From: an uncultured virus (IMG/VR IMGVR_UViG_3300042861_002315)
Lineage: Duplodnaviria; Heunggongvirae; Uroviricota; Caudoviricetes
Length of the DNA: 64,000 bases
IMG/VR virus record: IMGVR_UViG_3300042861_002315
Direction: 5' to 3' (one strand)
The notes under the pieces were generated by a model. It was not told the origin of the DNA. It saw nothing but the letters and a program-made list of their open reading frames with translations, and made no database searches. The translations under genes and the position numbers were made by a program. This document shows, piece by piece, positions 1 to 64,000 of this stretch (its first letter is position 1; each line of letters opens with the position of its first letter).

Positions 1-3000
1 CGAGGTGTAAACGCGATACCCAATAGCATTTTTAAGCTTTTGCCATTCCGCCACAAATCCTTTTTCTGCCTTAACTCTATTGGACGCTACAACTGGTGAT
101 TCTAATGCTGAATTTGTAGTAACTGAAATACTGGTCACATCACCTACTAAAGCGTTATCAAATCCATCTATCTTTTTGGAAAAGTCACTCGTATTCGAGA
201 TGTCTACTACATAGTCCGTAGCTCCTTCAACCTCACTCCAGCTAATATCGAAAGAAGTGGGTGTAACATCAGATGCAGGACTTGCAATAGGAGCAGAAAG
301 AGAGAATGTGGTCAATGAGGATAAATAGATATAGAACTCTATGCAATAGTCCTGATTGGCGCTCAGTGGCTGCTGAAGCGTGGCAACAATACTGGAACCT
401 TGACCATTAAACCTCATAGACTTCAATAAGCCTGTAGGATACTCATCTGCGACTACATCGACATTGTTTACTGCAAGTGCGACATCATACTGGCTCTCAT
501 CGACAATATTTGTTCCTGTGGGCTGAAGGAGGAGTAGCGTTTGGTTATAGTACGGGTCGGGTAAGTAGGCAGGAACCACAGCAGTCCTAGTCAACGTGTT
601 GGAGGTTTGATTAGGCGTTCCAGTTGCAGAGTTGACAACATTAGCCAAAACTGCTAAGCTAAAATCTCCATTTTCAATAGCTTGGACTTCAAATGTATAC
701 ACATTGTTATTACTTGCTTTTATTAATCCTCCTACAACACAGTTAGTGAGAGTGAGGGCATCAAGCCCGAACGTTGGAGCAGCTTTATTAAGTGTAGCTG
801 TTGCGTAAAGCTTGTAGCTATTGTCGTTAGGTTGAGTAGTGGATAAAACAATAGTAAAATCGCTATTTTCAATAAATACTGAAGTTCCATTAGTAGTATT
901 ACTAAAATCCTTATTAGGCAAACTTGGCTCATCGTGAATGGCAATATTAAAATACACTTGCTGGTCAATCGTTTCATCTACTAGTAACGTAGCCACATAA
1001 GTGTTGTAGATTGTGTTAGTAACAGTTGCTTCTTGCCCTAGAATCGTCACTACAGGTAATTGAGTGAGATTAATGATGCTATTGAAGGTAAGTGATATTG
1101 TATTACCATTAATAGCTTTATTCGGTACATTGTTATCCGATACTATTGAAATATAGTCAAGCAGTTCGCTAACATCGAGAATATTTGTAACTGTACTATA
1201 AGGAATCAAAGGCACATCATGTTGGTAGGCTGTATAAAGTGCCTTTCCTACTGTTAGCCGTACATTCGACAGAAAATAAGGTGCTTGGGTAACGCGATTT
1301 TCGTAATAACCTACTTTGAGCGTTCCACTGGAAATATTGATGATTGTTGATGATTGTACAAGCCCAATACGAACTCCATTGCGGTAGAAGCGATAAATAT
1401 TTCCTTTCTTAGTGATTGCAAAGTGGGGAAACTTCTGCTGCAAAGTGTATGCACCATTTTCGTATGCAGGATAAATCGGTGTAGCTCCTGAAAAGATGTC
1501 AGACTCACGCAAAACAATTGTTGAGAATAAGTTTGTAGCTTGGTCGATGCTGCGAACTATCTGAATATTTCCATTCACAGCCAGAATTGCAAAGCCTGTA
1601 CCTGCTTTCTCGACAGAAAAGAGATGTGTTGTGTTCTGGGGGCTAAAAGTATTGCCCCGATAATGAAACTCAATAGTCCAATCACCATTCATCACCAAAG
1701 AAGAGCCTTGACCAATCGCCTCAAAGTTCTCATACGTTAATCCAGACTGCTCTAATTGAGGCACTACGGCAAGAGATGAACTTGTACCTATAGGAAACGT
1801 GGTCGAAGAGAAAAGTGTGTTGTTGGGGATAATTTCGTCGAGCTGGTACGCATTAGGAGAAACATCGTAGAATGTGGTCGATAAATCGAGTGGCAACTGC
1901 AAGATTGGGAAAGATTCTGCATAAACTCGCGCCAACAGATTGCTTTTTGAGGAGCTTATGTCTCCGTCAGTGATACCAGCACCTTCAAGTGCTTGAACAT
2001 ACACCACACCTTGTTTTTCGGGCGTAACATTGAATTGGTAAGTCTGTTTGATTTCATCGATAAGAATCAGGTTAGAAAGGACTCCATTACTTACCCCAAC
2101 TTTAGTGCTATCGAATGTCTCGATAGCTGCATTCCAAGTTAAGGTACAAGTAAAGGTTTCGTTGATATAAGGGCTTGAGCCACTAGTAATTGTAGGTATA
2201 GGGGCGTTTTTATTAATAACGTAAAATTGACCTTGGAAACTTAGTTCACCAGTGTAGTTTGATATAAGTGTAGGGACACCTTTATATCTCACTGTTCTCC
2301 TATCTACAAAATTAAGTCCTAACTTACCATTTCCAGTACCAGTAGCAGCCGTAACAACATATTCCAGCTCATTGTTCTTAACAAGCGAAACAAGCGAAGC
2401 ACCAGATACACCTTCTATCTGAGTAAGGCTGAAATCTGCCAGAACTAGGTTATCAACTGCTTGCGCCACATATACATACCATTGAGCAGTTCCAGTACTG
2501 ATAGACGGATTATTTATAGTTGGAACAATGGAAAGAATACGCGCTTTTGGATGCGTGATAACTCCTGTAGTTAGTGGTAGTGGCTGAAGACAGTGTTCAT
2601 AGAAATAATCATTAGGGACAGTAGTACTAACAAATCTAGCAGCATTGGTCACGCGCAAACCCTTAACACCAACACTACGCTTGGAAGATGCAATAGAAGA
2701 TACCCAAGGAGTATATAGACTTCCAAAACTTAGCTCTAACTTGTCAGTTTCTTGATACAAAGTGCCAGAATATGCAACTGTCTTAACATTTACACCGTTT
2801 ACATAGAAGTACAAGTTATTTTCTGACCTAGCCACTGCGATATGTGTGTTAGGCTCGGCAAATGGGGAAGCAATAGCCGTAGTGCTGGTTGTAATGTTAG
2901 AAGTGATGCCCGAATTATTGTAGAAAACAATATCTGAGCTGGGCAGAAAGTAGTTTGAGGTTGGGGAAGTTGGATTCACTCTATTATTTGTTTCAGAACC

Positions 3001-4392
3001 AAAACTACGCCAAGTTGTACCATCCTCACTAACACTAAAACTCAGATAAGGTGCAGTTCTCGCAAAACTACCTTGACCCGCAAAATCAGCATAAAAGTTA
3101 AAATCAATACTAGCAACCAGCTTACCGTTGGATGTCAGCTTGAGTAGATTAACCTTTTCAACCCCTTCAGTATTTGATAGATTGCTTGCCAACCAATTTT
3201 CTAACGTTTTAGCCGAGGTAATTGGCGCACCATTCTCAAACAATCCTAAATAAAGTTCTAAAGTCCATTCAGAAGTAGAAAGATTGTCCGCTACTTGCTC
3301 AGACACATAGACAGTATTTCCATCAAGTTCTAAGAATCCTGTATTGAGGTTTGGGGTATCTTTTCGCAGTTCAGGACTAGCTAGGCGTTTTAAGTTGGAG
3401 GCGTAGTTGTATGCATCAAATTGGAGAGGGAAGTTAAAGAGAGTGTCAGCATAACTGGGGTCAATACGGTTTGCTACTGTATTTTTTGGAAATGGTAAAG
3501 CAGCAGAGTAAAAAGTTGAAGGATATCGTGCAATTCCTTTGGTAATGCGGAAATTACTGATTCCACCGCTAAAGCTACTATCAATTAAATTATCTTGCTC
3601 TGAACTGAAGAAATCGTTATGAAAAGGGCTAGCACCTAAAAATAGCCTAAAATTTTTGGTGTCTTGATTATTGGAGGCAGAAAAAGAGAGATTCTTTGTA
3701 AAACTGACGCTGTTTGTTTGTGTAAAATTTAAGAAGCATCTTAAAGTATTTCCTGTTCTTTGAATTGCAACAGAGTAAAATTGGTTTGGCAATAAGGCAG
3801 CCTCATTGACTTTTATATTATCTCCTTTTGCGGAAAAATACAAATCGTTATTAACAAGAAATAGTCCGTAGCCACCATTAAATTGTAAAGTGGGTGGGAC
3901 AGCAGGAGTAGCACCATTCCACTGCAAGCAGCTATTTACAGAAAAGATAGTTTGTATTGGTACTATATTGTCAGTAAAAAAGGATAGCTCTATTGTGAAG
4001 TCGTTTGTATCAAGACTAAAACCATCTTCCCAACCACTAAGTTGCACATCTGCATAAGTAGGATTAACAAATGATACATTTTGACCTATATTAAGCTCTG
4101 CGGCGCGATTGATTCGGTTAAGGTAGTTTGGTATATAAAGGCAAGAAGTTACGCCAGCAAGACTTGGTATGTCGCTTGTAGGGTAGTTTATTGCAGATTC
4201 GGTGTTTGTGCCAATGTAATTTTTAACGTGGCGTTGGTAGCGCGAGTAATCGCGACTGAAAGGTAGCCCTCGACTGTTATCGTTTGGGTTGCCTGAGATG
4301 AGCAAGATAACATCATTGAAATATACGTCCTCGACCACAGAGTTAGTGGCATCGGCGCTTGCTAAGTATTTTGCGAGAGTCTTTCCTTCCAT
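1..4392 (-). CDS. Large tail fibre/adhesin-like virion protein, LamG-like plus FN3/Ig-like domains (3' end beyond window, >1460 aa)
   Basis: Absent from ORF track, consistent with no stop in the window. Manual translation from ATG 4392 gives MEGKTLAKYLASADATNSVVEDVYFNDVILL...DFTIELSF (LamG-type start). The same frame near 300-1 reads ...DVTPTSFDISWSEVEGATDYVVDIS... (FN3-like). Frame spot-checked, not read codon by codon. Confidence 0.8.
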   Translation of the reverse strand, partial: MEGKTLAKYLASADATNSVVEDVYFNDVILLISGNPNDNSRGLPFSRDYSRYQRHVKNYIGTNTESAINYPTSDIPSLAGVTSCLYIPNYLNRINRAAELNIGQNVSFVNPTYADVQLSGWEDGFSLDTNDFTIELSFFTDNIVPIQTIFSVNSCLQWNGATPAVPPTLQFNGGYGLFLVNNDLYFSAKGDNIKVNEAALLPNQFYSVAIQRTGNTLRCFLNFTQTNSVSFTKNLSFSASNNQDTKNFRLFLGASPFHNDFFSSEQDNLIDSSFSGGISNFRITKGIARYPSTFYSAALPFPKNTVANRIDPSYADTLFNFPLQFDAYNYASNLKRLASPELRKDTPNLNTGFLELDGNTVYVSEQVADNLSTSEWTLELYLGLFENGAPITSAKTLENWLASNLSNTEGVEKVNLLKLTSNGKLVASIDFNFYADFAGQGSFARTAPYLSFSVSEDGTTWRSFGSETNNRVNPTSPTSNYFLPSSDIVFYNNSGITSNITTSTTAIASPFAEPNTHIAVARSENNLYFYVNGVNVKTVAYSGTLYQETDKLELSFGSLYTPWVSSIASSKRSVGVKGLRVTNAARFVSTTVPNDYFYEHCLQPLPLTTGVITHPKARILSIVPTINNPSISTGTAQWYVYVAQAVDNLVLADFSLTQIEGVSGASLVSLVKNNELEYVVTAATGTGNGKLGLNFVDRRTVRYKGVPTLISNYTGELSFQGQFYVINKNAPIPTITSGSSPYINETFTCTLTWNAAIETFDSTKVGVSNGVLSNLILIDEIKQTYQFNVTPEKQGVVYVQALEGAGITDGDISSSKSNLLARVYAESFPILQLPLDLSTTFYDVSPNAYQLDEIIPNNTLFSSTTFPIGTSSSLAVVPQLEQSGLTYENFEAIGQGSSLVMNGDWTIEFHYRGNTFSPQNTTHLFSVEKAGTGFAILAVNGNIQIVRSIDQATNLFSTIVLRESDIFSGATPIYPAYENGAYTLQQKFPHFAITKKGNIYRFYRNGVRIGLVQSSTIINISSGTLKVGYYENRVTQAPYFLSNVRLTVGKALYTAYQHDVPLIPYSTVTNILDVSELLDYISIVSDNNVPNKAINGNTISLTFNSIINLTQLPVVTILGQEATVTNTIYNTYVATLLVDETIDQQVYFNIAIHDEPSLPNKDFSNTTNGTSVFIENSDFTIVLSTTQPNDNSYKLYATATLNKAAPTFGLDALTLTNCVVGGLIKASNNNVYTFEVQAIENGDFSLAVLANVVNSATGTPNQTSNTLTRTAVVPAYLPDPYYNQTLLLLQPTGTNIVDESQYDVALAVNNVDVVADEYPTGLLKSMRFNGQGSSIVATLQQPLSANQDYCIEFYIYLSSLTTFSLSAPIASPASDVTPTSFDISWSEVEGATDYVVDISNTSDFSKKIDGFDNALVGDVTSISVTTNSALESPVVASNRVKAEKGFVAEWQKLKNAIGYRVYTS

Positions 4393-4432
4393 CGTTCCCT
4401 ACCTTCCTTTTCTGTCTGCGAACGCCAGTGAG

Positions 4433-6043
4433 CTACCCTGCATCAGTAGTAGCAATCTTACCACGCTTCTTTACTATTCCAGCACTATCTTTCCGAGCTG
4501 AAAAAAGGATGATGTCAGACTTCCCATTCCCAGAAAGTATGGGAGTTGTTCCGCTAGGGAATAAAATACTACTGTCAAACGCCACTGCACCTGTATTCTG
4601 CACTAATTCGACTATGAGTGCCTTAGTTTGGTTATTAACTAACGTAGCAGTAAAATTGATGTTGGTAATAGTGTTGCTGATATCAGTTGGAGGGCACTTC
4701 AGAATCAAATAGTCGTAATCAGCATCAAGGTCAATTGTATAGTTCGTCGGTGAGTTAATTGTCACTGTGTTGGTCTTAATTTGGTCGCCAAGAGCCGTTA
4801 TCACTTCGTTAGATAGTTTCGCTAGTCCAACACTTCCATCGGGCAGTGCGGGGTCAAAAATTACCCACCTACCAGTTGTCGGATTAGTGTTAGGAATAAG
4901 AACTGTGTCGCCATTGTCGGACGCAGTGGATGCTGCATCGAACCTATAAGGTCTGTTGACCGAATTGACCAGTCGTACTTGTCCAGACTTGTATTGCACC
5001 GAGTTAAGGCTCTTCAGAGCCGCAATGTTGTCCACTGGCGCGTCCCAGAAAAGAAGGTCTTGTAAGAGGGAGTAGTTGACCAGCTTGGGGTAGATACTGA
5101 TGAAACTTTGTGCCGATACTCCGTCTAGAAGTTGAGACGTAGGCGACACTTCTATTACTACAGCCGAACCGTTGGGGATGCCCTTGTTGAATGAAATATC
5201 TAGTGTTGGGTACTCTTGGATTACTCCGAGGTTATCGATTCCAGTCGTATCCAAAACGAATGAAGTGAGATTGATGTAACCGATTATCTTGACACCAAAT
5301 ACGAGCCTGATAGCTGGGTCAGAGGTATATTCGCTTAAATTGAGGCGCAAGCCCGTCAAAGTACCGCCAGTGTCGTTCACAATCCAGTATTTGATAGGGA
5401 CTGGTATGGAATTGATATTTTCGAGGGGAGCAACAAGTAATGTGTCTTGGTCAGCACTGATTACGTCAATTTCGGCTAATGAAGTAGTTTCGTAGAGGCT
5501 TGCTTCGCGAGTTTTTAGCCATCTTCCCGCCACATGGTTCAACACGGTTACGTTATCAACAGGGGCGACAGACCCGACCTCAAATTCGTAGCAAAAACCA
5601 TTTCCGTTGAGTAAAACCCTGAAGCCTGTTAATAGACCTGTGAGGGCGCTGATGTCTGCGGGGTTAGAATAGCTCGTCGGACTGTTTAAAGTGGCGTTAG
5701 TCGTAATTACTACGTCAGCAGGAGTGATTGGGGTAATGTAGTCTGCGGCAAAGTGATTGAAACGGTAGATAATACGGCTTGTGGCATAATCGTTTGTGGT
5801 GCTGACGCTGATGAGGGTTTCGTGGATGTCTTCATATTGCAAAGTTACAAAATTGCTTGCGTCGATTGTTACGCTACCGTTTGCTCCTACAACAAGAGAT
5901 TTTACGGGTGACGGGCTAGTATACCCAGCACGATTTCTGCGAACCAACCAGAAAAAATAAGTATTGGCTGCGATGCTCCCACCCGTTGAAGCGGTGATGG
6001 TCGGTACAGGAGGAGTTTTCGATGCTGCGTAGGTCGTTTTCAT
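4433..6043 (-). CDS. Tail fibre/spike attachment structural protein (536 aa)
   Basis: Contains tailspike N-terminal-like segment DNIAALKSL...YRFDAASTASDNGDTVLIP...GRWV. C-terminal QNTG...LSGNGKSDII segment is shared with 44443-46290. Confidence 0.65.
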   Translation of the reverse strand: MKTTYAASKTPPVPTITASTGGSIAANTYFFWLVRRNRAGYTSPSPVKSLVVGANGSVTIDASNFVTLQYEDIHETLISVSTTNDYATSRIIYRFNHFAADYITPITPADVVITTNATLNSPTSYSNPADISALTGLLTGFRVLLNGNGFCYEFEVGSVAPVDNVTVLNHVAGRWLKTREASLYETTSLAEIDVISADQDTLLVAPLENINSIPVPIKYWIVNDTGGTLTGLRLNLSEYTSDPAIRLVFGVKIIGYINLTSFVLDTTGIDNLGVIQEYPTLDISFNKGIPNGSAVVIEVSPTSQLLDGVSAQSFISIYPKLVNYSLLQDLLFWDAPVDNIAALKSLNSVQYKSGQVRLVNSVNRPYRFDAASTASDNGDTVLIPNTNPTTGRWVIFDPALPDGSVGLAKLSNEVITALGDQIKTNTVTINSPTNYTIDLDADYDYLILKCPPTDISNTITNINFTATLVNNQTKALIVELVQNTGAVAFDSSILFPSGTTPILSGNGKSDIILFSARKDSAGIVKKRGKIATTDAG

Positions 6044-6046
6044 TAT

Positions 6047-6637
6047 TTAGTATGGCAGTCTAGGGGTAGGAAATTTCAAAGTAGAATAGGACATATCCAC
6101 AGGCTCCTCCATCATACCGCCATAACCCTTATAAGGGTCTTTACGATAGCCAAGATATCCTGTAGAGCTTGCCGCAGTGTCTTTAGTTCTTCTGATGTCT
6201 GTGAAATCATCCCTATTTAATTTTTTTACTTGCAATTCTTTACTAGGCTCTACAAAATCGTATCTAGAAGAAGTGTCCTCAGAATTTTTCAGTTTTCTAT
6301 TCACAGGGGGCAATCCAGACTCTCGCCTCATTTGCCTTCTATTTTCCCCTCTCGTAATATAAGGAAAAGCATCTTCATAATCAAAAAAGACATCTTTATC
6401 TTGTATATCAGGGTTTTCAGTGTAGAAATCTCTTTTTCTGCCAGTATTTCTAGTATTTTTTATATTCTGGTTTACGCTTCGCTTAGTTTCTCCAGCTACT
6501 ACATTTTTTAATTCGGCTGAAGAAGTCTCTTGTGCTAATGACCCTAAAGAACCTCTATTGCCAGATTTTATTTCATTTAAGCGCTTTAGTTGCTTATTAG
6601 CTTGCTTAACGTACCCAAAATTTGCGAAGTGTTGCAT
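6047..6637 (-). CDS. Basic hydrophilic protein with MQHFANF leader; putative internal head protein
   Basis: 196-aa ORF starting MQHFANFG; leader shared with 7417 and 50248. Confidence 0.6.
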   Translation of the reverse strand: MQHFANFGYVKQANKQLKRLNEIKSGNRGSLGSLAQETSSAELKNVVAGETKRSVNQNIKNTRNTGRKRDFYTENPDIQDKDVFFDYEDAFPYITRGENRRQMRRESGLPPVNRKLKNSEDTSSRYDFVEPSKELQVKKLNRDDFTDIRRTKDTAASSTGYLGYRKDPYKGYGGMMEEPVDMSYSTLKFPTPRLPY

Positions 6638-6641
6638 AGTT

Positions 6642-6812
6642 TTATCTAAGAGTGTTGGTATTTGTAACTACAGGAGAGATTGGCAACGTAATGCTTTCAC
6701 TGCCTTGCGTAATAACTATTTTATCTCCAAAAGTCTGTACTCTGGGAATTGCATTTTGAAATCCTTGCTTGATGTCGGCTAAGGCTTGTGTGTAATCGAT
6801 GTCTTGAGTCAT
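6642..6812 (-). CDS. Small hypothetical protein (56 aa, MTQDIDYTQALADIKQGF...)
   Basis: Manual translation; fills the gap between neighbours, ATG overlaps the upstream stop. Confidence 0.55.
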   Translation of the reverse strand: MTQDIDYTQALADIKQGFQNAIPRVQTFGDKIVITQGSESITLPISPVVTNTNTLR

Positions 6813-7417
6813 TAGTTTATTGTACCCCCTCTCATGTCATAGCGATTTACGCCCCTATTCCCGATAGAACCGTCAGCTTTTTTATGTATAATTCTGGGGT
6901 CTTCGATTCTTTTTTGTATAATTTCTTTTGTTCTCGGATTGCCAGCATTATAAGGCTGCCTAAAGGTTTCTAGGCTATTATCGATAACAGGCGTATTTTT
7001 CCTTACATTTCTAATATAAGAACCTTCAGCATCATTCAATTTACTTTTAACGTATTCATAAGGAGATTGACTAGCTAAACTTTGCTTATTTTTATTGACT
7101 GCACCTCTATACCACTCATCATAAGCTGCTTCGCTTCTAGGCTCTAATGGAGCATTTTGTGGTCGGGCATTGTAAGGTTTGACCATATTTCCTTTTCTGC
7201 CCCTATAAATCTTAGTAACTTTATTTGGGTTATTTATAGGTGAAAAGTCTTGTTGCATGAATGGGTCGCCCATTACAGCCTCTCTCTCAGCTAAGATATT
7301 TGAGATTTTTGGTCTTTGATATCCTTCAAGCAAGTTTTGACGTTTAAGTTGCTTGTTTTGCTGTTTAATTATACCGAAATCGGCATCCAGCGAGCCAAAG
7401 TGAGCAAAGTGTTGCAT
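6812..7417 (-). CDS. Basic hydrophilic protein with MQHFAHF...DADF leader; putative internal head protein
   Basis: Likely start ATG 7417 (MQHFAHFGSLDADFGIIKQQNKQLKR), matching the start of 6047-6637 (MQHFANFGYVKQANKQLKR). Confidence 0.6.
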   Translation of the reverse strand: MQHFAHFGSLDADFGIIKQQNKQLKRQNLLEGYQRPKISNILAEREAVMGDPFMQQDFSPINNPNKVTKIYRGRKGNMVKPYNARPQNAPLEPRSEAAYDEWYRGAVNKNKQSLASQSPYEYVKSKLNDAEGSYIRNVRKNTPVIDNSLETFRQPYNAGNPRTKEIIQKRIEDPRIIHKKADGSIGNRGVNRYDMRGGTIN

Positions 7418-7730
7418 AGTAGAAATTTTGAGTATAGTTCTAGTATAACTCAGTCGCCGTTGGGCTAAAGAGGAGATTGTACGAGAAGACGATGCTGATA
7501 CTATGAAAATCATATAATTATACGAGTGGTTGCTCAAAACCCTTAGTTTTTCGTTACGGCAAGACTTAATATCTTGTCAAACGTGTAAAGACTTATATAG
7601 GTCAGACTCTGTACAAGCCAACCAGAGAAAGAGTTTCTTGTAAATATCATTTTTGTTACAATGCAGTATTTATATTGGTGTTATATTGTGTGCTATATTT
7701 AATATATGAGCGAAACAAATAAAAAATATA

Positions 7731-8438
7731 ATGCAAATCAACTCTAGTTTAGTCTATAATCTTCAAAACGAATACAAGAAAAAGCCTGTGAACCACGAAA
7801 CAGCCGTACCTATACTATGCGAATTGATGGCTGTAGATGCAGAAGCTGAGGTAGTGAATCTTCAAGATTTTTATGTGAAGCTTTCTAACTTCCTAGAGTT
7901 ATTTTCTAAGAAGTACGCCTCTGATGTTGAAAAAGCCAATCAATCTGAAACAACAAAATTTATAAAAGCTAATAAGCTGGCTGTTCTCTTACAGAATAAT
8001 CCGTATTTACTGGAAGAGTTTGATGTAATAGAGGACGAGATTGCAGACACTATTAAAATCTCTTGGAGAGGTAAAACTGACAAACCTACTGTATTCAGAG
8101 GCTATGACTATCTGAGAATTGAGTTAAGACGGTTTATAGGCAATGCGGAGTTTGATAATTCTGCTATTGCCAGAGCCATCACTCAAGCTAAAAACTACCA
8201 AAGGTACGATAGAGAGTTTTTAGAATGCAATACTCTCCACTCTTTAATTATTGAAAAAGCCTATGCTTTAATAGCTTCCCACCCCAACAAGAAAAAAATC
8301 ACTATCCCAGAATTGAAAAAGACTATTTCATCTACCGAAATTTCTAGTAAAGAAGCGGAAGAGGTATTACTCAATGCTGGGTGGGAAATTTTTAAATCTG
8401 GTACTTGCCCAACCAAATTCTTTAGACCTAAATATTAA
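7731..8438 (+). CDS. Hypothetical protein, paralog of 52229-52918
   Basis: Shares NKLA..L.NN.YLL, YDYLR.EL..FIG..EFDNS.IARAI.QAKNY and AGWE..KSG.C.TKFFRP.Y with 52229-52918. Confidence 0.75.
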   Translation: MQINSSLVYNLQNEYKKKPVNHETAVPILCELMAVDAEAEVVNLQDFYVKLSNFLELFSKKYASDVEKANQSETTKFIKANKLAVLLQNNPYLLEEFDVIEDEIADTIKISWRGKTDKPTVFRGYDYLRIELRRFIGNAEFDNSAIARAITQAKNYQRYDREFLECNTLHSLIIEKAYALIASHPNKKKITIPELKKTISSTEISSKEAEEVLLNAGWEIFKSGTCPTKFFRPKY

Positions 8439-8441
8439 ACT

Positions 8442-8750
8442 ATGACTGAACCAATTAAATGGCACGAAGCAGAAAACAACAACGAGTTTCTCACATTTGA
8501 AAATGTAGACAAAATGATGAAAAGCTACAATCCAACAGAGTTCAGGCAGCAATATTTGAATGAGCCAGACCCTAGTGAGCCTCCTTGTATTTCATCGGAA
8601 GCTTTCGACAAAGCAAAAGAAACTTGGATGACAAGGACTGATGAGTGTAGACGAGGCAAGACGAGAGAAATTTTTAATGTGTTGTTCGACAAATCACTTG
8701 ACTACGCCTACCAACTATCCAAACAAAGTCGTGTAAAAAATCATGACTAG
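8442..8750 (+). CDS. Hypothetical protein (102 aa)
   Basis: ORF tightly coupled in a plus-strand triplet. Confidence 0.6.
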   Translation: MTEPIKWHEAENNNEFLTFENVDKMMKSYNPTEFRQQYLNEPDPSEPPCISSEAFDKAKETWMTRTDECRRGKTREIFNVLFDKSLDYAYQLSKQSRVKNHD

Positions 8751-9084
8751 AATCACACCTCCATTATCAGAATGCACTCTCGAAGACTGCGGTGCTTACG
8801 AGCGCTTTCAAGTAAATAAAGCTCAAATTTGGCATCGCTATTACAATGATGGAAATATTATTTGGGTTCCTGCGTTTGAAAATCTCGATGATTTTGATAA
8901 GCACGTTCTATCGGCGTTTGGTAACTCTCATTACTGGTACAGTGTAAAAGAAGGTATCTGGTACACAAAGAGTCATTCTATGTTAAAAGGGTTGCAACCA
9001 GTTGTAGAAACTTGGTATCAAGGCTACCTAAAGTCCAGAGCCATTACTGCTAACCCAACGTCCCATACCGTAAGGCACTCCTGA
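8743..9084 (+). CDS. Hypothetical protein (113 aa)
   Basis: ORF overlapping the previous stop. Confidence 0.55.
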   Translation: MTRITPPLSECTLEDCGAYERFQVNKAQIWHRYYNDGNIIWVPAFENLDDFDKHVLSAFGNSHYWYSVKEGIWYTKSHSMLKGLQPVVETWYQGYLKSRAITANPTSHTVRHS

Positions 9085-11712
9085 AACATCAACTCCTATT
9101 GAATTGGGCAGATTTTGCACTTCAACAGTCGTCACCAGTCCACCCTTGATAGTATTTAGCGCCGTAGCAGTCGTATTTACTGTTGTGAGGGTAACTGGTA
9201 TCACTTCTCCAAATGTGACGCTGACGGGCTGATTGAGCGCACCTCCATTGATAATCTGAGTAGTAAACGTGCTTGACTTAGCAGCCCACTTTTGACCGAA
9301 GTACTGAAAAACACTATTTGGCTTAATTGCGTTTTGTGTCCACGTAAATGACGTACTCAGGCTTGCTCCGTCGAACACATCTTTGTGCAGCTTGAATGTT
9401 GCGCCCTTGATTGCTTCCTGTATGTTGTTTGCCCCCGTAATAGTCACATCGCTCAATATGTTGCGGTCACGTACATTCGAGGTCAGATAAGTCAACGAGT
9501 CCTTAAGTCCGTTCTTGTCCTGCGTTGGGTTCAGTTGGTTTATTGGTTTGCGTACTGTAGCACTAGGAGGTCGCCCCAAAGCTGTCGAAAAACTGGAACT
9601 TTGTATATTGCTCTTGAAACTGGCATCAGCAACTGTGCGAATTGTCCCATAGATTGAATATGAGTCATCCTTGAAACTGGCATCATTACTTGCAGTTGAG
9701 TAACTTGGCAGACTACCACCATCTTTTTTCTGCTGCGTCGGTATGACCTTGTTGATATCAATGCTCGGCGGAACACCTTGACCAATAACTGCGTCGTCAG
9801 GTACATCCATATAACTAAAAGGACGATAAAAAGTACCACTATAAGCTTCGTTCGCGTTAATCGAGCCTAATAGTCCGTTTAGGTCATTGAAAGTCTCATA
9901 AAGCCTATCGATGTTTTGCTTGGTTGTCTTGCTCGGACGAATCATGTAACGAGTATGCTCGTAAACTTCCTCTCCAGTAGTCAAGTAAATAGGATTCTTA
10001 CCCCAAAGACTTGCAGCTTGGTCATTATATTCAGGGTTGCCACTAACACCCGCAGAAATCGAGTATCTCGACTTACTGACTATCATTAAGTTAGGAACCC
10101 AATCAGGACTAGGGAACAAAACTGCTACAGGGTCTTGAGTGCTTGGGGAGTTAGGTAACTGAGCTTTGGGGATATACTCGACATTCCAGTCAACTTTGTC
10201 GCCATCTTTGTAATACTTGCTAAACGGTTCGATAAAATAGTCAACACGCTCAGTAATAGGGATTTTACGGTATAGGAAGCTTTCAAGCTTGCACTTGGCT
10301 TTGTAGACAGAAAGATAGTAGTACTGAAGACTGATGATGTCATTAGGAATCTGGTTCCCAATTTGAAGCAGAAAAGTGAGGTTGATATATGCCTGAATAC
10401 TACCTTGAGTCCAGTTTGCCGCATCTTCATTGGCAAAACGCTTAATTGTCCATCCTTCAGTCTGTTCAGCTACTAATACTTGCGAATTAGACTTGAGGAG
10501 GTTCTGGTACTGCTCTGGTACTTCAATTTTGACATAATTGCCCGACTTATCCAATACTTGAGGCTTAATGTCAAGTTCGAGAGGTTGATAAATGAAGTCG
10601 GTCTGCTTAATGCTGGTTACGCGCCACACAATAGGACGGGCAAAGATTCCAGTGCCAACCATACCCATAGCTTGATTGGCGAGGTTGCCCAATAGTCCTT
10701 TAAGGGCGTTAGCCTGTAGTACTGGGTTACTTTGCATCCTATTAAGAATGGAAAAGTCTAAGTTGATTGGTGCAAGTGGATTTGCAACTAGTTCGAGCGC
10801 CGAGTGACTGAACCCGTAAGTGCCGCTAATTTCCGATTGAGGTTGCCCATATTTGTACAGCGTAATTTTGAATTGCTTGCTCAGACCGCCATTATCAATG
10901 AACACACTGAGGTCGCGAGGAACCAAACTACCATCACCAACTTCTACTGGAGGTAAGTGAGGATTGCTGTCGCCTTCGTAAAGTATATACTCATCATCCG
11001 TCACTTGGACATAAGTGTTTTGTAATCCATAGTTAGTCCCACCATTCCAATTCAAGAGTGTATTCTTGTAGCACGGGGTTTCGTTATCAGATAGGGTTAT
11101 TTCAGTTAGAGGTGGGGTTGTTATCGAGCGCCCCGACCCCAAATCAACGTAATCAATGCCCGACTGAGAATAAACAGCTACTTTGGCATCAAGAACGCTT
11201 CGCTCTGACAGAAAAGAACTTACTGTGAAAAAGTCAGTGTTAGCTGGTCTATAAGGCAAATTAACAAAACCGCTAAGACCTGTAATGGGGCAGTTAATGC
11301 CAGTGAAGTCTGCTACCTGAAATAAAAGCGAAGTTAGGCTGAAACGATAAAACTGTTCGCCAATAATTTGAGCCGAACGCCCATAAGACAAAACAAACTT
11401 AGCTGTATTAATTCCTTTTTCTGTAAACAGCTTGCTGACGTGAGAATAGCTGAGCGAAACTTCATACCGAACCGACACATTGCCAACTTTTTGTACTTGA
11501 GGTGATTCTTTATAGCTATAGTTGGTCAGATAGAAATTATAGTTGCCAAATGTAAGGTCGCTCCCTAAATTTGGTATTTCATTCAGAGTTGCCACGTAAA
11601 TGACGGCAGAAAGAGATGGAGGTTGGTCAAGCTCCTGATTTAGCGTGTAAGTGCCTACAACGGCTCTGAGAGGATTTTCGGCGCTACTGGAGAGATTACT
11701 GATTAGGGACAC
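9028..11712 (-). CDS. Tail tip/baseplate hub-like structural protein (894 aa)
   Basis: Large beta-rich ORF downstream of tape measure; positional inference. Confidence 0.55.
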   Translation of the reverse strand: MSLISNLSSSAENPLRAVVGTYTLNQELDQPPSLSAVIYVATLNEIPNLGSDLTFGNYNFYLTNYSYKESPQVQKVGNVSVRYEVSLSYSHVSKLFTEKGINTAKFVLSYGRSAQIIGEQFYRFSLTSLLFQVADFTGINCPITGLSGFVNLPYRPANTDFFTVSSFLSERSVLDAKVAVYSQSGIDYVDLGSGRSITTPPLTEITLSDNETPCYKNTLLNWNGGTNYGLQNTYVQVTDDEYILYEGDSNPHLPPVEVGDGSLVPRDLSVFIDNGGLSKQFKITLYKYGQPQSEISGTYGFSHSALELVANPLAPINLDFSILNRMQSNPVLQANALKGLLGNLANQAMGMVGTGIFARPIVWRVTSIKQTDFIYQPLELDIKPQVLDKSGNYVKIEVPEQYQNLLKSNSQVLVAEQTEGWTIKRFANEDAANWTQGSIQAYINLTFLLQIGNQIPNDIISLQYYYLSVYKAKCKLESFLYRKIPITERVDYFIEPFSKYYKDGDKVDWNVEYIPKAQLPNSPSTQDPVAVLFPSPDWVPNLMIVSKSRYSISAGVSGNPEYNDQAASLWGKNPIYLTTGEEVYEHTRYMIRPSKTTKQNIDRLYETFNDLNGLLGSINANEAYSGTFYRPFSYMDVPDDAVIGQGVPPSIDINKVIPTQQKKDGGSLPSYSTASNDASFKDDSYSIYGTIRTVADASFKSNIQSSSFSTALGRPPSATVRKPINQLNPTQDKNGLKDSLTYLTSNVRDRNILSDVTITGANNIQEAIKGATFKLHKDVFDGASLSTSFTWTQNAIKPNSVFQYFGQKWAAKSSTFTTQIINGGALNQPVSVTFGEVIPVTLTTVNTTATALNTIKGGLVTTVEVQNLPNSIGVDVSGVPYGMGRWVSSNGSGL

Positions 11713-12365
11713 AGGTACAAATCTCCGCCTTGCATGAAGAACGTGTTTTTACCAAAATCTAAGTATTTATCAAATCGATAAATCTGACCATAGTAACTAA
11801 CTGTTTCAGTACCAACCACTTGAGCGCCAATTAACTTACGCAATTTCTTTTCTCGTATATAAGCGGAAATACCTAAAAATGGCAGGAATAAATCGAAACT
11901 TAAACGTATCTTAATAATAGTGCGGTCATCAATAGACATCCCTTTAAGGTCAGTCACTTTGTATGCTGTTTTGTCTCGGTCTTTGTATACGATTGCATCT
12001 GGATAATAGTTGACCCAACTCAAATCATTGTATGTATTTAGGTCTGAAAAATAAAAATCAATTATTGCGGTTTTTGATGTAGGGAAATTACCGACTGTCA
12101 GATAATAGCAAGCGTTGAGGTCTACTGTCGCACTCCGAGAACGCGAATTGTTGTAACCGTCAGTCCCAAGACCCGCAAAACTGAAGCCTACAAAAAATGG
12201 CAACTTACTTTTCTGCAAAAAATTAAGTGCTGTCAGATAAGACGCTTGTGCTGTGTATTGATTAAGATTAACTGTATTGGTATTTTCACTTGTGTATGGC
12301 GACACGGCTGTACCTCCAACCCAAGTTGGTAGTCGTTTGGGCGTATCTTGAAACAGTTTCCACAT
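11703..12365 (-). CDS. Putative minor tail protein (220 aa)
   Basis: Position in tail operon. Confidence 0.5.
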   Translation of the reverse strand: MWKLFQDTPKRLPTWVGGTAVSPYTSENTNTVNLNQYTAQASYLTALNFLQKSKLPFFVGFSFAGLGTDGYNNSRSRSATVDLNACYYLTVGNFPTSKTAIIDFYFSDLNTYNDLSWVNYYPDAIVYKDRDKTAYKVTDLKGMSIDDRTIIKIRLSFDLFLPFLGISAYIREKKLRKLIGAQVVGTETVSYYGQIYRFDKYLDFGKNTFFMQGGDLYLCP

Positions 12366-12734
12366 CTAACTTATCGCAAATTCTGGACTATTGAACTCTA
12401 CTCCTGTGAGAGTGTAATTTCGGTAGCACTGCTGAGAGCCTACCGTGTAGATTCCACTGTACTCAACTGCTATAACTGCCCAAGTTTGTCCTCTGAAAGA
12501 AAACGACTGAGTACCAAACTGTTGTAGTGAGGGTTTTTCAAATGGAATATCAGCTACTTTGATTCCTTCAAAATTTATCGTAACTGTTTCATAAGTAACA
12601 GAACCAGCCAACAAGGAAGAGTTGTTGAGCAAGAAAAAAGCATTGGCATTTTGAGCATTAATTTTCCCAAAAGAAACTGCGCCCGATTTTAACGGAAAGC
12701 CAAAAAGCTTCTCTTGGGAAAAACTAAGACCCAT
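12366..12734 (-). CDS. Putative minor tail protein (122 aa), similar to 12741-13148
   Basis: N-terminus MGLSFSQEKLFGFP resembles MSLNVQQTKIYGIP of the neighbour. Confidence 0.5.
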   Translation of the reverse strand: MGLSFSQEKLFGFPLKSGAVSFGKINAQNANAFFLLNNSSLLAGSVTYETVTINFEGIKVADIPFEKPSLQQFGTQSFSFRGQTWAVIAVEYSGIYTVGSQQCYRNYTLTGVEFNSPEFAIS

Positions 12735-12740
12735 AGGAAA

Positions 12741-13148
12741 TTAACCCAGCTTACCGATGTACTTGTTGGTGACGAAGGTAACAGGAAACGATTTGAGGGT
12801 TTCTTCAGTCGCTCCTACACGAATACCACCAGTTTCTTCGTACTGATAAGGATACATGGTGTTGCCGCGATATAGAATACCGCCAGTCAAGCCAGTACCA
12901 GCAGTCAAGTTGACCTGACCGAGCAGCATAGCCTCTTGGTTGGCATCACAAGTTGCTTGAATATCTTCAGCAGCACTTAGAGAAATACCACCGATATCAA
13001 AGGTGTAAGTACGGGCAGAGATGTTACCAGTAGCAACGAAGTCGCCAAGGTTAGCAACTGTACTGTCAATACTCAGTTCGCCAGCAGTGATTTTGTCTGC
13101 GGGGACGGGTATCCCATAAATCTTTGTTTGTTGAACGTTAAGAGACAT
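12741..13148 (-). CDS. Putative tail structural protein (135 aa)
   Basis: Beta-rich ORF with its own extended -10 element upstream. Confidence 0.55.
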   Translation of the reverse strand: MSLNVQQTKIYGIPVPADKITAGELSIDSTVANLGDFVATGNISARTYTFDIGGISLSAAEDIQATCDANQEAMLLGQVNLTAGTGLTGGILYRGNTMYPYQYEETGGIRVGATEETLKSFPVTFVTNKYIGKLG

Positions 13149-13205
13149 AATTAGTTTTGCACTATTTTTTCCAATTATATCACTGAGGATAGATTGACAT
13201 TTTGA

Positions 13206-13538
13206 CTAATCTGTATCATCACGCTTGTTGTGGAAAATTTTAAGTAGGCAGCTCAAATCGTGAGCAAGCTTATCCTCGACATCTTCAATGCTAGGGTCTA
13301 TACCTACAAAGAATTGCAACAAAGCTTTTAAAGAAATTACATAGACATTTACATCTTCTTTTTTAATGTATCTAGGCGCTTTATTAGCTTGTTCACAAGT
13401 CCAATATTTGTCAAAAGTGTCACGAACATTTTTAAAAACATAGACATTATTTGCTTTAGCTTCAGCTCCAACCTCGATACTGTCTTTAATATCTCGCAGA
13501 AAATAAGTTGTATTTTTTATATAGATGAGGTACGCCAC
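13206..13538 (-). CDS. Hypothetical protein (~110 aa)
   Basis: Likely GTG start at 13538, just after the tape measure stop. Confidence 0.5.
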   Translation of the reverse strand: MAYLIYIKNTTYFLRDIKDSIEVGAEAKANNVYVFKNVRDTFDKYWTCEQANKAPRYIKKEDVNVYVISLKALLQFFVGIDPSIEDVEDKLAHDLSCLLKIFHNKRDDTD

Positions 13539-13542
13539 AGTA

Positions 13543-16500
13543 TTAAACTCCAAAAGCAACTTTAGATAAGTCCAGAAAAGCTTTACCGAACTCGTTGAGG
13601 CTTTTTTGAATAGTATCACCACTCTTACCGACCGCAGCCCCAACTTTATTTAGATTATCACCTGAGAAGGTAGTCTTTACCCCGTCAAGACTGATTGTAT
13701 TGTTGACAACTACAGATAGATTTTGTTGACCTGACACTGAGTTGGGGTTCTGAGGTTTATTGGGCGAGGCTGCGGCAAAATCGTTGGTAATTTTTTTCGC
13801 ATCTCTTTGTATTTCTTGAGCTTGTTGTCTGATTGAGTCTCTAGTACTGTTTCCTATACCTTGTAATTGCTTTTGGGTTTCGTTAAAGTCTGCTCCGAAC
13901 GGATTGCGTTCAGCTATATTTTGAATAGGTCGCTGAGCGCTTAACCCGAATCCAGAACTTAAAGCTTTACTTACAAGGTCAATAGAACCTAATCCAGCAG
14001 TAGGGTTACTCTTAGCTATATCCAGAATCTGACTTTGACCAGCTAAATCAATATTGCGAATTTTATCGAAAGTATCTTGACGAACAAATTGTTGCGTCTC
14101 TTGATTCAGATTTAGCGCACCTCTTGTCTGTGCTTGAGCGTCAGCAATATTTTTAGGTATATTTCCAATAACTTGATTGATTGAACTAATGTCACCAACT
14201 TGAATACCGCTTGCAGGGTCAATCTTTTCCACTAACTTACCTAAAAGTTGAGTTTGAGTCAACGCATTGACTAGCATTGTCTCTTCAGTTCTTAGTTGTT
14301 GTTCTTGAACTTGAAGTGTATTAAGTTCTTTTTCACCAGCTCGACCAGCCTCATTCTTGTCAGCCCTTGTTTTTTCAATTGCACCCAAAATCTCATTACG
14401 ACCAGCCAAAGCAGTAGCCGCAGGATTGTTTTGCCCAAATAAACCAAGAACTGAACCAGTGAAGCCTCTTGTAGCCTGATTATTTTGAACTGTGGAAGCT
14501 TCTTTACGTCCTTGAAGGTCTAAGCGATTATTTGCTAAGTTGGCAACCTTGTCGAGCTTGTCAGCACCTTCTTTAGCAATTGCACTAAACCTTTCAAGGG
14601 AGGCATTAACGCCCTCAAGAATTGTGCGTTGCTTAATGTACTGCAAATCACGCGCCGCTTCCAATTGTGCGGTCTTAACTTGCTTGTTTAGGTCTTTCTC
14701 TGCCTTTTGCAAATCTGGGTCTGTACGACCTTGTTTCTTGGCATCTGCATTGGCACTGGCAACCCTATCTCTGGTAGCAATGACTGTGTTTAATCGAGCC
14801 GTTACTTTGCTGATTTCTTTATTAGCATCAAGCAATACTTGATTAGTTCTATCCGCCAATTTAGAACCGATATTACTGAACACCGACCCAAGGGAAGAGG
14901 CAGAAAAAAGAGATGAAGCAGCCGAGCCGAGTGAACTAAATGCGTCTCCTACCCCTTTGGATATATCGATGAGGCGTTGTTGACTAGCAAAACTAGCATC
15001 AATAGCAGCTTCATTACGTGCAATAGTCTCAGCTAACGCTCCAATTTCTTGTTTGAGGCGATTAGCAACAACCGTAAACTTGAGGTCTTCTTCAGCTTGC
15101 TTAACAACTTTCTTGGCACTTTCGATATCAATGTTGGCTACGCGCTCTTTTAGTTGGTCAGCACCGCCAGTTATAGAGTCTTTGCCTTTTTGGGCGTTGG
15201 CTATGTTGGTTTGTAGAGTTTCTTGCTCTGCTTTGACTTGAGTAGCCGCATCGAAATAAGCCTTACGAATAGCTTCAGAGCCAGACTTCCTAGCTGCCTC
15301 TGTGTCGATGAATTGATTACCATTGGTGTCTTTAGCAATAAGACTGGAGAGCTTAGTGTTAGCTTTTTTAACAGCCTCATCTTCATTGGCATTTATAACT
15401 TCTACCCCTTCCTTAGTCGGGTCAACTTTACCTACATTATTTAATTCTTCTTGTAGAACATTCTTTCTTAACTGCTCTAAAGATGCGGGGTCAATTTTAA
15501 AAAATCCGCCTTGAGCTTTACTTTCACTCTCTTTCAGTTTTTCTTGATTCAACTGTATAGTCTTATCAGCTTCAGCTTTTTTGTTTGCTACATCCTTGCT
15601 ACTTGCCAAATCGATAGCTGAGTCAATTCCAAACTTAGATTGAGCGTCCTTGCCAGAGATTTTTCCGTTGGTGAGTACTGATTGTAATAACTGAGTCCTG
15701 TTGCCGACTTCGACTTGCGCCGCCTCAAGAATGTTCTTTTTAGTGATTTCTTCTTCCCGCGCCGATATTGCCAAAGACTCCTGTTTAACAGACAATTCTT
15801 TTTCTGCCGCCGCAAGCTTTGCCTGAGCTAGTGAAACGGTAAAGGAGCCGAATTTACTCTCTTGCGAAAATAGAGAGACAATATTTTTCTGTACATCTAA
15901 AAGTTGCTGATTGAAAGTGAGTATTTGCTTACGTTTGCCAAGTTCTTCAGTAATTTGCCCAGAGTTTTTAATATTAAAAGCTTCAGCGCTAAGGTCTGCA
16001 ATCTTGCTTAATGTATTTGCATACTCTACAGCGTCAATATTAGGCTTATCTAGCCCTGATTTCAGCGTAGCAATATTCTTCTGTATAGACTGCAAATTAC
16101 GTGCCGTAGCTTGCCCTATAGCTTCTCCTCCCACTGCCCCTAGACTAGATAAAGTCGAGAACAGCTTAGTGTAGGAATTGGCAATTGCAGTGTTATAGCC
16201 GATTGCCTTATCAGCTACAACTTTAAAAGCGTTGTCAGTGGCTTTTTGCAGCAAAGGATTAGAAGCAATCACTTGAGTTGCCCTAGCCTCTTTAGTAATG
16301 CGTTGCAGAGCATCTAATGCGCCTTGAGGGTCTAAGTCAGCTTGTACTTCAATACTTTGAAGGGAATCTTTTATTTGGGAATTTAGTTGGCTGAGAATAT
16401 TAACGTCAACTTGAGACACATCGATAGTATCTACTGTAAATACGGTGTCAAGAGTTTTTTTCAAGTCTGCAAACTGAGCATTGGCAGAGCTTCTAGCGGC

Positions 16501-19314
16501 TGAAGTAAGCGTGACAGAAAGAGGGATATCGTTCTTGAATGTATTTAGTCTACGAAGTTGGTTATCAAGAACAGCCCGTTTTCTGTCAGTCTCGATAGCC
16601 TCTTTTTTAGCCTTTACCTGACCTTCAAGTAGTTTTTTCTGCTCTTGCAAGTCAAAGACTAATTCTCTGGCTCCAGCACCGCCGTTTTCTTGAGCATCCT
16701 TAATAGCGGCGCTGACAGTAGAAATTTCCTTCTCAATTTGGTCAACTTGATTTTCAGCTTTGGTTTTGATTACTTGTAAGTCTTCCTCACTAAGAACAAT
16801 ACCTAACTGGATTTTTCTGCCAACACTTTTTTCCTCGTCACTAAGGGCATTAAAATCTTTATTTTTAATGGCTTGTTGATTTCTGGCAATTTGTGCAGAT
16901 AATATTGACCTTGCTTTACCGAACTCTTCTTGGTTGATGCCACTTATGAATGACTTACCAGAAATAGTGTTATAAAACTGCTTCAAGTTATCTAACCCGT
17001 CAAGAAAGTTCTTGGTACTTTGGTCAAGTTTCTTTACCTGAGATTCTGCATCACTAAGTCCTCTTACAAACTCATCTAGTCCACCGACATTTTTCAAATC
17101 TTTGAGGTCTTCTGTTAGTGTTTTGATTTCAGGTATGCTTGCTTTGTTTGTTAGCCCTGTAAATACATTGCCAAGAAATTGCAAAGTAGTGGAGAGTGCA
17201 AGACCTGCAAGACCTACCAACCCCATACCTTTAGCAAAAGAAAACAATTCGCCAACTGCTCCGCCAATTACACTACGAACAGGTGCAGCAGCTTCCCAAA
17301 GTTTACCAAGACTCCCAGATAATTTTTCTACAGAATCTTTTGCTCCTGTAAAAGTACTTTTGATAGTGCGTCCTGCACCAGCCAATCCACTTTTTTCTCC
17401 AAAAGAATTTAGACGTTTTAGTTCGCTCTCGCTTGCAGGAGGAATAAATACGCCATTCTTAATTACTTCAGGTTGTATTTTGTTACTTTTTCTTGCTCCA
17501 ATTCCAGTTTTCTCTTTTACTTCTTGACCGACTTGAGCAATTTCTTCGTTAACTTGCTTGACAATATCTTTTACTTTAGATACAACAACTTTAGCAATTT
17601 TTACAATAGAAGCTTCAATCTTTTGGGCTAGTGTTTCATACTTAACATCCCCATCGTCAAGCTTTAATGCCTTCTTAACTACTTCCCCCAAACGACCAAG
17701 ATTCTTAAACAGAAAAGAGAAAAATGCAAGTGGAGCGACCACACTAAATACGCTACCAATAAAGCCAGATACTGCTTGAAACTTGTTATTTAGACCATCA
17801 AGAGAGCCAGCAAAACTTCCAAAAGTACTACTACTTCTTGTTCCTAATACCCCCAGTAATGTATTTGTGTCTTGAAGATTCTGTTTTACCCCCTCCCCAA
17901 TTCCAGAGCCAACTTCTTCTACAGCAGCTTGAGATTTATTAAAAGAAGACCTAAACGCACCTTCTAATGTTTGACCACGCTCCTTAGAAGATTCGCTGAA
18001 TTTATCAATCCCTTCCGCACTACCTGCATTTTCAATTTCCTCCCGAAATTTCTTGCGGTTTTCCCCTCCAGCTTGTAACAGTGCGTTTGCCGCCTTTGCC
18101 GCCTCGCTCGAACTGAAGATATTATTGAGTGCATCTCTACTGCCTCCAGTAGCTGTGCCAATACGCTCAATAATTTTAATCAGACCTTCGGCTTTCAGCG
18201 CTCCAAATCCAAATTGAATTGGCTTTCCAGCTTCGTCTTTTAGAGTAGCTAGCGCGTTTTGAGCTTTAGGTACATTACTAACAATTTCGTTGACAAGAGA
18301 CTTGATTGCAGTCGAACCCTCACTAGCAGACAGACCTTGTGTAGTAACAAGCGCCAATGATGCAGCCATTTCTTCAAAAGCTAGTCCTGCACCTACGCCA
18401 GTTGAGGTTAATTCAGCAGCCTCCGCGTTTAACTGGTCGAGGGTGAGGATACCTACCTTAGTAGTTGCAAATAGCTGTGCTGCTCGTTTATCCGCATCTC
18501 TGAAGGTATCCCCTAAATTTTTGTTAGCAGCGAGAATCTTGACAATACCTTGGTTAGTCCCTTCGATATTAGCAAAACCAACTTCGGACAAGTTAATAGA
18601 TGCAGTACCTACACTCTTTTGAGCTTGTCTAGAGCTAAAGCCAGCAGATGCAATATCGTATTGAGCATTGAGAGTTTGTGTAGAGTTTGTTGCAAAGTTT
18701 GTTTCACGCTGTAATTCGCGTAACGCCTTGATACGAGCGCCAACTGCACTAAGAGCTGACTCTTCAGAAGAAGTTGTAATTGTGGCTAGACGAAATGCCG
18801 CACTCTCTACTTTGCTATATGCAGCAACTGCGCCAATAGACCATTTTTGATATGCTTGGTTATCAAAAATGATTTGACTAGCAGTACTAATCCTATTAAA
18901 CGTACTGTTAGTAGTTTCTTCGAGAATTTTTATATTAGAAGCAAATTCTTTTGTGCCAAGAATTGCCTCACTGAAATCGATGCTTTTACTGATGCCAGCT
19001 AGATTCTTTAAGGATTGGCTAGCCGCATCTACGATGGTCTTAGCCCCTTGAAGCTTGTTGATTGCGCTAGAGATGTTCGCAATACCAAATGTGGCATTTA
19101 CAGCAATAGAGCCAAGCGCACCGATAGAGGTTCCCAGCTTAGCCGCTTGACTAATATTGGACGACCACGTTCCAGACAATTTGGCGAGACTTTTATCAAG
19201 CTCTCCTATGTTGCCAAGCGTACCTTTAATATCATCACCAATGTTTAAAGTGCCTTTATTAAAAGCATCTTTAAGTCCTGACGATTGTGCTGTATCTATT
19301 ACTGGTGCTGCCAT
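13543..19314 (-). CDS. Tail tape measure protein (TP901-like core), 1923 aa
   Basis: Very long helical Ala/Gln/Lys-rich ORF; tape-measure core (YDIASAG...TTKVGILTLDQL...FEEMAASLALVTTQGLSASEGSTAIKSL); hydrophobic segments; follows chaperone pair. Confidence 0.92.
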   Translation of the reverse strand: MAAPVIDTAQSSGLKDAFNKGTLNIGDDIKGTLGNIGELDKSLAKLSGTWSSNISQAAKLGTSIGALGSIAVNATFGIANISSAINKLQGAKTIVDAASQSLKNLAGISKSIDFSEAILGTKEFASNIKILEETTNSTFNRISTASQIIFDNQAYQKWSIGAVAAYSKVESAAFRLATITTSSEESALSAVGARIKALRELQRETNFATNSTQTLNAQYDIASAGFSSRQAQKSVGTASINLSEVGFANIEGTNQGIVKILAANKNLGDTFRDADKRAAQLFATTKVGILTLDQLNAEAAELTSTGVGAGLAFEEMAASLALVTTQGLSASEGSTAIKSLVNEIVSNVPKAQNALATLKDEAGKPIQFGFGALKAEGLIKIIERIGTATGGSRDALNNIFSSSEAAKAANALLQAGGENRKKFREEIENAGSAEGIDKFSESSKERGQTLEGAFRSSFNKSQAAVEEVGSGIGEGVKQNLQDTNTLLGVLGTRSSSTFGSFAGSLDGLNNKFQAVSGFIGSVFSVVAPLAFFSFLFKNLGRLGEVVKKALKLDDGDVKYETLAQKIEASIVKIAKVVVSKVKDIVKQVNEEIAQVGQEVKEKTGIGARKSNKIQPEVIKNGVFIPPASESELKRLNSFGEKSGLAGAGRTIKSTFTGAKDSVEKLSGSLGKLWEAAAPVRSVIGGAVGELFSFAKGMGLVGLAGLALSTTLQFLGNVFTGLTNKASIPEIKTLTEDLKDLKNVGGLDEFVRGLSDAESQVKKLDQSTKNFLDGLDNLKQFYNTISGKSFISGINQEEFGKARSILSAQIARNQQAIKNKDFNALSDEEKSVGRKIQLGIVLSEEDLQVIKTKAENQVDQIEKEISTVSAAIKDAQENGGAGARELVFDLQEQKKLLEGQVKAKKEAIETDRKRAVLDNQLRRLNTFKNDIPLSVTLTSAARSSANAQFADLKKTLDTVFTVDTIDVSQVDVNILSQLNSQIKDSLQSIEVQADLDPQGALDALQRITKEARATQVIASNPLLQKATDNAFKVVADKAIGYNTAIANSYTKLFSTLSSLGAVGGEAIGQATARNLQSIQKNIATLKSGLDKPNIDAVEYANTLSKIADLSAEAFNIKNSGQITEELGKRKQILTFNQQLLDVQKNIVSLFSQESKFGSFTVSLAQAKLAAAEKELSVKQESLAISAREEEITKKNILEAAQVEVGNRTQLLQSVLTNGKISGKDAQSKFGIDSAIDLASSKDVANKKAEADKTIQLNQEKLKESESKAQGGFFKIDPASLEQLRKNVLQEELNNVGKVDPTKEGVEVINANEDEAVKKANTKLSSLIAKDTNGNQFIDTEAARKSGSEAIRKAYFDAATQVKAEQETLQTNIANAQKGKDSITGGADQLKERVANIDIESAKKVVKQAEEDLKFTVVANRLKQEIGALAETIARNEAAIDASFASQQRLIDISKGVGDAFSSLGSAASSLFSASSLGSVFSNIGSKLADRTNQVLLDANKEISKVTARLNTVIATRDRVASANADAKKQGRTDPDLQKAEKDLNKQVKTAQLEAARDLQYIKQRTILEGVNASLERFSAIAKEGADKLDKVANLANNRLDLQGRKEASTVQNNQATRGFTGSVLGLFGQNNPAATALAGRNEILGAIEKTRADKNEAGRAGEKELNTLQVQEQQLRTEETMLVNALTQTQLLGKLVEKIDPASGIQVGDISSINQVIGNIPKNIADAQAQTRGALNLNQETQQFVRQDTFDKIRNIDLAGQSQILDIAKSNPTAGLGSIDLVSKALSSGFGLSAQRPIQNIAERNPFGADFNETQKQLQGIGNSTRDSIRQQAQEIQRDAKKITNDFAAASPNKPQNPNSVSGQQNLSVVVNNTISLDGVKTTFSGDNLNKVGAAVGKSGDTIQKSLNEFGKAFLDLSKVAFGV

Positions 19315-19354
19315 CTTTTTAGTTGCCTTATTCTCCTTTCATTGTACCATCGGC

Positions 19355-19795
19355 TCAATCGAAGAAGTCAAAGCTGTATTTTTTGATTCCTCTCAATGTT
19401 TTTTTCTGCTCCAGCCCTCTCCACACTAATTGTTTGTCTGCAACTTCGTCTAATAGCTCGTTGAACTTCTCATTTTTTAGTTCTTGCAGTTTGATATCAG
19501 GAGAACGTGCAGATTCGCGCTTGATAGCTAGAAGTGTACGAATCTCCCAATAGTCGAGTGTTTGCCACAACTCCAGAGCATTCTCTGGGTATGCAGAAAG
19601 AAGGCAGTCGAGAATAATATCGCTGCCCTCAAATTCTACAGGGTCTTGGAATTGGGGGTAATGCGGCTCGGTTAGCTTTCGCTTGGTTGCTTCTCTAGTT
19701 TTTCGAGTTCCTCTCTCTGACTCAGTAGCTCCTGTGTCTTGTCTAGTCTCCGTTTGTGAAGATGCAGCTCTCTCTGAGTCTCGTAGGGCAAAAAA
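19355..19795 (-). CDS. Tail assembly chaperone, -1 frameshift extension (gpT-like)
   Basis: Frame is open from T TTT TTG (19795-19789) to stop at 19355; only a TTG start at 19570, no ATG. Confidence 0.6.
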   Translation of the reverse strand, partial: FFALRDSERAASSQTETRQDTGATESERGTRKTREATKRKLTEPHYPQFQDPVEFEGSDIILDCLLSAYPENALELWQTLDYWEIRTLLAIKRESARSPDIKLQELKNEKFNELLDEVADKQLVWRGLEQKKTLRGIKKYSFDFFD

Positions 19796-20187
19796 TGGAG
19801 ATTACTTACTAGTGATGGGGTCACGCCTTCGATATTGCGGGTTTTTTCGTCAAGGGAGCCGTTAAAGACGAGTCGAGTCAGTTGCTCCCAGTTTTCACAG
19901 ATGTCATCGTAGTTGAGATATTTTTGCTCTCCAGATTCTGTTTTCTGCCCTTCGATAGGAAGAAGCCCAATGTATTGCCTAATAACTTCGACAACTGACT
20001 CATCAACAAGAAGTTCGGCTAATGCGCCATCTGCTTTGATGTATAATCCAAGCAACTCATCTTGTAAGGTAATGAGCTGCTTGAGGTCGCTTTGAGGTAC
20101 GCGCTTAATACGGACTTTTTTTCCGTCGTCAAGCAACACCTCTAGGGTCTGGTAAGATGGTTTGTTTAATTTGTCTGAGGCTGCCAT
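19672..20187 (-). CDS. Tail assembly chaperone (gpG-like)
   Basis: 171-aa acidic helical ORF two genes upstream of tape measure, with slippery heptamer. Confidence 0.7.
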   Translation of the reverse strand: MAASDKLNKPSYQTLEVLLDDGKKVRIKRVPQSDLKQLITLQDELLGLYIKADGALAELLVDESVVEVIRQYIGLLPIEGQKTESGEQKYLNYDDICENWEQLTRLVFNGSLDEKTRNIEGVTPSLVSNLHFLPYETQRELHLHKRRLDKTQELLSQREELEKLEKQPSES

Positions 20188-20563
20188 AGAATTGTCCTAG
20201 TTCTGTTTTTTCGTTGAGTAGTGTATTATTCTGTAAAATCAAGTCGGGTTGAAAGCTGTATATTCCTTTATAACCGTAAGATTCATTTCGAGGTTCTTCC
20301 TTCTGATGCACAGACCGTAAGAAGAAGGTTTCTATCTTCCCATCAAATGAGATGACATAGAAAAATAAATCAAATATGTAGTCCAATACGAGTGGACTAC
20401 CGTAGAAACTAGCATAGCATATCTCTATGGTGCTATTCTTTTTGAAGTCACTCTCGATAGTGATGCTGTAAGGAGATGGAAACGTAAAAAAATTGCCATC
20501 AATGCTTTTAACAAAAAGGCTACTGATGGCAAAATATTTAGTTCCGAGGCATTCGATAGCCAT
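20129..20563 (-). CDS. Hypothetical tail-module protein (144 aa)
   Basis: ORF between structural genes. Confidence 0.5.
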   Translation of the reverse strand: MAIECLGTKYFAISSLFVKSIDGNFFTFPSPYSITIESDFKKNSTIEICYASFYGSPLVLDYIFDLFFYVISFDGKIETFFLRSVHQKEEPRNESYGYKGIYSFQPDLILQNNTLLNEKTELGQFYGSLRQIKQTILPDPRGVA

Positions 20564-20572
20564 GTTGTGTTA

Positions 20573-21421
20573 TTAGCCAGTAGGTGCAGCTACACCAGCT
20601 TTGGTGCGATAAGAGTCGAGGTCAGTCTGATATTGTCCGATGTTACTGTAGGTCAGGGTATCGTAGGCAAGACCGTTAAATCCTTCGGTACTTCCTTTAA
20701 CTTCAGAGCCGTCCAAGGTAGCACAAGCAATAGATACAGTCGCCTTAGCATTGACAGCATTATCCAAAGGAAGTACGCGAATTACAGTATAAACTCCATC
20801 AACTGCGCCGCCTTTGATAGTAACGTTACCAGCTACGCCTGTAGTCGCCACTGTGCTATCAAAATCAATCTCGTTGGCATTTGCGGTTGCGGTGGACTTG
20901 CGAACGGCTGTAACGCGAATCTTAGGGGTTACGCTGACACTAGCAACTTTACTTTCGGTTAAGGCTTTGTCAATGTAGATTTTACGAGCTACATAATCAA
21001 TCTTAGTGACAATAGTGTTTGCAGGAATACCAGTCCCCGCAGACGCTACAGTAATAGCATCGCCTGACTTAACACCAAGGTTGGTGCTGTTGTAGTTTTC
21101 GTCGTAGGTGATTTCTTTTAGCCCAGAAGCCAAATAGACGTTGTTGACTGCTACATTGCTTTTGGCAGTTAGAGAGCCAGTTGCAACTGCGGTAATAAAG
21201 TCTCCAACACGCACATTATCAAATGCGCCAGCAACCACAGCTCTTAGCTTAGATTCGGTTGCAATAGGAATAACAGACGCAGTGATATCAGCCTGAGCTA
21301 AAGCGATAGTAATAGGAATGTACTCGGCATCACCAATAGTTTTGACAGGATTAGTGCCAAGGTCGAGAGTTGTGAGAACTTTAGGATTAGCTACACCTAA
21401 AGCGATTTGAATATTTGACAT
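20573..21421 (-). CDS. Virion structural protein (282 aa); candidate major tail or accessory protein
   Basis: Ala/Thr/Val-rich with GTGIPANTIVTKID beta motif; lies between tail-completion and chaperone genes. Confidence 0.55.
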   Translation of the reverse strand: MSNIQIALGVANPKVLTTLDLGTNPVKTIGDAEYIPITIALAQADITASVIPIATESKLRAVVAGAFDNVRVGDFITAVATGSLTAKSNVAVNNVYLASGLKEITYDENYNSTNLGVKSGDAITVASAGTGIPANTIVTKIDYVARKIYIDKALTESKVASVSVTPKIRVTAVRKSTATANANEIDFDSTVATTGVAGNVTIKGGAVDGVYTVIRVLPLDNAVNAKATVSIACATLDGSEVKGSTEGFNGLAYDTLTYSNIGQYQTDLDSYRTKAGVAAPTG

Positions 21422-21469
21422 TTAGTTTTGTTCTTAACGTTAAGATTTACTTTAATTATATCAGTACGC

Positions 21470-21952
21470 CTAATATGCAAAAACAGCACAATTAATCTTG
21501 GCATAATCATACACAAGGTCAGTAGTTGTGGCTGATTCGTACTTAATAGTAATACCTTGTTCTTTGTCAATAGTGAAAGGGATAACGTCATCAACTTCAC
21601 TATTTTGAAGTATGCGACAAATTTCTTTGGCTACATGGAAAGTTAGCCCTGAAGCAGTATCTTTGGCACTGTAGGCTAAAACATAGGCAATTGTAAGGCT
21701 TACTATGTTACCTGCTCCAATAGGGAACAGGAAGGACTCTTCATTGCGAAATATCTTTAGGAGTGGGTAGATATTCGTCCCTAGCGGCAGTTTGTTGGTG
21801 TTGTCTACTGTATAACTCGAAATAGCTTTCTTACCCCCTAGAGCTGTATTAAACGTGATGTTAACTTCATTACGAATATATGCAGCTATAGTTTGGAGGT
21901 CTATGTCAAGAAACTTATAATTTGCAGGGTAGCTGGGGCGTTCAATAAACAT
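21470..21952 (-). CDS. Putative tail terminator/completion protein
   Basis: 160 aa; position and size typical. Confidence 0.5.
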   Translation of the reverse strand: MFIERPSYPANYKFLDIDLQTIAAYIRNEVNITFNTALGGKKAISSYTVDNTNKLPLGTNIYPLLKIFRNEESFLFPIGAGNIVSLTIAYVLAYSAKDTASGLTFHVAKEICRILQNSEVDDVIPFTIDKEQGITIKYESATTTDLVYDYAKINCAVFAY

Positions 21953-21955
21953 TTA

Positions 21956-22660
21956 TTACCAAAAGCTCACAGTATCAGGATTGCGATAGTTGTTAGAGTA
22001 TGGGGTAACATAACGATTACGTCTTGTTTGCACACCATTTTCGATAAAATTACCATCATTAGTGCCTACAATTTCATTAAAGTCGTCAGCACAATAGAAA
22101 CTAGGTTCGACATTTAGGTTCTTTTTAAAAATATCAGTGTCACTCGTACCATCCCCATTAAAATCGTAGCCAATATACTCTTTAAGTACTTCACCTGCTA
22201 AGACAATGTTTCTATTTTGTTGTTGAGAAGCATTTGGGTCGTTTTGAATTGCTTGAAGACCAGCGTTTGCACCTGCAACAAAGATTCCAGTACCAGCGAA
22301 TAGGGATTGTAAACGGTCTAAGCCTCGTTGTAAAGTTATTTGACTGAATCCATCATTATTAGCTTCGCCATCGGTTTGACGAGGAAATTTGAAGTCAATG
22401 ATTTTGGCAATAGAAATGTCTTCTGCAATCATCTTTAGATAATTAATTGTAGAAGGTTCAGTAAGCTTTAAAGGAAACTCATAAATCATTTGAAGATAGG
22501 TATCCATATCCCCTAATTCCACTTCATCTACAAGCATTTCAACAGTAGCTTCGTCAATCTCTTGAGTAGCAATACCAGTGATGCCTGATGTCTCTTGTTC
22601 AACTACTTCTAATCGACCTTTAAGCTTACGTGTTAGGGATTGAATGTTTGCGTATTTCAT
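21956..22660 (-). CDS. Putative head-tail adaptor (Mu gp36-like)
   Basis: MKYANIQSL...MDTYLQMIYEFPL...LKMIAEDISI pattern of head-completion proteins; position after capsid. Confidence 0.55.
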   Translation of the reverse strand: MKYANIQSLTRKLKGRLEVVEQETSGITGIATQEIDEATVEMLVDEVELGDMDTYLQMIYEFPLKLTEPSTINYLKMIAEDISIAKIIDFKFPRQTDGEANNDGFSQITLQRGLDRLQSLFAGTGIFVAGANAGLQAIQNDPNASQQQNRNIVLAGEVLKEYIGYDFNGDGTSDTDIFKKNLNVEPSFYCADDFNEIVGTNDGNFIENGVQTRRNRYVTPYSNNYRNPDTVSFW

Positions 22661-22663
22661 AAT

Positions 22664-23191
22664 TTACCCGTAAAGTAATTTTCCAACATAAGGTAGATAG
22701 CCTTGACGAATAGCAGACTTACCTTCGCGGAATGTATCTAGTTTGGCACGATAGTTGGCTCGGTTGTTCGCACTTTCACGGATTTTGTTTTTGGCTTCTA
22801 CTTCCTGTTGCCTGTGAATTGCTTCGTTAATTTGTTGGTCAGTCATTTCGGCTAGTTCATCGTCGGGAATGTCGTCGATGCTGTAGTATCGTTGGCGACC
22901 AGTTAAATTTAGGAACTCGGCTACTCGCTGGCGCTCGTTGGCAGAAAAAAGAAGTGAGGGCTTGTCTGAGCTGAAGTTAGCTAGGTTAGTGTTCATAAAT
23001 GCGAATGTCATGTTCTTGCCCATACCTGCTGAGATTACACCTTTGCGGCGCTTTACTACTGGTGCTGTGAAACCGCCACTTTTTTTGTTGGTTGCGCCCA
23101 TACGAGCTTGGGGCAAACGTTCACCGAACATCGGTTTCATTGCCCCTTGTTTCATCTTGGGTAGGTTTGGCGCTTTAAGCTGATTTTCCAT
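22664..23191 (-). CDS. Hypothetical protein with internal ANF/AEF motifs
   Basis: 175 aa containing MNTNLANF and QRVAEF. Confidence 0.6.
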   Translation of the reverse strand: MENQLKAPNLPKMKQGAMKPMFGERLPQARMGATNKKSGGFTAPVVKRRKGVISAGMGKNMTFAFMNTNLANFSSDKPSLLFSANERQRVAEFLNLTGRQRYYSIDDIPDDELAEMTDQQINEAIHRQQEVEAKNKIRESANNRANYRAKLDTFREGKSAIRQGYLPYVGKLLYG

Positions 23192-23702
23192 TTGTGGTTT
23201 CTGCGGTGTAGCCGAATGTCTTGAGTCCTTCGTATACTAGACCATGAGTGGGGTCGGGCAGTTCAAAGTCGATAACGGCGATGTCTTCCCATTTCTTGCT
23301 CTTGAGTGGAGCGATGCGGTCTAGTTGTGAATATGATTCAATTTTAGCATCTTTACGAGCTTCGGTGATTTTTTGGGTCGCTACTTTGCCGACGAACTTG
23401 AGAGCTTCGATTTCGGAAGGTTCGCAAGAGTTGATTTTCAACTTTTTGACGCTGACAATGACGGGGATATTTTGGAAACTAACGTCATTGCTTGCGATGA
23501 AGTTGATGTCGGGAGCTGCGGTTGTGGGTTGGATATTTTGAAAGTCCGAAGCATTAACTAGGATTGCAGTCGATTTGGCTCTGGCTTCTACAATATCGAT
23601 TTCGGTTTCATTATAAATACCTTCAGGAACTAAAAATCCGCTAGAGTTCAGATAAGCAGGAAAAATACGATATTTACGTGGAGGTGCTGGGTTAATTGCC
23701 AT
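23175..23702 (-). CDS. Helix-hairpin-helix (ComEA-like) domain protein
   Basis: Likely start MAINPAPP at 23702; KLKINSCEPSEIEALKFVGKVATQKITEAR...ESYSQLDRI matches the HhH pattern. Confidence 0.7.
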   Translation of the reverse strand: MAINPAPPRKYRIFPAYLNSSGFLVPEGIYNETEIDIVEARAKSTAILVNASDFQNIQPTTAAPDINFIASNDVSFQNIPVIVSVKKLKINSCEPSEIEALKFVGKVATQKITEARKDAKIESYSQLDRIAPLKSKKWEDIAVIDFELPDPTHGLVYEGLKTFGYTAETTNGKSA

Positions 23703-23724
23703 AGTTGTATAAGTGTAGATGTAT

Positions 23725-24954
23725 TTATGATAGCAGAGATTGTTTGCCTTGCTCTCTAGCTTTAACTGCATCTTCAAGAGTATCATGGCTACCAAAATGA
23801 AATCGTTGTTTACCGATAACAACAGATGCACGATACTTTTTACCGCGCTTTATTATTCCAATCGGCAAAGTTGAAGGTTGTTTTGGTTCTTTGTAAAATA
23901 AATGTGCAAAAGTTTGGTCATTTTCGTAGTAGTATTTTTCAGCTTTAATTCTATGTTCTCTTGCTTCCTCTTCAGTTGCAAATGTTTTCAATGTTTTAGT
24001 TCTACCATTTACCCGAATAGTAGCAGTGTAACCGCCCTTCTTGTTTTCTACTACGCCAACACCGCAAAAATTGTGCTTTTGCAAACTAGTTTTTCTCAAG
24101 GCAATCAATTCAGGCTCCAAAGATAAGTCTCCACCCCAATAGAATTTCTCTGCTAGGTTCCTGACTTTATTAGCAACATCTTCTAATTCGTACACACCCA
24201 GAGAAATATTTTTACCTCCTGAAGTAATTCTTACCCTGTAAAAACCTTCTGAATTGAGTGAAACACCTCCTCCTTTTTCATGTGCAGCGTCAGTCAAAGT
24301 CCTAGCTAACTTTTGCAATTCTTTTAGCTCAGCTTCGGCTGAAGCATTGCTATACCAATAGAACTCTTCTGCAAGATATTTTACTCTTCTGGCAACTTCC
24401 TCGTCTTTAAATGTACCTAAAGACATATTAGATTTAGTTTCTAACATCCTAATTAAAACTTGCCAAAAGCCTCCTTTAGTTTTATACACGTTAGAACCTC
24501 TAACACGTTTAGCTTCCGCCATTTCTTTTAATGATTCTTCTGAATGGGTTTTACCGTAAAAAGAATTAAGCTCCCCTAAAGAACTTTCAACTTTGAGTTT
24601 ACGTTTTTCGACTTCATCAGAATGTATTTTCCCAGCCGTTTTAGTGTAGCGAGTTTGATTGTAACTCATTCTCCAATTTGTAATAGCATCCAGATATTCT
24701 TGCTCCTTATCTAAAAGCCCATCTTTTGTTAATCCTGTGCAGTCCTCAAGCATTTCGATTTGAAAAACTGACTCTCCATGCAAATTATACACAGATTGTA
24801 AATGACAATTGTTGTGAGCGTTTCTAGATAATCTAGAGAAATGTTCCCTAAGTCTTGTGCGAATATTTTTGCTACTCCCGATATAGAAAAGTCTTGATTC
24901 AATATTAGAGATTTTATATATTCCTTGGACTCTAGGCACTGACTTAAAATTCAT
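23725..24954 (-). CDS. Free-standing GIY-YIG homing endonuclease with NUMOD3-like and AP2-like DNA-binding repeats
   Basis: GIYKI...FYIGSS.NIRTRLREH; NSFYGKTHSEESLKEM; repeated ...LGTF..EE.A...R..AE. Confidence 0.9.
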   Translation of the reverse strand: MNFKSVPRVQGIYKISNIESRLFYIGSSKNIRTRLREHFSRLSRNAHNNCHLQSVYNLHGESVFQIEMLEDCTGLTKDGLLDKEQEYLDAITNWRMSYNQTRYTKTAGKIHSDEVEKRKLKVESSLGELNSFYGKTHSEESLKEMAEAKRVRGSNVYKTKGGFWQVLIRMLETKSNMSLGTFKDEEVARRVKYLAEEFYWYSNASAEAELKELQKLARTLTDAAHEKGGGVSLNSEGFYRVRITSGGKNISLGVYELEDVANKVRNLAEKFYWGGDLSLEPELIALRKTSLQKHNFCGVGVVENKKGGYTATIRVNGRTKTLKTFATEEEAREHRIKAEKYYYENDQTFAHLFYKEPKQPSTLPIGIIKRGKKYRASVVIGKQRFHFGSHDTLEDAVKAREQGKQSLLS

Positions 24955-24985
24955 AATTCTTTACTGGTTAATCTGGAAATTAAAA

Positions 24986-25034
24986 AAGTGGCAGGACTCC
25001 AGAAGTCTGTTCGTATTGCAATTACTAGCCACTT
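24986..25034 (-). ncRNA. Structured 5' leader (three-way junction) upstream of endonuclease
   Basis: AAGTGGC...GCCACTT closing stem with internal GACTT-CTG-GAGTC hairpin. Confidence 0.45.
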
Positions 25035-25046
25035 ATCTATAATAAC

Positions 25047-25082
25047 AAAAACCCCTCAACCAACAATCTGTCGGAAGAGGGA
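25047..25082 (-). terminator. Intrinsic terminator after major capsid gene
   Basis: Minus strand CCCTC-TT-CCGACA...TGTTGG-TT-GAGGGG followed by a T-tract. Confidence 0.65.
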
Positions 25083-25109
25083 TTTAATTTTTAGTTACTT
25101 CAACTAAAA

Positions 25110-26345
25110 TTAGGAAATAACAGTTTGACCGCGAGAACTATCAAAAGTCAAAAAGTCTGCAAGAGAAATAGACGACGCAATATTCACATTTTTAGCGACC
25201 TTCCTAGCCATTCCGCATTTTGCAATGGTTGGGGCAGCTATGAGTTGCATCGAAACTGACTCGCTGATATCTAAAATTGGGGTCTTCTGCCATGTGCGCT
25301 GAAAAATCCCACTACGCTGATTGTTCTCAATAGTTCCACCCAAGATACGATTGTACTGACCTTGACGGCTCAAGAACACAACAGTACCTTCGTCTAACAA
25401 GCGAGTAGGAGCCGACTGACCATTTGCGTCTGAAAGCTCTACTTGTCCATCTTCTAGAACAAACTTAGGCAAGAAACGACGACTCATTACTTCGTTGATT
25501 TGGTCAATCGAAGGAGTACCAGTGATAACATTACCAAGAACGTTAGCAGCAACTACAGCTTCCTTCACAGACTTACAACGAGCGATGTTCAGGAGCAAGC
25601 GCTCAGAAATTGCAATTTCGTCAGCAGGGAAACCATTGGTGTACTTGTACTGAGTGTGCATATCTGCAAGGTCTTGCAGAGGGTCTGCTGTCTCATGTTG
25701 AGTCCAGTCTCTCTTCAGAGAATCAGCAGTCTCAGTCCCGTTAAAATCAGTTTGATAGATTGGGAAGGGGAAGTGGTTGGCGCGGATGCCGATTGCTTTT
25801 GTCCAGTCAAGGTCTGCTTTCAAACCTGTACGTTGGTCAGTGTACTGCATCTTACCAGTCTGCAATGTCTGCCAAGCCAAATAGTCAATCAAGTTGATAT
25901 GACCGCGAACAAGAGAGGCGAGAGTACCAAAGATATTCTTGGCAAGTTCGTTATCTTGACCCAACTGTACCTTACCTTCCGAAACTTGAATATTCTGAAT
26001 GGTAATGCCACGAATCTTAGCAAGTTCAGAAACTTCAGCCATACGCCATTGAGTGTCTTCATCCCAGTGATAAGCAATCGCAGCTTTGTAGTTACGAGCT
26101 TGAATTTTGGAGAAGTCGCCTTTTTTGGCTTCAGGGTAGTCCTGACCAGTTGCAACAAGAGATGCAATGGGGTCAACGGTTGTCGAGATGTAAGCAAGCC
26201 AGTCACGACCAGTCTTCTCGATTAGAGGAACGTAAGTATTGAGAACCTTGGAGCGTTCCTTCAACTGACGGAGAGTGTTGTTTACAACGAGGTCGGCAGC
26301 TTTAGCAGCGCGTCCTTCTTTTAAGAAATTTTCAATATATGCCAT
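25110..26345 (-). CDS. Major capsid protein (HK97 fold, lambda gpE-like)
   Basis: 411 aa; LAWQTLQTGK and ADPLQDLADM motifs typical of the major capsid E family; follows scaffold and decoration genes. Confidence 0.85.
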   Translation of the reverse strand: MAYIENFLKEGRAAKAADLVVNNTLRQLKERSKVLNTYVPLIEKTGRDWLAYISTTVDPIASLVATGQDYPEAKKGDFSKIQARNYKAAIAYHWDEDTQWRMAEVSELAKIRGITIQNIQVSEGKVQLGQDNELAKNIFGTLASLVRGHINLIDYLAWQTLQTGKMQYTDQRTGLKADLDWTKAIGIRANHFPFPIYQTDFNGTETADSLKRDWTQHETADPLQDLADMHTQYKYTNGFPADEIAISERLLLNIARCKSVKEAVVAANVLGNVITGTPSIDQINEVMSRRFLPKFVLEDGQVELSDANGQSAPTRLLDEGTVVFLSRQGQYNRILGGTIENNQRSGIFQRTWQKTPILDISESVSMQLIAAPTIAKCGMARKVAKNVNIASSISLADFLTFDSSRGQTVIS

Positions 26346-26362
26346 TTTTTGTATGTTCTCCG

Positions 26363-27271
26363 TTATTTGTTGAAGTATGGTTTAATGTGCAAGTGCAGAC
26401 CAAACAAACGCTTCAGTTGACGGTCAATGTAGGGCAAGTTATTTTGGTAAATACCTGCAATCTCAGAGATTACGGCAAAGTGACGGACAGGCTCACCAGT
26501 TAGGTCTACAGGGTCAGGATACAAACCAAGAACTTCTTCAACGTTAATACCAACAATAGAGTTGATAGGCAGAGCTTGAGCAGCGTTAGCAGCCAAAGTC
26601 ACCGAACGAACACCAGTGGTAGCATTTTCAGCACCGATTGCGAGAATCGTACCCAGAGGAGTGAGGTTATCGCCTAAGTAACCAGCTTCAGTAGTTTCGA
26701 CAACAACTTGACCAGCAGCACCAGAGGTAGTGAAGTACACATCATAGCTATCATTAGCGTAGATAGTAGCTACAGCAGTGGAACCAACTTGAGCGAAGGT
26801 AATACCAGCAGCCAACAGAGCAGCAGCGTTAGCGGTCGCAAAATCAGCAGCAGCGCCAGCACCAGTCTGAGTAGCACCTACAGTCGCAGAGTAAGTCACA
26901 CCGCCAATCTTGGCAGTAATAACATCACCAGTTGCAAAAGTACCAACAAACTTGATTCGAGCGAAACAATGCTTTGCGTACAGTACATCACCAACCTTGA
27001 ATTGAGAACAAGGAGTCTTCAATGAGATGGTGGGAGAGTTAGTAGCGGTCGCAGCGTTTAAGCGAGTGCGAGGGAGAAAACGGGCAACTCTTTCGCCAGA
27101 AGTGCCAGTAGTAGCGATAAATGAACCTTCAGGAGCCACTGCCTTACCTTCTGCATTGAGAAGAATATCAGCGCTCTTAATTTCAACACCATCAATTGCA
27201 ACTTTCTTAGCTGCGGCGTTGAAGATAATAGCTCTACCGTTGCGGGTAATTGTTTGAGTTGTTAAATACAT
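26363..27271 (-). CDS. Head decoration protein with inserted domain
   Basis: Directly upstream of capsid; GKAVAPEGSFIA and IYQNNLPY pattern; Ala/Thr rich. Confidence 0.7.
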   Translation of the reverse strand: MYLTTQTITRNGRAIIFNAAAKKVAIDGVEIKSADILLNAEGKAVAPEGSFIATTGTSGERVARFLPRTRLNAATATNSPTISLKTPCSQFKVGDVLYAKHCFARIKFVGTFATGDVITAKIGGVTYSATVGATQTGAGAAADFATANAAALLAAGITFAQVGSTAVATIYANDSYDVYFTTSGAAGQVVVETTEAGYLGDNLTPLGTILAIGAENATTGVRSVTLAANAAQALPINSIVGINVEEVLGLYPDPVDLTGEPVRHFAVISEIAGIYQNNLPYIDRQLKRLFGLHLHIKPYFNK

Positions 27272-27286
27272 TGTGTTTTTTGCTCC

Positions 27287-28156
27287 TTATAGTCCGAAAT
27301 CCAGACCCATAGCAATCAAGTCGCCCTTAGCAGCTTCTTCAAGGCTAGATGAGAAATTAGCAGTTGCAACTTCTTCAGCGCTAACAGAGAAGTCGGTGAA
27401 CTGAGTCACATTGGCAACATTACGAAGCAAGCTGTAAGCAAACTCCGACATATTGAGTTGTTCTTGTAAGTCACGCGCACCATTGGTTTGAGCGATACCA
27501 GTAAATTGAGCTACTCGTTGGCGAGGGTCAGAGAAGTTACCGATAAGAGCTTCCTTCATTGCAGGGGTGATAATACCATCTACAACGTCTTGGCTAATAC
27601 GAGCGTTCAAGTCAGTCAAAGCTTGAGAAAGGTTAGCTTGGAACTGAGCTTGGGCAAAGTTAGCGTGTAGAGTTTCATTTTCTGCACGTACTCGTTGAAT
27701 TTCATCGGCAACTGCACGATTAAAGTTAGCTTGGATTGCGGGATTATATGCCGCAGCGTAATTAGCAGCTTCTTCAGTCATAGGGTCTTCTGCGCCTCCT
27801 TCAGCGCCTTCATTTTCGTATTGTGCTTCTAGAGCTTCGCGGTCAGCTTCTTCAACTCCGCTTGCAACTTCGATAATAGTTTGAATATCTTCGTCGTTAG
27901 CGTCAGGGAAAGCTCCAATCATTGCTTCGAGAATGTCAGCATCATCAACGATATTTTCACCGCTAATGTAGCCAGTTACGTCTTCTTCGCTCAAACCAGT
28001 AGCTTGAACGAGAGCCTGTACACCAGCATCAATGTCGCCTTCATATTGGGCTTCAATTAAGTCTAGAAGTAATTCGCCAAAAGCATTGGTAGGATTGAGT
28101 TCGGTCGCTCCTTCCATACCAGCGCCCTGAGCGCCTAAATCTTGTTCTTCATCCAT
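27287..28156 (-). CDS. Capsid scaffolding protein
   Basis: Acidic, helical, upstream of decoration/capsid; many A-x-F motifs. Confidence 0.7.
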   Translation of the reverse strand: MDEEQDLGAQGAGMEGATELNPTNAFGELLLDLIEAQYEGDIDAGVQALVQATGLSEEDVTGYISGENIVDDADILEAMIGAFPDANDEDIQTIIEVASGVEEADREALEAQYENEGAEGGAEDPMTEEAANYAAAYNPAIQANFNRAVADEIQRVRAENETLHANFAQAQFQANLSQALTDLNARISQDVVDGIITPAMKEALIGNFSDPRQRVAQFTGIAQTNGARDLQEQLNMSEFAYSLLRNVANVTQFTDFSVSAEEVATANFSSSLEEAAKGDLIAMGLDFGL

Positions 28157-28186
28157 TTTTATTATTTTCGTTTTTAGGATTACAAC

Positions 28187-28222
28187 AATAATGCCACACT
28201 AATTTCTCAGCATGGCATTATT
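28187..28222. terminator. Intergenic inverted repeat (terminator or processing hairpin)
   Basis: AATAATGCCA...TGGCATTATT perfect 10-bp arms. Confidence 0.5.
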
Positions 28223-28259
28223 TATGGCTTTTTCCCGTAACTGACGTAATGACTGACTA

Positions 28260-30491
28260 TTATTGAGTTTTATACTGCTCTTCTTCGAGGACTTTAGGTT
28301 TACGACTTGCTAACGCACCTAGAGCTAACAACCCACCTCCAGCGAGTAGCCCAGTACCAATAGCGGCGCGGTCAGCACCTTCGTTAGTATGTAAATAATC
28401 ACCAATACCTTGTAGTGAGTTTGCCTTAGCTACTTTAGCTTTTGCCCCTTGAGCGTTAGGCAGGATACTTAAAGCTCGGTTTAATAGCCCTCCAGCTACT
28501 CCACCTCTAGCATTACTGGCAGCATTTTTAAAAGTGTTACCAAGAGGGTCAGCAATGTATCTTCCTACTTGCGTCAGTAAGCTAGGAGCGCTAATTGCAT
28601 CACCAATTCTTCTTCCAATACCAAATTCAGCCTCAGACTTCAATCCACGTTGTTGAAATACAGCAGACTTACGAACCGACTTACTAAAATACTTGCCAGT
28701 AGGTTTGCCAGATTCAATCATTGAGTTGATTTCTTTAACTCCCATACTTGCAGGAACTTTAGGCTCTCTCAACTTCTTTTTCTGCACCTTACCGCGTAAG
28801 GTAGCTTCGAGGCTGACAACTCCAGTATTATCTTGAGGGATATATGTGCTACCTTTTTGGATTAGGCGTTGAATTGTAGCTGGGTCTTGGAAATTGGCTG
28901 ATTTTCTCATTGTTTTGTTGTATAGTCCTAGTTTACGACGAGTACCGACATACCCACGATACAAATCTCGCTGTAACTCTGGGTCTGCAATATCCCTATT
29001 TAAAAAATTGTAAGCTCTTTTTAATGGGCTTTCTTGCTTTACCTTTCGGTTTGCAATGTAAGACTCCCATTTATCATTGTTTGCAGCATCTATATCATCG
29101 ATAGAGACGGTAGGTTTTTGATTTACTTCTGAATTTACGGTTGCAGTTTTTGGTTCTTTTAAAGATTCAGCTTGTTTAAGTGCTTCTTCTGCATCTTTAG
29201 ACAACTTTGCACCATTGACGGAAGTATTACTGTTGATTCCCTTGAACCTATTATACCCGTACCCAGCCGCAGCACCTAGTCCACCACCAATTGCAGTCTT
29301 ACCTACAATCTTTCCAAGGCGACCGCCAATGTCCGTATTCTCACGCTCTCTATCTGACTCGCCAATCCCAAGCCCAGAAGCTAAACCAAGCCCAGCACCG
29401 ATTTTAGCGCCAAGATTGACGTTAGGATGTAGATTTAAGTTAGGTAATGCAAAGCTAGCACTCTTTCTAATTTGTTTGTTCATATTTGTAGTTATAGGTT
29501 GTGCTTGTGGTTGTGGTCGGTCGCCAAATAGATGACCAGCAGTTCTACTACCCACGTATCCGATGCCAGCACCAATACCAGCACGAATAGCAGAAGACTT
29601 TAACATACTACCAGCGCGACCAAGTTTGGAGTTAAGGGAGTCGTAATCGCGTAGTCTGTTGGCACGTTCTTCAGGGTCAGAAATATATTCAATTTCTTTT
29701 CTACCCTCCCAATATTTCTTGTCTGCATCTTGATATCCAGACAAAGCACCAGCAGCAGCACCTGTTTTAGCCAGCAAGCCGTGAATAGGATTAGCAAAAT
29801 CTGCTCGACTAAATCCAGAGGTAGTTAAACCCTCTCTACCTATAGAGGATAAATTATTTGGCGCTCTAGATAGGGCTAAAGACTTATAGTAATCTAAATC
29901 TTCTCTAGAATTATGCAAAGACTCTAGCAAACCGTAAGTACCAACACCGACACCAGCAGATACACCTCCAATTGCAAGACCTTTTTTGAAATCTCTTTTT
30001 TGGGATGGAGTCAACTTTTCCCAGTCTTCTTTCGAGATACCAAAATTTGCCTTACTGTAATTACTTAGGTATCCGCCAATAAACTCTTCTTTGGCAGCGT
30101 CCCCCAATGAAGGGCTATATTTTTGTGCGACATCAGCGCCACGATTCAACAAACCCTTGCTAATACCATAACCAGCAGCAGCCCCTAAGCCTCCGAGAGC
30201 AACTTTACCACCAACATCTCCTGCGTTACGTTTTGCTTCTAGTTGCCAGCGCCTATCATCATAATCACGACGAAGTTTTGTAAGTGTGGCAGTTCTTTCT
30301 GTTGGGTCTTGAATAGCCGAAGCTTCTCGAATATTATTTTGGTAATCTAAATCTGTGGACATACCATCATATTTAGCGTCACGGTCAAGTTTACGCTTAA
30401 GAAGACCTTCCCCAGCTTTCACTGTAAGATAACCTCCCCCAATAGCTCCACCTGCGCCTAAAGCGTCTTCAAAAGCGTTAAAGTTAGCCAC
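28260..30491 (-). CDS. Modular glycine-zipper polyprotein punctuated by A-x-F motifs (743 aa); putative internal head protein
   Basis: MANF, KANF, RADF, KSASF, KSANF, KSAVF and EAEF separate segments, most with Gly/Ala-rich hydrophobic helices. Confidence 0.65.
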   Translation of the reverse strand: MANFNAFEDALGAGGAIGGGYLTVKAGEGLLKRKLDRDAKYDGMSTDLDYQNNIREASAIQDPTERTATLTKLRRDYDDRRWQLEAKRNAGDVGGKVALGGLGAAAGYGISKGLLNRGADVAQKYSPSLGDAAKEEFIGGYLSNYSKANFGISKEDWEKLTPSQKRDFKKGLAIGGVSAGVGVGTYGLLESLHNSREDLDYYKSLALSRAPNNLSSIGREGLTTSGFSRADFANPIHGLLAKTGAAAGALSGYQDADKKYWEGRKEIEYISDPEERANRLRDYDSLNSKLGRAGSMLKSSAIRAGIGAGIGYVGSRTAGHLFGDRPQPQAQPITTNMNKQIRKSASFALPNLNLHPNVNLGAKIGAGLGLASGLGIGESDRERENTDIGGRLGKIVGKTAIGGGLGAAAGYGYNRFKGINSNTSVNGAKLSKDAEEALKQAESLKEPKTATVNSEVNQKPTVSIDDIDAANNDKWESYIANRKVKQESPLKRAYNFLNRDIADPELQRDLYRGYVGTRRKLGLYNKTMRKSANFQDPATIQRLIQKGSTYIPQDNTGVVSLEATLRGKVQKKKLREPKVPASMGVKEINSMIESGKPTGKYFSKSVRKSAVFQQRGLKSEAEFGIGRRIGDAISAPSLLTQVGRYIADPLGNTFKNAASNARGGVAGGLLNRALSILPNAQGAKAKVAKANSLQGIGDYLHTNEGADRAAIGTGLLAGGGLLALGALASRKPKVLEEEQYKTQ

Positions 30492-31117
30492 TAATTACCA
30501 CCACCAAACCATCTACTAGGGTTAAGACCTAAATCATTTGCGACCTGAGAAGCTTCTGAGGGACTAGGATTGTAGCCGCCGAACACTTCAGGTACTCTTC
30601 CATTAGCCACCTTATCATAGGCAAGTTTCTTAGCTAAAGCTTTTGCATTAAGCTCCTCAGAAGTCAATCCTTTTGTAATCCCACTTCCAAAAGTATCGTA
30701 AGGTTTAACATAGTCATCGGGCTTTAAGAATGCTTTACGAATGGAAGAGCCAGCAGCACCGTAACGTTCATTAGCTGAGCCTAATGCAGACTCAGGAGAT
30801 ACATAGCCTCTTTTTAGTTTTTCTAGCCCTGCACCTAGAGTGAGATTTTTTAATCGAGAAGCTGACTCAGGAATATCAGATAAAACTCCACGTTCACCAT
30901 TTTCATTCAACAACGCATCATACCCAACCTTACCGCCTAAACCCACAGCAGCCGCACCACCCAAAGCTAAGCTAGGTCTAACGCCTCTGCGTCTAGGTCT
31001 TTGTTCTTGTGTGGCTTCCTCTTCTTGTTGCTGCAAAGCAAATTGTGCAATAGCTCTGTTGTAAGAACGTACAAATTGAGCATAGGTAGAGTTGTGATTG
31101 CGATAATATTTAGTCAT
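30491..31117 (-). CDS. A-x-F leader protein with glycine-rich helix (208 aa)
   Basis: STYAQF and AIAQF near N-terminus; LALGGAAAVGLGG. Confidence 0.6.
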   Translation of the reverse strand: MTKYYRNHNSTYAQFVRSYNRAIAQFALQQQEEEATQEQRPRRRGVRPSLALGGAAAVGLGGKVGYDALLNENGERGVLSDIPESASRLKNLTLGAGLEKLKRGYVSPESALGSANERYGAAGSSIRKAFLKPDDYVKPYDTFGSGITKGLTSEELNAKALAKKLAYDKVANGRVPEVFGGYNPSPSEASQVANDLGLNPSRWFGGGN

Positions 31118-31137
31118 GTTTTTATTTTTAGTATACC

Positions 31138-32703
31138 TTACTTGTTGTCGAAGTTAACTTTCTTGAGTCCAATACCCAAGGCTGATTTATAATCTCCGTT
31201 GAGGGCAGAATCAACTAACTGGGCGCGAGAAGTGTCGTCAATTAATTGTCCCCTCGCTTTAGAGAGCAAACCAGCACGTAATTCGGGGTCTTGAATGCGG
31301 TCAAGAGCAGCTAACTTTTCTGCTTCTAGTATCTCATCTTTTTTCTTCGCTTCTTTTTTTCTGCGATATAGTCCATATCCTGCTCCTGCGATACTAATAG
31401 CTGGAACAATTAAAGGCAGAAAGAAATCGGCAGTTTGTTTAGATTTAGGTTTTGAATATACCGCTTGAGTGCGATAATTAGTCCATTTAGGTTTTTTACG
31501 TTCTATTTCTTCTTCTTCTTTATTATGGGGTGCTGGTGCAATTAAAGGATGAGCCAAAGTATCAGGAACAATATTAGAAAGTCCCAAAGCTGTAGGTACA
31601 TTGCTAATCACATTATCAACATTGTATTGGGCGCTATTGTAGTAATCTAAGGCTGCTGCTCTGTCTTCTTTGTCCTTGATTTTGTTTATTCTAAGTGCAT
31701 CCTCGTTACGTTTCTTATTAAGTCCCGACAGCAAACCATACCCACCAACAGCAACGGCAGCACCTTTTTTCCAATCAACTCCTTGAGGCTTTGGACGACC
31801 GAATATAAACTCAGCTTGCTTAACAGATGCATTGAAGTGATTGTAACCTAGTCGTGGTTGTAGTTCTTTCTCGCCTACTTGACCTAAGAAAGCCTTTTGT
31901 TTTTTTTGCTCGAAGTCAAATTTTCGCTCTTCCAAATCAAGGCGATTCTTTTCTGCTTGCTGTGCTTGTAAACTATCTGGGTCAATACCTCTTTGTTCTC
32001 TGATTAGATTACGTCTGGCAATTATTTCCGCTACTTTGTCACGATAACCCTGAGCTTGTTCTTGTTTTTCTTGCTCAGCTTCCTTATTTTTGTTGTTTTG
32101 ATATATGGCAGCTCCTGCGGCAATGGGAGCTAAAGTTAGTCCAGCAAGTGTTCCACGTATCTCATTCTTACTCATGTCTCTGCCAATCAAAGCATTAGCT
32201 GCTGGTTGGATGACTTTACTTCTGATTGTATTTCCTATAGTCTCTATTGCAGGCGTTACATAAGGAATACGGAAACCTTGAGGTGTTTCGTCTGTGATAC
32301 CGTAATGGTCTTTTAACGCTTGCTTCTCATCTGCTGCTACTCTGTTTTTCTTAGCTGTTACTCTTTCACCTTGAGCATTACCAATCTCGGAGGGTGTTGG
32401 AGGTGGATTTGGTGGGTCAAGTTCTCTTGCCCGTTTTTTAACTGCATCTTTAATTTCTACTTTATTTAAAGCTTCTTGTAGAGCAGTAGGTACAGGTGTT
32501 TTTACAGGTACAGTTGTTCCAGTGGCAGGTTTTACAACTGCCTTAGCTCTTGTACCTCCAGCTTTCTTAGCATTATAATTAAGCCTTTTACTTCTTATCG
32601 GTACACTACCAGTTCCTGAGGGAGGAGGAGGAGCAATCAAAGGCACACCTAAAGTTTTTATTCTAGGTTTTCTTAAGGCAAATTCTGCTTTTAAACTTAG
32701 CAT
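31138..32703 (-). CDS. Modular A-x-F polyprotein (521 aa)
   Basis: LKAEF, KQAEF and QTADF each precede a module with a hydrophobic helix. Confidence 0.6.
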   Translation of the reverse strand: MLSLKAEFALRKPRIKTLGVPLIAPPPPSGTGSVPIRSKRLNYNAKKAGGTRAKAVVKPATGTTVPVKTPVPTALQEALNKVEIKDAVKKRARELDPPNPPPTPSEIGNAQGERVTAKKNRVAADEKQALKDHYGITDETPQGFRIPYVTPAIETIGNTIRSKVIQPAANALIGRDMSKNEIRGTLAGLTLAPIAAGAAIYQNNKNKEAEQEKQEQAQGYRDKVAEIIARRNLIREQRGIDPDSLQAQQAEKNRLDLEERKFDFEQKKQKAFLGQVGEKELQPRLGYNHFNASVKQAEFIFGRPKPQGVDWKKGAAVAVGGYGLLSGLNKKRNEDALRINKIKDKEDRAAALDYYNSAQYNVDNVISNVPTALGLSNIVPDTLAHPLIAPAPHNKEEEEIERKKPKWTNYRTQAVYSKPKSKQTADFFLPLIVPAISIAGAGYGLYRRKKEAKKKDEILEAEKLAALDRIQDPELRAGLLSKARGQLIDDTSRAQLVDSALNGDYKSALGIGLKKVNFDNK

Positions 32704-33722
32704 TTAGCTGCACTTCCTCGTACATACTTCTTGGTTGTACCAATTGACAAGTTGAATTGAGCCAACTTATTATTGCCACGCTTATAGGTGGTTTGTTGCT
32801 GTAGCTGTGGAATTGTCATACCACTTTCAGCCCCTCCTTGTAGTTGTGCCTGAGTCTGCGTCGCTTGGTCTTGAGGAGTCATTGCACCAGCTTGTGCTTG
32901 TTGATTCATCTGCTGCATCAACTGAGTCAGACCGAGTAGTTCGATAATTTTGACGCTGAACCCATTCAACTGAGAGTAAATCAGTTGCAACAAAACCTCA
33001 GGGCTATCAATATTAATCGCATCGTTATCATAGGCATTCTTTAGTAGAAGCCACAGTTTCTGGCAAATTTCGTTGTATTCGTCTTGAAGGTCATCGATTG
33101 CTTGGTCATTAGCATCAAGCTCGTCCCAAGTCACCGCGTTGCCACTATCGGGAATACCTGAGAAATTAGCGGTCATTGCTTTGCTCACTTTCTTATGAAA
33201 CAAGCCCATGTTAGGGATAGCAGGAATAGGTACAAGAGACAATTCCATAATTCGGTGTTCATTAGGGTCGAGGTTAAGCCCCATAGATACTGATTTGACA
33301 CCTGACTTAAGTGCTTCGACTCCTTTCGCTGCTGCAACTTTAACTCCTGATAAAAACATCCCAAGCTTTCCTACGAGGTGCTTGCTATTTGGATTAGGTA
33401 AATCTGCTTCGGTGATAACTTTAGTGAAAGCTCTTCCATTAATGCTTCCAATGGTATTTGGAATATCTTTCTTGTGGTCAGCGCAAACAGGTACAACTGT
33501 GCCGCTATCGATGGCTCGGTTAGTATGCTCGACAATTGTATTTAGGCGCTCAGCACTAAATTCATGTTCGATATCAGTACTGTCGGTAAACTTACCTTCA
33601 GTGGCTACAAGGGCAGTATACTCTTCCTTGAGTGGTGTACCAGCTACCAACACCTGCCCCAACTCAAAGTTGGCTGATGCTGGAGCTTTAAAATATGCGA
33701 TGTTGGTCTTTTTCATTGTCAA
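32697..33722 (-). CDS. Prohead (maturation) protease, Mu gpI-like
   Basis: PVCADH, VKSVSMG and ELSLVPIPAIPNM match the His/Ser motif order of Mu-I/HK97-type proteases. Confidence 0.8.
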   Translation of the reverse strand: MTMKKTNIAYFKAPASANFELGQVLVAGTPLKEEYTALVATEGKFTDSTDIEHEFSAERLNTIVEHTNRAIDSGTVVPVCADHKKDIPNTIGSINGRAFTKVITEADLPNPNSKHLVGKLGMFLSGVKVAAAKGVEALKSGVKSVSMGLNLDPNEHRIMELSLVPIPAIPNMGLFHKKVSKAMTANFSGIPDSGNAVTWDELDANDQAIDDLQDEYNEICQKLWLLLKNAYDNDAINIDSPEVLLQLIYSQLNGFSVKIIELLGLTQLMQQMNQQAQAGAMTPQDQATQTQAQLQGGAESGMTIPQLQQQTTYKRGNNKLAQFNLSIGTTKKYVRGSAAKC

Positions 33723-33755
33723 TTAATAAGTTCTTCAATAATAATAACACTGAGA

Positions 33756-34508
33756 CTAGATACCAAAAGCTGCCTTGGCTCGGACTAGGTAAGCCCATCG
33801 GTCAGCCTCACCATTCCTGCCGCCATTTATAGTAAGCATGATTCTGTCAAAGTTGTCTTGGTCAGCAAGAGCATTCAAATTTCGAGAAGACCAAAACCAC
33901 CCTGCACTACTACAAGCCAGTTCAGGTTCGGCAACTAGTTCAGGATAAGATTCGAGGTCGTAAATTTTAAGGTACTGGCTAAACTCGCGGTAGTTGGCTC
34001 TACCAGTTAATTGAATGAGTCCACGACCCTTGAACTTTCTGCCATCCCCTTCATACACATTCCCCAAATCTTCGCGCCATTCATAGTTTGCTCCGCTTGC
34101 ATACTCTTCAGTCGTATTAAAGCCGTCACTTTCATGAGCTACTTGAGCTAAGAAATGACAAATGCGTAAAGGGGTATTGATTTCGTATTTGTGGAGTGTC
34201 TGGTTAAGGGAATTGATTAAGTTATCAAGCTTACTGTAGTCAGCGTAAATTGCAATCGAATAAAGCTGTTCTTTTGTTAATAGTTCAGGAACTTCTTTGA
34301 AATCAGGTACACTTGCATGACCTTTCCACAAATAGATGAATTGATTAGGGACAACTTCTAGCTTATAGTGGTCATCTACTAGAGAGCAAGAAAGTAAATC
34401 ATAAATTTCTTGCCCTTTATTCAATCTCAACTTTTCGTCATCGGGCAAATCTGTAGATTGTGCTGTGCTAAGTTTTGCCCAAGTTGTGTTGGTAATAATT
34501 GCTTTCAT
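33756..34508 (-). CDS. Endolysin, glycoside hydrolase family 19
   Basis: HFLAQVAHES, FKGRGLIQLTGRANY, SAGWFW, INGGRNG. Confidence 0.93.
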   Translation of the reverse strand: MKAIITNTTWAKLSTAQSTDLPDDEKLRLNKGQEIYDLLSCSLVDDHYKLEVVPNQFIYLWKGHASVPDFKEVPELLTKEQLYSIAIYADYSKLDNLINSLNQTLHKYEINTPLRICHFLAQVAHESDGFNTTEEYASGANYEWREDLGNVYEGDGRKFKGRGLIQLTGRANYREFSQYLKIYDLESYPELVAEPELACSSAGWFWSSRNLNALADQDNFDRIMLTINGGRNGEADRWAYLVRAKAAFGI

Positions 34509-34513
34509 AATAA

Positions 34514-34882
34514 TTACTTCAACTTCAGTAGATTTAAAGGGGCTTTCAATACAGACTCAACTTTTGCCACTGTATCGTCAGCCGTACTAGCAATTTCAGT
34601 AATTTCTTTTACAGGAGCCAACACAGTAGATTGCTCTGTGTCTTCAGGGTTGCGTCCAAGAGGGAACCATTTTGGAGTATATACATTCTTTTCTTTATCT
34701 ACCTTGTCTGCGGCAACACCAATCGCACCAAAAAATGTGATAACTAAATTGAAGTACTTCTCGAACGTGCCACCATTTTTAGAGATATCTACAATACTTG
34801 GCTGTGCAGCACTTAACACCACAATAATTAGCGATATAAATGTGTTAGAAGAGAATAAATTTGCAGGTTTTTGCTCAACCAT
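34514..34882 (-). CDS. Putative holin/membrane protein
   Basis: Two hydrophobic segments, adjacent to endolysin. Confidence 0.5.
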   Translation of the reverse strand: MVEQKPANLFSSNTFISLIIVVLSAAQPSIVDISKNGGTFEKYFNLVITFFGAIGVAADKVDKEKNVYTPKWFPLGRNPEDTEQSTVLAPVKEITEIASTADDTVAKVESVLKAPLNLLKLK

Positions 34883-34922
34883 AACTGATACGGTATTATA
34901 GGTATATGGTCTTTATCTTATC

Positions 34923-35165
34923 ATGAACGACAAATCACTCTTCAATCAGCAAGTAGGGGAAAAACTCCGCAGTCTACGCAAGGCTAAGAATAAGTCTCAG
35001 GCTAGTGTTGGGGCTGATTTTTCATTCAGTCAGGATGTTGTTAGTGAGATTGAACGTGGCAAAAGAGCTTTGGATGCATTTGAATTGGCAAGTTTTAGTA
35101 CTTACTATGAGAAGCCTATCACTTTCTTTTATATGAACTCTCCACTACCCCCTAAAAATTCTTAA
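34923..35165 (+). CDS. XRE-family HTH regulator
   Basis: GEKLRSLRKAKNKSQASVG...SQDVVSEIERGKR. Confidence 0.88.
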   Translation: MNDKSLFNQQVGEKLRSLRKAKNKSQASVGADFSFSQDVVSEIERGKRALDAFELASFSTYYEKPITFFYMNSPLPPKNS

Positions 35166-35751
35166 AATGCTTAAACGAATTGGACATTGTAGCTAGTTTA
35201 GGTCTACGTAATTTGGAAATAGCATCACCAATTTTAGGCACAACCCCTTTAACTGCCTGTACACCCATTTTTGGCGCATCATAAAAATAGAACTTAGGTC
35301 TTGTGACAACTTGAGCTTTAGCAGTTTGTAGGGCAGCTTTTCCTGATTCGCGTAATACTTCTTTTGGAGTCAATTTTCTTCCAAGTTCTTTCTGCTTATC
35401 ATAAACTCCTCGAACATTTCGATAAGTTGCTGACATTCCATCTGCAATAGGATTCCCCCAGCCTTCACTATCACGCAATACTTGACCGCCAGTTTCAAGT
35501 GCTGCTTTAGCAACACGCTGAGGCAATTTATCCCCTGCATTAGCTTTATAAGTCTCTTTAGCTGTTTTTGCCCACTTAGGGAAATTAGGGGCGTTCATAG
35601 CTATAGGCAGCGCACTCATATCACCAAAACTAGGGTGATAACTATATACTGCATTTCGAGCTGCATCAAAAGCTGAAGGAATATCTACGTGTTGAAGAGC
35701 TTGAAGTCCCTCAAATATAAATTCAGCTCGTTGTTGCGGTTTGGAGGTCAT
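35152..35751 (-). CDS. A-x-F leader protein (199 aa)
   Basis: Starts MTSKPQQRAEFIF, ends SFKHFKNF. Confidence 0.6.
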   Translation of the reverse strand: MTSKPQQRAEFIFEGLQALQHVDIPSAFDAARNAVYSYHPSFGDMSALPIAMNAPNFPKWAKTAKETYKANAGDKLPQRVAKAALETGGQVLRDSEGWGNPIADGMSATYRNVRGVYDKQKELGRKLTPKEVLRESGKAALQTAKAQVVTRPKFYFYDAPKMGVQAVKGVVPKIGDAISKLRRPKLATMSNSFKHFKNF

Positions 35752-35859
35752 GGGTGAAGGTGTTGAAGGAGATATATTAAAGCGTAAAATAATCGCGCTA
35801 AATTTATTCTATCAGGGTCAGGTGGAAAGACTAATAGAAGTAACAATGCAATACCAATG

Positions 35860-37446
35860 CTAAGCGCGATTGATGATTTGGACACTTTTAGCTACCTTAT
35901 TTACTATATTTTTTTCTGCCCCAACAAAGTTGAGTGCCTCTAGCCCTGATTCTACTATGCGCGGTAAATTGGTCGGGTCTGGTACAGGTAGTCTAGGTGT
36001 TGTGAATGTCGAGTAGATGGCTTTTGCTGTTGCATTACCTAGTGACTTGTTAGATGAGAGTAATGCAAGCCCAGCAACAAATGCAGTTGCTGCGAGTGCA
36101 ATCTTAATTGGTGTACCTAAGCCGCCTTGAGGTGGTCGATTTGGAGGTTGTTTTTTGGGGTCAAAATCTTCTTCATCAACGTCTTCCGATAACGACCAAA
36201 AACATTGGCACATCGGATGTAGGGGCATAATAGGTCTAGCTGAATTGCGCCAGACAGTAGGGTTTCCAGCTTTATAGTTAATAACATCTCCGCTACTTCT
36301 TTGGTTTTCAATTATTTCAAATAAGTAGTATTCAAGACCATCTTGAAGTTCACAGTCTTCACATGGAACAGGGTCAGTTCTCTTACTTCCACTCGCTAAT
36401 CTTTTGTAGCGACTAATCAGTGCATATTCTCTGTCAACATTCCATCTGAATCGCTTGTATCTATCTGCCTTACCTCCAAACGCCGCCACCTTACCGAAAT
36501 TGTAAGCGATGTTCAATTCAGTCTTTACAATCACATCAGGTGACTGCTGCTTAAATGCGCCTTGTAGTCCAGCTTCATCCTTGTTGATGATATTCCTGAT
36601 GCGTACTTTGAGAAGGTTGAGGTCGTATTCGTACTTATTACGTTGAGACTTGATATTAGTAATGTATTCTCGATTGTCTGCTAAAAATAATGCAATAGCC
36701 TTACGAATTTGTTTGTTACTTTCGGTTGAGTAGGATGCTTGCAATACTCGACGACGCTTGCCAAGGTAATTACTCGATATGAAATTTTGTTTTTCATCAC
36801 TGCTACCATACAAAAAGTTCATCATGGCAGCTTTACCTGCGTTGGTGCTGTCACTAATTTTATTGAGCATATAGACGTTGCGCGACACTTCATCAGCTAT
36901 TTTGACTCGCTCTTGTATCTTGGCGACATCGTTGATATTGGTTTGCTCAGCACGTTGTTTCAGCAAATTCTCGACTGCCCTTTTAGTTAATTTATATCTA
37001 GCCTTATTTTTATTTTCTTCTTGGTAACTCGCAAACTCTGCTGATAGTTCTTTGGTGTCTTCTGTAATAACTGCACTATCAAAGTACTTGCGGATATCAT
37101 CGTCTCCGTACTCGTACAAATAGTCGTACATTTGGTGTCTAAGCGCCAACTTAATCATTGACTCAAAATTGGTAGTTAATACCTTGTTGAACTCGACTTG
37201 CACTTTGGCAAAGTATTTGGCAGTGATGTCACTTACATTCTTTTCTGCAAACTTGTCAAAAATAGTATCTGGTACTTCATAGATACTGGCATTCGATTTG
37301 GCAATCCACTTAGCCAATTCATCCACAAAAGTATTCTTGGCGAAGTCACTGTTAATAGCTCTGCGAACTCCTAAAATAGATTCAGCCAACGCTTTAAAAT
37401 ATTCTTGAGTCTTGAACTCTTTGAAGCTATTAGACTGTTTTCGCAT
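35860..37446 (-). CDS. Minor head protein, Mu gpF/SPP1 gp7-like
   Basis: IVKTELNIAYN...PCEDC...MPLHPMCQC signature. Confidence 0.75.
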   Translation of the reverse strand: MRKQSNSFKEFKTQEYFKALAESILGVRRAINSDFAKNTFVDELAKWIAKSNASIYEVPDTIFDKFAEKNVSDITAKYFAKVQVEFNKVLTTNFESMIKLALRHQMYDYLYEYGDDDIRKYFDSAVITEDTKELSAEFASYQEENKNKARYKLTKRAVENLLKQRAEQTNINDVAKIQERVKIADEVSRNVYMLNKISDSTNAGKAAMMNFLYGSSDEKQNFISSNYLGKRRRVLQASYSTESNKQIRKAIALFLADNREYITNIKSQRNKYEYDLNLLKVRIRNIINKDEAGLQGAFKQQSPDVIVKTELNIAYNFGKVAAFGGKADRYKRFRWNVDREYALISRYKRLASGSKRTDPVPCEDCELQDGLEYYLFEIIENQRSSGDVINYKAGNPTVWRNSARPIMPLHPMCQCFWSLSEDVDEEDFDPKKQPPNRPPQGGLGTPIKIALAATAFVAGLALLSSNKSLGNATAKAIYSTFTTPRLPVPDPTNLPRIVESGLEALNFVGAEKNIVNKVAKSVQIINRA

Positions 37447-37484
37447 CGTGGTAGACTTGGAATTGATATGTATACCACTTCATT

Positions 37485-38042
37485 ATGACACAACTTACAC
37501 CCGAACCTTACGTCGATACCGTAAGAAAGCAGAAAGAGAAAGACCTTATCAATGTCACTAAAAAGACGCGCAAACACATTCCAGCTTACGTTTTTCAAGC
37601 TCATGCTAATTTACTCGAACGCTTCCCAGATACAGGAAGTTTCTTGACCCCAGCATTCGTCTACCAAACCCTCCGCGAAATTACCAAAGCTATTGAGGCT
37701 CAACTGTGTGCTGACGAGACTGCCTCTATCGATATTTTTGGTTTGGGCAAATTTGTGCTACTTCGCAAAAAAGCTTATAGAAGCGAAGACAAAACAAGAG
37801 AGCAACTTTACCTCAAGTTTAGGCATTCTCAGGTATTCCTATATAAACTGAGACGGCATCATGGTACAGCGACCGCAGCCGAACTTAAGACACTGGAGAA
37901 ATCCGACAACTACATGAAGGAATTACAAGCCAAACGCGAGAAGTTTTTGCGCGAACGGGAGATGAAGCGGAAGGGTGAACTCGACGAACTTGACCCAAGT
38001 AATTATCTAAGTCAATTTTCAGGTATTCTTGAGTTAAATTAA
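37485..38042 (+). CDS. HU/IHF-like DNA-binding protein with extensions
   Basis: IEAQL...IDIFGLGKFVL...LKFRHS resembles the HU core. Confidence 0.6.
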   Translation: MTQLTPEPYVDTVRKQKEKDLINVTKKTRKHIPAYVFQAHANLLERFPDTGSFLTPAFVYQTLREITKAIEAQLCADETASIDIFGLGKFVLLRKKAYRSEDKTREQLYLKFRHSQVFLYKLRRHHGTATAAELKTLEKSDNYMKELQAKREKFLREREMKRKGELDELDPSNYLSQFSGILELN

Positions 38043-38215
38043 GAAAAGGCGCTCGAAGGAAAATGGCATCGAAAGGCTGAAAACCTGCACTAAGTAAGTC
38101 TTTCGAGGGTCGTACCTTAGATACACAATAACCTACAAAATATACATTTAGGTAGATGTTGATAAAGATTACAGCTATGATATACTAAGTTTATCAACCA
38201 AAAACAAATAAATAT

Positions 38216-39052
38216 ATGTCTCACAAAGAACTTGTATCTCCTGTAATTGCGGAAAATGGTGTTGAGTTTTATATATCTAATGACGGTAGTCGTTCTGGTA
38301 TTAGTCAAGTTGGTCTAGCAAGACTCTGTGGTGTCACTGAAGCTGGTATTCGTAACCTTATTGGCACTTCTAAAGTTGGCAGTACTTCAAAAGCGTTACA
38401 ATCTTTTGAAGGTGAAGTTTTTCATACTGAGCTTGTTTCTGAGCAACAAGCAAAAATCATTACTACTGAAGCTGCTACTGAGATTATTTTCTATTACGCT
38501 TTTAATTCTAAAGCTGCTAATGAAACTGCAAAGTTCAGTGCAATGAAGTTTGCAAAACAAGGTATGCACAATTGGATTAAAGAGATTTCTAAATTCTCCG
38601 CCAACTCTGACAATAATTCTTTGAACGAGACAATGAACACTCTAATTTCTAGTGTCAATGCCTTAACAAAAGAAGTTAGAGACTGGAAAACAGTTAAGCG
38701 TGTTGCAGATTCCAGAATGGATGGCATTAATATTCTTGTAGATGAAATTGTTCGCCGAGAAGCAGAAAAAGAAGACATCTTTACCCCTAAAGAACTTGCT
38801 GGTGATGTCCCTAATTGGTCTTTGGCTGAGTGGCTTCTTGAATTTCGTGGCACTACTTTGTCCAAGGGAAAAATGTCAGGGCTTGGGCGCATGACTTGCG
38901 AGACTTATAAAAGCTTGAAGCAAAAAGACCCCCTCAAAGATTATCGTATTGTTAACGGTAACAAATCTCTTGTTTCTGTCTACACTAAAGATGACTTTGC
39001 TATTCTTCAAGTTGCTTACTCTAAGTTTGCTTTAGCTGATTTAGCCACTTAG
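38216..39052 (+). CDS. Putative DNA-binding/antirepressor-like protein
   Basis: GISQVGLARLCGVTEAGIRNL HTH-like N-terminus plus coiled coil. Confidence 0.55.
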   Translation: MSHKELVSPVIAENGVEFYISNDGSRSGISQVGLARLCGVTEAGIRNLIGTSKVGSTSKALQSFEGEVFHTELVSEQQAKIITTEAATEIIFYYAFNSKAANETAKFSAMKFAKQGMHNWIKEISKFSANSDNNSLNETMNTLISSVNALTKEVRDWKTVKRVADSRMDGINILVDEIVRREAEKEDIFTPKELAGDVPNWSLAEWLLEFRGTTLSKGKMSGLGRMTCETYKSLKQKDPLKDYRIVNGNKSLVSVYTKDDFAILQVAYSKFALADLAT

Positions 39053-42000
39053 ACTGCATAAGCACTACTAGGAGGCACAAAACTTGCCCCATTGTAAAGC
39101 GAAATCCTCCTATACACCACAAACGAATCTAAATTGATGTTCAAGCCACTTGTAGTTATTGCAGTGGCTTGTCCTATTTGTGCATCAGTGTTCCAATCAC
39201 GATACTCATAATCATCAGTAGCTTCATACACTCTAACTCCACCAACATACAGTCTCATCGTTCCATTCTGTTTCGTCAGGGCGATGTGATTGAACGCAGT
39301 CGAGGATAGCGGCAAAGCGACAGAAAAGAGAGCAAGTCCAAACACTAATGAACGACCTAGATACAATCGGTCGGCAGAAAAGAACATGGCTAATCCCTGC
39401 TGGCTATATATGTTGACTACTTCGCCATTGGTAGCTCGGTCAGTCAGTAACCAACCTGCAATAGTGAAATCACTTGACAGAAAAGAATAGTCTGAGTCAT
39501 TTGGTATTTGCACATAAGCTGGCACACTGTTCTTGGCGATAGGGAAGCTGGCGGCTCCGAACTTCTTGGTCACAGTGTCAAGTACCGAAATGTTGCTACT
39601 CAAGGTCTTGGCGCGATAGCTTTGGTCAACGATGCTACTATCGAAATTCAACAACGTAACTATCTTGGCTGGCTGGTAGTAGTCACGAATGCTTCGCTCG
39701 ATGGCAGAAAAAGAAGTTGGACTTATCTTGTAGTCTACAATACAAAACATAGCTACACTACCTTTCACGCTCCTGTCCTCGAACACCCTGTCCTTGGCAA
39801 TTGAATTGATGGTAACTAGGTCAGTGGAGTTGAAAATGACCACACTGAGCGATTCTTCAGGTAGTACATAATCACGCTCTCTTTCTGCACCGTTCGCCCA
39901 AACGTCCCCGTAGAAGTCATTCGCTAGTAGTTCTCCATTGTTTCCAGAATTGAAAATGTTATTGCTATTCTGACCAAACAAGAAAGCTGCTCCAGTTTGC
40001 CCTGATTTGCGAATGTAAGCTATGACAAAGCAGTAACCACTACTACTGCTAGGAGTGCCAAAGTCGAGGTGTGAGGAGCCATCTATGTTGAATCGAGCCG
40101 CAGGTAGTCCGTCGGTCTGGATTGGGGTGATATAGTTTACTGCATTCACTCCGAGAAGTTCCTGACCATTGGTGCGATACTCATCAAGTTGAAGTATGTT
40201 GCCCCCTGATAGTGTTACGGTTTCAGGAGTCACGATGAAGAATGAACTGAAGGTATTAAGCAGTCCTTTCAAGTTGATGTAAAGCTGATTAGTAAGTAAA
40301 GTGATGCTGACGCTAAAACTAAAAGTGACAGACTCTGTAGCTGTGTAGGCTCGGATGGTAAAACTGATAAAGTCGTCGGTTGGGCAAGTGAAAATGAGGT
40401 CGTTACCAACAACAGTCGCTGAATAGTGATTAACTAGTATCTCGTAGCTAACTGCATTACCCGCAATCTCAGTAACCTTTTTGTTAAGGTTAACAATAAC
40501 GTCTGATGCATACCTAAACTCAGTTGCAGTGCTAAACAGTATTAAAGTTGAATCAAAAAATTTCTCGGCAAGAAGGTGCGTAGCAATATTAAGCTCACTA
40601 TCAGATAGGGCTTCCGACCACCCGATAAAGTACAATAACTCCCCTTTTAGTTGTGAAGTGAACCCACTAAAAGATATAGACGAAGCATTGTTAGTTGCTG
40701 TAATGATTGCCCCATACTCAGTTGGCAATCGGTAATTGAAAGCATTAACCCCAACTTTATTTACTCTTGTGTTGAGTTGCGTAATTGCAGTTGTGCCAAA
40801 AATTTCTTCGCTGTTAGATGTTGTCCACAAAACTCCATTGGCAAATATATCTGGAAAGCCATTAGCCATAAATCGCTCTCCAATCTGTTTTTGCTTATAC
40901 ACCCAAATGAAAGTCTTGCAAGAGACTGAAGTACCTAAAAGTGTTCGAGGTAGGGAGCTATTAGTAATGAAAGACAACTTTGTTCCATCATAAGTTATCT
41001 GATTGACGTTATCTACAGTGCTGCCTACATACAAAGGCTTATCGGGTAAGCGACGACTATCTTCCCACTTGGTTATATTACCTACATTATCGGTATAAGC
41101 CCCATAAGGAATGTCATCTTCGTCTCTAAGCGTAGACAAAGATACGCTTATGTTAGGTTGCTGAGGGAACTCTAGTACAAAAGGGTCAGGTCTAACTGCT
41201 TCTAATGCAAAGCTGAATGTAGATACCATGCTATTGCTGTTAGTGATAGTTATGGTAATCTCTCCTTCAAATACTTCTGGCACATATCCCGACAAAACTG
41301 AATCTGTAAAACTTAGCCCAATTCCGCTTGGTGCGACATAAGTGTACGCAGTAATATCAAAAAATTCATCGACTGCAATAGTTGCGAAATCGAAACTAAA
41401 AAATTGCCCGACAAATACTCTGAAAACAGGTTGCGAGGAAAGAACTACTCCGTTATAGTTAACGTAAATTTCGGCTAACTTCGCCTCTACCGCAGCAAGG
41501 ATATCTAAGGGACAAGGTGAAGCTGATGTAATAATAGCCGCAATCTTACCTTGGATACTCTTCCCCCCATCTCTATGACTTCCTCCAAAACCGCTTATAC
41601 TCTCGCTTTGGTTGCTATTTGATATGTCAGTTACACTAAGAACTCTTGGACTACCCAGAGGGACAAAAGTAGTAGGAGATACAAGGCGGCTGTTGATGCG
41701 TGATGTAGCGTCATAGACAGAATTATTTGCTAAAGGCTCTTGCGCCCACAGACCAGAACCGCCCGAAGGGAAAGCATCATAGAAAACGGGAGGATTATTT
41801 CCCATTTGTCGAGGAGCAAACACCAAGTAACTGCCAGAAACTCTTGTTAAGTAGACAATAATAATAGTACCTACTTGAACGGGTCTATAAAAAAGCAACT
41901 TTTGAGTCCCTGCATCAGAAAACTCTATACTGGGTCGATTGTTAAATTGGCTGTCACTTGGTATTAACGTGGGGGCTGCACCCGAAGCTTGCAAAAAATT

Positions 42001-42198
42001 TCCATCAAACAAAAGATTAAAAATAGTTTGGACTTGATTACCAGCAGTTGAACCTATCTTTGAGAACTCTAAAAATTCTGGGTCACATAAGTACAGCCCA
42101 TTCAAGTCGGGGATTAGTTTGGCTACATCGTATACCTGACTAACGTATGAGTACCCAGCAGAAAAAGAATGGTTAAATGCTGCCGATAATTTCATCAA
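39049..42198 (-). CDS. Tail fibre/receptor-binding protein with multiple LamG-like and Ig-like domains (1049 aa)
   Basis: C-terminal LLNFD...DFTIAGW...FNHIALTKQNGTMRLYVGG LamG motif; repeated beta-sandwich units. Confidence 0.75.
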   Translation of the reverse strand: MMKLSAAFNHSFSAGYSYVSQVYDVAKLIPDLNGLYLCDPEFLEFSKIGSTAGNQVQTIFNLLFDGNFLQASGAAPTLIPSDSQFNNRPSIEFSDAGTQKLLFYRPVQVGTIIIVYLTRVSGSYLVFAPRQMGNNPPVFYDAFPSGGSGLWAQEPLANNSVYDATSRINSRLVSPTTFVPLGSPRVLSVTDISNSNQSESISGFGGSHRDGGKSIQGKIAAIITSASPCPLDILAAVEAKLAEIYVNYNGVVLSSQPVFRVFVGQFFSFDFATIAVDEFFDITAYTYVAPSGIGLSFTDSVLSGYVPEVFEGEITITITNSNSMVSTFSFALEAVRPDPFVLEFPQQPNISVSLSTLRDEDDIPYGAYTDNVGNITKWEDSRRLPDKPLYVGSTVDNVNQITYDGTKLSFITNSSLPRTLLGTSVSCKTFIWVYKQKQIGERFMANGFPDIFANGVLWTTSNSEEIFGTTAITQLNTRVNKVGVNAFNYRLPTEYGAIITATNNASSISFSGFTSQLKGELLYFIGWSEALSDSELNIATHLLAEKFFDSTLILFSTATEFRYASDVIVNLNKKVTEIAGNAVSYEILVNHYSATVVGNDLIFTCPTDDFISFTIRAYTATESVTFSFSVSITLLTNQLYINLKGLLNTFSSFFIVTPETVTLSGGNILQLDEYRTNGQELLGVNAVNYITPIQTDGLPAARFNIDGSSHLDFGTPSSSSGYCFVIAYIRKSGQTGAAFLFGQNSNNIFNSGNNGELLANDFYGDVWANGAERERDYVLPEESLSVVIFNSTDLVTINSIAKDRVFEDRSVKGSVAMFCIVDYKISPTSFSAIERSIRDYYQPAKIVTLLNFDSSIVDQSYRAKTLSSNISVLDTVTKKFGAASFPIAKNSVPAYVQIPNDSDYSFLSSDFTIAGWLLTDRATNGEVVNIYSQQGLAMFFSADRLYLGRSLVFGLALFSVALPLSSTAFNHIALTKQNGTMRLYVGGVRVYEATDDYEYRDWNTDAQIGQATAITTSGLNINLDSFVVYRRISLYNGASFVPPSSAYAV

Positions 42199-42700
42199 GC
42201 TTTACTTTGGTATATGCGGTGAGCAAATTAGATATAATATCATAATAGCAAGGGAAACCTAAGTCTTTCCATGTTTGTAAAAAAACTATCCAACCCTCAT
42301 CTTTGGTTGAATAATTTTTGATTTTGTCTATTTCTTTTTCTGTTAGTGGCTTTGTTGTGAAATAGTTTTTAATATTTTGAATAGGAGGCAAAGGAGGCAC
42401 AACTGGCTTATCACTTATTTCTGTCAAATTTCTTACTAGCCATCTCCATGCTTCTACAGATTCTTTTGTTTCTTCTGATAAGTGCGAGGCATTAGTAACC
42501 CAATCGACACTCTCTAACGCTGCTTTTCTTTGCTCTTTAGTGGGGTTTGGTGCGATTGGTTCAGAGACGAGGCTATAGCCGTACAGGAGTAAAGTTTCAT
42601 CGTCTATATAGCTAGGTTGAACTACACTGCCAAGTTGCTTAAGAATGTTATTGATGGCGGAAGAACGAGTATGAACGATACCATCTTTTCTGTAAAGCAT
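42173..42700 (-). CDS. Putative tail fibre assembly chaperone
   Basis: LESVDWV...AWRWLVRNLTE...PVVPPLP resembles fibre-chaperone C-termini; likely start MLYRK at 42700. Confidence 0.5.
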   Translation of the reverse strand: MLYRKDGIVHTRSSAINNILKQLGSVVQPSYIDDETLLLYGYSLVSEPIAPNPTKEQRKAALESVDWVTNASHLSEETKESVEAWRWLVRNLTEISDKPVVPPLPPIQNIKNYFTTKPLTEKEIDKIKNYSTKDEGWIVFLQTWKDLGFPCYYDIISNLLTAYTKVKLDEIIGSI

Positions 42701-43473
42701 TAAATAATCCTCAGTTTCTTTTTTACCCAATCTTTAATCTTAACAAATCGCGAAGTCCCTCTATCATAAATTAAATTGTTAACTAATACAGCTTTTTGAT
42801 ATGCTAACTGTTTCGTTGTTTCGCTCCATCCTATTTCCACTTCACACTTTTCATAGGAGTCATACTGTACAAAAATTACCCCGTGAGGTGCATCTGCAAT
42901 ATCATCAATTAAAAGACAGATATATTGCCCAAACATATAGCAGCTATGTAAAAATCTCTTTTGTTTGACAGAAATATTTGGTAAATCTTGGTGTGTGTGA
43001 ATGTACTGCTGATTTGCTTTAAGGCTGATAAGCATATTGTAATCAGATACTGTCATTACTGAGTAAGTGTCTATATCTTTCAGTTTGTAACTTACAGGCT
43101 CTACGCCCAACCTAGTAGCTTCTGCTAGGACAGACAACCTTTTCCAGTGATATAGAGTATTTTTCTTGCCGTTATGAAAACCTGCGATAAGTACTCGGTC
43201 GGCTTTTGTCAGCTCTCTTAGCTCTACTGCAATATCATCTAAAGACTCCAATAATTGCAGGTCGCTCCCTCTTAATAAATCAATAGCAAACTCAACAGGT
43301 TTTGTTTTAAATAAATCCACTATGTTTTTTGTAACCAGAAGCAGCAAAAGAAGAGTATTCAGGTTTACATCTGCTGGCAAATATACAGTTACGCCAAATA
43401 TGTCAAAACTTGAGTTTGGAATTTCCTTGCCCTCTATTGCCTTTTTTTCTCCAGACCCATATTCAAAATACAT
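42700..43473 (-). CDS. Membrane-anchored GAF-like domain protein (possible holin)
   Basis: N-terminal hydrophobic LLLLLLV; ELRELTKADRVLIAGFHNG GAF-like motif. Confidence 0.5.
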   Translation of the reverse strand: MYFEYGSGEKKAIEGKEIPNSSFDIFGVTVYLPADVNLNTLLLLLLVTKNIVDLFKTKPVEFAIDLLRGSDLQLLESLDDIAVELRELTKADRVLIAGFHNGKKNTLYHWKRLSVLAEATRLGVEPVSYKLKDIDTYSVMTVSDYNMLISLKANQQYIHTHQDLPNISVKQKRFLHSCYMFGQYICLLIDDIADAPHGVIFVQYDSYEKCEVEIGWSETTKQLAYQKAVLVNNLIYDRGTSRFVKIKDWVKKKLRII

Positions 43474-44446
43474 TTAGATTTCTATTCTTATGTAGCACGA
43501 TAATCTTTAGTTTAACATCATCTTTATATATCAACAGAGTATAGGTATTGTCTTTGCCTTTCATTTTACCGATATAGCCATTTTCAAAACAAATAGCTGC
43601 TTGAGACGAAGTTAAGCTTAAGATTCCTGCAAAATTTAGCAAGTTAAGCGTGAAAAATTTGCAATGCTCTTGATTGATTACAACGTCTAGAGCTAAAACT
43701 TTCACCTCGTCACTACACACTAAACTGGCGGCTGAGTATTGTATTGTATCTATTTGAAGGGAAGAGACTGGAGTGGTTGCTAGTAAATTTTGACAGAAAG
43801 AAGGAGAGTTTAAGATGGTTTTACCATTACCATTCAATGCTCTTCCCAGTATGGGCGACCTATCCCAGATAATGCTTAAGGGTAAAATCCTATAAGTTAG
43901 CCCAAAACCACCAAAGCGCGGCTCTTCAAAGTAAGAAACAAAAACCCCATATGACGGAGTTGCAAAAGTTACGTCGTCAAATCGTCCAAGCGCTGAAGCT
44001 TCGGGAAAATAATTCCAACTACCAGATATCCCGTTAGTAGTGTAAGTAAGTGCATACTTATTAGGGGAGATACCATCCGCTACGTCGTTTAATTGAGCAA
44101 CACTATACTCTTTTCTGCCCACATTAATAACAGCGCCAAGAGAAGTCACTGCAAGGTATTCACCACCTCCAGATATATTAGTTCCTTCTATATCTTTAAG
44201 ATAGATATTAGGCACAACAGTGATTAACTTACCTCTGTAGTATCTAAGTATGGCTCCATCTGAATAAGAAGAGTATTCGATAAAGTCTTTGAGTTGACGT
44301 TTGCTGTTCCCCGTAATAGCTATACCATTACTATATGTTTTTGTAGTAATGTTTTTAGACATAAATCCTAAAAGCAAAGTGCCTACAGGAATCAGATTGT
44401 AGTCGGCTGCGCTCTCATTTACTGTGTGTGGAAATATGGTAGTCAT
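43463..44446 (-). CDS. Hypothetical structural protein (327 aa)
   Basis: Beta-rich ORF in fibre cluster. Confidence 0.55.
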   Translation of the reverse strand: MTTIFPHTVNESAADYNLIPVGTLLLGFMSKNITTKTYSNGIAITGNSKRQLKDFIEYSSYSDGAILRYYRGKLITVVPNIYLKDIEGTNISGGGEYLAVTSLGAVINVGRKEYSVAQLNDVADGISPNKYALTYTTNGISGSWNYFPEASALGRFDDVTFATPSYGVFVSYFEEPRFGGFGLTYRILPLSIIWDRSPILGRALNGNGKTILNSPSFCQNLLATTPVSSLQIDTIQYSAASLVCSDEVKVLALDVVINQEHCKFFTLNLLNFAGILSLTSSQAAICFENGYIGKMKGKDNTYTLLIYKDDVKLKIIVLHKNRNLNVF

Positions 44447-46290
44447 GAAAATATCTGATTGCCAATACTGTGGTGAAAGTAATTGAACGACTGCGAGTGA
44501 ACTACATCTTCAAGACCACCCAAGCGCCCAAACCTCATAGCTGGAGGCTGATAAACTGCATCAGTATAGCGCCCCTTACCAACTGTCAGTCGAACTGAGT
44601 CAAGTCGTCCAATCAAACTAATAGTGGCGGAAGAAATAGCTAAATTTGTTACGGGAGAATCAATGGCAAGACCTTCTTTTTCTGTCAACAATTGACCATC
44701 ACAATGCACCTTGATGCTCGTCCCAACTCGCGTGACAGAAAAGAATATGTAGCGGCTGTTCTGGTATCTAAAAAGTCGGTTGGCGTTATCAAATGTGTAG
44801 GTGTTAGCGCCAATAACCAGAGTGAACGTGAGGTTTTGTGTACTGGTTGTTAATTGACCTGTATAACTAATCTTAAAGTTGGTTGAGTCAAAATATTTGT
44901 GTGTGACTGACGTAGTTGATTCGTAAAATGCTGTGTTTTGGTATTGCAGATAAAATTCAAATGTGAAGTCGCCTGTGACATTGATAGTGGCAGCAGGGGT
45001 GATGGTAATGGTGTCGATGCTGTTATCGAACTCTGCAATTTGGTTAGGGATGCCGAAGGTCGTGATGTCAGTATCTTGTTGCGTTACCCCTAATATTGCA
45101 ACTGGAACTGATAAGCTACTCTTGTCCTCATACCAAAGCTTGCTGCGCCATGATTGCGCCTCAAAGTCGAGTAATAGTTTGACGTACTTAAAATAGTCAT
45201 CATAAAGTTTAGGAGCCGCCAGTAGTTGTGCTTGGTTATCTACGATGTCATATCGCCATGCAGGTATTCCGCCTTGCCCCAGCGCAGCTATATTAAGTGC
45301 AGTTGCTGTGACGTAAGTGGTAATTGTTCCCCCGACGTTCTGAACCAGTACTGTGATGATGTCAGTTTTGCCATTGCCTGATAGCTTAATCGCTCTACCA
45401 TCTTCGTACTTGACGTTAGTTAGACCGCCAATGAGAATCTGACCAGTGTTTTGCCGTATCTCAATCAACATCACGGCTGCTTGATTATTTGCTGGCGCGA
45501 TTTGTGGCAACAAGATGCACTGTGACTGAGTTTCTACGGCTACACCCGTTACAATCCAATAATCCGCAGTAGCATAAGGCAGATTAATAGTGGGAGCATT
45601 ACCCACCACTGTACCAACATTAGTAAAAGAATTATAAAGATAATTGCCATTGGCGTTAAGGTTTGCACCCAATGTCGGGTTAGGGTCACGAACAATTTGC
45701 AGGTCTTGATTGCTCCAGACAGTCCCACCAACATCAAGTGAAAGTATTTGGAATCGGTGTGGGTTGTCTACTAATCCTGTAGTTGGGGTTATCTCAACGT
45801 CATCAAGTTCATTTACTAAGTTGATTCTATTGCGAGGCTTCCATCTTGCTGCGGTTGCGTCCCAATACAGTACTTGATTGTTTTCCAGTGTGCTTAAATC
45901 TACGTCTGTAAGCTGTGACAATGCATAATCTGGACTTGCATTCACATAGGCTTCACGAAGCGCGTCATAGCGCAAATACTGTCCATTTGTGGGACTGTTT
46001 ATTTCTACATCACTAAGCCTAGTGAGACTGCCAATCTGTGATGCTGCTGTAAAACCGTTGCCTTGCTTGACTAGGAAATCGCCTTCACGCGCATTATTTA
46101 TATTGACATCTTGAAGCTCCGTAAACTTCTGAACCCCCTTGCCAATCTCCAGTACTTTGCCAGTGAAGTCCTTCGTATAAAGAACTGCTTGCTCATCTTT
46201 AAGCGCTAAGACAAGTTCACCAACAGCAATTTCGTGTGGTGCTGGTAGTGAGTCGCTGTTTAAGGTGTGTTTAAGAATTGATGCTGGCAC
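44443..46290 (-). CDS. Tail fibre protein with L..L.DV.I repeats and C-terminal LamG-like domain
   Basis: Four repeats (FTELQDVNI, LTRLSDVEI, LSQLTDVDL, VNELDDVEI); DDYFKYVKLLL...GDFTFEFY...LDSVRLTVGKGRY. Confidence 0.75.
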   Translation of the reverse strand: MPASILKHTLNSDSLPAPHEIAVGELVLALKDEQAVLYTKDFTGKVLEIGKGVQKFTELQDVNINNAREGDFLVKQGNGFTAASQIGSLTRLSDVEINSPTNGQYLRYDALREAYVNASPDYALSQLTDVDLSTLENNQVLYWDATAARWKPRNRINLVNELDDVEITPTTGLVDNPHRFQILSLDVGGTVWSNQDLQIVRDPNPTLGANLNANGNYLYNSFTNVGTVVGNAPTINLPYATADYWIVTGVAVETQSQCILLPQIAPANNQAAVMLIEIRQNTGQILIGGLTNVKYEDGRAIKLSGNGKTDIITVLVQNVGGTITTYVTATALNIAALGQGGIPAWRYDIVDNQAQLLAAPKLYDDYFKYVKLLLDFEAQSWRSKLWYEDKSSLSVPVAILGVTQQDTDITTFGIPNQIAEFDNSIDTITITPAATINVTGDFTFEFYLQYQNTAFYESTTSVTHKYFDSTNFKISYTGQLTTSTQNLTFTLVIGANTYTFDNANRLFRYQNSRYIFFSVTRVGTSIKVHCDGQLLTEKEGLAIDSPVTNLAISSATISLIGRLDSVRLTVGKGRYTDAVYQPPAMRFGRLGGLEDVVHSQSFNYFHHSIGNQIFS

Positions 46291-46663
46291 AGGTCTGAGG
46301 TGTTAGTTGATTATGTAGGCGTTCGAGATATTCAAGGCTAGTCAAGTCATGTTCGATAGGTGTTGGGGTAAGTACCCTGATAATGCTGTACCAATCTCCA
46401 GCATCAGCTAATTTATTGAGGCTATACTTTTTCCAGTCGTTTGCAATTTTATAAAGTAGGTCAAAATCGTTTTGGTACAAGAACTCTCTAGTCAGGTACA
46501 ACACCTGAGACAGAAAATACAACTGGCGTTGTTGAGTACTTAAATCTAGAGCCACTACAAGGTCGCGCCAATGAAGCATGAACATTTTGACTTTAGCCAT
46601 CGGAAAGGATAGCGAAGAGCTGTATACAAGTTTGTCTGTGATGTAGTCTTTGGGGTTATTCAT
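46271..46663 (-). CDS. Hypothetical protein (~130 aa)
   Basis: Likely start MNNPKDY at 46663, just after the TerL stop. Confidence 0.55.
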   Translation of the reverse strand: MNNPKDYITDKLVYSSSLSFPMAKVKMFMLHWRDLVVALDLSTQQRQLYFLSQVLYLTREFLYQNDFDLLYKIANDWKKYSLNKLADAGDWYSIIRVLTPTPIEHDLTSLEYLERLHNQLTPQTCASINS

Positions 46664-46670
46664 ATTGTGG

Positions 46671-48353
46671 CTAGAATTGGATGGCGTTGATTTCTTCGCA
46701 GTTAGGGATGCTATCAGTGAATATAAGTAGGTCGTTGCTTTCATTATAGTCTGGACTGTATTTACGAGCAAACTTATCATTTTCCCAATACTCGTCTTCA
46801 GTGAGGTAATTTTTGTCATCGCCAAATAGCATAATAGTGTTGTTGCTTGTTTTTTGACTGAGGTAGCCTATAACATAAGCCACGCAGTCTACCCATTCGT
46901 TAGTGGAGAATAGGGGGAAGCCAACCAGCTCGTTTATAGCGTGGTCTGGGTCATAAGTCTCATCAAGAGTGTAGTCAGTCGAGTGTGGTTTGTAAAAGTA
47001 TAATTGACCATTCTTGATGTAAGGAACAGCAGCGCCAAAACGTTTCTCTTTATCAGCCTGTGCTTTTCCACCCCACTCACTAGGACGAAAAGGTACGATG
47101 TTGGGGAACTCACTAGCAAGCAAGCGCATCACTGCTTCGCCATTAGCTTTCGCCTCAACACCAATTTCAGCTTCAGGATATTTCTTGGCTAGTTTTTTGA
47201 TAGCTGCCATTTGCCCCACGATGTCCAGCTTTGCGCGAATACCATCAATGACATAATAGTTGTCTTCTTTTCTGCCTACCACAGCACCAAGATTCCACGA
47301 TGTAGAGGCTTGAGATGCTGCAAAGGTCAAGTCCCACATAATAATCATAGAATCTAGCTTAGTGGGTTTTTGAGATACAATTCTGATATCTGTTTCACTG
47401 ATGGTTATGCCTTTGCCACCACCACTGGGGTCTTGATTGAATAGAGTTTTACGGCGGATTGGGTCTAATCCATCTAATAATTTTAAAGGTATTCTGGTTT
47501 TATCTAGCAATTGCCCTTCTGTTTTTCTGGGGTCATTCCACTTTTCACCCAAAGGAGAGAAGTAAGTTTTGCGTTTAGCGAACTCAGCAGGTATACAAAG
47601 TTCAAAAAAACAGTCTTCTCCTATAAATTTGTTATGTAAATGATTTACAAGGTCGCTATCGCCTAGTCTTTGATTGATAGCTATTCGGACATCTGAGTTA
47701 AAATCATTAGTTCTACCGAATAACTGGTCAGTCACCCACTTATTTCTCTGTTCTCGTATAGACTCATTTTTATACATCTCTTCATCGATAATGTCATCTA
47801 TAAGAAATACAGTGCCTCCACTACCGATAATACCTGTATCTGGAGATGATATATTTATCTCTCCCTTACCTGTATTGCTAATCTTAGTCTTAGTTGATTG
47901 GTCGTCTGATAATTTAAAACTGAACCATTCGTGGTTTGGATTACAGTATCTATTCTTATAATCTGGGTGATTAACAATATTTCGAGTTGCAATCAGGTTA
48001 CTAGTGCATAAACCTAACTTGTGTGAACTCAGATAGAATTTTTCTTCAGGGTGGGATATCCACCTAAATGCAGGAGCAGAGATAGAAGTGATAGTCGTCT
48101 TCCCGCTACGAGGAGGTACAGTAACAATTAGTCGCTTTATTTGTCGATTTAAAGCTGCCTCTACGTGTTCAGCAACACAGTCAATGTGCCAGTTTTTCTC
48201 TAAAGGAACACCTTGATGAAAACCCCAAGCCCATGCGTAGAAGTGGCGCAACTTTTTACTTGCTTTTTCTGCCAATACATCATCGAGTGCATCTGTCATT
48301 TGCCGAAGCTCGGCATCACTCATATCATTAGAATTTTTCTGTCTGATTGCCAT
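46671..48353 (-). CDS. terL: Terminase large subunit
   Basis: VTVPPRSGKT Walker A, FLIDD Walker B, RNase H-like WDLTF...VEAKANG...EWVDC. Confidence 0.95.
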   Translation of the reverse strand: MAIRQKNSNDMSDAELRQMTDALDDVLAEKASKKLRHFYAWAWGFHQGVPLEKNWHIDCVAEHVEAALNRQIKRLIVTVPPRSGKTTITSISAPAFRWISHPEEKFYLSSHKLGLCTSNLIATRNIVNHPDYKNRYCNPNHEWFSFKLSDDQSTKTKISNTGKGEINISSPDTGIIGSGGTVFLIDDIIDEEMYKNESIREQRNKWVTDQLFGRTNDFNSDVRIAINQRLGDSDLVNHLHNKFIGEDCFFELCIPAEFAKRKTYFSPLGEKWNDPRKTEGQLLDKTRIPLKLLDGLDPIRRKTLFNQDPSGGGKGITISETDIRIVSQKPTKLDSMIIMWDLTFAASQASTSWNLGAVVGRKEDNYYVIDGIRAKLDIVGQMAAIKKLAKKYPEAEIGVEAKANGEAVMRLLASEFPNIVPFRPSEWGGKAQADKEKRFGAAVPYIKNGQLYFYKPHSTDYTLDETYDPDHAINELVGFPLFSTNEWVDCVAYVIGYLSQKTSNNTIMLFGDDKNYLTEDEYWENDKFARKYSPDYNESNDLLIFTDSIPNCEEINAIQF

Positions 48354-48398
48354 GCTTATGTATGTTATCTTATACTAAGCAATCATATCACTTTCCTT

Positions 48399-48737
48399 GT
48401 GGCTCGATTCAAAGTTCAGATTAAAGATAGCATCCTTAAGCAGCCTGTCAAGCGCTACATACCAACTGACATAATTGGAGTACAGTTCTTGATTGACTTT
48501 GCTAAATGTGATGCCAAAAATCCACGCACTATCGAGTATTTAAAAGTTATCATGCCGTCAGAAAAAAATATTGTGGCAGCTAATGCAGTGATGGTGTGGA
48601 TAGTAACGCATAAAGAACTAGACTTGAAATTATATAGCCCATTAAAGAACGTGGTAGAGTACATAGACAACAATCAAGCGCCTTACGGCGTGCAGAAAAA
48701 AGAAATAAGGTCGGGAACTAAAAGATGTACAGAGTAG
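48399..48737 (+). CDS. Hypothetical protein (~112 aa)
   Basis: Likely GTG start at 48399, divergent from terL. Confidence 0.5.
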   Translation: MARFKVQIKDSILKQPVKRYIPTDIIGVQFLIDFAKCDAKNPRTIEYLKVIMPSEKNIVAANAVMVWIVTHKELDLKLYSPLKNVVEYIDNNQAPYGVQKKEIRSGTKRCTE

Positions 48738-48934
48738 TTAAACTTGATAACGAACTGTGGGGTGTACAGCAAAAGGTGTTGTTGTGGTGGTTGAACTATA
48801 GCGTCGTACAATGGGTATCTGAGAACAATTTTCATAGTGTACCTGAAAAAATACCTGTAGCATTCTTTTCGCAAGAAGAGGCTGAAGATTTTGTTGAATT
48901 ACTTAATAATGGAGAATTAAAAGATGGCAAATAG
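48725..48934 (+). CDS. Small hypothetical protein (69 aa)
   Basis: Coupled ORF. Confidence 0.55.
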   Translation: MYRVVKLDNELWGVQQKVLLWWLNYSVVQWVSENNFHSVPEKIPVAFFSQEEAEDFVELLNNGELKDGK

Positions 48935-49658
48935 TCCAATCGAGCAAAAACTAAAATCACTTCGTAACTTAAACAGTAATCAACCCGAACTACAGAAAAT
49001 AACAATACACAAAGCTAATAAAACTAGTTGGATTAACTGGAATCATATTCGCAACGCCTATGTTCTAGGTAAACGCATTGAAGAATTTGATGAGGAGACT
49101 GGACACACACGTATCTGGTCTGAGAGTTATAACTTAGAGGAGCTGGCGGATGAGTTTGGTGTTGGAATCAGTCAACTAACTAAGAAATCCGCTATCGAAG
49201 GTTGGGGTCAGCTTAGGAATAGTTACTTGGCGCGAGTACAAGAAGAGGCTCTTGGACGTGAGCTTGGTTACTTTACTAATGAGGAAAGTGAGGCTGAGGC
49301 GAACAGCTTAGCCATTATTCGTAAAGGGGTGAGACTGATTAATTTAGGGCTTGAGCAAGAGTATGGCGATTTACTTGAGGCTATGGACAGTAACGATGAT
49401 GTAGACTTGCGCGAATACAATACGGTCAATCTAAAGGCGCTGAATGAAGGAATCAAGGGGCTGAAGGCACTCCATGAGCTGCATAGCAAAGTCATGGAGC
49501 AAGCACCTAAGACTAATCAAGAGTTATTGGAGACGCTGAACCGTAGTAAGACAGTTGAGAGACTGAAAAATCCTAAAGAGCGTGAGAAATTGCAAAAGGA
49601 GTTACAAAAGAAATTGCAACTCCTTAGCCAGATTGAAGAGGATGATGACGAAGATTAA
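48924..49658 (+). CDS. Putative terminase small subunit
   Basis: NWNHIRNAYVLG...LEELADEFGVGISQLTKKSAIEGW matches the TerS N-terminal HTH pattern; coiled-coil C-terminus. Confidence 0.6.
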   Translation: MANSPIEQKLKSLRNLNSNQPELQKITIHKANKTSWINWNHIRNAYVLGKRIEEFDEETGHTRIWSESYNLEELADEFGVGISQLTKKSAIEGWGQLRNSYLARVQEEALGRELGYFTNEESEAEANSLAIIRKGVRLINLGLEQEYGDLLEAMDSNDDVDLREYNTVNLKALNEGIKGLKALHELHSKVMEQAPKTNQELLETLNRSKTVERLKNPKEREKLQKELQKKLQLLSQIEEDDDED

Positions 49659-49819
49659 TCTTGAGGAGGATTTGCCCATCTATTAGCTGCATCTCTAGCC
49701 TCTTGTCCTTCTTGTTTTAGTTTATCGATTCTAGCTTGGACTTCAGCAGCTTTACGCCTAACCTCACTAGATACATTTGTCGGAGTATTATTCTCATCAA
49801 TATTGATTGTTCTAGGAGC

Positions 49820-50821
49820 TTATCCAGATTGTCTTGCAGTGTTTGCATATAAATCGGAAGCATTTTTTCTTGCACGTACAGCAGCAATTCTATCATCCCA
49901 ATTTTTTTCGCTAGTCAGTCCCACTTTATCTGCCCACTTATCAAAACCTTGATTCTTGCGGCGTAGTTGTCCATAGCCTACAGCAGCAGTACCTCCAGCT
50001 ACAGTACCGATACCAGCTCCAGCTATAGAGCCTGTAGCAGTTCTACCCAATATTTTACCTACTCTTCCTAAAGCGGTTGTACTATCTTTTTCTTCTTGGG
50101 ATTCGCCAGCACCCATGCCTCTAGCTAATCCGTATACAGCGCCAGCACCTAATCCAGTTCTAGCTCCTAAAACAGCACCTACCGCACCTAAATTTGTAAG
50201 ACTAAAATTGGCATCTGATGAAGTGGCAAAATTGGCAAAATGTTGCATCTGTTTTTGTTGTGTGAAGTTTATTCTATTATTGTAGCCTGTCATAAATGGC
50301 TTACCTAAAGATTTCTTCCAATATAAATTTTTCATTTCTGCTTCGTCATACTTGGTATTCATGTTTTTAATAGCGTCATTGTCAATCAGTTTTACTTGAC
50401 GCTTGTTAACGTCGGGTTTTACTATATTGCCTTCATGTATATCTGTATGACCTAGACCTTCTTTTAAAAGACGATTTTGCATACGACCCACTTGACTACC
50501 AAGTTTGTATTGCTCTTTAGAATTAATTCCTTTAAATCTTTTCGGTAATGGTGTACCTGCGTAATTTTGAGTGTAAGAAACCATATTGCCAAGTTCGCGA
50601 TAGTTCTGAACTGGAGGTACTAGTCCTGTCGCTCTAGCAGCTTTATCTGCATTATTGTATTCTTTTCTGATTGCATCTACAAAAGCTTCTGGGTACTCTC
50701 GCTCAGGATTCATGTTGTCGATGCGTACTTTGTTTGTAGCAGGGAAATGTAGTACGCGCTTGTCTGGTGTAAGAAGAAGGGCTTTGGCGTTGCGGATTCG
50801 GGCGAAGTCGGTGATGTTCAT
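49820..50821 (-). CDS. Kinase-like domain fused to MQHFANF linker and glycine-zipper module (333 aa)
   Basis: HTDIHEGNI and VKLIDND catalytic-loop-like motifs; internal MQHFANFATSSDANF. Confidence 0.65.
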   Translation of the reverse strand: MNITDFARIRNAKALLLTPDKRVLHFPATNKVRIDNMNPEREYPEAFVDAIRKEYNNADKAARATGLVPPVQNYRELGNMVSYTQNYAGTPLPKRFKGINSKEQYKLGSQVGRMQNRLLKEGLGHTDIHEGNIVKPDVNKRQVKLIDNDAIKNMNTKYDEAEMKNLYWKKSLGKPFMTGYNNRINFTQQKQMQHFANFATSSDANFSLTNLGAVGAVLGARTGLGAGAVYGLARGMGAGESQEEKDSTTALGRVGKILGRTATGSIAGAGIGTVAGGTAAVGYGQLRRKNQGFDKWADKVGLTSEKNWDDRIAAVRARKNASDLYANTARQSG

Positions 50822-50825
50822 GTGG

Positions 50826-51188
50826 TTAGAATACTTTATAGAGGATATCGGGATTCAAAGACATTATTTTTCTTGACTCTGCGCTGAGGGGATTGCGGTC
50901 TGAAGTGCAGAAATAAAGCTTGGTACGTTCTTTGTTGTAATGCATGGCGTAGTGCCTGAGTTGAGAAATTGCAGATTTTAGGCTACTAGAATCGTTCCTT
51001 CTCTTACATTCAATAATGTGCCAACAAACACCGCCAGAGGGCAAGTATTCACGCACCAAGCAGTCTATACGTCCTGTGGGTACTTTTACCTCAGTTTGTA
51101 CGACAAAACCGCTAGACCGCATAAAATTGGCAACTGCGTCTCTGGTATATTTCTCTAGTGGTGGCGATGTTTTGCGCTTAGAGGTCAT
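50826..51188 (-). CDS. PD-(D/E)xK nuclease-like protein
   Basis: TEVKVPTGRIDCL...IIECK...AISQLRHY. Confidence 0.75.
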   Translation of the reverse strand: MTSKRKTSPPLEKYTRDAVANFMRSSGFVVQTEVKVPTGRIDCLVREYLPSGGVCWHIIECKRRNDSSSLKSAISQLRHYAMHYNKERTKLYFCTSDRNPLSAESRKIMSLNPDILYKVF

Positions 51189-51397
51189 TAGCTCTTTATA
51201 CGTTCCAACAACTCTTTTGATGCATTGGCTTTGGACAACGCTTTGGGCATGAGAGGAGGCTTGGCGATACTTTTCAGCATCTTTTTATCAGCCTTTTTGC
51301 CAGTTAGCGCTTTTAGTTCTTCTAGCTTAGGTGGAAAGATGTCAGGTAGCTTGGTTGCTGGTTTCTTGGTTGCTACTGGTGTGCTTAGTTCATTCAT
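51188..51397 (-). CDS. Small basic hypothetical protein
   Basis: 69-aa coupled ORF. Confidence 0.5.
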   Translation of the reverse strand: MNELSTPVATKKPATKLPDIFPPKLEELKALTGKKADKKMLKSIAKPPLMPKALSKANASKELLERIKS

Positions 51398-51690
51398 CTT
51401 GTGAGGGGCTGTCCAATGTTATTTCTATTGTACTGTACCTCGCTGACTCGGCGCATCTCGCCGTCGGACAGGTGCAGAAAGAACTGGTCGGGTTTGCAGT
51501 AGAGTCGTTCGGCAAAATCCCGCTCCACGTAAGTATAGCAGTTGTTAGGTATTTTGATGCGTACTTTTTGAACTACTGTGGGCTGTCGGTATGGGCGAAT
51601 GTCTTCGTGAGGGAATGAGAAAGAAAACGCTGGCGCTACGTCAGTGAAAAGAAGGGTGAGGGTTAGGGCGAGTGATTTAGGATTGGGCAT
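51394..51690 (-). CDS. Hypothetical protein with signal-peptide-like N-terminus
   Basis: LALTLTLLFTDVAPAFS. Confidence 0.5.
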   Translation of the reverse strand: MPNPKSLALTLTLLFTDVAPAFSFSFPHEDIRPYRQPTVVQKVRIKIPNNCYTYVERDFAERLYCKPDQFFLHLSDGEMRRVSEVQYNRNNIGQPLTR

Positions 51691-51732
51691 GGTTAGTTAT
51701 CTTGGTTTGTTTAGAAGTTTTGTGTCATTTTA

Positions 51733-52227
51733 CTATATCTTTTCAAAAAATACAACTCTGGAAGCATCAGTTTTTTGTTCGTAACCTAAATCTAGCATAG
51801 TTGCCTTCAGGGTTTTTTGGTCAGCTTCTGGAAAATCTTTACAAACTACTTTCAACTCTTTCAGGTATATCCTAGTGCGTTTTTTAGTCTTGTAGCAAGA
51901 AAAGTAGGTTTCGAGATAATTTTCTATAAAGACTTTCAGTAAATCTTCTTTGTCAGAAACTGGGTACATATTGGAAACCGCGTCTAATAGCTCTTCCCTT
52001 ACCTTTTTGTTGTAAGAGAACCATTCTCCACCTATCCTATAATTACTCAATTTGTCGTGCAATTTCTTTTCTTCTACAATTCCTCCTACGAAAGTTAGTA
52101 GTACATCAAGTCTGTCAGTTGTGCCTGTTTGCAAGGAAGCTAATCTTTTTAATGGGTCAGTTGCATAACCAATTTTTACCTCGTTTTTATTTGGACAATA
52201 GATAGCGTAGACGAATGTTTGTGTCAT
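51733..52227 (-). CDS. GIY-YIG (T5orf172/MUG113-like) domain protein
   Basis: FVYAI...VKIGYATDPLKRLASLQTG...EKKLH...GEWF. Confidence 0.85.
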   Translation of the reverse strand: MTQTFVYAIYCPNKNEVKIGYATDPLKRLASLQTGTTDRLDVLLTFVGGIVEEKKLHDKLSNYRIGGEWFSYNKKVREELLDAVSNMYPVSDKEDLLKVFIENYLETYFSCYKTKKRTRIYLKELKVVCKDFPEADQKTLKATMLDLGYEQKTDASRVVFFEKI

Positions 52228-52228
52228 G

Positions 52229-52918
52229 TTAATAGGTAGGTCTAAAGAATTTGGTAGCGCAAGAACCCGATTTTACAACTTCCCAACCAGCAGCTAATAA
52301 AATACTCTCAATTTCTTGTGTAGAAAGCTCTACAGAGCAGATTACTTTTTTTAGTGCTGGGATAGTAATATTTTTTCTGTTAGCTCTTGATTGTTTTAGT
52401 TCGTAAGCTTTTTCAATTACCAAGGCGTTTATAATGTCGCAATCAAAAAGCTCTTTGTCGTATTCAAGGTAGTTCTTGGCTTGCATGATGGCTCTGGCAA
52501 TAGTGGAGTTGTCAAACTCCCTGTAACCAATAAATGCTGCCAACTCTCTACGGAGGTAGTCATAAGCTTTATAGATTGTCTCCGCGTCACTTGCACCTTT
52601 GTAGTAAATTTTTGGATTTTCCTTATTCTCATCAAAGATAACTGAAAAATCTGCAAGTAGGTACTCATTATTTTTAAGTACGAGCGCCAACTTATTAGGT
52701 TTTATAGTTTTACCTTCATCTTGAGCTTTTGTAAGCTTAGATAACTCAGATGCAAATTGACTGACCATCATAGTAATCAAGGTAGCTACTTTAGTCTTAG
52801 ACGGTTCGGAATCTACGTCTGTAAGCTCGGCTACTGCCTGTTTTACGATTTCTAGGTCTGGTGGTATACGTTTCAACTCTGTTCGCAGACTATGGACTAA
52901 TTGGGAATCTGTGGTCAT
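52229..52918 (-). CDS. Hypothetical protein, paralog of 7731-8438
   Basis: Extensive motif identity with 7731-8438. Confidence 0.75.
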   Translation of the reverse strand: MTTDSQLVHSLRTELKRIPPDLEIVKQAVAELTDVDSEPSKTKVATLITMMVSQFASELSKLTKAQDEGKTIKPNKLALVLKNNEYLLADFSVIFDENKENPKIYYKGASDAETIYKAYDYLRRELAAFIGYREFDNSTIARAIMQAKNYLEYDKELFDCDIINALVIEKAYELKQSRANRKNITIPALKKVICSVELSTQEIESILLAAGWEVVKSGSCATKFFRPTY

Positions 52919-52937
52919 CTACAATCATTACTTTTTT

Positions 52938-53115
52938 AAACTATGTAAACATTGTAGCATACCTAAAACTATGTAAGGTATTTTTCGATTTACAAAGATA
53001 AGGTTGGATTCGCTTATTTATCCTTGTAGGCAAATTGCTGTATCTTTGTAAGTGGTTATTTTGATTTTAAGTGCTAAGGGCTTATTTTGGCATCTATCTT
53101 TGTAATTACATAGTT
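52938..53115. repeat. Cluster of direct and inverted 10-11 bp repeats
   Basis: AACTATGTAA at 52939 and 52967, inverted at 53106. TATCTTTGTAA at 53041 and 53095, inverted at 52990, degenerate at 53019. Confidence 0.7.
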
Positions 53116-53195
53116 AACTATTTATCATCGTCATCATCGGGACACTCCGTAGCCCTACGGCGATTGAGTAGGCTGTATAAAATTTCCCTTATACT

Positions 53196-53245
53196 TTTGC
53201 TAACTGTATAAAGAACTTTGCTAATCGAATACGCTGTTTTGCTAA
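53196..53245 (+). repeat. Three TTTGCTAA repeats with 21-bp period
   Basis: Copies at 53196, 53217 and 53238. Confidence 0.7.
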
Positions 53246-53688
53246 CGTTTCATAGTATGTATGAATGTTCGAGTATTATCGAACAATGCTGTGATGGCGC
53301 AAACTCGTTGCTATATGTGCAATTTGTTGCATAGTAATATAGTTGTAGGTGTTTTATAGGGTTTGATGAAGCAAATGATAATCATTCTCATTCTCGTTTA
53401 ACTCTCGTATATACGAACATCACATGAGCATATCCCATACTTCCCTCACACAAATATCATATATCCCTTATCTATCTCTAAGTCAAATATCATCCTTTTC
53501 ATTATAAATTCAGTATCATACGATACAGATTAAGCTACACTCTATACTGTATAATGCTTTCAGCGCATAAATAAAGCGCTCAGACAACTTTCACCAAGGA
53601 GAAATAAAAAAGAACCTCACTTACCCTCACATAACGAACATGAAAATAATATAATGGGAGATTAAAAATATTCAATTTAAAAAAAGTG

Positions 53689-53717
53689 TTGACATTCTAG
53701 ATTAATCTTGATAACTT
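53689..53717 (+). promoter_or_regulatory. Sigma70-type early promoter P1
   Basis: TTGACA-17 bp-TAACTT with upstream A-tract. Confidence 0.75.
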
Positions 53718-53831
53718 GATTTACATGAGATACGAGATAAGCAAAGCCAAGCAGTCAAACGCAAAGCCAAGCGCTCTAACTCATAGCCTATCTAGTTTCT
53801 AGCTGACTCAAAAAGATTTTTTCTTTAGGGC

Positions 53832-53860
53832 TTGCAATTTAAAAGGAACTAAGCTAAGCT
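53832..53860 (+). promoter_or_regulatory. Sigma70-type early promoter P2
   Basis: TTGCAA-17 bp-TAAGCT with upstream A/T tract. Confidence 0.6.
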
Positions 53861-53898
53861 ACTAAGGCGATTAAGAAACCACACCACACTAAAACATT

Positions 53899-54048
53899 AT
53901 GTATCACGTTATTTTAACTAAAAACCGTTCTGTACGCTATTTCGACAGAGAGACTAAAGCAGTATCTAATACTCTCCCTTTAGATATCTCTAAGTTAATT
54001 TCTAGTCATGAGACTAGATTAGAGGCTATTCGAGCTTGTAATAAATAG
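53899..54048 (+). CDS. Small early protein (49 aa, MYHVILTKNRSVRYFD...)
   Basis: Manual translation; lies between P2 and the first conserved hairpin. Confidence 0.5.
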   Translation: MYHVILTKNRSVRYFDRETKAVSNTLPLDISKLISSHETRLEAIRACNK

Positions 54049-54091
54049 GTTATTCCTAGCAGTACGGTTTCACTGTATTGCTAAGAGTACC
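54048..54091 (+). promoter_or_regulatory. Conserved intergenic hairpin copy 1 (TTCC-TA...TA-AGAG)
   Basis: TAGCAGTACGG/CTGTATTGCTA stem with G-U pairs. Confidence 0.7.
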
Positions 54092-54135
54092 CTTAAAGTC
54101 TCTAAGAGCGCTTACCTCTTTGATATTAAGCGATA

Positions 54136-54154
54136 GTACCTTGAAAACTGAATA
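54136..54154 (+). promoter_or_regulatory. rrn-type boxA antitermination element
   Basis: GTACCTTGAAAACTGAATA resembles the cyanobacterial rRNA spacer boxA (GAACCTTGAAAA). Confidence 0.6.
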
Positions 54155-54620
54155 TAGACTAACGTCAAATCACATCAAGTAATCAGTCTTGAGTGTCAAA
54201 GCTTAGTACCTGTGTAAAAAATATCCTGTGATAAGGTTGCGAGTGGAAAAGTACGATTAGTCAGTAGGGATTAAGTAAATAGCTTTACAACCTATTTACA
54301 TCTCGTTAAATTAGCAATGACTCTAGAGTAATTTAAGATATCTCTAGACAGCCGTAAGTTTGATAGAGTTCTAAGAACTATCAGCGCTTGCAATACCATT
54401 TTGAGGCGCTATAACAAAACACTGCGATGAGCTTAAATAATCGCGTTACTTCTTTCTGTAAAGAGAGGGTAACTAAGACAAAAACTAAGTAGCTCTGACT
54501 ATTCAAGATTGCTATAGGCTACTAGCTGAAATACCGCTAGAGACAGCTAAGACATATTCTTAGGTCTAATACACTATCCAATCTAATAGAACGCTGTAAC
54601 AGGCAAAAAGTGAGCTATGT
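54155..54620 (+). ncRNA. Candidate large structured non-coding RNA (family not assigned; ends approximate)
   Basis: No ORF >=60 aa; about ten consecutive helices, a loop-E-like AGUA/GAA motif and a GNRA tetraloop. Confidence 0.55.
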
Positions 54621-54656
54621 AGTCTAGTCCTAACTGTGCTGTAACAGAGGTACATT

Positions 54657-54863
54657 ATGATACAAACTACAATCCTATTTTATAAGTGGTTGGCTTTTGC
54701 AATTCTTTTAGAAGTGCATAATAACGCTTATATGTGTTTTATTCCTGATTACTCTCTTAGTGATTGGGATAAACAGTTGCACTATATTGCACAAGAAAAA
54801 CTCAGTGATGCTTGGTTTTCCCTGACTAACGAAATTTATACTCAAATATTTAAAAACAAATAA
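54657..54863 (+). CDS. Early hypothetical protein (68 aa)
   Basis: GAGG upstream of ATG. Confidence 0.55.
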   Translation: MIQTTILFYKWLAFAILLEVHNNAYMCFIPDYSLSDWDKQLHYIAQEKLSDAWFSLTNEIYTQIFKNK

Positions 54864-54926
54864 ACGAAGTAAATACAGCACAGCTAAGACTAGCACTATC
54901 GCTATGTCTATTATCGTGAGGTAATC

Positions 54927-55181
54927 ATGTATCTTGCTACTTTTAAGTATCCTGAAAGTGACTATGTAAGCGCTTTACAGGTTGAGAGTAAAGAAGCTCT
55001 TACAACACTTTTCAATGAGTTAAACGAAGAGCATCAACCGATTGATGTTAAGTTCTATCCTATTGAACAAGTTGAAGAGCGCTATATTTCTAGTAATGGG
55101 AGTATAGATAAGGTTTGGTGTATGAAAGATAAGGCATTACGAAAGATTGTCTTGTCTGGCAAGTATGCTAAAACCTTGTAA
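54927..55181 (+). CDS. Early hypothetical protein (84 aa)
   Basis: GAGG RBS plus ATG. Confidence 0.65.
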   Translation: MYLATFKYPESDYVSALQVESKEALTTLFNELNEEHQPIDVKFYPIEQVEERYISSNGSIDKVWCMKDKALRKIVLSGKYAKTL

Positions 55182-55277
55182 CATTATGGGAGAGGGGGCG
55201 TACCCTTATTCAACCCTATCAACTTTTTCTATATCCCCCAAAAAAATCTCAAACTATCTATGAGGCAATGAAATAAA

Positions 55278-55655
55278 ATGGTTCAATACAACTTGATAAA
55301 AAGAGCAGAAGAAAAAGATTACGAACTTCTGCAAGAGAAAGGCTTTTTCGGTATTGATGCAAGTCTTGAAGAATCGCTTGAAGAATATAACCTAGCTATA
55401 TCGTATAACTCTGGTTGGGGCGATATTGGTGACTGTACGGTATTATATCGCAGCAATGATGCAGACGGCTCTAGGACATGGAAACAAACCTATGTAGACG
55501 GTGCAGAAATTTGTGCCAAAGTTGATGCAAGTTGGTTTGACAAAAAAGCGTTTTTCTCATTCATTGATTCTACTGATAATGATTGGAAACTACAGCCACT
55601 AGTGCATCAACTCTACAGCCTAATACAGTACTATGGTGTAGACAATATCTTGTAG
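55278..55655 (+). CDS. Early hypothetical protein (125 aa)
   Basis: Acidic ORF in early array. Confidence 0.7.
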   Translation: MVQYNLIKRAEEKDYELLQEKGFFGIDASLEESLEEYNLAISYNSGWGDIGDCTVLYRSNDADGSRTWKQTYVDGAEICAKVDASWFDKKAFFSFIDSTDNDWKLQPLVHQLYSLIQYYGVDNIL

Positions 55656-55701
55656 TGATTATTCCTAGCTGTAGCGTGACAGTACAGCTAAGAGTATTCA
55701 C
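55655..55701 (+). promoter_or_regulatory. Conserved intergenic hairpin copy 2
   Basis: GTGA..ATTCC-TAGCTGTA/TACAGCTA-AGAGT..TCAC. Confidence 0.7.
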
Positions 55702-55756
55702 TCTAACAGTGTATATCTCTACTAACCTCTAAACTTGCCTATAGGGTAAGGAACCA

Positions 55757-56293
55757 ATGAACAAACGTGAGATTATAGCCGAAGGGCTACAACGTGGCTA
55801 CAGCATCGCAAAGTCGATAGACCTTGTAGGTATCGGTGGCTATGGTGACGGTCAATTTTTAGATGAACGTGGGAAAGTTAGAATTACTTCTCAAAATTGG
55901 CTAGAGTTCCATACTAACTATGCTTATGAGTGCGAAAGTCAAGATAGACAGTTTTCCCCTTTTGAGTTCTTGGCTAACGACATTAACGCGACTGAAGATA
56001 ATCCTAGAGTCAAATTTGAGCCTTGGTTTGAATTTGACGAAGCAATCTCTAGAGGTATCCGCAAAGCGCTGAAAGAGCGATGGAAGTCTATTCGTATGAC
56101 TAAGGAAGATTACTGGAAAACCTTTGATGGCAGTCGCGATTTGTTTGATACAGTATGGCGCAAATTACGAAGCTATGCCAAGTCTTCTATTGATTTAGAT
56201 TGGAACGATAACAATGCAGTTGAAGATTGGCTAGATACCTTATCTAGTGAACTTGTAAACGACTCTAGCAGTAGGTTTTACATCTATGGGTAA
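55757..56293 (+). CDS. Early hypothetical protein (178 aa)
   Basis: AAGGA RBS plus ATG. Confidence 0.7.
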   Translation: MNKREIIAEGLQRGYSIAKSIDLVGIGGYGDGQFLDERGKVRITSQNWLEFHTNYAYECESQDRQFSPFEFLANDINATEDNPRVKFEPWFEFDEAISRGIRKALKERWKSIRMTKEDYWKTFDGSRDLFDTVWRKLRSYAKSSIDLDWNDNNAVEDWLDTLSSELVNDSSSRFYIYG

Positions 56294-56492
56294 ATCAAAA
56301 TGTAAACAAAAAGGATATCAGCGCAAAACTAGAGATTTGTACGATATCCTACAGCGAACTGTCTACGGTGTAGAAGTTGTATGTACTGAAACATCATGGG
56401 CAGATTGCAAAACTAATTTGAAGCTTTACCGTGAAGCAGACCCAAGAGGGCAGTATTTGTATAGAAAATATAGAGAGAGAATTGCATCATGA
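56286..56492 (+). CDS. Early hypothetical protein (68 aa)
   Basis: Coupled ORF. Confidence 0.6.
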   Translation: MGKSKCKQKGYQRKTRDLYDILQRTVYGVEVVCTETSWADCKTNLKLYREADPRGQYLYRKYRERIAS

Positions 56493-56689
56493 CACTAACA
56501 CAAGCAATTGACTGGCTACAAAATCTACCTTGTATCGAAGAAAATCAAACTGATGAGACACTAGACCATGAACAGTGGCTTCAATTAGAATCTAAATCTA
56601 GGCAAGCTATCGATATTGTGGAGGACTTTCTAAGTAACTCTAAAATGAACTTGATAAAAATTGAACAAAATCTTTGGTGGGAAAAATAG
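56489..56689 (+). CDS. Early hypothetical protein (66 aa)
   Basis: ATGA overlap with the previous stop. Confidence 0.6.
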   Translation: MTLTQAIDWLQNLPCIEENQTDETLDHEQWLQLESKSRQAIDIVEDFLSNSKMNLIKIEQNLWWEK

Positions 56690-56701
56690 AATAATCGCTT
56701 G

Positions 56702-56756
56702 ACATTTTTCCTAACTGTCTGTAGGCTTTAAATTTACAGACAGTCAAGAGCAATGT
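56702..56756 (+). promoter_or_regulatory. Conserved intergenic hairpin copy 3
   Basis: TTCC-TA-ACTGTCTGTA/TACAGACAGT-CA-AGAG. Confidence 0.7.
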
Positions 56757-56817
56757 AGCTATCGCTTATAGCGCTCTTTTCACTCACGCTCAAACTAACT
56801 ACAGGTTAGGAATTATA

Positions 56818-57339
56818 ATGAAACCAACAACAGAAAATATTATTACTCGCAGTACTGAAACTGATAATGTAATTGGCATCTATGAAGTGTTTATCTCGCA
56901 TCAGCGCAATCCTGATATAGATAGAAATAAAAAATCTAAAAACTTTCAAGATGATAGTGACGCTTGGCTTGTAGTCATCAATGGTCAACGCTTTGATTAC
57001 TATACAGGCGTAGGGCATCGTCATATCGATAGAATGACTGTGCTTGGTACTAAGTGGGATTATGACTACATTAAAAAGAATCGTCATAAATTGTATATGG
57101 ATGTTCTGGTACAAGTCTCGAAACCCGTAACCCCAAAATTCGATAGTATATTGGCTTGTCTAGTACAAGATGCTGTGGGTAGCGCCCAAACGTTTGATAA
57201 TTGGTGTAGCGACTATGGCTACGATACAGACTCTCGCAAAGCTCTCGACACATATATGGCTTGTCAAGAAACAGCTAAAAAGTTGAGACTCGCTAGAGTG
57301 CCTGTAACAGCAGAAGCAGAACGTCTACAGGATTACTAG
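56818..57339 (+). CDS. Early hypothetical protein (173 aa)
   Basis: AGGA RBS; TFDNWCSDYGYDTDSRKA segment. Confidence 0.75.
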   Translation: MKPTTENIITRSTETDNVIGIYEVFISHQRNPDIDRNKKSKNFQDDSDAWLVVINGQRFDYYTGVGHRHIDRMTVLGTKWDYDYIKKNRHKLYMDVLVQVSKPVTPKFDSILACLVQDAVGSAQTFDNWCSDYGYDTDSRKALDTYMACQETAKKLRLARVPVTAEAERLQDY

Positions 57340-57391
57340 AACTTTCCTAGCAGTACTCATATTTCGTTTGGGTATTGCTAAGAGCGCTCTA
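57337..57391 (+). promoter_or_regulatory. Conserved intergenic hairpin copy 4
   Basis: TTCC-TAGCAGTACTCA/TGGGTATTGCTA-AGAG. Confidence 0.7.
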
Positions 57392-57440
57392 AGCGACTCT
57401 ACCTAACCAATCTAAAACTAGCTATAGGCTAGGAACTATC

Positions 57441-58403
57441 ATGGCACGTATCAAACGAGTTTTCCAGAACGCTAGAGAAACAATTCACGTTTTCGCTCAA
57501 CAGTCTCAAGATGAGGGTAGAAGCAGCAATGTATCTTTCAAACCCTCTAGCACCTCATTAGAGATTGGTGATGCACTTTACAGCTATAACACTTGCATCG
57601 CTGCATTTCGTGAAACTCCTAACGGTGCGAAAGTATTGTTTCTTGACTACTACTCTCATTCATCTTGCACTTCCAAGCATCAAAGCGCGGTACATTACAG
57701 CGTTACGCAACCGATTTACAGCTATGACTATATTCCTCACTGGGTTAGGGACGATGTGAACTACCTTAGCGGTAGACGTGGTTCTAGACGTGACAATTCC
57801 CCTCATACTGTCAAACCTGAATCTATTTGGCAACAATACAAAGAAATTTTTGATGCTCTTGTTGCTACAGTTAGACAAAAGCGCTTTGCTCGGACTGCTT
57901 GCGAACGTCTGAATATGGCTAGAGAGTATGAAGCTAAAGCCAATAGAATCAAGCGTTCTTTCAATCTCGACAGTCTTCCAGATATTGAGCTTGTCATCAC
58001 CCCGCAAATGCAAGAGTATGTAGAACTTGCAGAACAGAAGAAAGTAGAAAAAGAAAAGCGTGAGAAGGAAAAGATTCAGCGTGACATTGAACGTACTGCA
58101 ATTGACCGTGAGAAGTGGCTTACAGGACATTGTAATTACTTTCCTCATGCGTATCAATTCCCTATCGTGCTACGCTTATCTCCTAGCGATTCTAGCCGTG
58201 TTGAAACCTCTAGAGGTGCATTTGTACCCGTCAAGGTGTGTGAGCGTCTCTATCGTGCATTCCAAGCGAAGCTAATGCCTGAAGATGTGCGTGTAGGAAA
58301 CTACACTCTCAACAGTGTCAGTGAGCAAGGTATTACAATCGGTTGTCATCAAATCAGCGCTGATGAACTTGAGCGCTTTGCTAAGGTAATCGGTATCGCG
58401 TAA
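57441..58403 (+). CDS. Early hypothetical protein (320 aa)
   Basis: AGGA RBS; long ORF. Confidence 0.8.
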   Translation: MARIKRVFQNARETIHVFAQQSQDEGRSSNVSFKPSSTSLEIGDALYSYNTCIAAFRETPNGAKVLFLDYYSHSSCTSKHQSAVHYSVTQPIYSYDYIPHWVRDDVNYLSGRRGSRRDNSPHTVKPESIWQQYKEIFDALVATVRQKRFARTACERLNMAREYEAKANRIKRSFNLDSLPDIELVITPQMQEYVELAEQKKVEKEKREKEKIQRDIERTAIDREKWLTGHCNYFPHAYQFPIVLRLSPSDSSRVETSRGAFVPVKVCERLYRAFQAKLMPEDVRVGNYTLNSVSEQGITIGCHQISADELERFAKVIGIA

Positions 58404-58480
58404 CTTTCTTTTCTGACTATGCCTTGTAGTGTCTTGCAAGGCTTGCTAGCCCTAATATAACTATGGATGGATGAATGGTA

Positions 58481-58754
58481 ATGTCTATAACAACTCGTCT
58501 TTGGAATGATGCAGACTTAGAACGCCTTGCAACTGATGATAACCTCTTGACCGTAAATCTGCGACAAAGTAGTTATCGAACTATACGCTAAAGAGATTGC
58601 TAGACCTATTATTGATGTCTTACTACAAGTCAACATGAAAAAAGACAGCTTTGAGCTATTTAAAGAGCTTTTCAACAAAGACTACATCGTGAGAGAGGCT
58701 ATCTACTTCTTTAAAAATCAAACACTAGATTTTGAGGCTAAAATTCATGATTGA
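58481..58754 (+). pseudogene. Frameshifted small gene (or sequencing error)
   Basis: MSITTRLWNDADLERLATDDNLLTV continues in the +1 frame as ICDKVVIELYAKEIARP...KIHD*. Confidence 0.45.
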
Positions 58755-58941
58755 AGCTGCTATCTTTGGATTTGTATCTGGTTGTCTGGTATCTGGTTTG
58801 TGCTGCTTTAGAATAGGCTACCAACAACGTATTTGGGATACACTAGAAATTACAGCCGCTAAAAATGCCAAGATTGAAGCTTATGAGTCCATACTTGGCA
58901 CAATGAAACTTAAAAAAGAGATTGGACATACCCACGAATAA
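58747..58941 (+). CDS. Small membrane-anchored hypothetical protein
   Basis: Likely start MIEAAIFGFVSGCLVSG. Confidence 0.55.
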   Translation: MIEAAIFGFVSGCLVSGLCCFRIGYQQRIWDTLEITAAKNAKIEAYESILGTMKLKKEIGHTHE

Positions 58942-58980
58942 TCTATTCTTTTTGACTACACAAAAAACTAGCTAACGCAG

Positions 58981-59033
58981 TTGACTTTTCCTATCTGTCT
59001 GGTATAAGCTACTGGACAGATAAGAGTAATCAA
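58981..59033 (+). promoter_or_regulatory. Conserved intergenic hairpin copy 5
   Basis: TTCC-TATCTGTCTGGTA/TACTGGACAGATA-AGAG. Confidence 0.7.
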
Positions 59034-59284
59034 TGTTCACCATTACTCTATCACAAAACAAAATGACAGATACATTATTTTCAAGACGCACATCAAACCG
59101 TAACAACACTGAAATGCTACCACTACCAACATTTGCCGCACCTACTCAAATCAGCTATTCTCTTGTCAACAACAATGCAGACTGGGAAAATTTACGCTTA
59201 AAGCTTATTGAACTAAGCACAGCATCTATTCCTTTCACTCTCGAAAAAGAGGATGGTATAAAGCGTATTCGATTGACCTACTAA
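59033..59284 (+). CDS. Early hypothetical protein (start uncertain)
   Basis: ORF track; true start may be a downstream Met. Confidence 0.5.
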   Translation: MFTITLSQNKMTDTLFSRRTSNRNNTEMLPLPTFAAPTQISYSLVNNNADWENLRLKLIELSTASIPFTLEKEDGIKRIRLTY

Positions 59285-59352
59285 CATCCCTAAAGAGAGG
59301 GGCTACCCTTAATTCCCCTCCCTTTTCTGCCCAACTGTTTTGGAGAAAAATT

Positions 59353-59895
59353 ATGACTACTTATGACACTTCAGTTAAATTTGCCAAGCTCGGTTTTGAT
59401 GATTATGTACAATTTGAAAATCGCAAAGTTCAGCTAACTCACTACGACACTGACCACAAAACCCCTCTTTTTCTGCAATTCGTAGGTGATATCGCGCAAC
59501 CTGCTTACTGTATCGGTTTTAAGAATGCTATCGACTGGCTGAAAACTGGTGTTCTCGAAAACCCTAAAATCAAGGTCAAGACCAGCAAAGCCAAACTTGA
59601 CGGTAAGCACTTGATTGTAAAGACTTGGAAAGCTGCTAATGATGGCACAGTCTTCTCTCTGAACTATGACGGTAAAGATTTGGAAGTATGGGAGTTTGAG
59701 AAAGTAATATTTCCTGACCTCTCAGACTTATCACGAAGCAGCCTTAATCTGTTTTCTCCTTGGTTCTTAAATGTCTTCACGCCGTCAAAGAATAAATTCC
59801 GCTCTACTTTCAATGTAGAACACTGGAATGTCGCAAAACACATTGTAGAACGTATCGCAATCGTGCGTGAGGTATTGAAAAATGAATCTCGCTAA
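59353..59895 (+). CDS. Early hypothetical protein (180 aa)
   Basis: GGAG RBS plus ATG. Confidence 0.75.
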   Translation: MTTYDTSVKFAKLGFDDYVQFENRKVQLTHYDTDHKTPLFLQFVGDIAQPAYCIGFKNAIDWLKTGVLENPKIKVKTSKAKLDGKHLIVKTWKAANDGTVFSLNYDGKDLEVWEFEKVIFPDLSDLSRSSLNLFSPWFLNVFTPSKNKFRSTFNVEHWNVAKHIVERIAIVREVLKNESR

Positions 59896-60082
59896 ACTCA
59901 CCCATAGCTACCACATCTCATTGGCAGAAAAACAAGCTACCAAGACACGCAATCAAGCCAACCTCACTCGTATAGCTTCAGCACTTCAACAACACTCTAA
60001 TCGTCAAATCTTGCAATCTATAGGAGAATATTTAAATGTCTGCCAAAAAACAAACTTGGGTGAAACGTCACCATACTTGTAA
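59882..60082 (+). CDS. Hypothetical protein (66 aa)
   Basis: GAGG RBS; overlaps neighbours. Confidence 0.45.
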   Translation: MNLAKLTHSYHISLAEKQATKTRNQANLTRIASALQQHSNRQILQSIGEYLNVCQKTNLGETSPYL

Positions 60083-60263
60083 AGGACACAGCACCACAGA
60101 TATTATCAGATATTCTAATCCTGACAAGCTTCTAACCCAACTGTTCGACGGTGATGTACCTGACGGCTTTGTTGTCTCACTAAACACGCCAGAACGCATT
60201 GAACTTACTTTTAATGGTCAGCCAACTTTTTATTTTGAACCTATAGGGAGAATTAGACGATGA
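60036..60263 (+). CDS. Hypothetical protein (75 aa)
   Basis: AGGAG RBS. Confidence 0.6.
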   Translation: MSAKKQTWVKRHHTCKGHSTTDIIRYSNPDKLLTQLFDGDVPDGFVVSLNTPERIELTFNGQPTFYFEPIGRIRR

Positions 60264-60622
60264 AAGCAATTCAAGTTTCCTACTCTAATACCACTGGCAA
60301 GTATCGCGCCAAAGCTGAGGGTGTTCCTGCTATCATCCGCAGCAAAGAAGAAAACGGTGGTTATACTGCATCTAAAATCGCCCACGAATTAGCCAATAAA
60401 TACAATTGGCTGCAATTTAACGGTGAGACTAAATACCGTCTTGTGGAAGGTTTTTTACCTAATGGTAATGATGTATTCGTGTTTGTTAAAGATGTTCAAC
60501 CACTCCTAGATGAAGTTGAGTACATTCTTTCAATTGACTACGACTCTCAGAATCGTAACTTGGAACTTTGCAAAGATACCGTTGACACACTTCGAGAGGT
60601 TTATAAAAAATATGCAAACTAA
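60260..60622 (+). CDS. Hypothetical protein (120 aa)
   Basis: ATGA overlap. Confidence 0.7.
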   Translation: MKAIQVSYSNTTGKYRAKAEGVPAIIRSKEENGGYTASKIAHELANKYNWLQFNGETKYRLVEGFLPNGNDVFVFVKDVQPLLDEVEYILSIDYDSQNRNLELCKDTVDTLREVYKKYAN

Positions 60623-61202
60623 AAATCTTTCTCGCGAACAACTACTCACTTCTTTTCTGCACAGAGCTTGCGACCTCTCTTCTAGTGGTTTACAAATCGA
60701 CTCTGAAGGCTATCTCTACGCCTCTGGTGAAATGATAGCCGCTTGGCGAGGTTATGGTCTTGGTGGTACATTATTCATTGATTGCGGCTCATCTAAGGTG
60801 TGCAACCGTAGGGCAGCTAACGACCTCAAAGAGTTGGCAGAAAAAGAAGGAGTAGCTTATTTGTGTTACAACACACACTCGTACATTATCTCTCCTGAAT
60901 TTCAGTTCGCTGAACGTCTAGTCTCCTATGCAATCTGGGCTACTCCTAAAGTAGTGAATCCTGAAAATATCTTTGCTCAAAGCAAAAAACTGCTTGACAA
61001 GGCTATAGAAAAAGATATAAGCTTTGAAAGTATTCAATCATTACTTGATTCAACTCAACACATTGCAACGTTATTTGGTTTCACGTTCGATAAAACGTCT
61101 TACGACGTTAAGAGACAACAACACATCGAAACAGCAAGCGCAGTAAAAGCGGAGCGCATTGCATACCACAAAAAAGAGCTAGAGAGGTTACTTGCATCAT
61201 GA
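60612..61202 (+). CDS. Hypothetical protein (~196 aa)
   Basis: Likely start MQTKNL at 60612. Confidence 0.65.
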   Translation: MQTKNLSREQLLTSFLHRACDLSSSGLQIDSEGYLYASGEMIAAWRGYGLGGTLFIDCGSSKVCNRRAANDLKELAEKEGVAYLCYNTHSYIISPEFQFAERLVSYAIWATPKVVNPENIFAQSKKLLDKAIEKDISFESIQSLLDSTQHIATLFGFTFDKTSYDVKRQQHIETASAVKAERIAYHKKELERLLAS

Positions 61203-61471
61203 AATTAATTCAAATTGGAAAAGAAACCTTCATTCCTTCCGACGCTAAAATTGTAAAGGTCAAGTTAGACCCAGACCATCCTAAAGGAGTTGGTACTCTC
61301 ACTATTGTGTATGATGTTCCTCATAACATTCGCGAACAACATGAAGTACTTCATTTGACTGACCCTGAAGATAAGGCAATGGCACTTCGGGTTTTTAGAA
61401 AAATGGCTGCTCAGGTTGTCAACACTACGCCCGAAATTGATTTTTGGGTAAACGTAGTCAATCGTAAATAG
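61199..61471 (+). CDS. Hypothetical protein (90 aa)
   Basis: ATGA overlap. Confidence 0.65.
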   Translation: MKLIQIGKETFIPSDAKIVKVKLDPDHPKGVGTLTIVYDVPHNIREQHEVLHLTDPEDKAMALRVFRKMAAQVVNTTPEIDFWVNVVNRK

Positions 61472-61554
61472 ATTCTCTCTCGCTAGGCAATCTTGTACTA
61501 CCTAGCCAAAGTATTACCCCAACTCACAAGTTAATTACTTTTCAGGAGATTACA

Positions 61555-62115
61555 ATGACTCTCGCCATGATTAAAAACATTCAAGACTTCGCCGCACATT
61601 TTAGTGCAAATTCACCTATAGAGCTTGAGCGTAGGCTTTCTTCTTTGGATAGCTATGTTTCTTCAGCTACATTCACAACTGCCTCTGGCGAAAAGATTCA
61701 AACTGACTTTGATTTTCTTTGTCGAGAGGATTTTCCTCAAGGAGTTGTTTCAGTGGTTTTCAATGCAACTAAAGAAGGTAGCGACTATGAGCCAAGCATG
61801 ACTCCTCTAGTATTCCCCTTTGAAGATTTCGAGATTCAAGAGGCGATTACTTATCTCGATGGTGAACTTTACGGTAGCCAGTCTGACAGCCAGCACCAAC
61901 CCGATAAACTTATTGAAACAATTGCAGACGCTCAGGAATTTGTTGCCTCTAAATACCAACAACATTCCACTGATACTGTTTTCAAGCCTTACACTAAAAA
62001 ATCTAAGCTAAATGCTGTTAGTTTTGAAGACTCTGAAGGGTTTGAGACAATTGTTGAGATTCCTTGTACACCTAACTCTCTAGAACTTGCTTTGCTACTA
62101 GCTTGGGGCGAATGA
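61555..62115 (+). CDS. Hypothetical acidic protein (186 aa)
   Basis: AGGAG RBS. Confidence 0.75.
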   Translation: MTLAMIKNIQDFAAHFSANSPIELERRLSSLDSYVSSATFTTASGEKIQTDFDFLCREDFPQGVVSVVFNATKEGSDYEPSMTPLVFPFEDFEIQEAITYLDGELYGSQSDSQHQPDKLIETIADAQEFVASKYQQHSTDTVFKPYTKKSKLNAVSFEDSEGFETIVEIPCTPNSLELALLLAWGE

Positions 62116-62270
62116 TGACAATCCAACTGACTATTTCAGGTAAAGACCTTAATCAGACATTCCGCAAAGCTCTAGCGACTGTAACCTACTTTAACGTGCT
62201 TACTAAAGTAGGTTACAAGATTTTATTACAAGCTCCTGACGGAGAACTCAAGGAGGCAATCTTAAAATGA
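62112..62270 (+). CDS. Small hypothetical protein (52 aa, MMTIQLTISGKDLNQTFRKAL...)
   Basis: Manual translation; ATGA overlaps at both ends. Confidence 0.55.
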   Translation: MMTIQLTISGKDLNQTFRKALATVTYFNVLTKVGYKILLQAPDGELKEAILK

Positions 62271-62758
62271 CCACCACTACATCACTACACCATCGCCAGA
62301 CCGCACCTAAACGTTTCCGCGACCCCTATATCATCGCGCAACAGCTCTCACTGCTCACCCACGCACAGAAAGAACTCATTATTTCTAATCATGCCAGAAA
62401 CAAATGGAAAAGTTACCCTTGGCATTGTACTGGCTACTATGTTACCAAAGGTAGAGGCTCATTCAGCATCTCTTGTAACGATTATGCTGGCATCAAAGAC
62501 TACACCCTCTTTTCTGCCATATTAGCGTCAGCGTCTCATGAGAACATCTTTGAGATTGTTTTGAATGCAGACTACGAGGTGGTAAAGTTAGCCCTTCGGA
62601 TAGATTTACCAACTAGTTCTGAGACTGATATCATACTGGTATTAGCTGGTGAACTGGAGCCTGAGCGACTCGAATACCAAGATGTGAGATTGGTCACTTG
62701 GTACTTAAACGACAAAAATGATAACCACAAAACATTGCGGAAAGAGAGATACAGCTAA
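62267..62758 (+). CDS. Hypothetical protein (163 aa)
   Basis: AGGAGG RBS; C-terminal LVTWYLNDKNDNHKTL. Confidence 0.7.
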   Translation: MTTTTSLHHRQTAPKRFRDPYIIAQQLSLLTHAQKELIISNHARNKWKSYPWHCTGYYVTKGRGSFSISCNDYAGIKDYTLFSAILASASHENIFEIVLNADYEVVKLALRIDLPTSSETDIILVLAGELEPERLEYQDVRLVTWYLNDKNDNHKTLRKERYS

Positions 62759-62946
62759 TCATGACATCTAACTCACTAGCCAGACCTCCTCCGCCTTACG
62801 ACCGATGACTCCAACTATACTCCTTTCTCTCTAACAATTTCTACTTGGTGCAACTAATGTTTTTTCCTTGGACTGGTTTCTGTTTGACTGTTTGGGCTAT
62901 CTCTGTAACTATCGCACTCATCACCCCCCCAAATGAAGATAAGTAA

Positions 62947-64000
62947 ATGACAACTGCCACTATCGACAATACACCTAAGTCACTTCACGTCAGCACTACT
63001 GGTGCGTTCGGACAACTCGAAACATCTAAAGTAGTCCCCAAGATTACTCCTGACGACATCATCGAGCAAGCCCAGTTGGAAACATGGCAAGCTTTTATGT
63101 ATCCCAACATGAATGAAGACAATTTACCTGTAGACGAGCGTAAGTCTAATTACATTCGTCAAGAGTTCCTTAAGGAAGAGTCTATCAGTAAACCTCCTTT
63201 TGCTCTTGAGCAAGAAGACATTGACCATCATGGTCGCAATTTTGCCTTGAAGGTTCCTTCCTCTTACCGTATCATCCAGTATCAACAGGGATTGCGCTGG
63301 TTAGAGAACTACACTGATGAAGGCTTGATTGAGATTCAAGATTGGCTTTTGCTTGATTCTGGAGCTATTCTTGCAGTTAATAACCTCATTCCCGATGAAG
63401 TACTAACGATTCAAGGCGAAGCCGATAAAATCACTCCATACATGATTTTCTGCTTGTCTCACGATGGGACTACACCTCGCGCAGTCTTCTTCTCTTCGTT
63501 CCGAGCTATCTGCAAGAACACTCTACTGATGGCGTTAGCGTCAGCCAAGGGTACTGAGAAATTTTTCGGCTTTGACCCCAAAAAGGGTAGTCACAAGTCG
63601 CCACAAGAGCTAATGGCGATGGCTAAGAAGAATATTGACTTGGCTAAAACTAAGTTCCATGACGAAACTGCACCTCACCTCGAAGCCTTGCGTGATTTGC
63701 AACTCGATGAACGTGTGGTCGATAACCTTACTCGCGACCTCTTTTCTATTCGCCGCACACAAGAAATTCCGACTTTTCTTGATGAAGACGAGACTTATCC
63801 TGCCTCAATCAAAAATTACCACAAGTTCAGGGACATTTATCAAAGCTTGGCAGATATAGATATCTTTGACTCTAATCAGCACACTGGATATCGTTATGCT
63901 AATGCGGCTACGGCTTTCGTCAAGACTGTAGGCAAAGACGGAGGATTTGACCCTACTTCAGGCTTTAAGGGTAACATGTTTAACAAGGTTCGCAGGAATG
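62947..64000 (+). CDS. DUF932-family protein (3' end beyond window)
   Basis: Manual translation: MTTATIDN...SYRIIQY...YMIFCLSHDGT...RAICKNTL, matching the DUF932 SHDG / R..C.NTL motifs. Confidence 0.8.
   Translation, partial: MTTATIDNTPKSLHVSTTGAFGQLETSKVVPKITPDDIIEQAQLETWQAFMYPNMNEDNLPVDERKSNYIRQEFLKEESISKPPFALEQEDIDHHGRNFALKVPSSYRIIQYQQGLRWLENYTDEGLIEIQDWLLLDSGAILAVNNLIPDEVLTIQGEADKITPYMIFCLSHDGTTPRAVFFSSFRAICKNTLLMALASAKGTEKFFGFDPKKGSHKSPQELMAMAKKNIDLAKTKFHDETAPHLEALRDLQLDERVVDNLTRDLFSIRRTQEIPTFLDEDETYPASIKNYHKFRDIYQSLADIDIFDSNQHTGYRYANAATAFVKTVGKDGGFDPTSGFKGNMFNKVRRN

Follow-up and report, generated by a model that had tools for sequence, protein, structure and literature searches.

An A-x-F tag shared by prohead protease, putative scaffold and candidate cargo proteins of a cyanobacterial siphophage: a candidate T4-like targeting-and-processing system

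The window, 64,000 nucleotides of DNA from an uncultured virus (IMG/VR IMGVR_UViG_3300042861_002315), belongs to a relative of the Pseudanabaena siphophages Pam2 and PA-SR01, long-tailed phages of freshwater cyanobacteria that are both in culture. Whole-genome comparisons used these two phages and seven IMG/VR contigs. The protease is 91.5% identical to its Pam2/PA-SR01 counterpart, and the head module and tag are the same in both phages. Their head-module genes are annotated as hypothetical, with the PA-SR01 protease entered as a Mu-like I protein, and neither the motif nor processing is mentioned in the consulted parts of these records, the literature and the Pam2 virion table. No tRNA or Rfam family matched within the 64-kb window. 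A short motif, A-x-F, recurs in the following genes.

32697..33722 (-), prohead protease, 341 aa (PHROG match, invariant residues, fold model); tags at 33666-33674, 33162-33170 and 32754-32762
31138..32703 (-), candidate cargo polyprotein, 521 aa, pI 9.8, Pam2 homologue gp15 in virions; tags, with three modules after them, at 32680-32688, 31807-31815 and 31423-31431
30491..31117 (-), candidate cargo protein, 208 aa, pI 9.5, without Pam2 homologue; a basic leader with two tags (31073-31081, 31040-31048) and one Gly-rich segment
28260..30491 (-), candidate cargo polyprotein, 743 aa, pI 9.7, Pam2 homologue gp17 in virions; tags 1-4 at 30480-30488, 30042-30050, 29796-29804 and 29451-29459, tags 5-7 at 28890-28898, 28656-28664 and 28623-28631
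27287..28156 (-), putative scaffold, 289 aa, pI 4.1; five tags at 27722-27730, 27656-27664, 27641-27649, 27503-27511 and 27353-27361
26363..27271 (-), 302-aa virion protein (Pam2 gp19 in virions), from its position probably head decoration
25110..26345 (-), major capsid protein, 411 aa (phrog_29, E 4e-19)
35152..35751 (-), tagged basic protein, 199 aa, one site, without Pam2 homologue; A-E-F leader (35719-35727) and C-terminal F-K-H-F-K-N-F-stop, the C-terminal tag also in 7 homologues
22664..23191 (-), tagged basic protein, 175 aa, Pam2 gp22 in virions; two internal tags, 22973-22981 and 22913-22921
49820..50821 (-), 333-aa fusion of a kinase-like module (ESM Atlas) and a Gly-rich module, Pam2 gp189 in virions; internal M-Q-H-F-A-N-F (A-N-F at 50228-50236) and a second tag at 50204-50212
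6047..6637 (-), basic protein, 196 aa, starting M-Q-H-F-A-N-F, one site; Pam2 gp41, gp42 and gp44 in virions
6812..7417 (-), basic protein, 201 aa, starting M-Q-H-F-A-H-F (ATG at codon 41 of a 241-codon ORF); two sites, the second tag seven residues on; closest Pam2 protein gp39 (31% identity), in virions

The protease consists of a catalytic domain (residues ~33-176) and an acidic helical domain (~199-295). It matched the head maturation protease phrog_976 (E 4e-4) and no Pfam family, and a PDB sequence search with its profile returned chance matches only. Its structural model aligns with the varicella-zoster virus (VZV) protease (Z 9.7, rmsd 3.3, 119 residues aligned) and with T4 gp21 (Z 9.1, rmsd 3.7, 118 aligned), the only chains at Z of at least 8 among 48161. 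The first ten Foldseek ranks are all herpesvirus proteases, but at E 0.05-0.14, so that the fold scores are middling (best E 0.05). The protein thus models as a β-barrel of the T4 gp21/herpes-assemblin type, and proteolytic activity is predicted. H83, S146, E160 and S162 are invariant in 65 protease sequences, with S146-x-G148 plus H83 in 65/65; His83 and Ser146 would be the catalytic residues, a role that we take from the family pattern.

The motif had been said to bracket the catalytic domain, and sites do lie on both sides of it, at PASANF/ELG (17-19), AMTANF/SG (185-187) and KLAQF (321-323). An extra A-Y-F at residues 9-11 had been missed. The three sites all fall outside the folded domain, in segments whose pLDDT is below 50. 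Among gapped pairs in the leader, A.F comes first both in 65 near homologues (81 vs 15.9) and in 125 distant ones (73 vs 17.1); their catalytic cores show no enrichment of the motif (near 16 vs 22; distant 31 vs 42). Of 53 distant proteases with a fused basic tail, 31 have the end of an A-x-F no more than 6 residues from the switch from acidic to basic sequence (random mean 4.3, maximum 11); the test is biased towards A-E-F, since the switch is required to be at an acidic residue. This uncharacterised head protease family has 247 cluster representatives at E<=0.001.

We infer that the 289-aa acidic protein is the scaffold from its position before the head genes, its charge, its all-helical model, its conservation and the failure to detect Pam2 gp18, its counterpart, in virions; it has no family match in Pfam or PHROG. 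Phe145, 218 and 268 are kept in 34/34 homologues (36-48% identity), and the homologues together hold 152 motifs vs 37. Sites 167, 172, 218 and 268 fall in helices of the model, sites 167 and 172 are unaligned in distant homologues (3/34 each), and four other Phe are likewise invariant. Some of the scaffold Phe residues may therefore be structural. The capsid protein has an A-D-F at 25152-25160, 13 residues before the C-terminus, kept as A-[D/E]-F in 14 of 16 sequences and as D-F in the remaining two; there is no motif before residue 396, hence no N-terminal tag. A PA-SR01 gel band runs at ~47 kDa, vs 46.4 kDa predicted for the capsid protein. The A-D-F of the 302-aa protein is probably no tag, the site being missing from three distant relatives, and the portal has no core motif.

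All sites and counts given in the earlier note are present in the sequence, and their codons and coordinates were located. Counted across the window, the motif is enriched in the protease-to-scaffold block and near background elsewhere. In the block (five proteins, 2102 aa) A-[NDEQSVH]-F occurs 20 times against a shuffle mean of 2.5 (maximum 9; 0/1000 shuffles reach 20), a count that is partly circular because the middle-residue set had been picked on these same proteins. Tests on Pam2, the protease homologues and the scaffold homologues are free of that circularity. A.F ranks first among 1600 gapped pairs in the block (21 vs 6.7), and ANF leads its tripeptides (8 vs 0.41); the L/I.E pair is absent from the top 10-12 pairs of both the block and the protease leaders. 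The remaining ORFs of the window (16858 aa) hold 29 motifs vs 21.2 shuffled, a number reached by 53 of 1000 shuffles, so the signal is local.

The core of the tag is A-[N/D/E]-F, in many cases in a double form, M/F-x-H-F-x-[N/D]-F; an alternative context is a preceding Y/F-S/N-K-x-x-R-K-S linker. Where the motif varies the Phe stays and the Ala becomes Ser, Val, Leu, Gly, Thr or Tyr, and residues following the Phe are unconstrained. In related phages the motif is conserved, in protease and scaffold down to 26-48% protein identity; homologue counts are not independent because the homologues are related. The Ala and Phe codons of the sites vary synonymously and no DNA repeat family is common to the sites, and a DNA-repeat origin was rejected on these grounds. 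Tags also stand at the C-terminus of the 199-aa family (8/8 sequences found by that pattern) and of the Pam2 gp46 family (4 genomes), in both as tandem x-x-F units. Several tagged and structural genes are preceded by a TATA[A/C]T-like element; a common late promoter was not established, sigma-70-like sites being at shuffle level (24 vs 24.3).

The eight unannotated tagged genes had been described as a family. Their counts hold, but they are largely unrelated proteins, or strings of modules, that share the tag. None of the candidate cargo proteins of the window matched Pfam, and the 743-aa and 521-aa proteins had no PHROG match either; for the 743-aa protein the ESM Atlas gave only hypothetical viral clusters, none above 0.83. 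The 333-aa protein, without a Pfam or PHROG match of its own, is not featureless: residues 1-198 score 0.96 in the ESM Atlas to RIO1-family clusters and look like a RIO1/APH-type kinase. The 743-aa protein has six modules (78-187 aa) bounded by its seven tags, with four Gly-rich hydrophobic segments.

The large cargo proteins are strings of modules that have been gained, lost and re-fused at the motif. The earlier note saw the motif at apparent domain boundaries, and module ends do fall at tags. Internal homology ends within 15 residues of a tag in 28 of 61 cases (random 11). The 743-aa protein has 19 homologues with 77 module starts between them, and 74 of these starts come after an A-x-F. 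One 78-aa module is found in 12/12 close relatives, across three different polyproteins, and no more than 4 of the 19 homologues have module 151-232 of the 743-aa protein. Leaders of the form M-x-H-F-x-x-F occur on 32 genes from six genomes, in 13 unrelated families, and internal copies of the tag often retain the Met of a former start. One of the 13 families is a SNF2 ATPase, encoded separately in one genome and joined to another protein at the tag in a second. A kinase is also among the tagged cargo, and fusions were seen for the kinase and the ATPase alike.

Virion content was taken from the published Pam2 mass spectrometry table (Table S2), which gives only a plus or a blank per protein; the main text mentions neither trypsin nor LC-MS, and the particles were CsCl-purified. 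The motif is carried by 18 of 27 virion-detected Pam2 proteins vs 31 of 164 others (Fisher 1e-6; length-stratified permutation p 0.0006), and lies within the first 20 residues in 9/27 vs 3/164. Seven of the eight Pam2 genes with an N-terminal tag were detected. Six genes named in the earlier note have a Pam2 homologue, and it was detected for all six. The protease and the scaffold gp18 were undetected, as were the tagged gp16 and gp37. Basic charge is a confounder of this link: basic proteins are over-represented among those detected (15/26 vs 10/109), and the motif is in 17 of 22 basic Pam2 proteins of 100-350 aa vs 13 of 88 others. When proteins with pI>9 and 100 aa or more are compared, the motif fails to separate detected from undetected (13/20 vs 2/5, p 0.30); with the limits lowered to pI>8 and 60 aa it does separate them (14/25 vs 2/21, p 0.001). 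A weight matrix from the protease-homologue sites gave no separation among strongly basic Pam2 proteins (p 0.53). PA-SR01 gel bands (16, 28, 47 and 99 kDa) were assigned by size only and are uninformative on cut versus uncut cargo.

Together these point, with a probability of about 0.6, to a targeting-and-processing system of the T4 kind, with polyprotein cargo and a specificity for Phe that is probably new. The motif is almost certainly a real protein-level head-assembly signal, and the cargo very probably sits inside the head. This protease is likely to cut at the motif, and on balance the cut would fall after the Phe. In the prohead, proteins tagged with x-x-F would assemble together with the protease and the acidic scaffold. 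Cutting would trim the protease's own leader and tail, fragment the scaffold so that it leaves, take off leaders of 4-30 residues and split polyproteins into basic modules of ~80-290 aa, which would stay with the DNA and probably be ejected into the host. Of the Phe-directed packaging proposed in the earlier note, the protease fold, the shared conserved tag, the virion-associated cargo homologues and the tags at module boundaries stand; the cut, its place after the Phe, and cargo carried inside the head and ejected are predictions. A bolder form, held tentatively at somewhat under even odds, is a clade of cyanobacterial siphophages with an injected arsenal carried as polyproteins, each cut by a Phe-specific prohead protease into five or six proteins in the head, in a manner resembling the polyproteins of RNA viruses. 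A single tag would then be address label, cut site and recombination joint, and effectors could therefore be plugged in or dropped as units. The candidate effectors are the kinase, the SNF2 ATPase, JAB-like domains and Gly-rich membrane-active helices.

An unlikely alternative is that x-x-F is an address tag that stays uncut and, in the manner of encapsulin loading peptides, docks on the scaffold core or the inside of the capsid. Repeated tags would then raise avidity, and shuffling would occur at tags since every module had begun as a tagged gene, as the retained start Met also suggests. The C-terminal tags of two families fit this reading: no residue follows the last Phe, so that cutting there would take nothing off, which counts against a pure cut site, and they suggest a binding role besides, or in place of, cutting. 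As they are tandem, however, cleavage at the first Phe might set them free. The scaffold sites in helices fit docking too, and in the accounts of T4 consulted leader positions 4 and 7, the Phe positions of M-Q-H-F-A-N-F, serve targeting while 8 and 10 serve processing. SPN3US gp53 and gp54 begin M-A-N-F yet are reported, in the portions consulted, to be cut at A-x-E, which counts against a Phe cut site. Against docking alone, tags lie on either side of the catalytic domain and at the junction of protease and fused basic tail, a placement most readily explained by a cut at that junction; Pam2 virions lack the tagged scaffold but retain tagged cargo; and the small-x-P1 format matches the A-x-E of SPN3US and the L/I-x-E of T4 as described there.

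Rather improbable is a cut at another bond, after the Ala, or by another enzyme. Herpesvirus assemblins cut after Ala, and a Prp-type cysteine protease of staphylococcal phages cuts after Phe. The best structural matches of the protease are herpesvirus enzymes, Y/F-S-K-x linkers stand before the Ala, and the Q-H-F-A of the tag presumably resembles a Prp site. However, it is the Phe that persists and the Ala that is replaced, residues after the Phe are free, and PF04327 (Prp) went unmatched in 5/5 related phage genomes; controls passed the cut-off in 3/14. That the motif is a DNA-repeat or composition by-product in basic proteins co-purifying with phage DNA is very improbable: basic proteins are over-represented and the motif adds nothing in the narrowest basic set, but codons vary synonymously without a common repeat, the motif persists in two acidic proteins, protease and scaffold, and the Pam2 particles were CsCl-purified.

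Neither a Phe-directed prohead protease nor head-packaged polyproteins were found in the literature searched; head proteins of Bacillus phage 0305phi8-36 might be processed after Phe. The proposed system gives a site-by-site prediction of capsid maturation by an uncharacterised head protease family. In each genome it also singles out about twelve hypothetical proteins as effectors that the phage may inject, and the phages concerned are in culture and infect bloom-forming cyanobacteria. The specificity of the protease has a bearing on immunity as well, since CBASS enzymes are reported, in the part consulted, to detect the cuts of prohead proteases in a manner that depends on sequence (PMC12991175).

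Three known systems are close, as far as the consulted parts of their accounts go. The P1 Dar system and polyvalent proteins (Iyer et al. 2017) share head-packaged effectors, an SNF2 ATPase and an N-terminal packaging signal, on DarB (PMC9024508, PMC5512222). Unlike the tagged cargo here, Dar proteins have no consensus leader in common, and polyvalent proteins are reported to be processed by a metallopeptidase domain that they carry themselves; Pfam and PHROG found no such domain in the window. SPN3US (gp245, A-x-E) and phiKZ (gp175) share Ala at P3, self-trimming, several sites per propeptide and many unannotated head proteins (PMC10052503, PMC5694885, PMC7411985). Their P1 residue is Glu, their capsid and portal are processed, and their cuts remove propeptides, release of several modules per chain being undescribed. 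The third system is the T4 prohead core, with protease gp21, scaffold gp22 and the internal proteins IPI-III and Alt, which bear the capsid targeting sequence. The protease fold is the same (Z 9.1), one short motif is common to protease, scaffold and small basic internal proteins, and short leaders stand on unrelated, fast-changing cargo (PMC9026906, PMC3012670). Protease sites outside the folded domain match the self-trimming reported for T4 gp21 and SPN3US gp245. T4 gp21, however, cuts after Glu in L/I-x-E where the motif here is A-x-F, and T4 cargo consists of single proteins with one leader each, whereas here much is polyprotein and some tags are C-terminal. The window phage also differs from T4 in being a siphophage and in having a capsid protein of the lambda E type, without a tag at its N-terminus.

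The A-x-F tag is well supported as a real signal for head cargo. On the minus strand the protease gene is followed by unannotated genes of 521, 208 and 743 aa, then by a gene for an acidic protein of 289 aa, one for a 302-aa protein and finally the gene of the major capsid protein. All sites quoted in the earlier note were found in the sequence. The core motif, A-[NDEQSVH]-F, occurs 20 times in the first five of these proteins (the block), against 2.5 in 1000 within-protein shuffles (maximum 9), and A.F ranks first of 1600 gapped pairs there. Elsewhere in the window the count is close to background (29 against 21.2, reached by 53 of 1000 shuffles). Because the Ala and Phe codons vary synonymously at 29 sites, and no DNA repeat family covering the tag sites was found in the window, the signal resides in the protein.

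The protease (341 aa, 32697-33722, minus strand) shares 91.5% identity with hypothetical proteins of the Pseudanabaena phages PA-SR01 and Pam2, its sole matches among 50,697 phage records. The major capsid protein is 78% identical to its counterparts in these phages, which are described as long-tailed with genomes of 137-143 kb (PMC9382816, PMC10286775). The genes surrounding the head genes include the following.

33756-34882, minus strand: GH19 endolysin gene and 122-aa holin-like gene, directly before the protease; both missing in some relatives
23725-24954, minus strand: 409-aa GIY-YIG-like endonuclease gene, family assigned from the visible pattern; follows the capsid gene and varies between relatives
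35860-37446, minus strand: gene for a 528-aa protein that contains the patterns Cys-x-x-Cys and His-Pro-x-Cys-x-Cys

The Cys/His patterns of the 528-aa gene recall head morphogenesis proteins of the Mu gpF type. The gene has no Pfam or PHROG match, and Pam2 gp10 is not among the virion proteins marked in the Pam2 table. Elsewhere, the protein at 44443-46290 (-) matched only unknown-function and tail-fibre PHROGs and zero Pfam families; the botulinum neurotoxin label of its homologue in the Pam2 record, based on weak similarity, looks spurious. Two long stretches, 1-4400 and 52920-54650, have no ORF above 120 aa, and a search there for tRNA, Rfam families and notable repeats found none. A 126-kb contig (L077) filed under a Chroococcidiopsis MAG carries, at 9884-13172, a related head module whose cargo includes a kinase-like gene. 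Homologues are named from a Microcystis MAG too; the phages may therefore infect hosts other than Pseudanabaena, or phage contigs may have been mis-binned.

CsCl-purified Pam2 particles have been studied by mass spectrometry, and Table S2 of that report marks 27 of 191 ORFs as seen, listing proteins and no peptides (PMC9382816). The motif tested on Pam2 was that of the earlier note, defined on another genome. It is carried by 18 of the 27 detected proteins and 31 of the 164 undetected (Fisher 1.3e-6; length-stratified permutation p 0.0006). Detected proteins hold 34 motifs against 11.9 shuffled, undetected ones 42 against 37.8. The earlier note had named eight tagged genes (743, 521, 208, 199, 175, 333, 196 and 201 aa) as cargo; homologues of six of them exist in Pam2, each marked in the table as detected. 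Tagged gp16 and gp37 are absent from the detected set. The motif goes with basic charge in Pam2 (17/22 against 13/88). Within the 25 Pam2 proteins that exceed pI 9 and reach 100 aa, detected and undetected ones are not told apart by the motif (p 0.30) or by the matrix test (p 0.53); in the set of 46 with pI above 8 and a length of 60 aa or more, the motif tells them apart (p 0.001). The one strongly basic exception is gp9, marked in virions without any tag; its window homologue, 185 aa and basic, is encoded on the other strand at 37485-38042 (+).

The protease matches phrog_976 weakly (E 4e-4), and structure searches with its predicted model rank herpesvirus proteases and T4 gp21 top at middling scores (Z 9.7 and 9.1, respectively; Foldseek E 0.05). 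Across 65 aligned sequences (26-95% identity) no variation is seen at H83, S146, G148, E160 or S162; the residues that close the first and last tags, Phe19 and Phe323, are at least 90% conserved. The model has a confident fold at residues 33-176 and predicted disorder at 1-29, 178-192 and most of 296-333; these disordered segments are the ones that bear the tags. A profile search gave 247 cluster representatives, 150 of the 247 matches being listed. Homologues with a locatable core (65 of 69 near, 125 of 143 distant, the others dropped) rank A.F first among 400 gapped pairs in the leader, near and distant sets alike, and have the motif at shuffle level or below in the catalytic core. Among 76 distant homologues of at least 370 aa, 65 were examinable and 53 have a fused basic tail, often Gly-rich. 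In 31 of these 53 (24 as A-E-F; random mean 4.3) an A-x-F finishes no more than 6 residues from the acidic-to-basic switch, a test biased to A-E-F because the switch was required to fall on an acidic residue. The 22 misses comprise 18 with A-x-F 8-53 residues off and 4 with none.

The 289-aa gene product is a putative scaffold, judging from its acidic pI of 4.1, its all-helical model, its placement before the head genes and a homologue undetected in virions. The Phe at three of its five sites is kept in 34/34 homologues (36-48% identity); the other two sites do not align (3/34 each), though most of the homologues listed have a site close by. The homologues total 152 motifs against 37 shuffled. 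Four scaffold sites fall inside predicted helices, a modelled position that argues against easy cutting.

The cargo genes appear modular. In 12 close relatives, including the window and some near-duplicates, the protease-scaffold interval holds 3-5 genes, varying by genome, and splitting them at the motif yields recurring units. One 78-aa unit is present in 12/12 relatives, in three different polyproteins, its start always following a tag. Internal homology ends lie within 15 residues of a tag in 28 of 61 cases (random mean 11; starts 16/40, p 0.001; ends 12/21). Among the module starts of 19 database homologues of the 743-aa protein, A-x-F precedes 74 of 77, two of the others lying at the start Met and one after V-N-F; module 151-232 is present in 4/19, and its loss joins the flanking tags. 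One genome encodes an SNF2 ATPase on its own, behind an M-K-H-F-A-D-F leader; in PA-SR01 the ATPase is fused behind another module via the same tag. In three distant phages, whose protease is 47-50% identical, the interval contains different Gly-rich genes (4-6), most with a leader ending in [A/S]-x-F; in a fourth phage the interval includes a kinase-like module. Genome-wide, M-x-H-F-x-x-F leaders occur in 32 genes of 13 families in six genomes. The Gly-rich segments are no more than moderately hydrophobic (19-residue means 1.0-1.8), so that a membrane role is a mere possibility. Tagged families in relatives include the following.

L002 25081-26877 and L017 14273-15685, reverse orientation in the cargo interval: SNF2 ATPase, in three relatives
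L001 37932-38654, L060 9709-10650 and L065 3217-3990: family with an H-T-H-P...S-x-x-D pattern, absent from the window
L002 4111-4476 and L023 1706-2890: DUF5754 proteins, in one close and one distant relative

The H-T-H-P...S-x-x-D family recalls JAB/MPN domains, with a weak DUF4329 match (E 0.02); its Pam2 member, gp37, is not marked in Table S2. In L004, which carries Pam2 gp189, a short out-of-frame remnant beginning with the tag lies just upstream of that gene (~40740-40800), perhaps a relic of a deleted cargo gene.

Cleavage after the Phe is likely. Two sites lie at or near C-termini.

35152-35172, minus strand: C-terminal tag F-K-H-F-K-N-F-stop of the 199-aa protein, overlooked in the earlier note
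25152-25160, minus strand: capsid A-[D/E]-F, conserved 2-13 residues from the C-terminus in most relatives

The capsid site may be a trimming or docking site. The longer tag, F-x-H-F-x-[N/D]-F, forms the C-terminus of the 199-aa protein and 7 homologues, and of the Pam2 gp46 family in 4 genomes. Such placement would suit a tag that serves binding only. So would the window leader, whose Phe residues at 4 and 7 occupy the targeting positions of the T4 leader, processing being assigned to 8 and 10 in a review's account (PMC9026906), and SPN3US gp53 and gp54, which are reported to begin M-A-N-F, yet are cut at A-x-E (PMC5694885). Binding alone is nevertheless unlikely; on these observations we take the tag for an address label, one that probably ends in a cut site too.

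Beyond the presence of the tag and the virion homologues, we infer the following steps. Protease, scaffold and cargo, all tagged, would co-assemble within the prohead, and the protease would cleave after A-x-F. Leaders and scaffold fragments would exit, and the basic modules would remain with the DNA and then be ejected. The kinase, ATPase and JAB-like cargo may point to host takeover or counter-defence, a role likened to that of T4 IPI and Alt and P1 DarB.

A full-text literature search, which covered few subscription journals, found no account of the A-x-F motif, no description of head processing in Pam2 or PA-SR01, and no Phe-directed prohead protease. In the way it works, the system resembles T4 targeting/gp21 and the SPN3US A-x-E system, as these are described (PMC10052503, PMC7411985), and the window cargo proteins (pI 9.5-10.1) are basic like the T4 internal proteins. 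It differs from both systems in having Phe, not Glu, in the motif, and the likeness fails on capsid-protein processing.

What the first reader, a model, noticed from the sequence alone, without database searches (positions are those of the whole stretch)
54155..54620. Candidate ~470-nt highly structured ncRNA at the head of the early transcript
This stretch has no ORF >=60 aa and is packed with helices. GACTAACGT (54157) pairs with ACG-A-TTAGTC (54253-62), enclosing TCAAG/CTTGA and a loop-E-like GCTT-AGTA-C / G-GAA-AAGT motif (54201/54245). Further stems: GGGAT..GTAAATAG/CTATTTAC-ATCTC (54267-304), TCTAGAG/CTCTAGA (54322-48), TGATA..GTTC/GAAC-TATCA (54361-83), AGCGCTT/AGGCGCT (54383-410), GCGAT/ATCGC, a GTAA-tetraloop hairpin (54445-73), GTAGC/GCTAC and TAGCTG/CAGCTA. 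G-U pairs support a plus-strand RNA. Large phage ncRNAs such as GOLLD and ROOL are known, but I cannot assign this one to a family.
Basis: partly seen in the sequence, partly recalled or inferred. Interest (0 to 1): 0.8.

Follow-up and report, generated by a model that had tools for sequence, protein, structure and literature searches.

The report
Modular folded RNAs heading cyanophage operon
The gene-free stretch is a real, conserved row of separately folded and swappable RNA domains at the start of a freshwater cyanobacterial virus's early message, placed behind a copy of the host's ribosomal-RNA transcription signal; it matches no catalogued RNA family and its job is untested.

Summary
Real structured RNA, but not one co-folded ncRNA. 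No Rfam match. Folding energy is not better than shuffles (z -1.55); the support comes from 15 related phages, including Pseudanabaena phages PA-SR01 and Pam2. The stretch resolves into domain A (three-way junction with bulged-G-type motif), hairpin B1, domain B (loop-loop pseudoknot 54332-37/54432-37), an empty 'socket' hairpin, and domain C (T-loop-like hairpin). Each shows double-sided changes (3/29, 5/39, 5/13 pairs). The domains reassort: five fold families fill slot A, 8 of 16 phages carry a gene in the socket, and no covarying helix links domains. Upstream lies a boxA-like 17-mer (16 of 16 phages) that precedes rRNA/tRNA genes in cyanobacteria; C.A-mismatch stems flank the array and wrap swappable genes. 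Best reading: an rRNA-operon-style early transcript, probably cut by an RNase III-family enzyme into stable small RNAs that act as exchangeable cargo; processing and function are inferred. Contigs from RNA libraries of two studies cover it (weak). This scan noted the same element before on other DNA (e1-5943317, e1-5863281).

The parts
53689..53717 (+). Predicted promoter P1 (-35 TTGACA, 17 nt, -10 TAACTT) after an A/T tract
   Evidence: Sequence; a loose -35/16-18/TAnnnT pattern is found upstream of boxA in 15 of 16 phages (no shuffle control); not listed by the consensus scan, whose count equals chance. Inferred.
53832..53860 (+). Predicted promoter P2 (-35 TTGCAA, 17 nt, -10 TAAGCT)
   Evidence: a counterpart in 5 relatives (L078, L080, L081, L085, L087, L098 show it or a variant). 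Inferred.
53935..54110 (+). Extra structured insert seen only in this phage; overlaps a 49-aa ORF (53899-54048) without homolog
   Evidence: z -4.5 including the next hairpin; no match in 15 relatives or GenBank phages; no tblastn hit for the ORF.
54050..54092 (+). Long hairpin with a C.A mismatch; same type recurs just after stop codons at 55657-55702 and 57339-57390; candidate RNase III-family site
   Evidence: arms vary among phage copies while pairing and the mismatch are kept. Cleavage inferred.
54138..54154 (+). boxA-like 17-mer, identical to a motif before cyanobacterial rRNA and tRNA genes
   Evidence: Within 3 mismatches in 16 of 16 phages, exact in 8, single copy in the 64-kb window; 13 of 20 cyanobacterial loci with the exact motif have rRNA or tRNA downstream within 300 nt; before 16S and 23S in 4 of 4 rrn operons. 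The name boxA is recalled and from earlier findings.
54157..54262 (+). Domain A: three-way junction; P1 54157-65/54253-62, P2 54171-79/54188-95 with bulged A, P3 with bulged-G (loop E / S-turn)-type motif, distal hairpin 54225-36
   Evidence: distant member L098 at 43 bits keeps the fold with different helix sequences. Motif name from own knowledge.
54267..54304 (+). Hairpin B1
   Evidence: 3 double-changed pairs among 5 sequences; replaced by a longer hairpin in L084, L085, L098.
54312..54445 (+). Domain B: hairpins 54322-48, 54358-80, 54383-410, 54424-44, with a 6-bp loop-loop pseudoknot 54332-37/54432-37
   Evidence: Pseudoknot paired in 7 of 7, one pair U-A in 5 and C-G in 2 (the two may be one event); first and last hairpins co-occur in the same 7 of 16 phages.
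54445..54473 (+). Socket hairpin, empty here; in 8 of 16 phages it extends into a 28-30 bp stem that loops out a small gene
   Evidence: empty in 4, gene-bearing in 8, absent in 4.
54484..54623 (+). Domain C: closing helix 54484-95/54612-23, long interrupted stem, junction with a 9-nt T-loop-like hairpin (54522-40) and a variable hairpin (54541-67)
   Evidence: model R2 hits 15 of 16 phages; loop pattern UGNAANAYY in 15 of 16.
54621..54644 (+). 5' arm of gene-wrapping stem (helix, C.A, 2 bp, A.C, helix)
   Evidence: 17 instances in 16 phages, same geometry.
54657..54863 (+). 68-aa orphan ORF looped out by the stem; unrelated ORFs or none in relatives
   Evidence: no family; homologs in L083, L078.
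54873..54898 (+). 3' arm of gene-wrapping stem

Best explanation
The stretch is the front of the main early transcript of a Pam2/PA-SR01-group Pseudanabaena-type cyanophage, organised like a bacterial rRNA operon. Shown: fixed order of promoter-like sites, boxA-like signal, three independently folded RNA domains (A, B, C) with tertiary-type motifs, and long mismatch stems that wrap exchangeable small genes; domains and genes reassort between phages. Inferred: host RNA polymerase starts at P1/P2, boxA loads the host NusB/S10 complex, which here serves fast, processive transcription and co-transcriptional folding rather than escape from Rho; a host RNase III-family enzyme cuts the C.A-mismatch stems, releasing an RNA of roughly 54080-54630 and protected mRNAs for the small genes. 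The domains are then best seen as RNA cargo, exchanged like the neighbouring orphan genes by recombination at the constant flanks, most likely acting in trans on host RNA-binding proteins or nucleases (decoy or sponge). Odds: modular structured array 0.85; processing to a stable RNA 0.55; trans-acting cargo 0.35.
For: Covariation per domain; distant homolog keeps fold A; double changes in P2 also seen in read contigs. Reassortment matrix: slot 1 holds A in 7, a distant A in 1, and four other folds in 3, 2, 2 and 1 phages; slot 2 holds B in 7 and a different pseudoknotted domain in 5 by script, 6 by eye. No inter-domain helix with convincing double change. boxA in 16 of 16 phages and before host rRNA/tRNA; no strong anti-boxA partner within up to 2 kb in phages (-7.6 to -14.0 kcal/mol) unlike 5 of 7 host copies (-16 to -26), so it stays free for protein binding. 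NusB in 41 of 41 and Rho over cut-off in 10 of 41 Cyanobacteriota genomes; Nus/boxA function at rRNA is mainly maturation (PMC4807359, abstract). All stems share a two-fold-symmetric mismatch geometry; RNase III matures T7 pre-mRNA (PMC8708148, passage) and cyanobacteria have RNase III and Mini-III (PMC10989914, passages). Contigs from RNA libraries of two studies cover 54123-54601.
Against: No transcript ends, cleavage or binding were measured. Whole-region folding is not better than shuffles, and in this phage the global MFE (-116.5) prefers a cross-domain helix 54183-204/54490-512 over the sum of modules (-104.8), although that helix is strong in only 2 of 7 carriers of A. Alignments are small (7-13 sequences) and closely related; several double changes may be single events; structures were partly drawn from these sequences. 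The mismatch geometry was not seen in the pre-rRNA stems of four cyanobacteria (none is the host genus), and the stems lack the ACCU site preferred by B. subtilis Mini-III (PMC4357697, passages). A -17.0 partner for boxA exists at 58306 in this window (conservation untested). The read data are contigs, which cannot show strand, ends or level, and may hold DNA. The decoy role has no direct evidence.
Confidence: 0.55

Rival explanations
1. One large processed ncRNA of about 550 nt that folds and perhaps oligomerises as a unit, GOLLD-style: conserved 3' domain (C), variable 5' domains, and a linker socket whose gene cargo is cut out like an rRNA intervening sequence.
For: Domain C in 15 of 16 phages; fixed order; pseudoknots, T-loop-like and bulged-G-type motifs; GOLLD also has a conserved 3' and variable 5' domain with tRNAs in its linker (10.1101/2024.12.08.627333, passages); read contigs bridge A-B and B-C; boxA-to-stem length is 434-467 nt in 5 phages despite different content.
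Against: Free reassortment, loss of the T-loop hairpin in L081, duplication of C in L088, two genes plus intergenic elements between A and C in L078; lengths range 263-1068 nt; no covarying inter-domain helix; no GOLLD/ROOL match in Rfam.
Confidence: 0.2
2. A purely cis-acting leader: the structures shield the early message from 5' decay, modulate elongation, or tune translation of the first genes, and are degraded with it.
For: No terminator-like site on the plus strand through 64000; position between promoter and first genes; stems enclose ribosome-binding sites of the cargo genes.
Against: Invariant unpaired motifs and pseudoknots exceed what a protective hairpin needs; unrelated folds substitute for each other; the downstream gene changes while domain C stays.
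Confidence: 0.2
3. DNA-level element (origin, packaging or recombination cassettes like T4 PeSLs) or chance hairpins in AT-rich DNA.
For: Weak folding z-scores; constant flanks clearly allow gene exchange, as PeSLs do (PMC2839356, abstract).
Against: One-sided changes run through G-U on the plus strand, pseudoknots and RNA-type motifs, boxA works as RNA; stems carry no promoter and no U-tail, unlike PeSLs. Recombination at the flanks is compatible with the best explanation.
Confidence: 0.05

Closest known systems
Bacterial rrn operon front end (tandem promoters, boxA/Nus complex, leader-trailer helices cut by RNase III; PMC10250234 passages, PMC4807359 abstract)
   Same: Promoter pair, the same 17-mer as before cyanobacterial rRNA and tRNA genes, long helices looping out a product, structured RNA downstream.
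   Different: Viral; no rRNA or tRNA; the boxA-like site has no conserved pairing partner; helices wrap small protein genes; mismatch geometry differs from the four host-phylum pre-rRNA stems seen.
Phage T7 early polycistronic RNA with RNase III sites (PMC8708148, passage)
   Same: Long imperfect stems between early genes, no terminator.
   Different: Symmetric C.A mismatches rather than the R1.1 loop (recalled); some stems enclose whole genes; preceded by an array of folded RNA domains.
GOLLD and ROOL large phage ncRNAs (10.1101/2024.12.08.627333, passages)
   Same: Phage-borne, non-coding, multi-domain, pseudoknots; conserved 3' and variable 5' part as in GOLLD.
   Different: No Rfam match, shorter, not next to tRNAs in this window, domains reassort and are interrupted by genes.
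PeSL cassettes of T4-type phages (PMC2839356, abstract)
   Same: Repeated flanks in a hypervariable early region that allow exchange of orphan genes.
   Different: PeSLs are promoter plus terminator; these stems have neither and pair across the gene.
rRNA intervening sequences (PMC8708148, passage)
   Same: An insert on a stem inside a structured RNA, optional between relatives.
   Different: Host RNA is a phage RNA array, excision unshown.

Membership tests
GOLLD / ROOL / any Rfam family | Match to the family covariance model | tested here: not met
   0 hits at gathering score in the window and 15 relatives; E-value scans give only chance-level hits of 13-17 bits.
GOLLD / ROOL-like ornate ncRNA | Domains linked into one fold by conserved long-range pairing | tested here: not met
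   No convincing covarying inter-domain helix; one 4-bp border hit only; reassortment. Few shared taxa (4-6) limit power.
GOLLD / ROOL-like ornate ncRNA | Discrete abundant transcript; oligomeric cage | not testable with these tools
   Only assembled contigs were available.
rrn-type boxA leader | boxA sequence equal to that before host-phylum rRNA genes, downstream of a promoter | tested here: met
   host genus itself not among the genomes seen.
rrn-type boxA leader | Host has NusB | tested here: met
   41 of 41 Cyanobacteriota genomes; host strain not identified among them.
rrn-type boxA leader | NusB/S10 binding and altered elongation | not testable with these tools
   Needs biochemistry.
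rrn-type boxA leader | boxA doubles as 5' arm of a processing helix, rRNA follows | tested here: not met
   No strong conserved partner in phages; no rRNA or tRNA in the window.
RNase III / Mini-III processing stems | About 20 bp or more of conserved duplex between or around genes | tested here: met
RNase III / Mini-III processing stems | Same signature as known cyanobacterial pre-rRNA stems or Mini-III ACCU site | tested here: not met
   PMC4357697 passages. Specificity of cyanobacterial Mini-III is undetermined (PMC10989914, passage).
RNase III / Mini-III processing stems | Cleavage | not testable with these tools
   No raw reads.
PeSL cassette | Promoter plus terminator stem-loop in each repeat | tested here: not met
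   No plus-strand terminator-like site; stems have no U-tail.

The most novel reading that the evidence does not exclude
The phage's first transcript is a hypervariable array of RNA 'genes': several unrelated, tertiary-folded small RNAs occupy fixed sockets beside orphan protein genes, are matured by the host's rRNA transcription and processing machinery, and act in trans against host functions or defences, so RNA folds are shuffled as effectors just as early proteins are.
Probability: 0.3. Interest if true: 0.85.

Novelty: new variant of a known kind. Interest (0 to 1): 0.55.

Why it matters
Three uncatalogued RNA folds with covariation support, plus several alternatives in the same slots, sit in two cultured phages (PA-SR01, Pam2) with cultured hosts, so the questions of whether phages borrow boxA/Nus in hosts that mostly lack Rho, whether RNase III punctuates cyanophage early RNA, and what phage structured RNAs do can be tested directly. 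The conserved mismatch stem is also a candidate natural substrate for cyanobacterial RNase III-family specificity, which is not known.

Tried and rejected
Rfam, tRNA/tmRNA scans: nothing. No whole genome was held. The MFE cross-domain helix was rejected as the conserved fold (strong in 2 of 7). Loose boxA scan of viral contigs: 69 loci, only 2 relatives (L056, L068); the rest were not homologous downstream. Pattern for the core of domain A: 48 loci, only 3 known relatives, the rest chance or coding. Dropped as chance: L079, L086, L094, L281, L283-285, L291-293, L298, L301; as duplicates: L056, L068, L072, L075, L076, L089, L091-093, L096 and repeats in later scans; L305 is a relative whose locus lacks the array. 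Models R1 and R2 found nothing in 151 Cyanobacteriota genomes each (only 22 candidates scored per genome, so weak). Host pre-rRNA stems did not show the phage mismatch geometry. Read data: in X3 and X8 no other part of 47000-62000 was covered and in X6 the domain-A contig had depth 32 against 2.7-5.3 for the seven other pieces shown, but the tool states that contig depth and gaps cannot rank regions, so this is not counted; contig ends are not used as transcript ends. Small ORFs have no PHROG or Pfam family. T-box, riboswitch and small-ribozyme resemblances were considered from memory and dropped for lack of an Rfam match. Literature: 9 searches found no description of this element; the Pam2 and PA-SR01 papers have no occurrence of 'non-coding'; in PMC10690425 six supplementary files had no hit for four motifs and two dataset ids, but files 1, 2 and 4 were not searched and may list these RNAs.

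Full report
Setting. The window is a phage genome part (terminase large subunit at 46671-48353). Genes run leftward up to 52918 and rightward from 54657 as small orphan ORFs. The flagged stretch has matches in Pseudanabaena phages PA-SR01 and Pam2 (82% over 54134-54543 in PA-SR01), and neighbouring ORFs are 72-77% identical to Pam2 proteins, so the host is probably Pseudanabaena-like (inference). Pattern scans of viral and metagenome contigs gave 13 more independent relatives; with the window, 16 phages were compared (dropped rows are listed under Tried and rejected).

Observation. The quoted helices are at the stated places and there is no ORF of 60 aa. Folding energy is unremarkable: z -1.55 plus, +0.16 minus, and sliding windows over the stretch stay within about 1 sd. 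No Rfam family, tRNA or tmRNA matches. Structure is instead supported by comparison. Domain A (54157-54262): 99.5% of 203 cells paired, 3 of 29 pairs with double changes; a distant copy in L098 (43 bits, part of which is boxA) keeps the three-way junction, bulged A and the invariant bulged-G-type motif with different helix sequences. B1 and domain B: 98.0% of 245 cells, 5 of 39 pairs. An exhaustive helix scan found a 6-bp loop-loop pseudoknot, 54332-37 with 54432-37, paired in 7 of 7 with U-A in 5 and C-G in 2; the two C-G carriers are close kin, so this may be one event. Domain C (54484-54623): 99.1% of 117 cells, 5 of 13 pairs in the alignable core; 19 of 35 pairs in a model-fitted alignment of 13 distinct sequences, which leans towards the model; a 9-nt T-loop-like hairpin loop is kept in 15 of 16 phages. 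Motif names (bulged-G, T-loop) are from my own knowledge.

It is modular. Slot 1 after boxA holds A in 7 phages, the distant A in 1, and four other folds in 3, 2, 2 and 1. Slot 2 holds B in 7 and an unrelated domain with its own covarying 7-bp pseudoknot in 5 by script, 6 by eye. The hairpin 54445-73 is empty in 4 phages, extends into a 28-30 bp stem around a small gene in 8, and is absent in 4. Domain C is hit by model R2 in 15 of 16 and duplicated in L088. The distance from boxA to the end of C ranges from 263 to 1068 nt. No convincing covarying helix links A, B and C. Against this, the global MFE of the window sequence prefers a helix between A and C (-116.5 versus -104.8 for the modules), but it is strong in only 2 of 7 carriers of A.

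Signals around it. A 17-mer at 54138-54154 is present within 3 mismatches in 16 of 16 phages and once in the 64-kb window. The name boxA is recalled and was suggested by earlier findings. In hosts 5 of 7 copies pair with a downstream partner; in phages no partner better than -14.0 kcal/mol lies within up to 2 kb, though one of -17.0 lies at 58306 here. NusB was found in 41 of 41 and Rho in 10 of 41 genomes of the phylum, and no plus-strand terminator-like site lies in 53600-64000, so antitermination as such looks unneeded; the reported main role of the boxA complex is RNA maturation (PMC4807359, abstract). Two promoter-like sites lie upstream, uncontrolled for chance. All gene-wrapping stems share one geometry, helix, C.A, 2 bp, A.C, helix: 17 instances of the 54621/54898 stem in 16 phages enclose about seven unrelated ORFs (grouped by eye), nothing in 2, and no ORF of 35 aa in 1. 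Single-mismatch hairpins follow stop codons at 54050, 55657 and 57339. Two mismatches 2 bp apart fit a dimeric RNase III-family cut (inference), as RNase III does for T7 pre-mRNA (PMC8708148, passage), but the four cyanobacterial pre-rRNA stems seen do not share the geometry and the Mini-III ACCU site is absent (PMC4357697, passages).

Expression. Nine runs hold part of 53600-55300; four were laid. Contigs from RNA libraries of two studies cover 54123-54601, one bridging A and B and one bridging B and C. They show presence only; strand, ends and level cannot be read and DNA may be present.

Mechanism and verdict. Most likely an rRNA-operon-style early transcript whose first 550 nt are a row of independently folded, exchangeable RNA domains, loaded with the host Nus complex and cut at mismatch stems into stable RNA and protected mRNAs; the domains probably act as RNA cargo on host proteins. 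Architecture is shown; Nus loading, cleavage, stability and trans action are inferred (0.55 overall). A GOLLD-like single RNA (0.2; 10.1101/2024.12.08.627333, passages) and a purely cis-acting leader (0.2) remain open. The folds were not found in 151 Cyanobacteriota genomes searched (weak search).

Literature seen. Passages: PMC9382816, PMC10286775, PMC10250234, PMC5829567, PMC4357697, PMC12360218, PMC9241854, PMC10989914, PMC8708148, 10.1101/2024.12.08.627333. Abstract and outline: PMC4807359, PMC2839356. Supplements in part: PMC10690425 (files 1, 2, 4 unseen; they may list these RNAs). Nine searches found no description of this element; subscription papers are not covered. The scan itself has noted this element and this architecture on other DNA; those notes were leads, not evidence.

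Noticed in passing
window 53248-53291: A block identical in PA-SR01 and Pam2 and within 3 mismatches in 7 other phages among those scanned, holding a 7-bp inverted repeat, in the AT-rich gap between the divergent gene clusters; possibly an operator, origin or packaging site.
   Followed up: partly
window 53935-54110: Strongly folding insert (z -4.5) between P2 and boxA, unique to this phage, overlapping a 49-aa ORF without homolog; unclear whether RNA module, gene cassette or both.
   Followed up: partly
window 55173-55183: A second short boxA-like motif after the 84-aa ORF, found on the sense strand in 14 of 16 phage loci, followed by a G-rich/C-rich element.
   Followed up: partly
window 55657-55702 and 57339-57390: Further C.A-mismatch hairpins directly after stop codons; covarying copies in relatives.
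   Followed up: yes
L085 about 2140-2330; L081, L084, L087, L088, L098: Alternative slot-2 domain with an H-type pseudoknot (7 bp + 7 bp, 12-nt linker) showing U-A, U-G and C-G at one pair; no Rfam or GenBank phage match.
   Followed up: partly
L078 between domain A and the socket: A third gene-wrapping stem of the same mismatch geometry around an 80-aa ORF.
   Followed up: partly
L184, L187, L190 (cyanobacterial chromosomes): boxA-like motif followed by mutually similar non-coding sequence with no rRNA or tRNA within 300 nt; may head an unrecognised RNA or a distant tRNA array.
   Followed up: no
window 53764-53800 with 54010-54114: Long helices could pair the P1-proximal RNA with sequence just before boxA; conservation not tested.
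   Followed up: no
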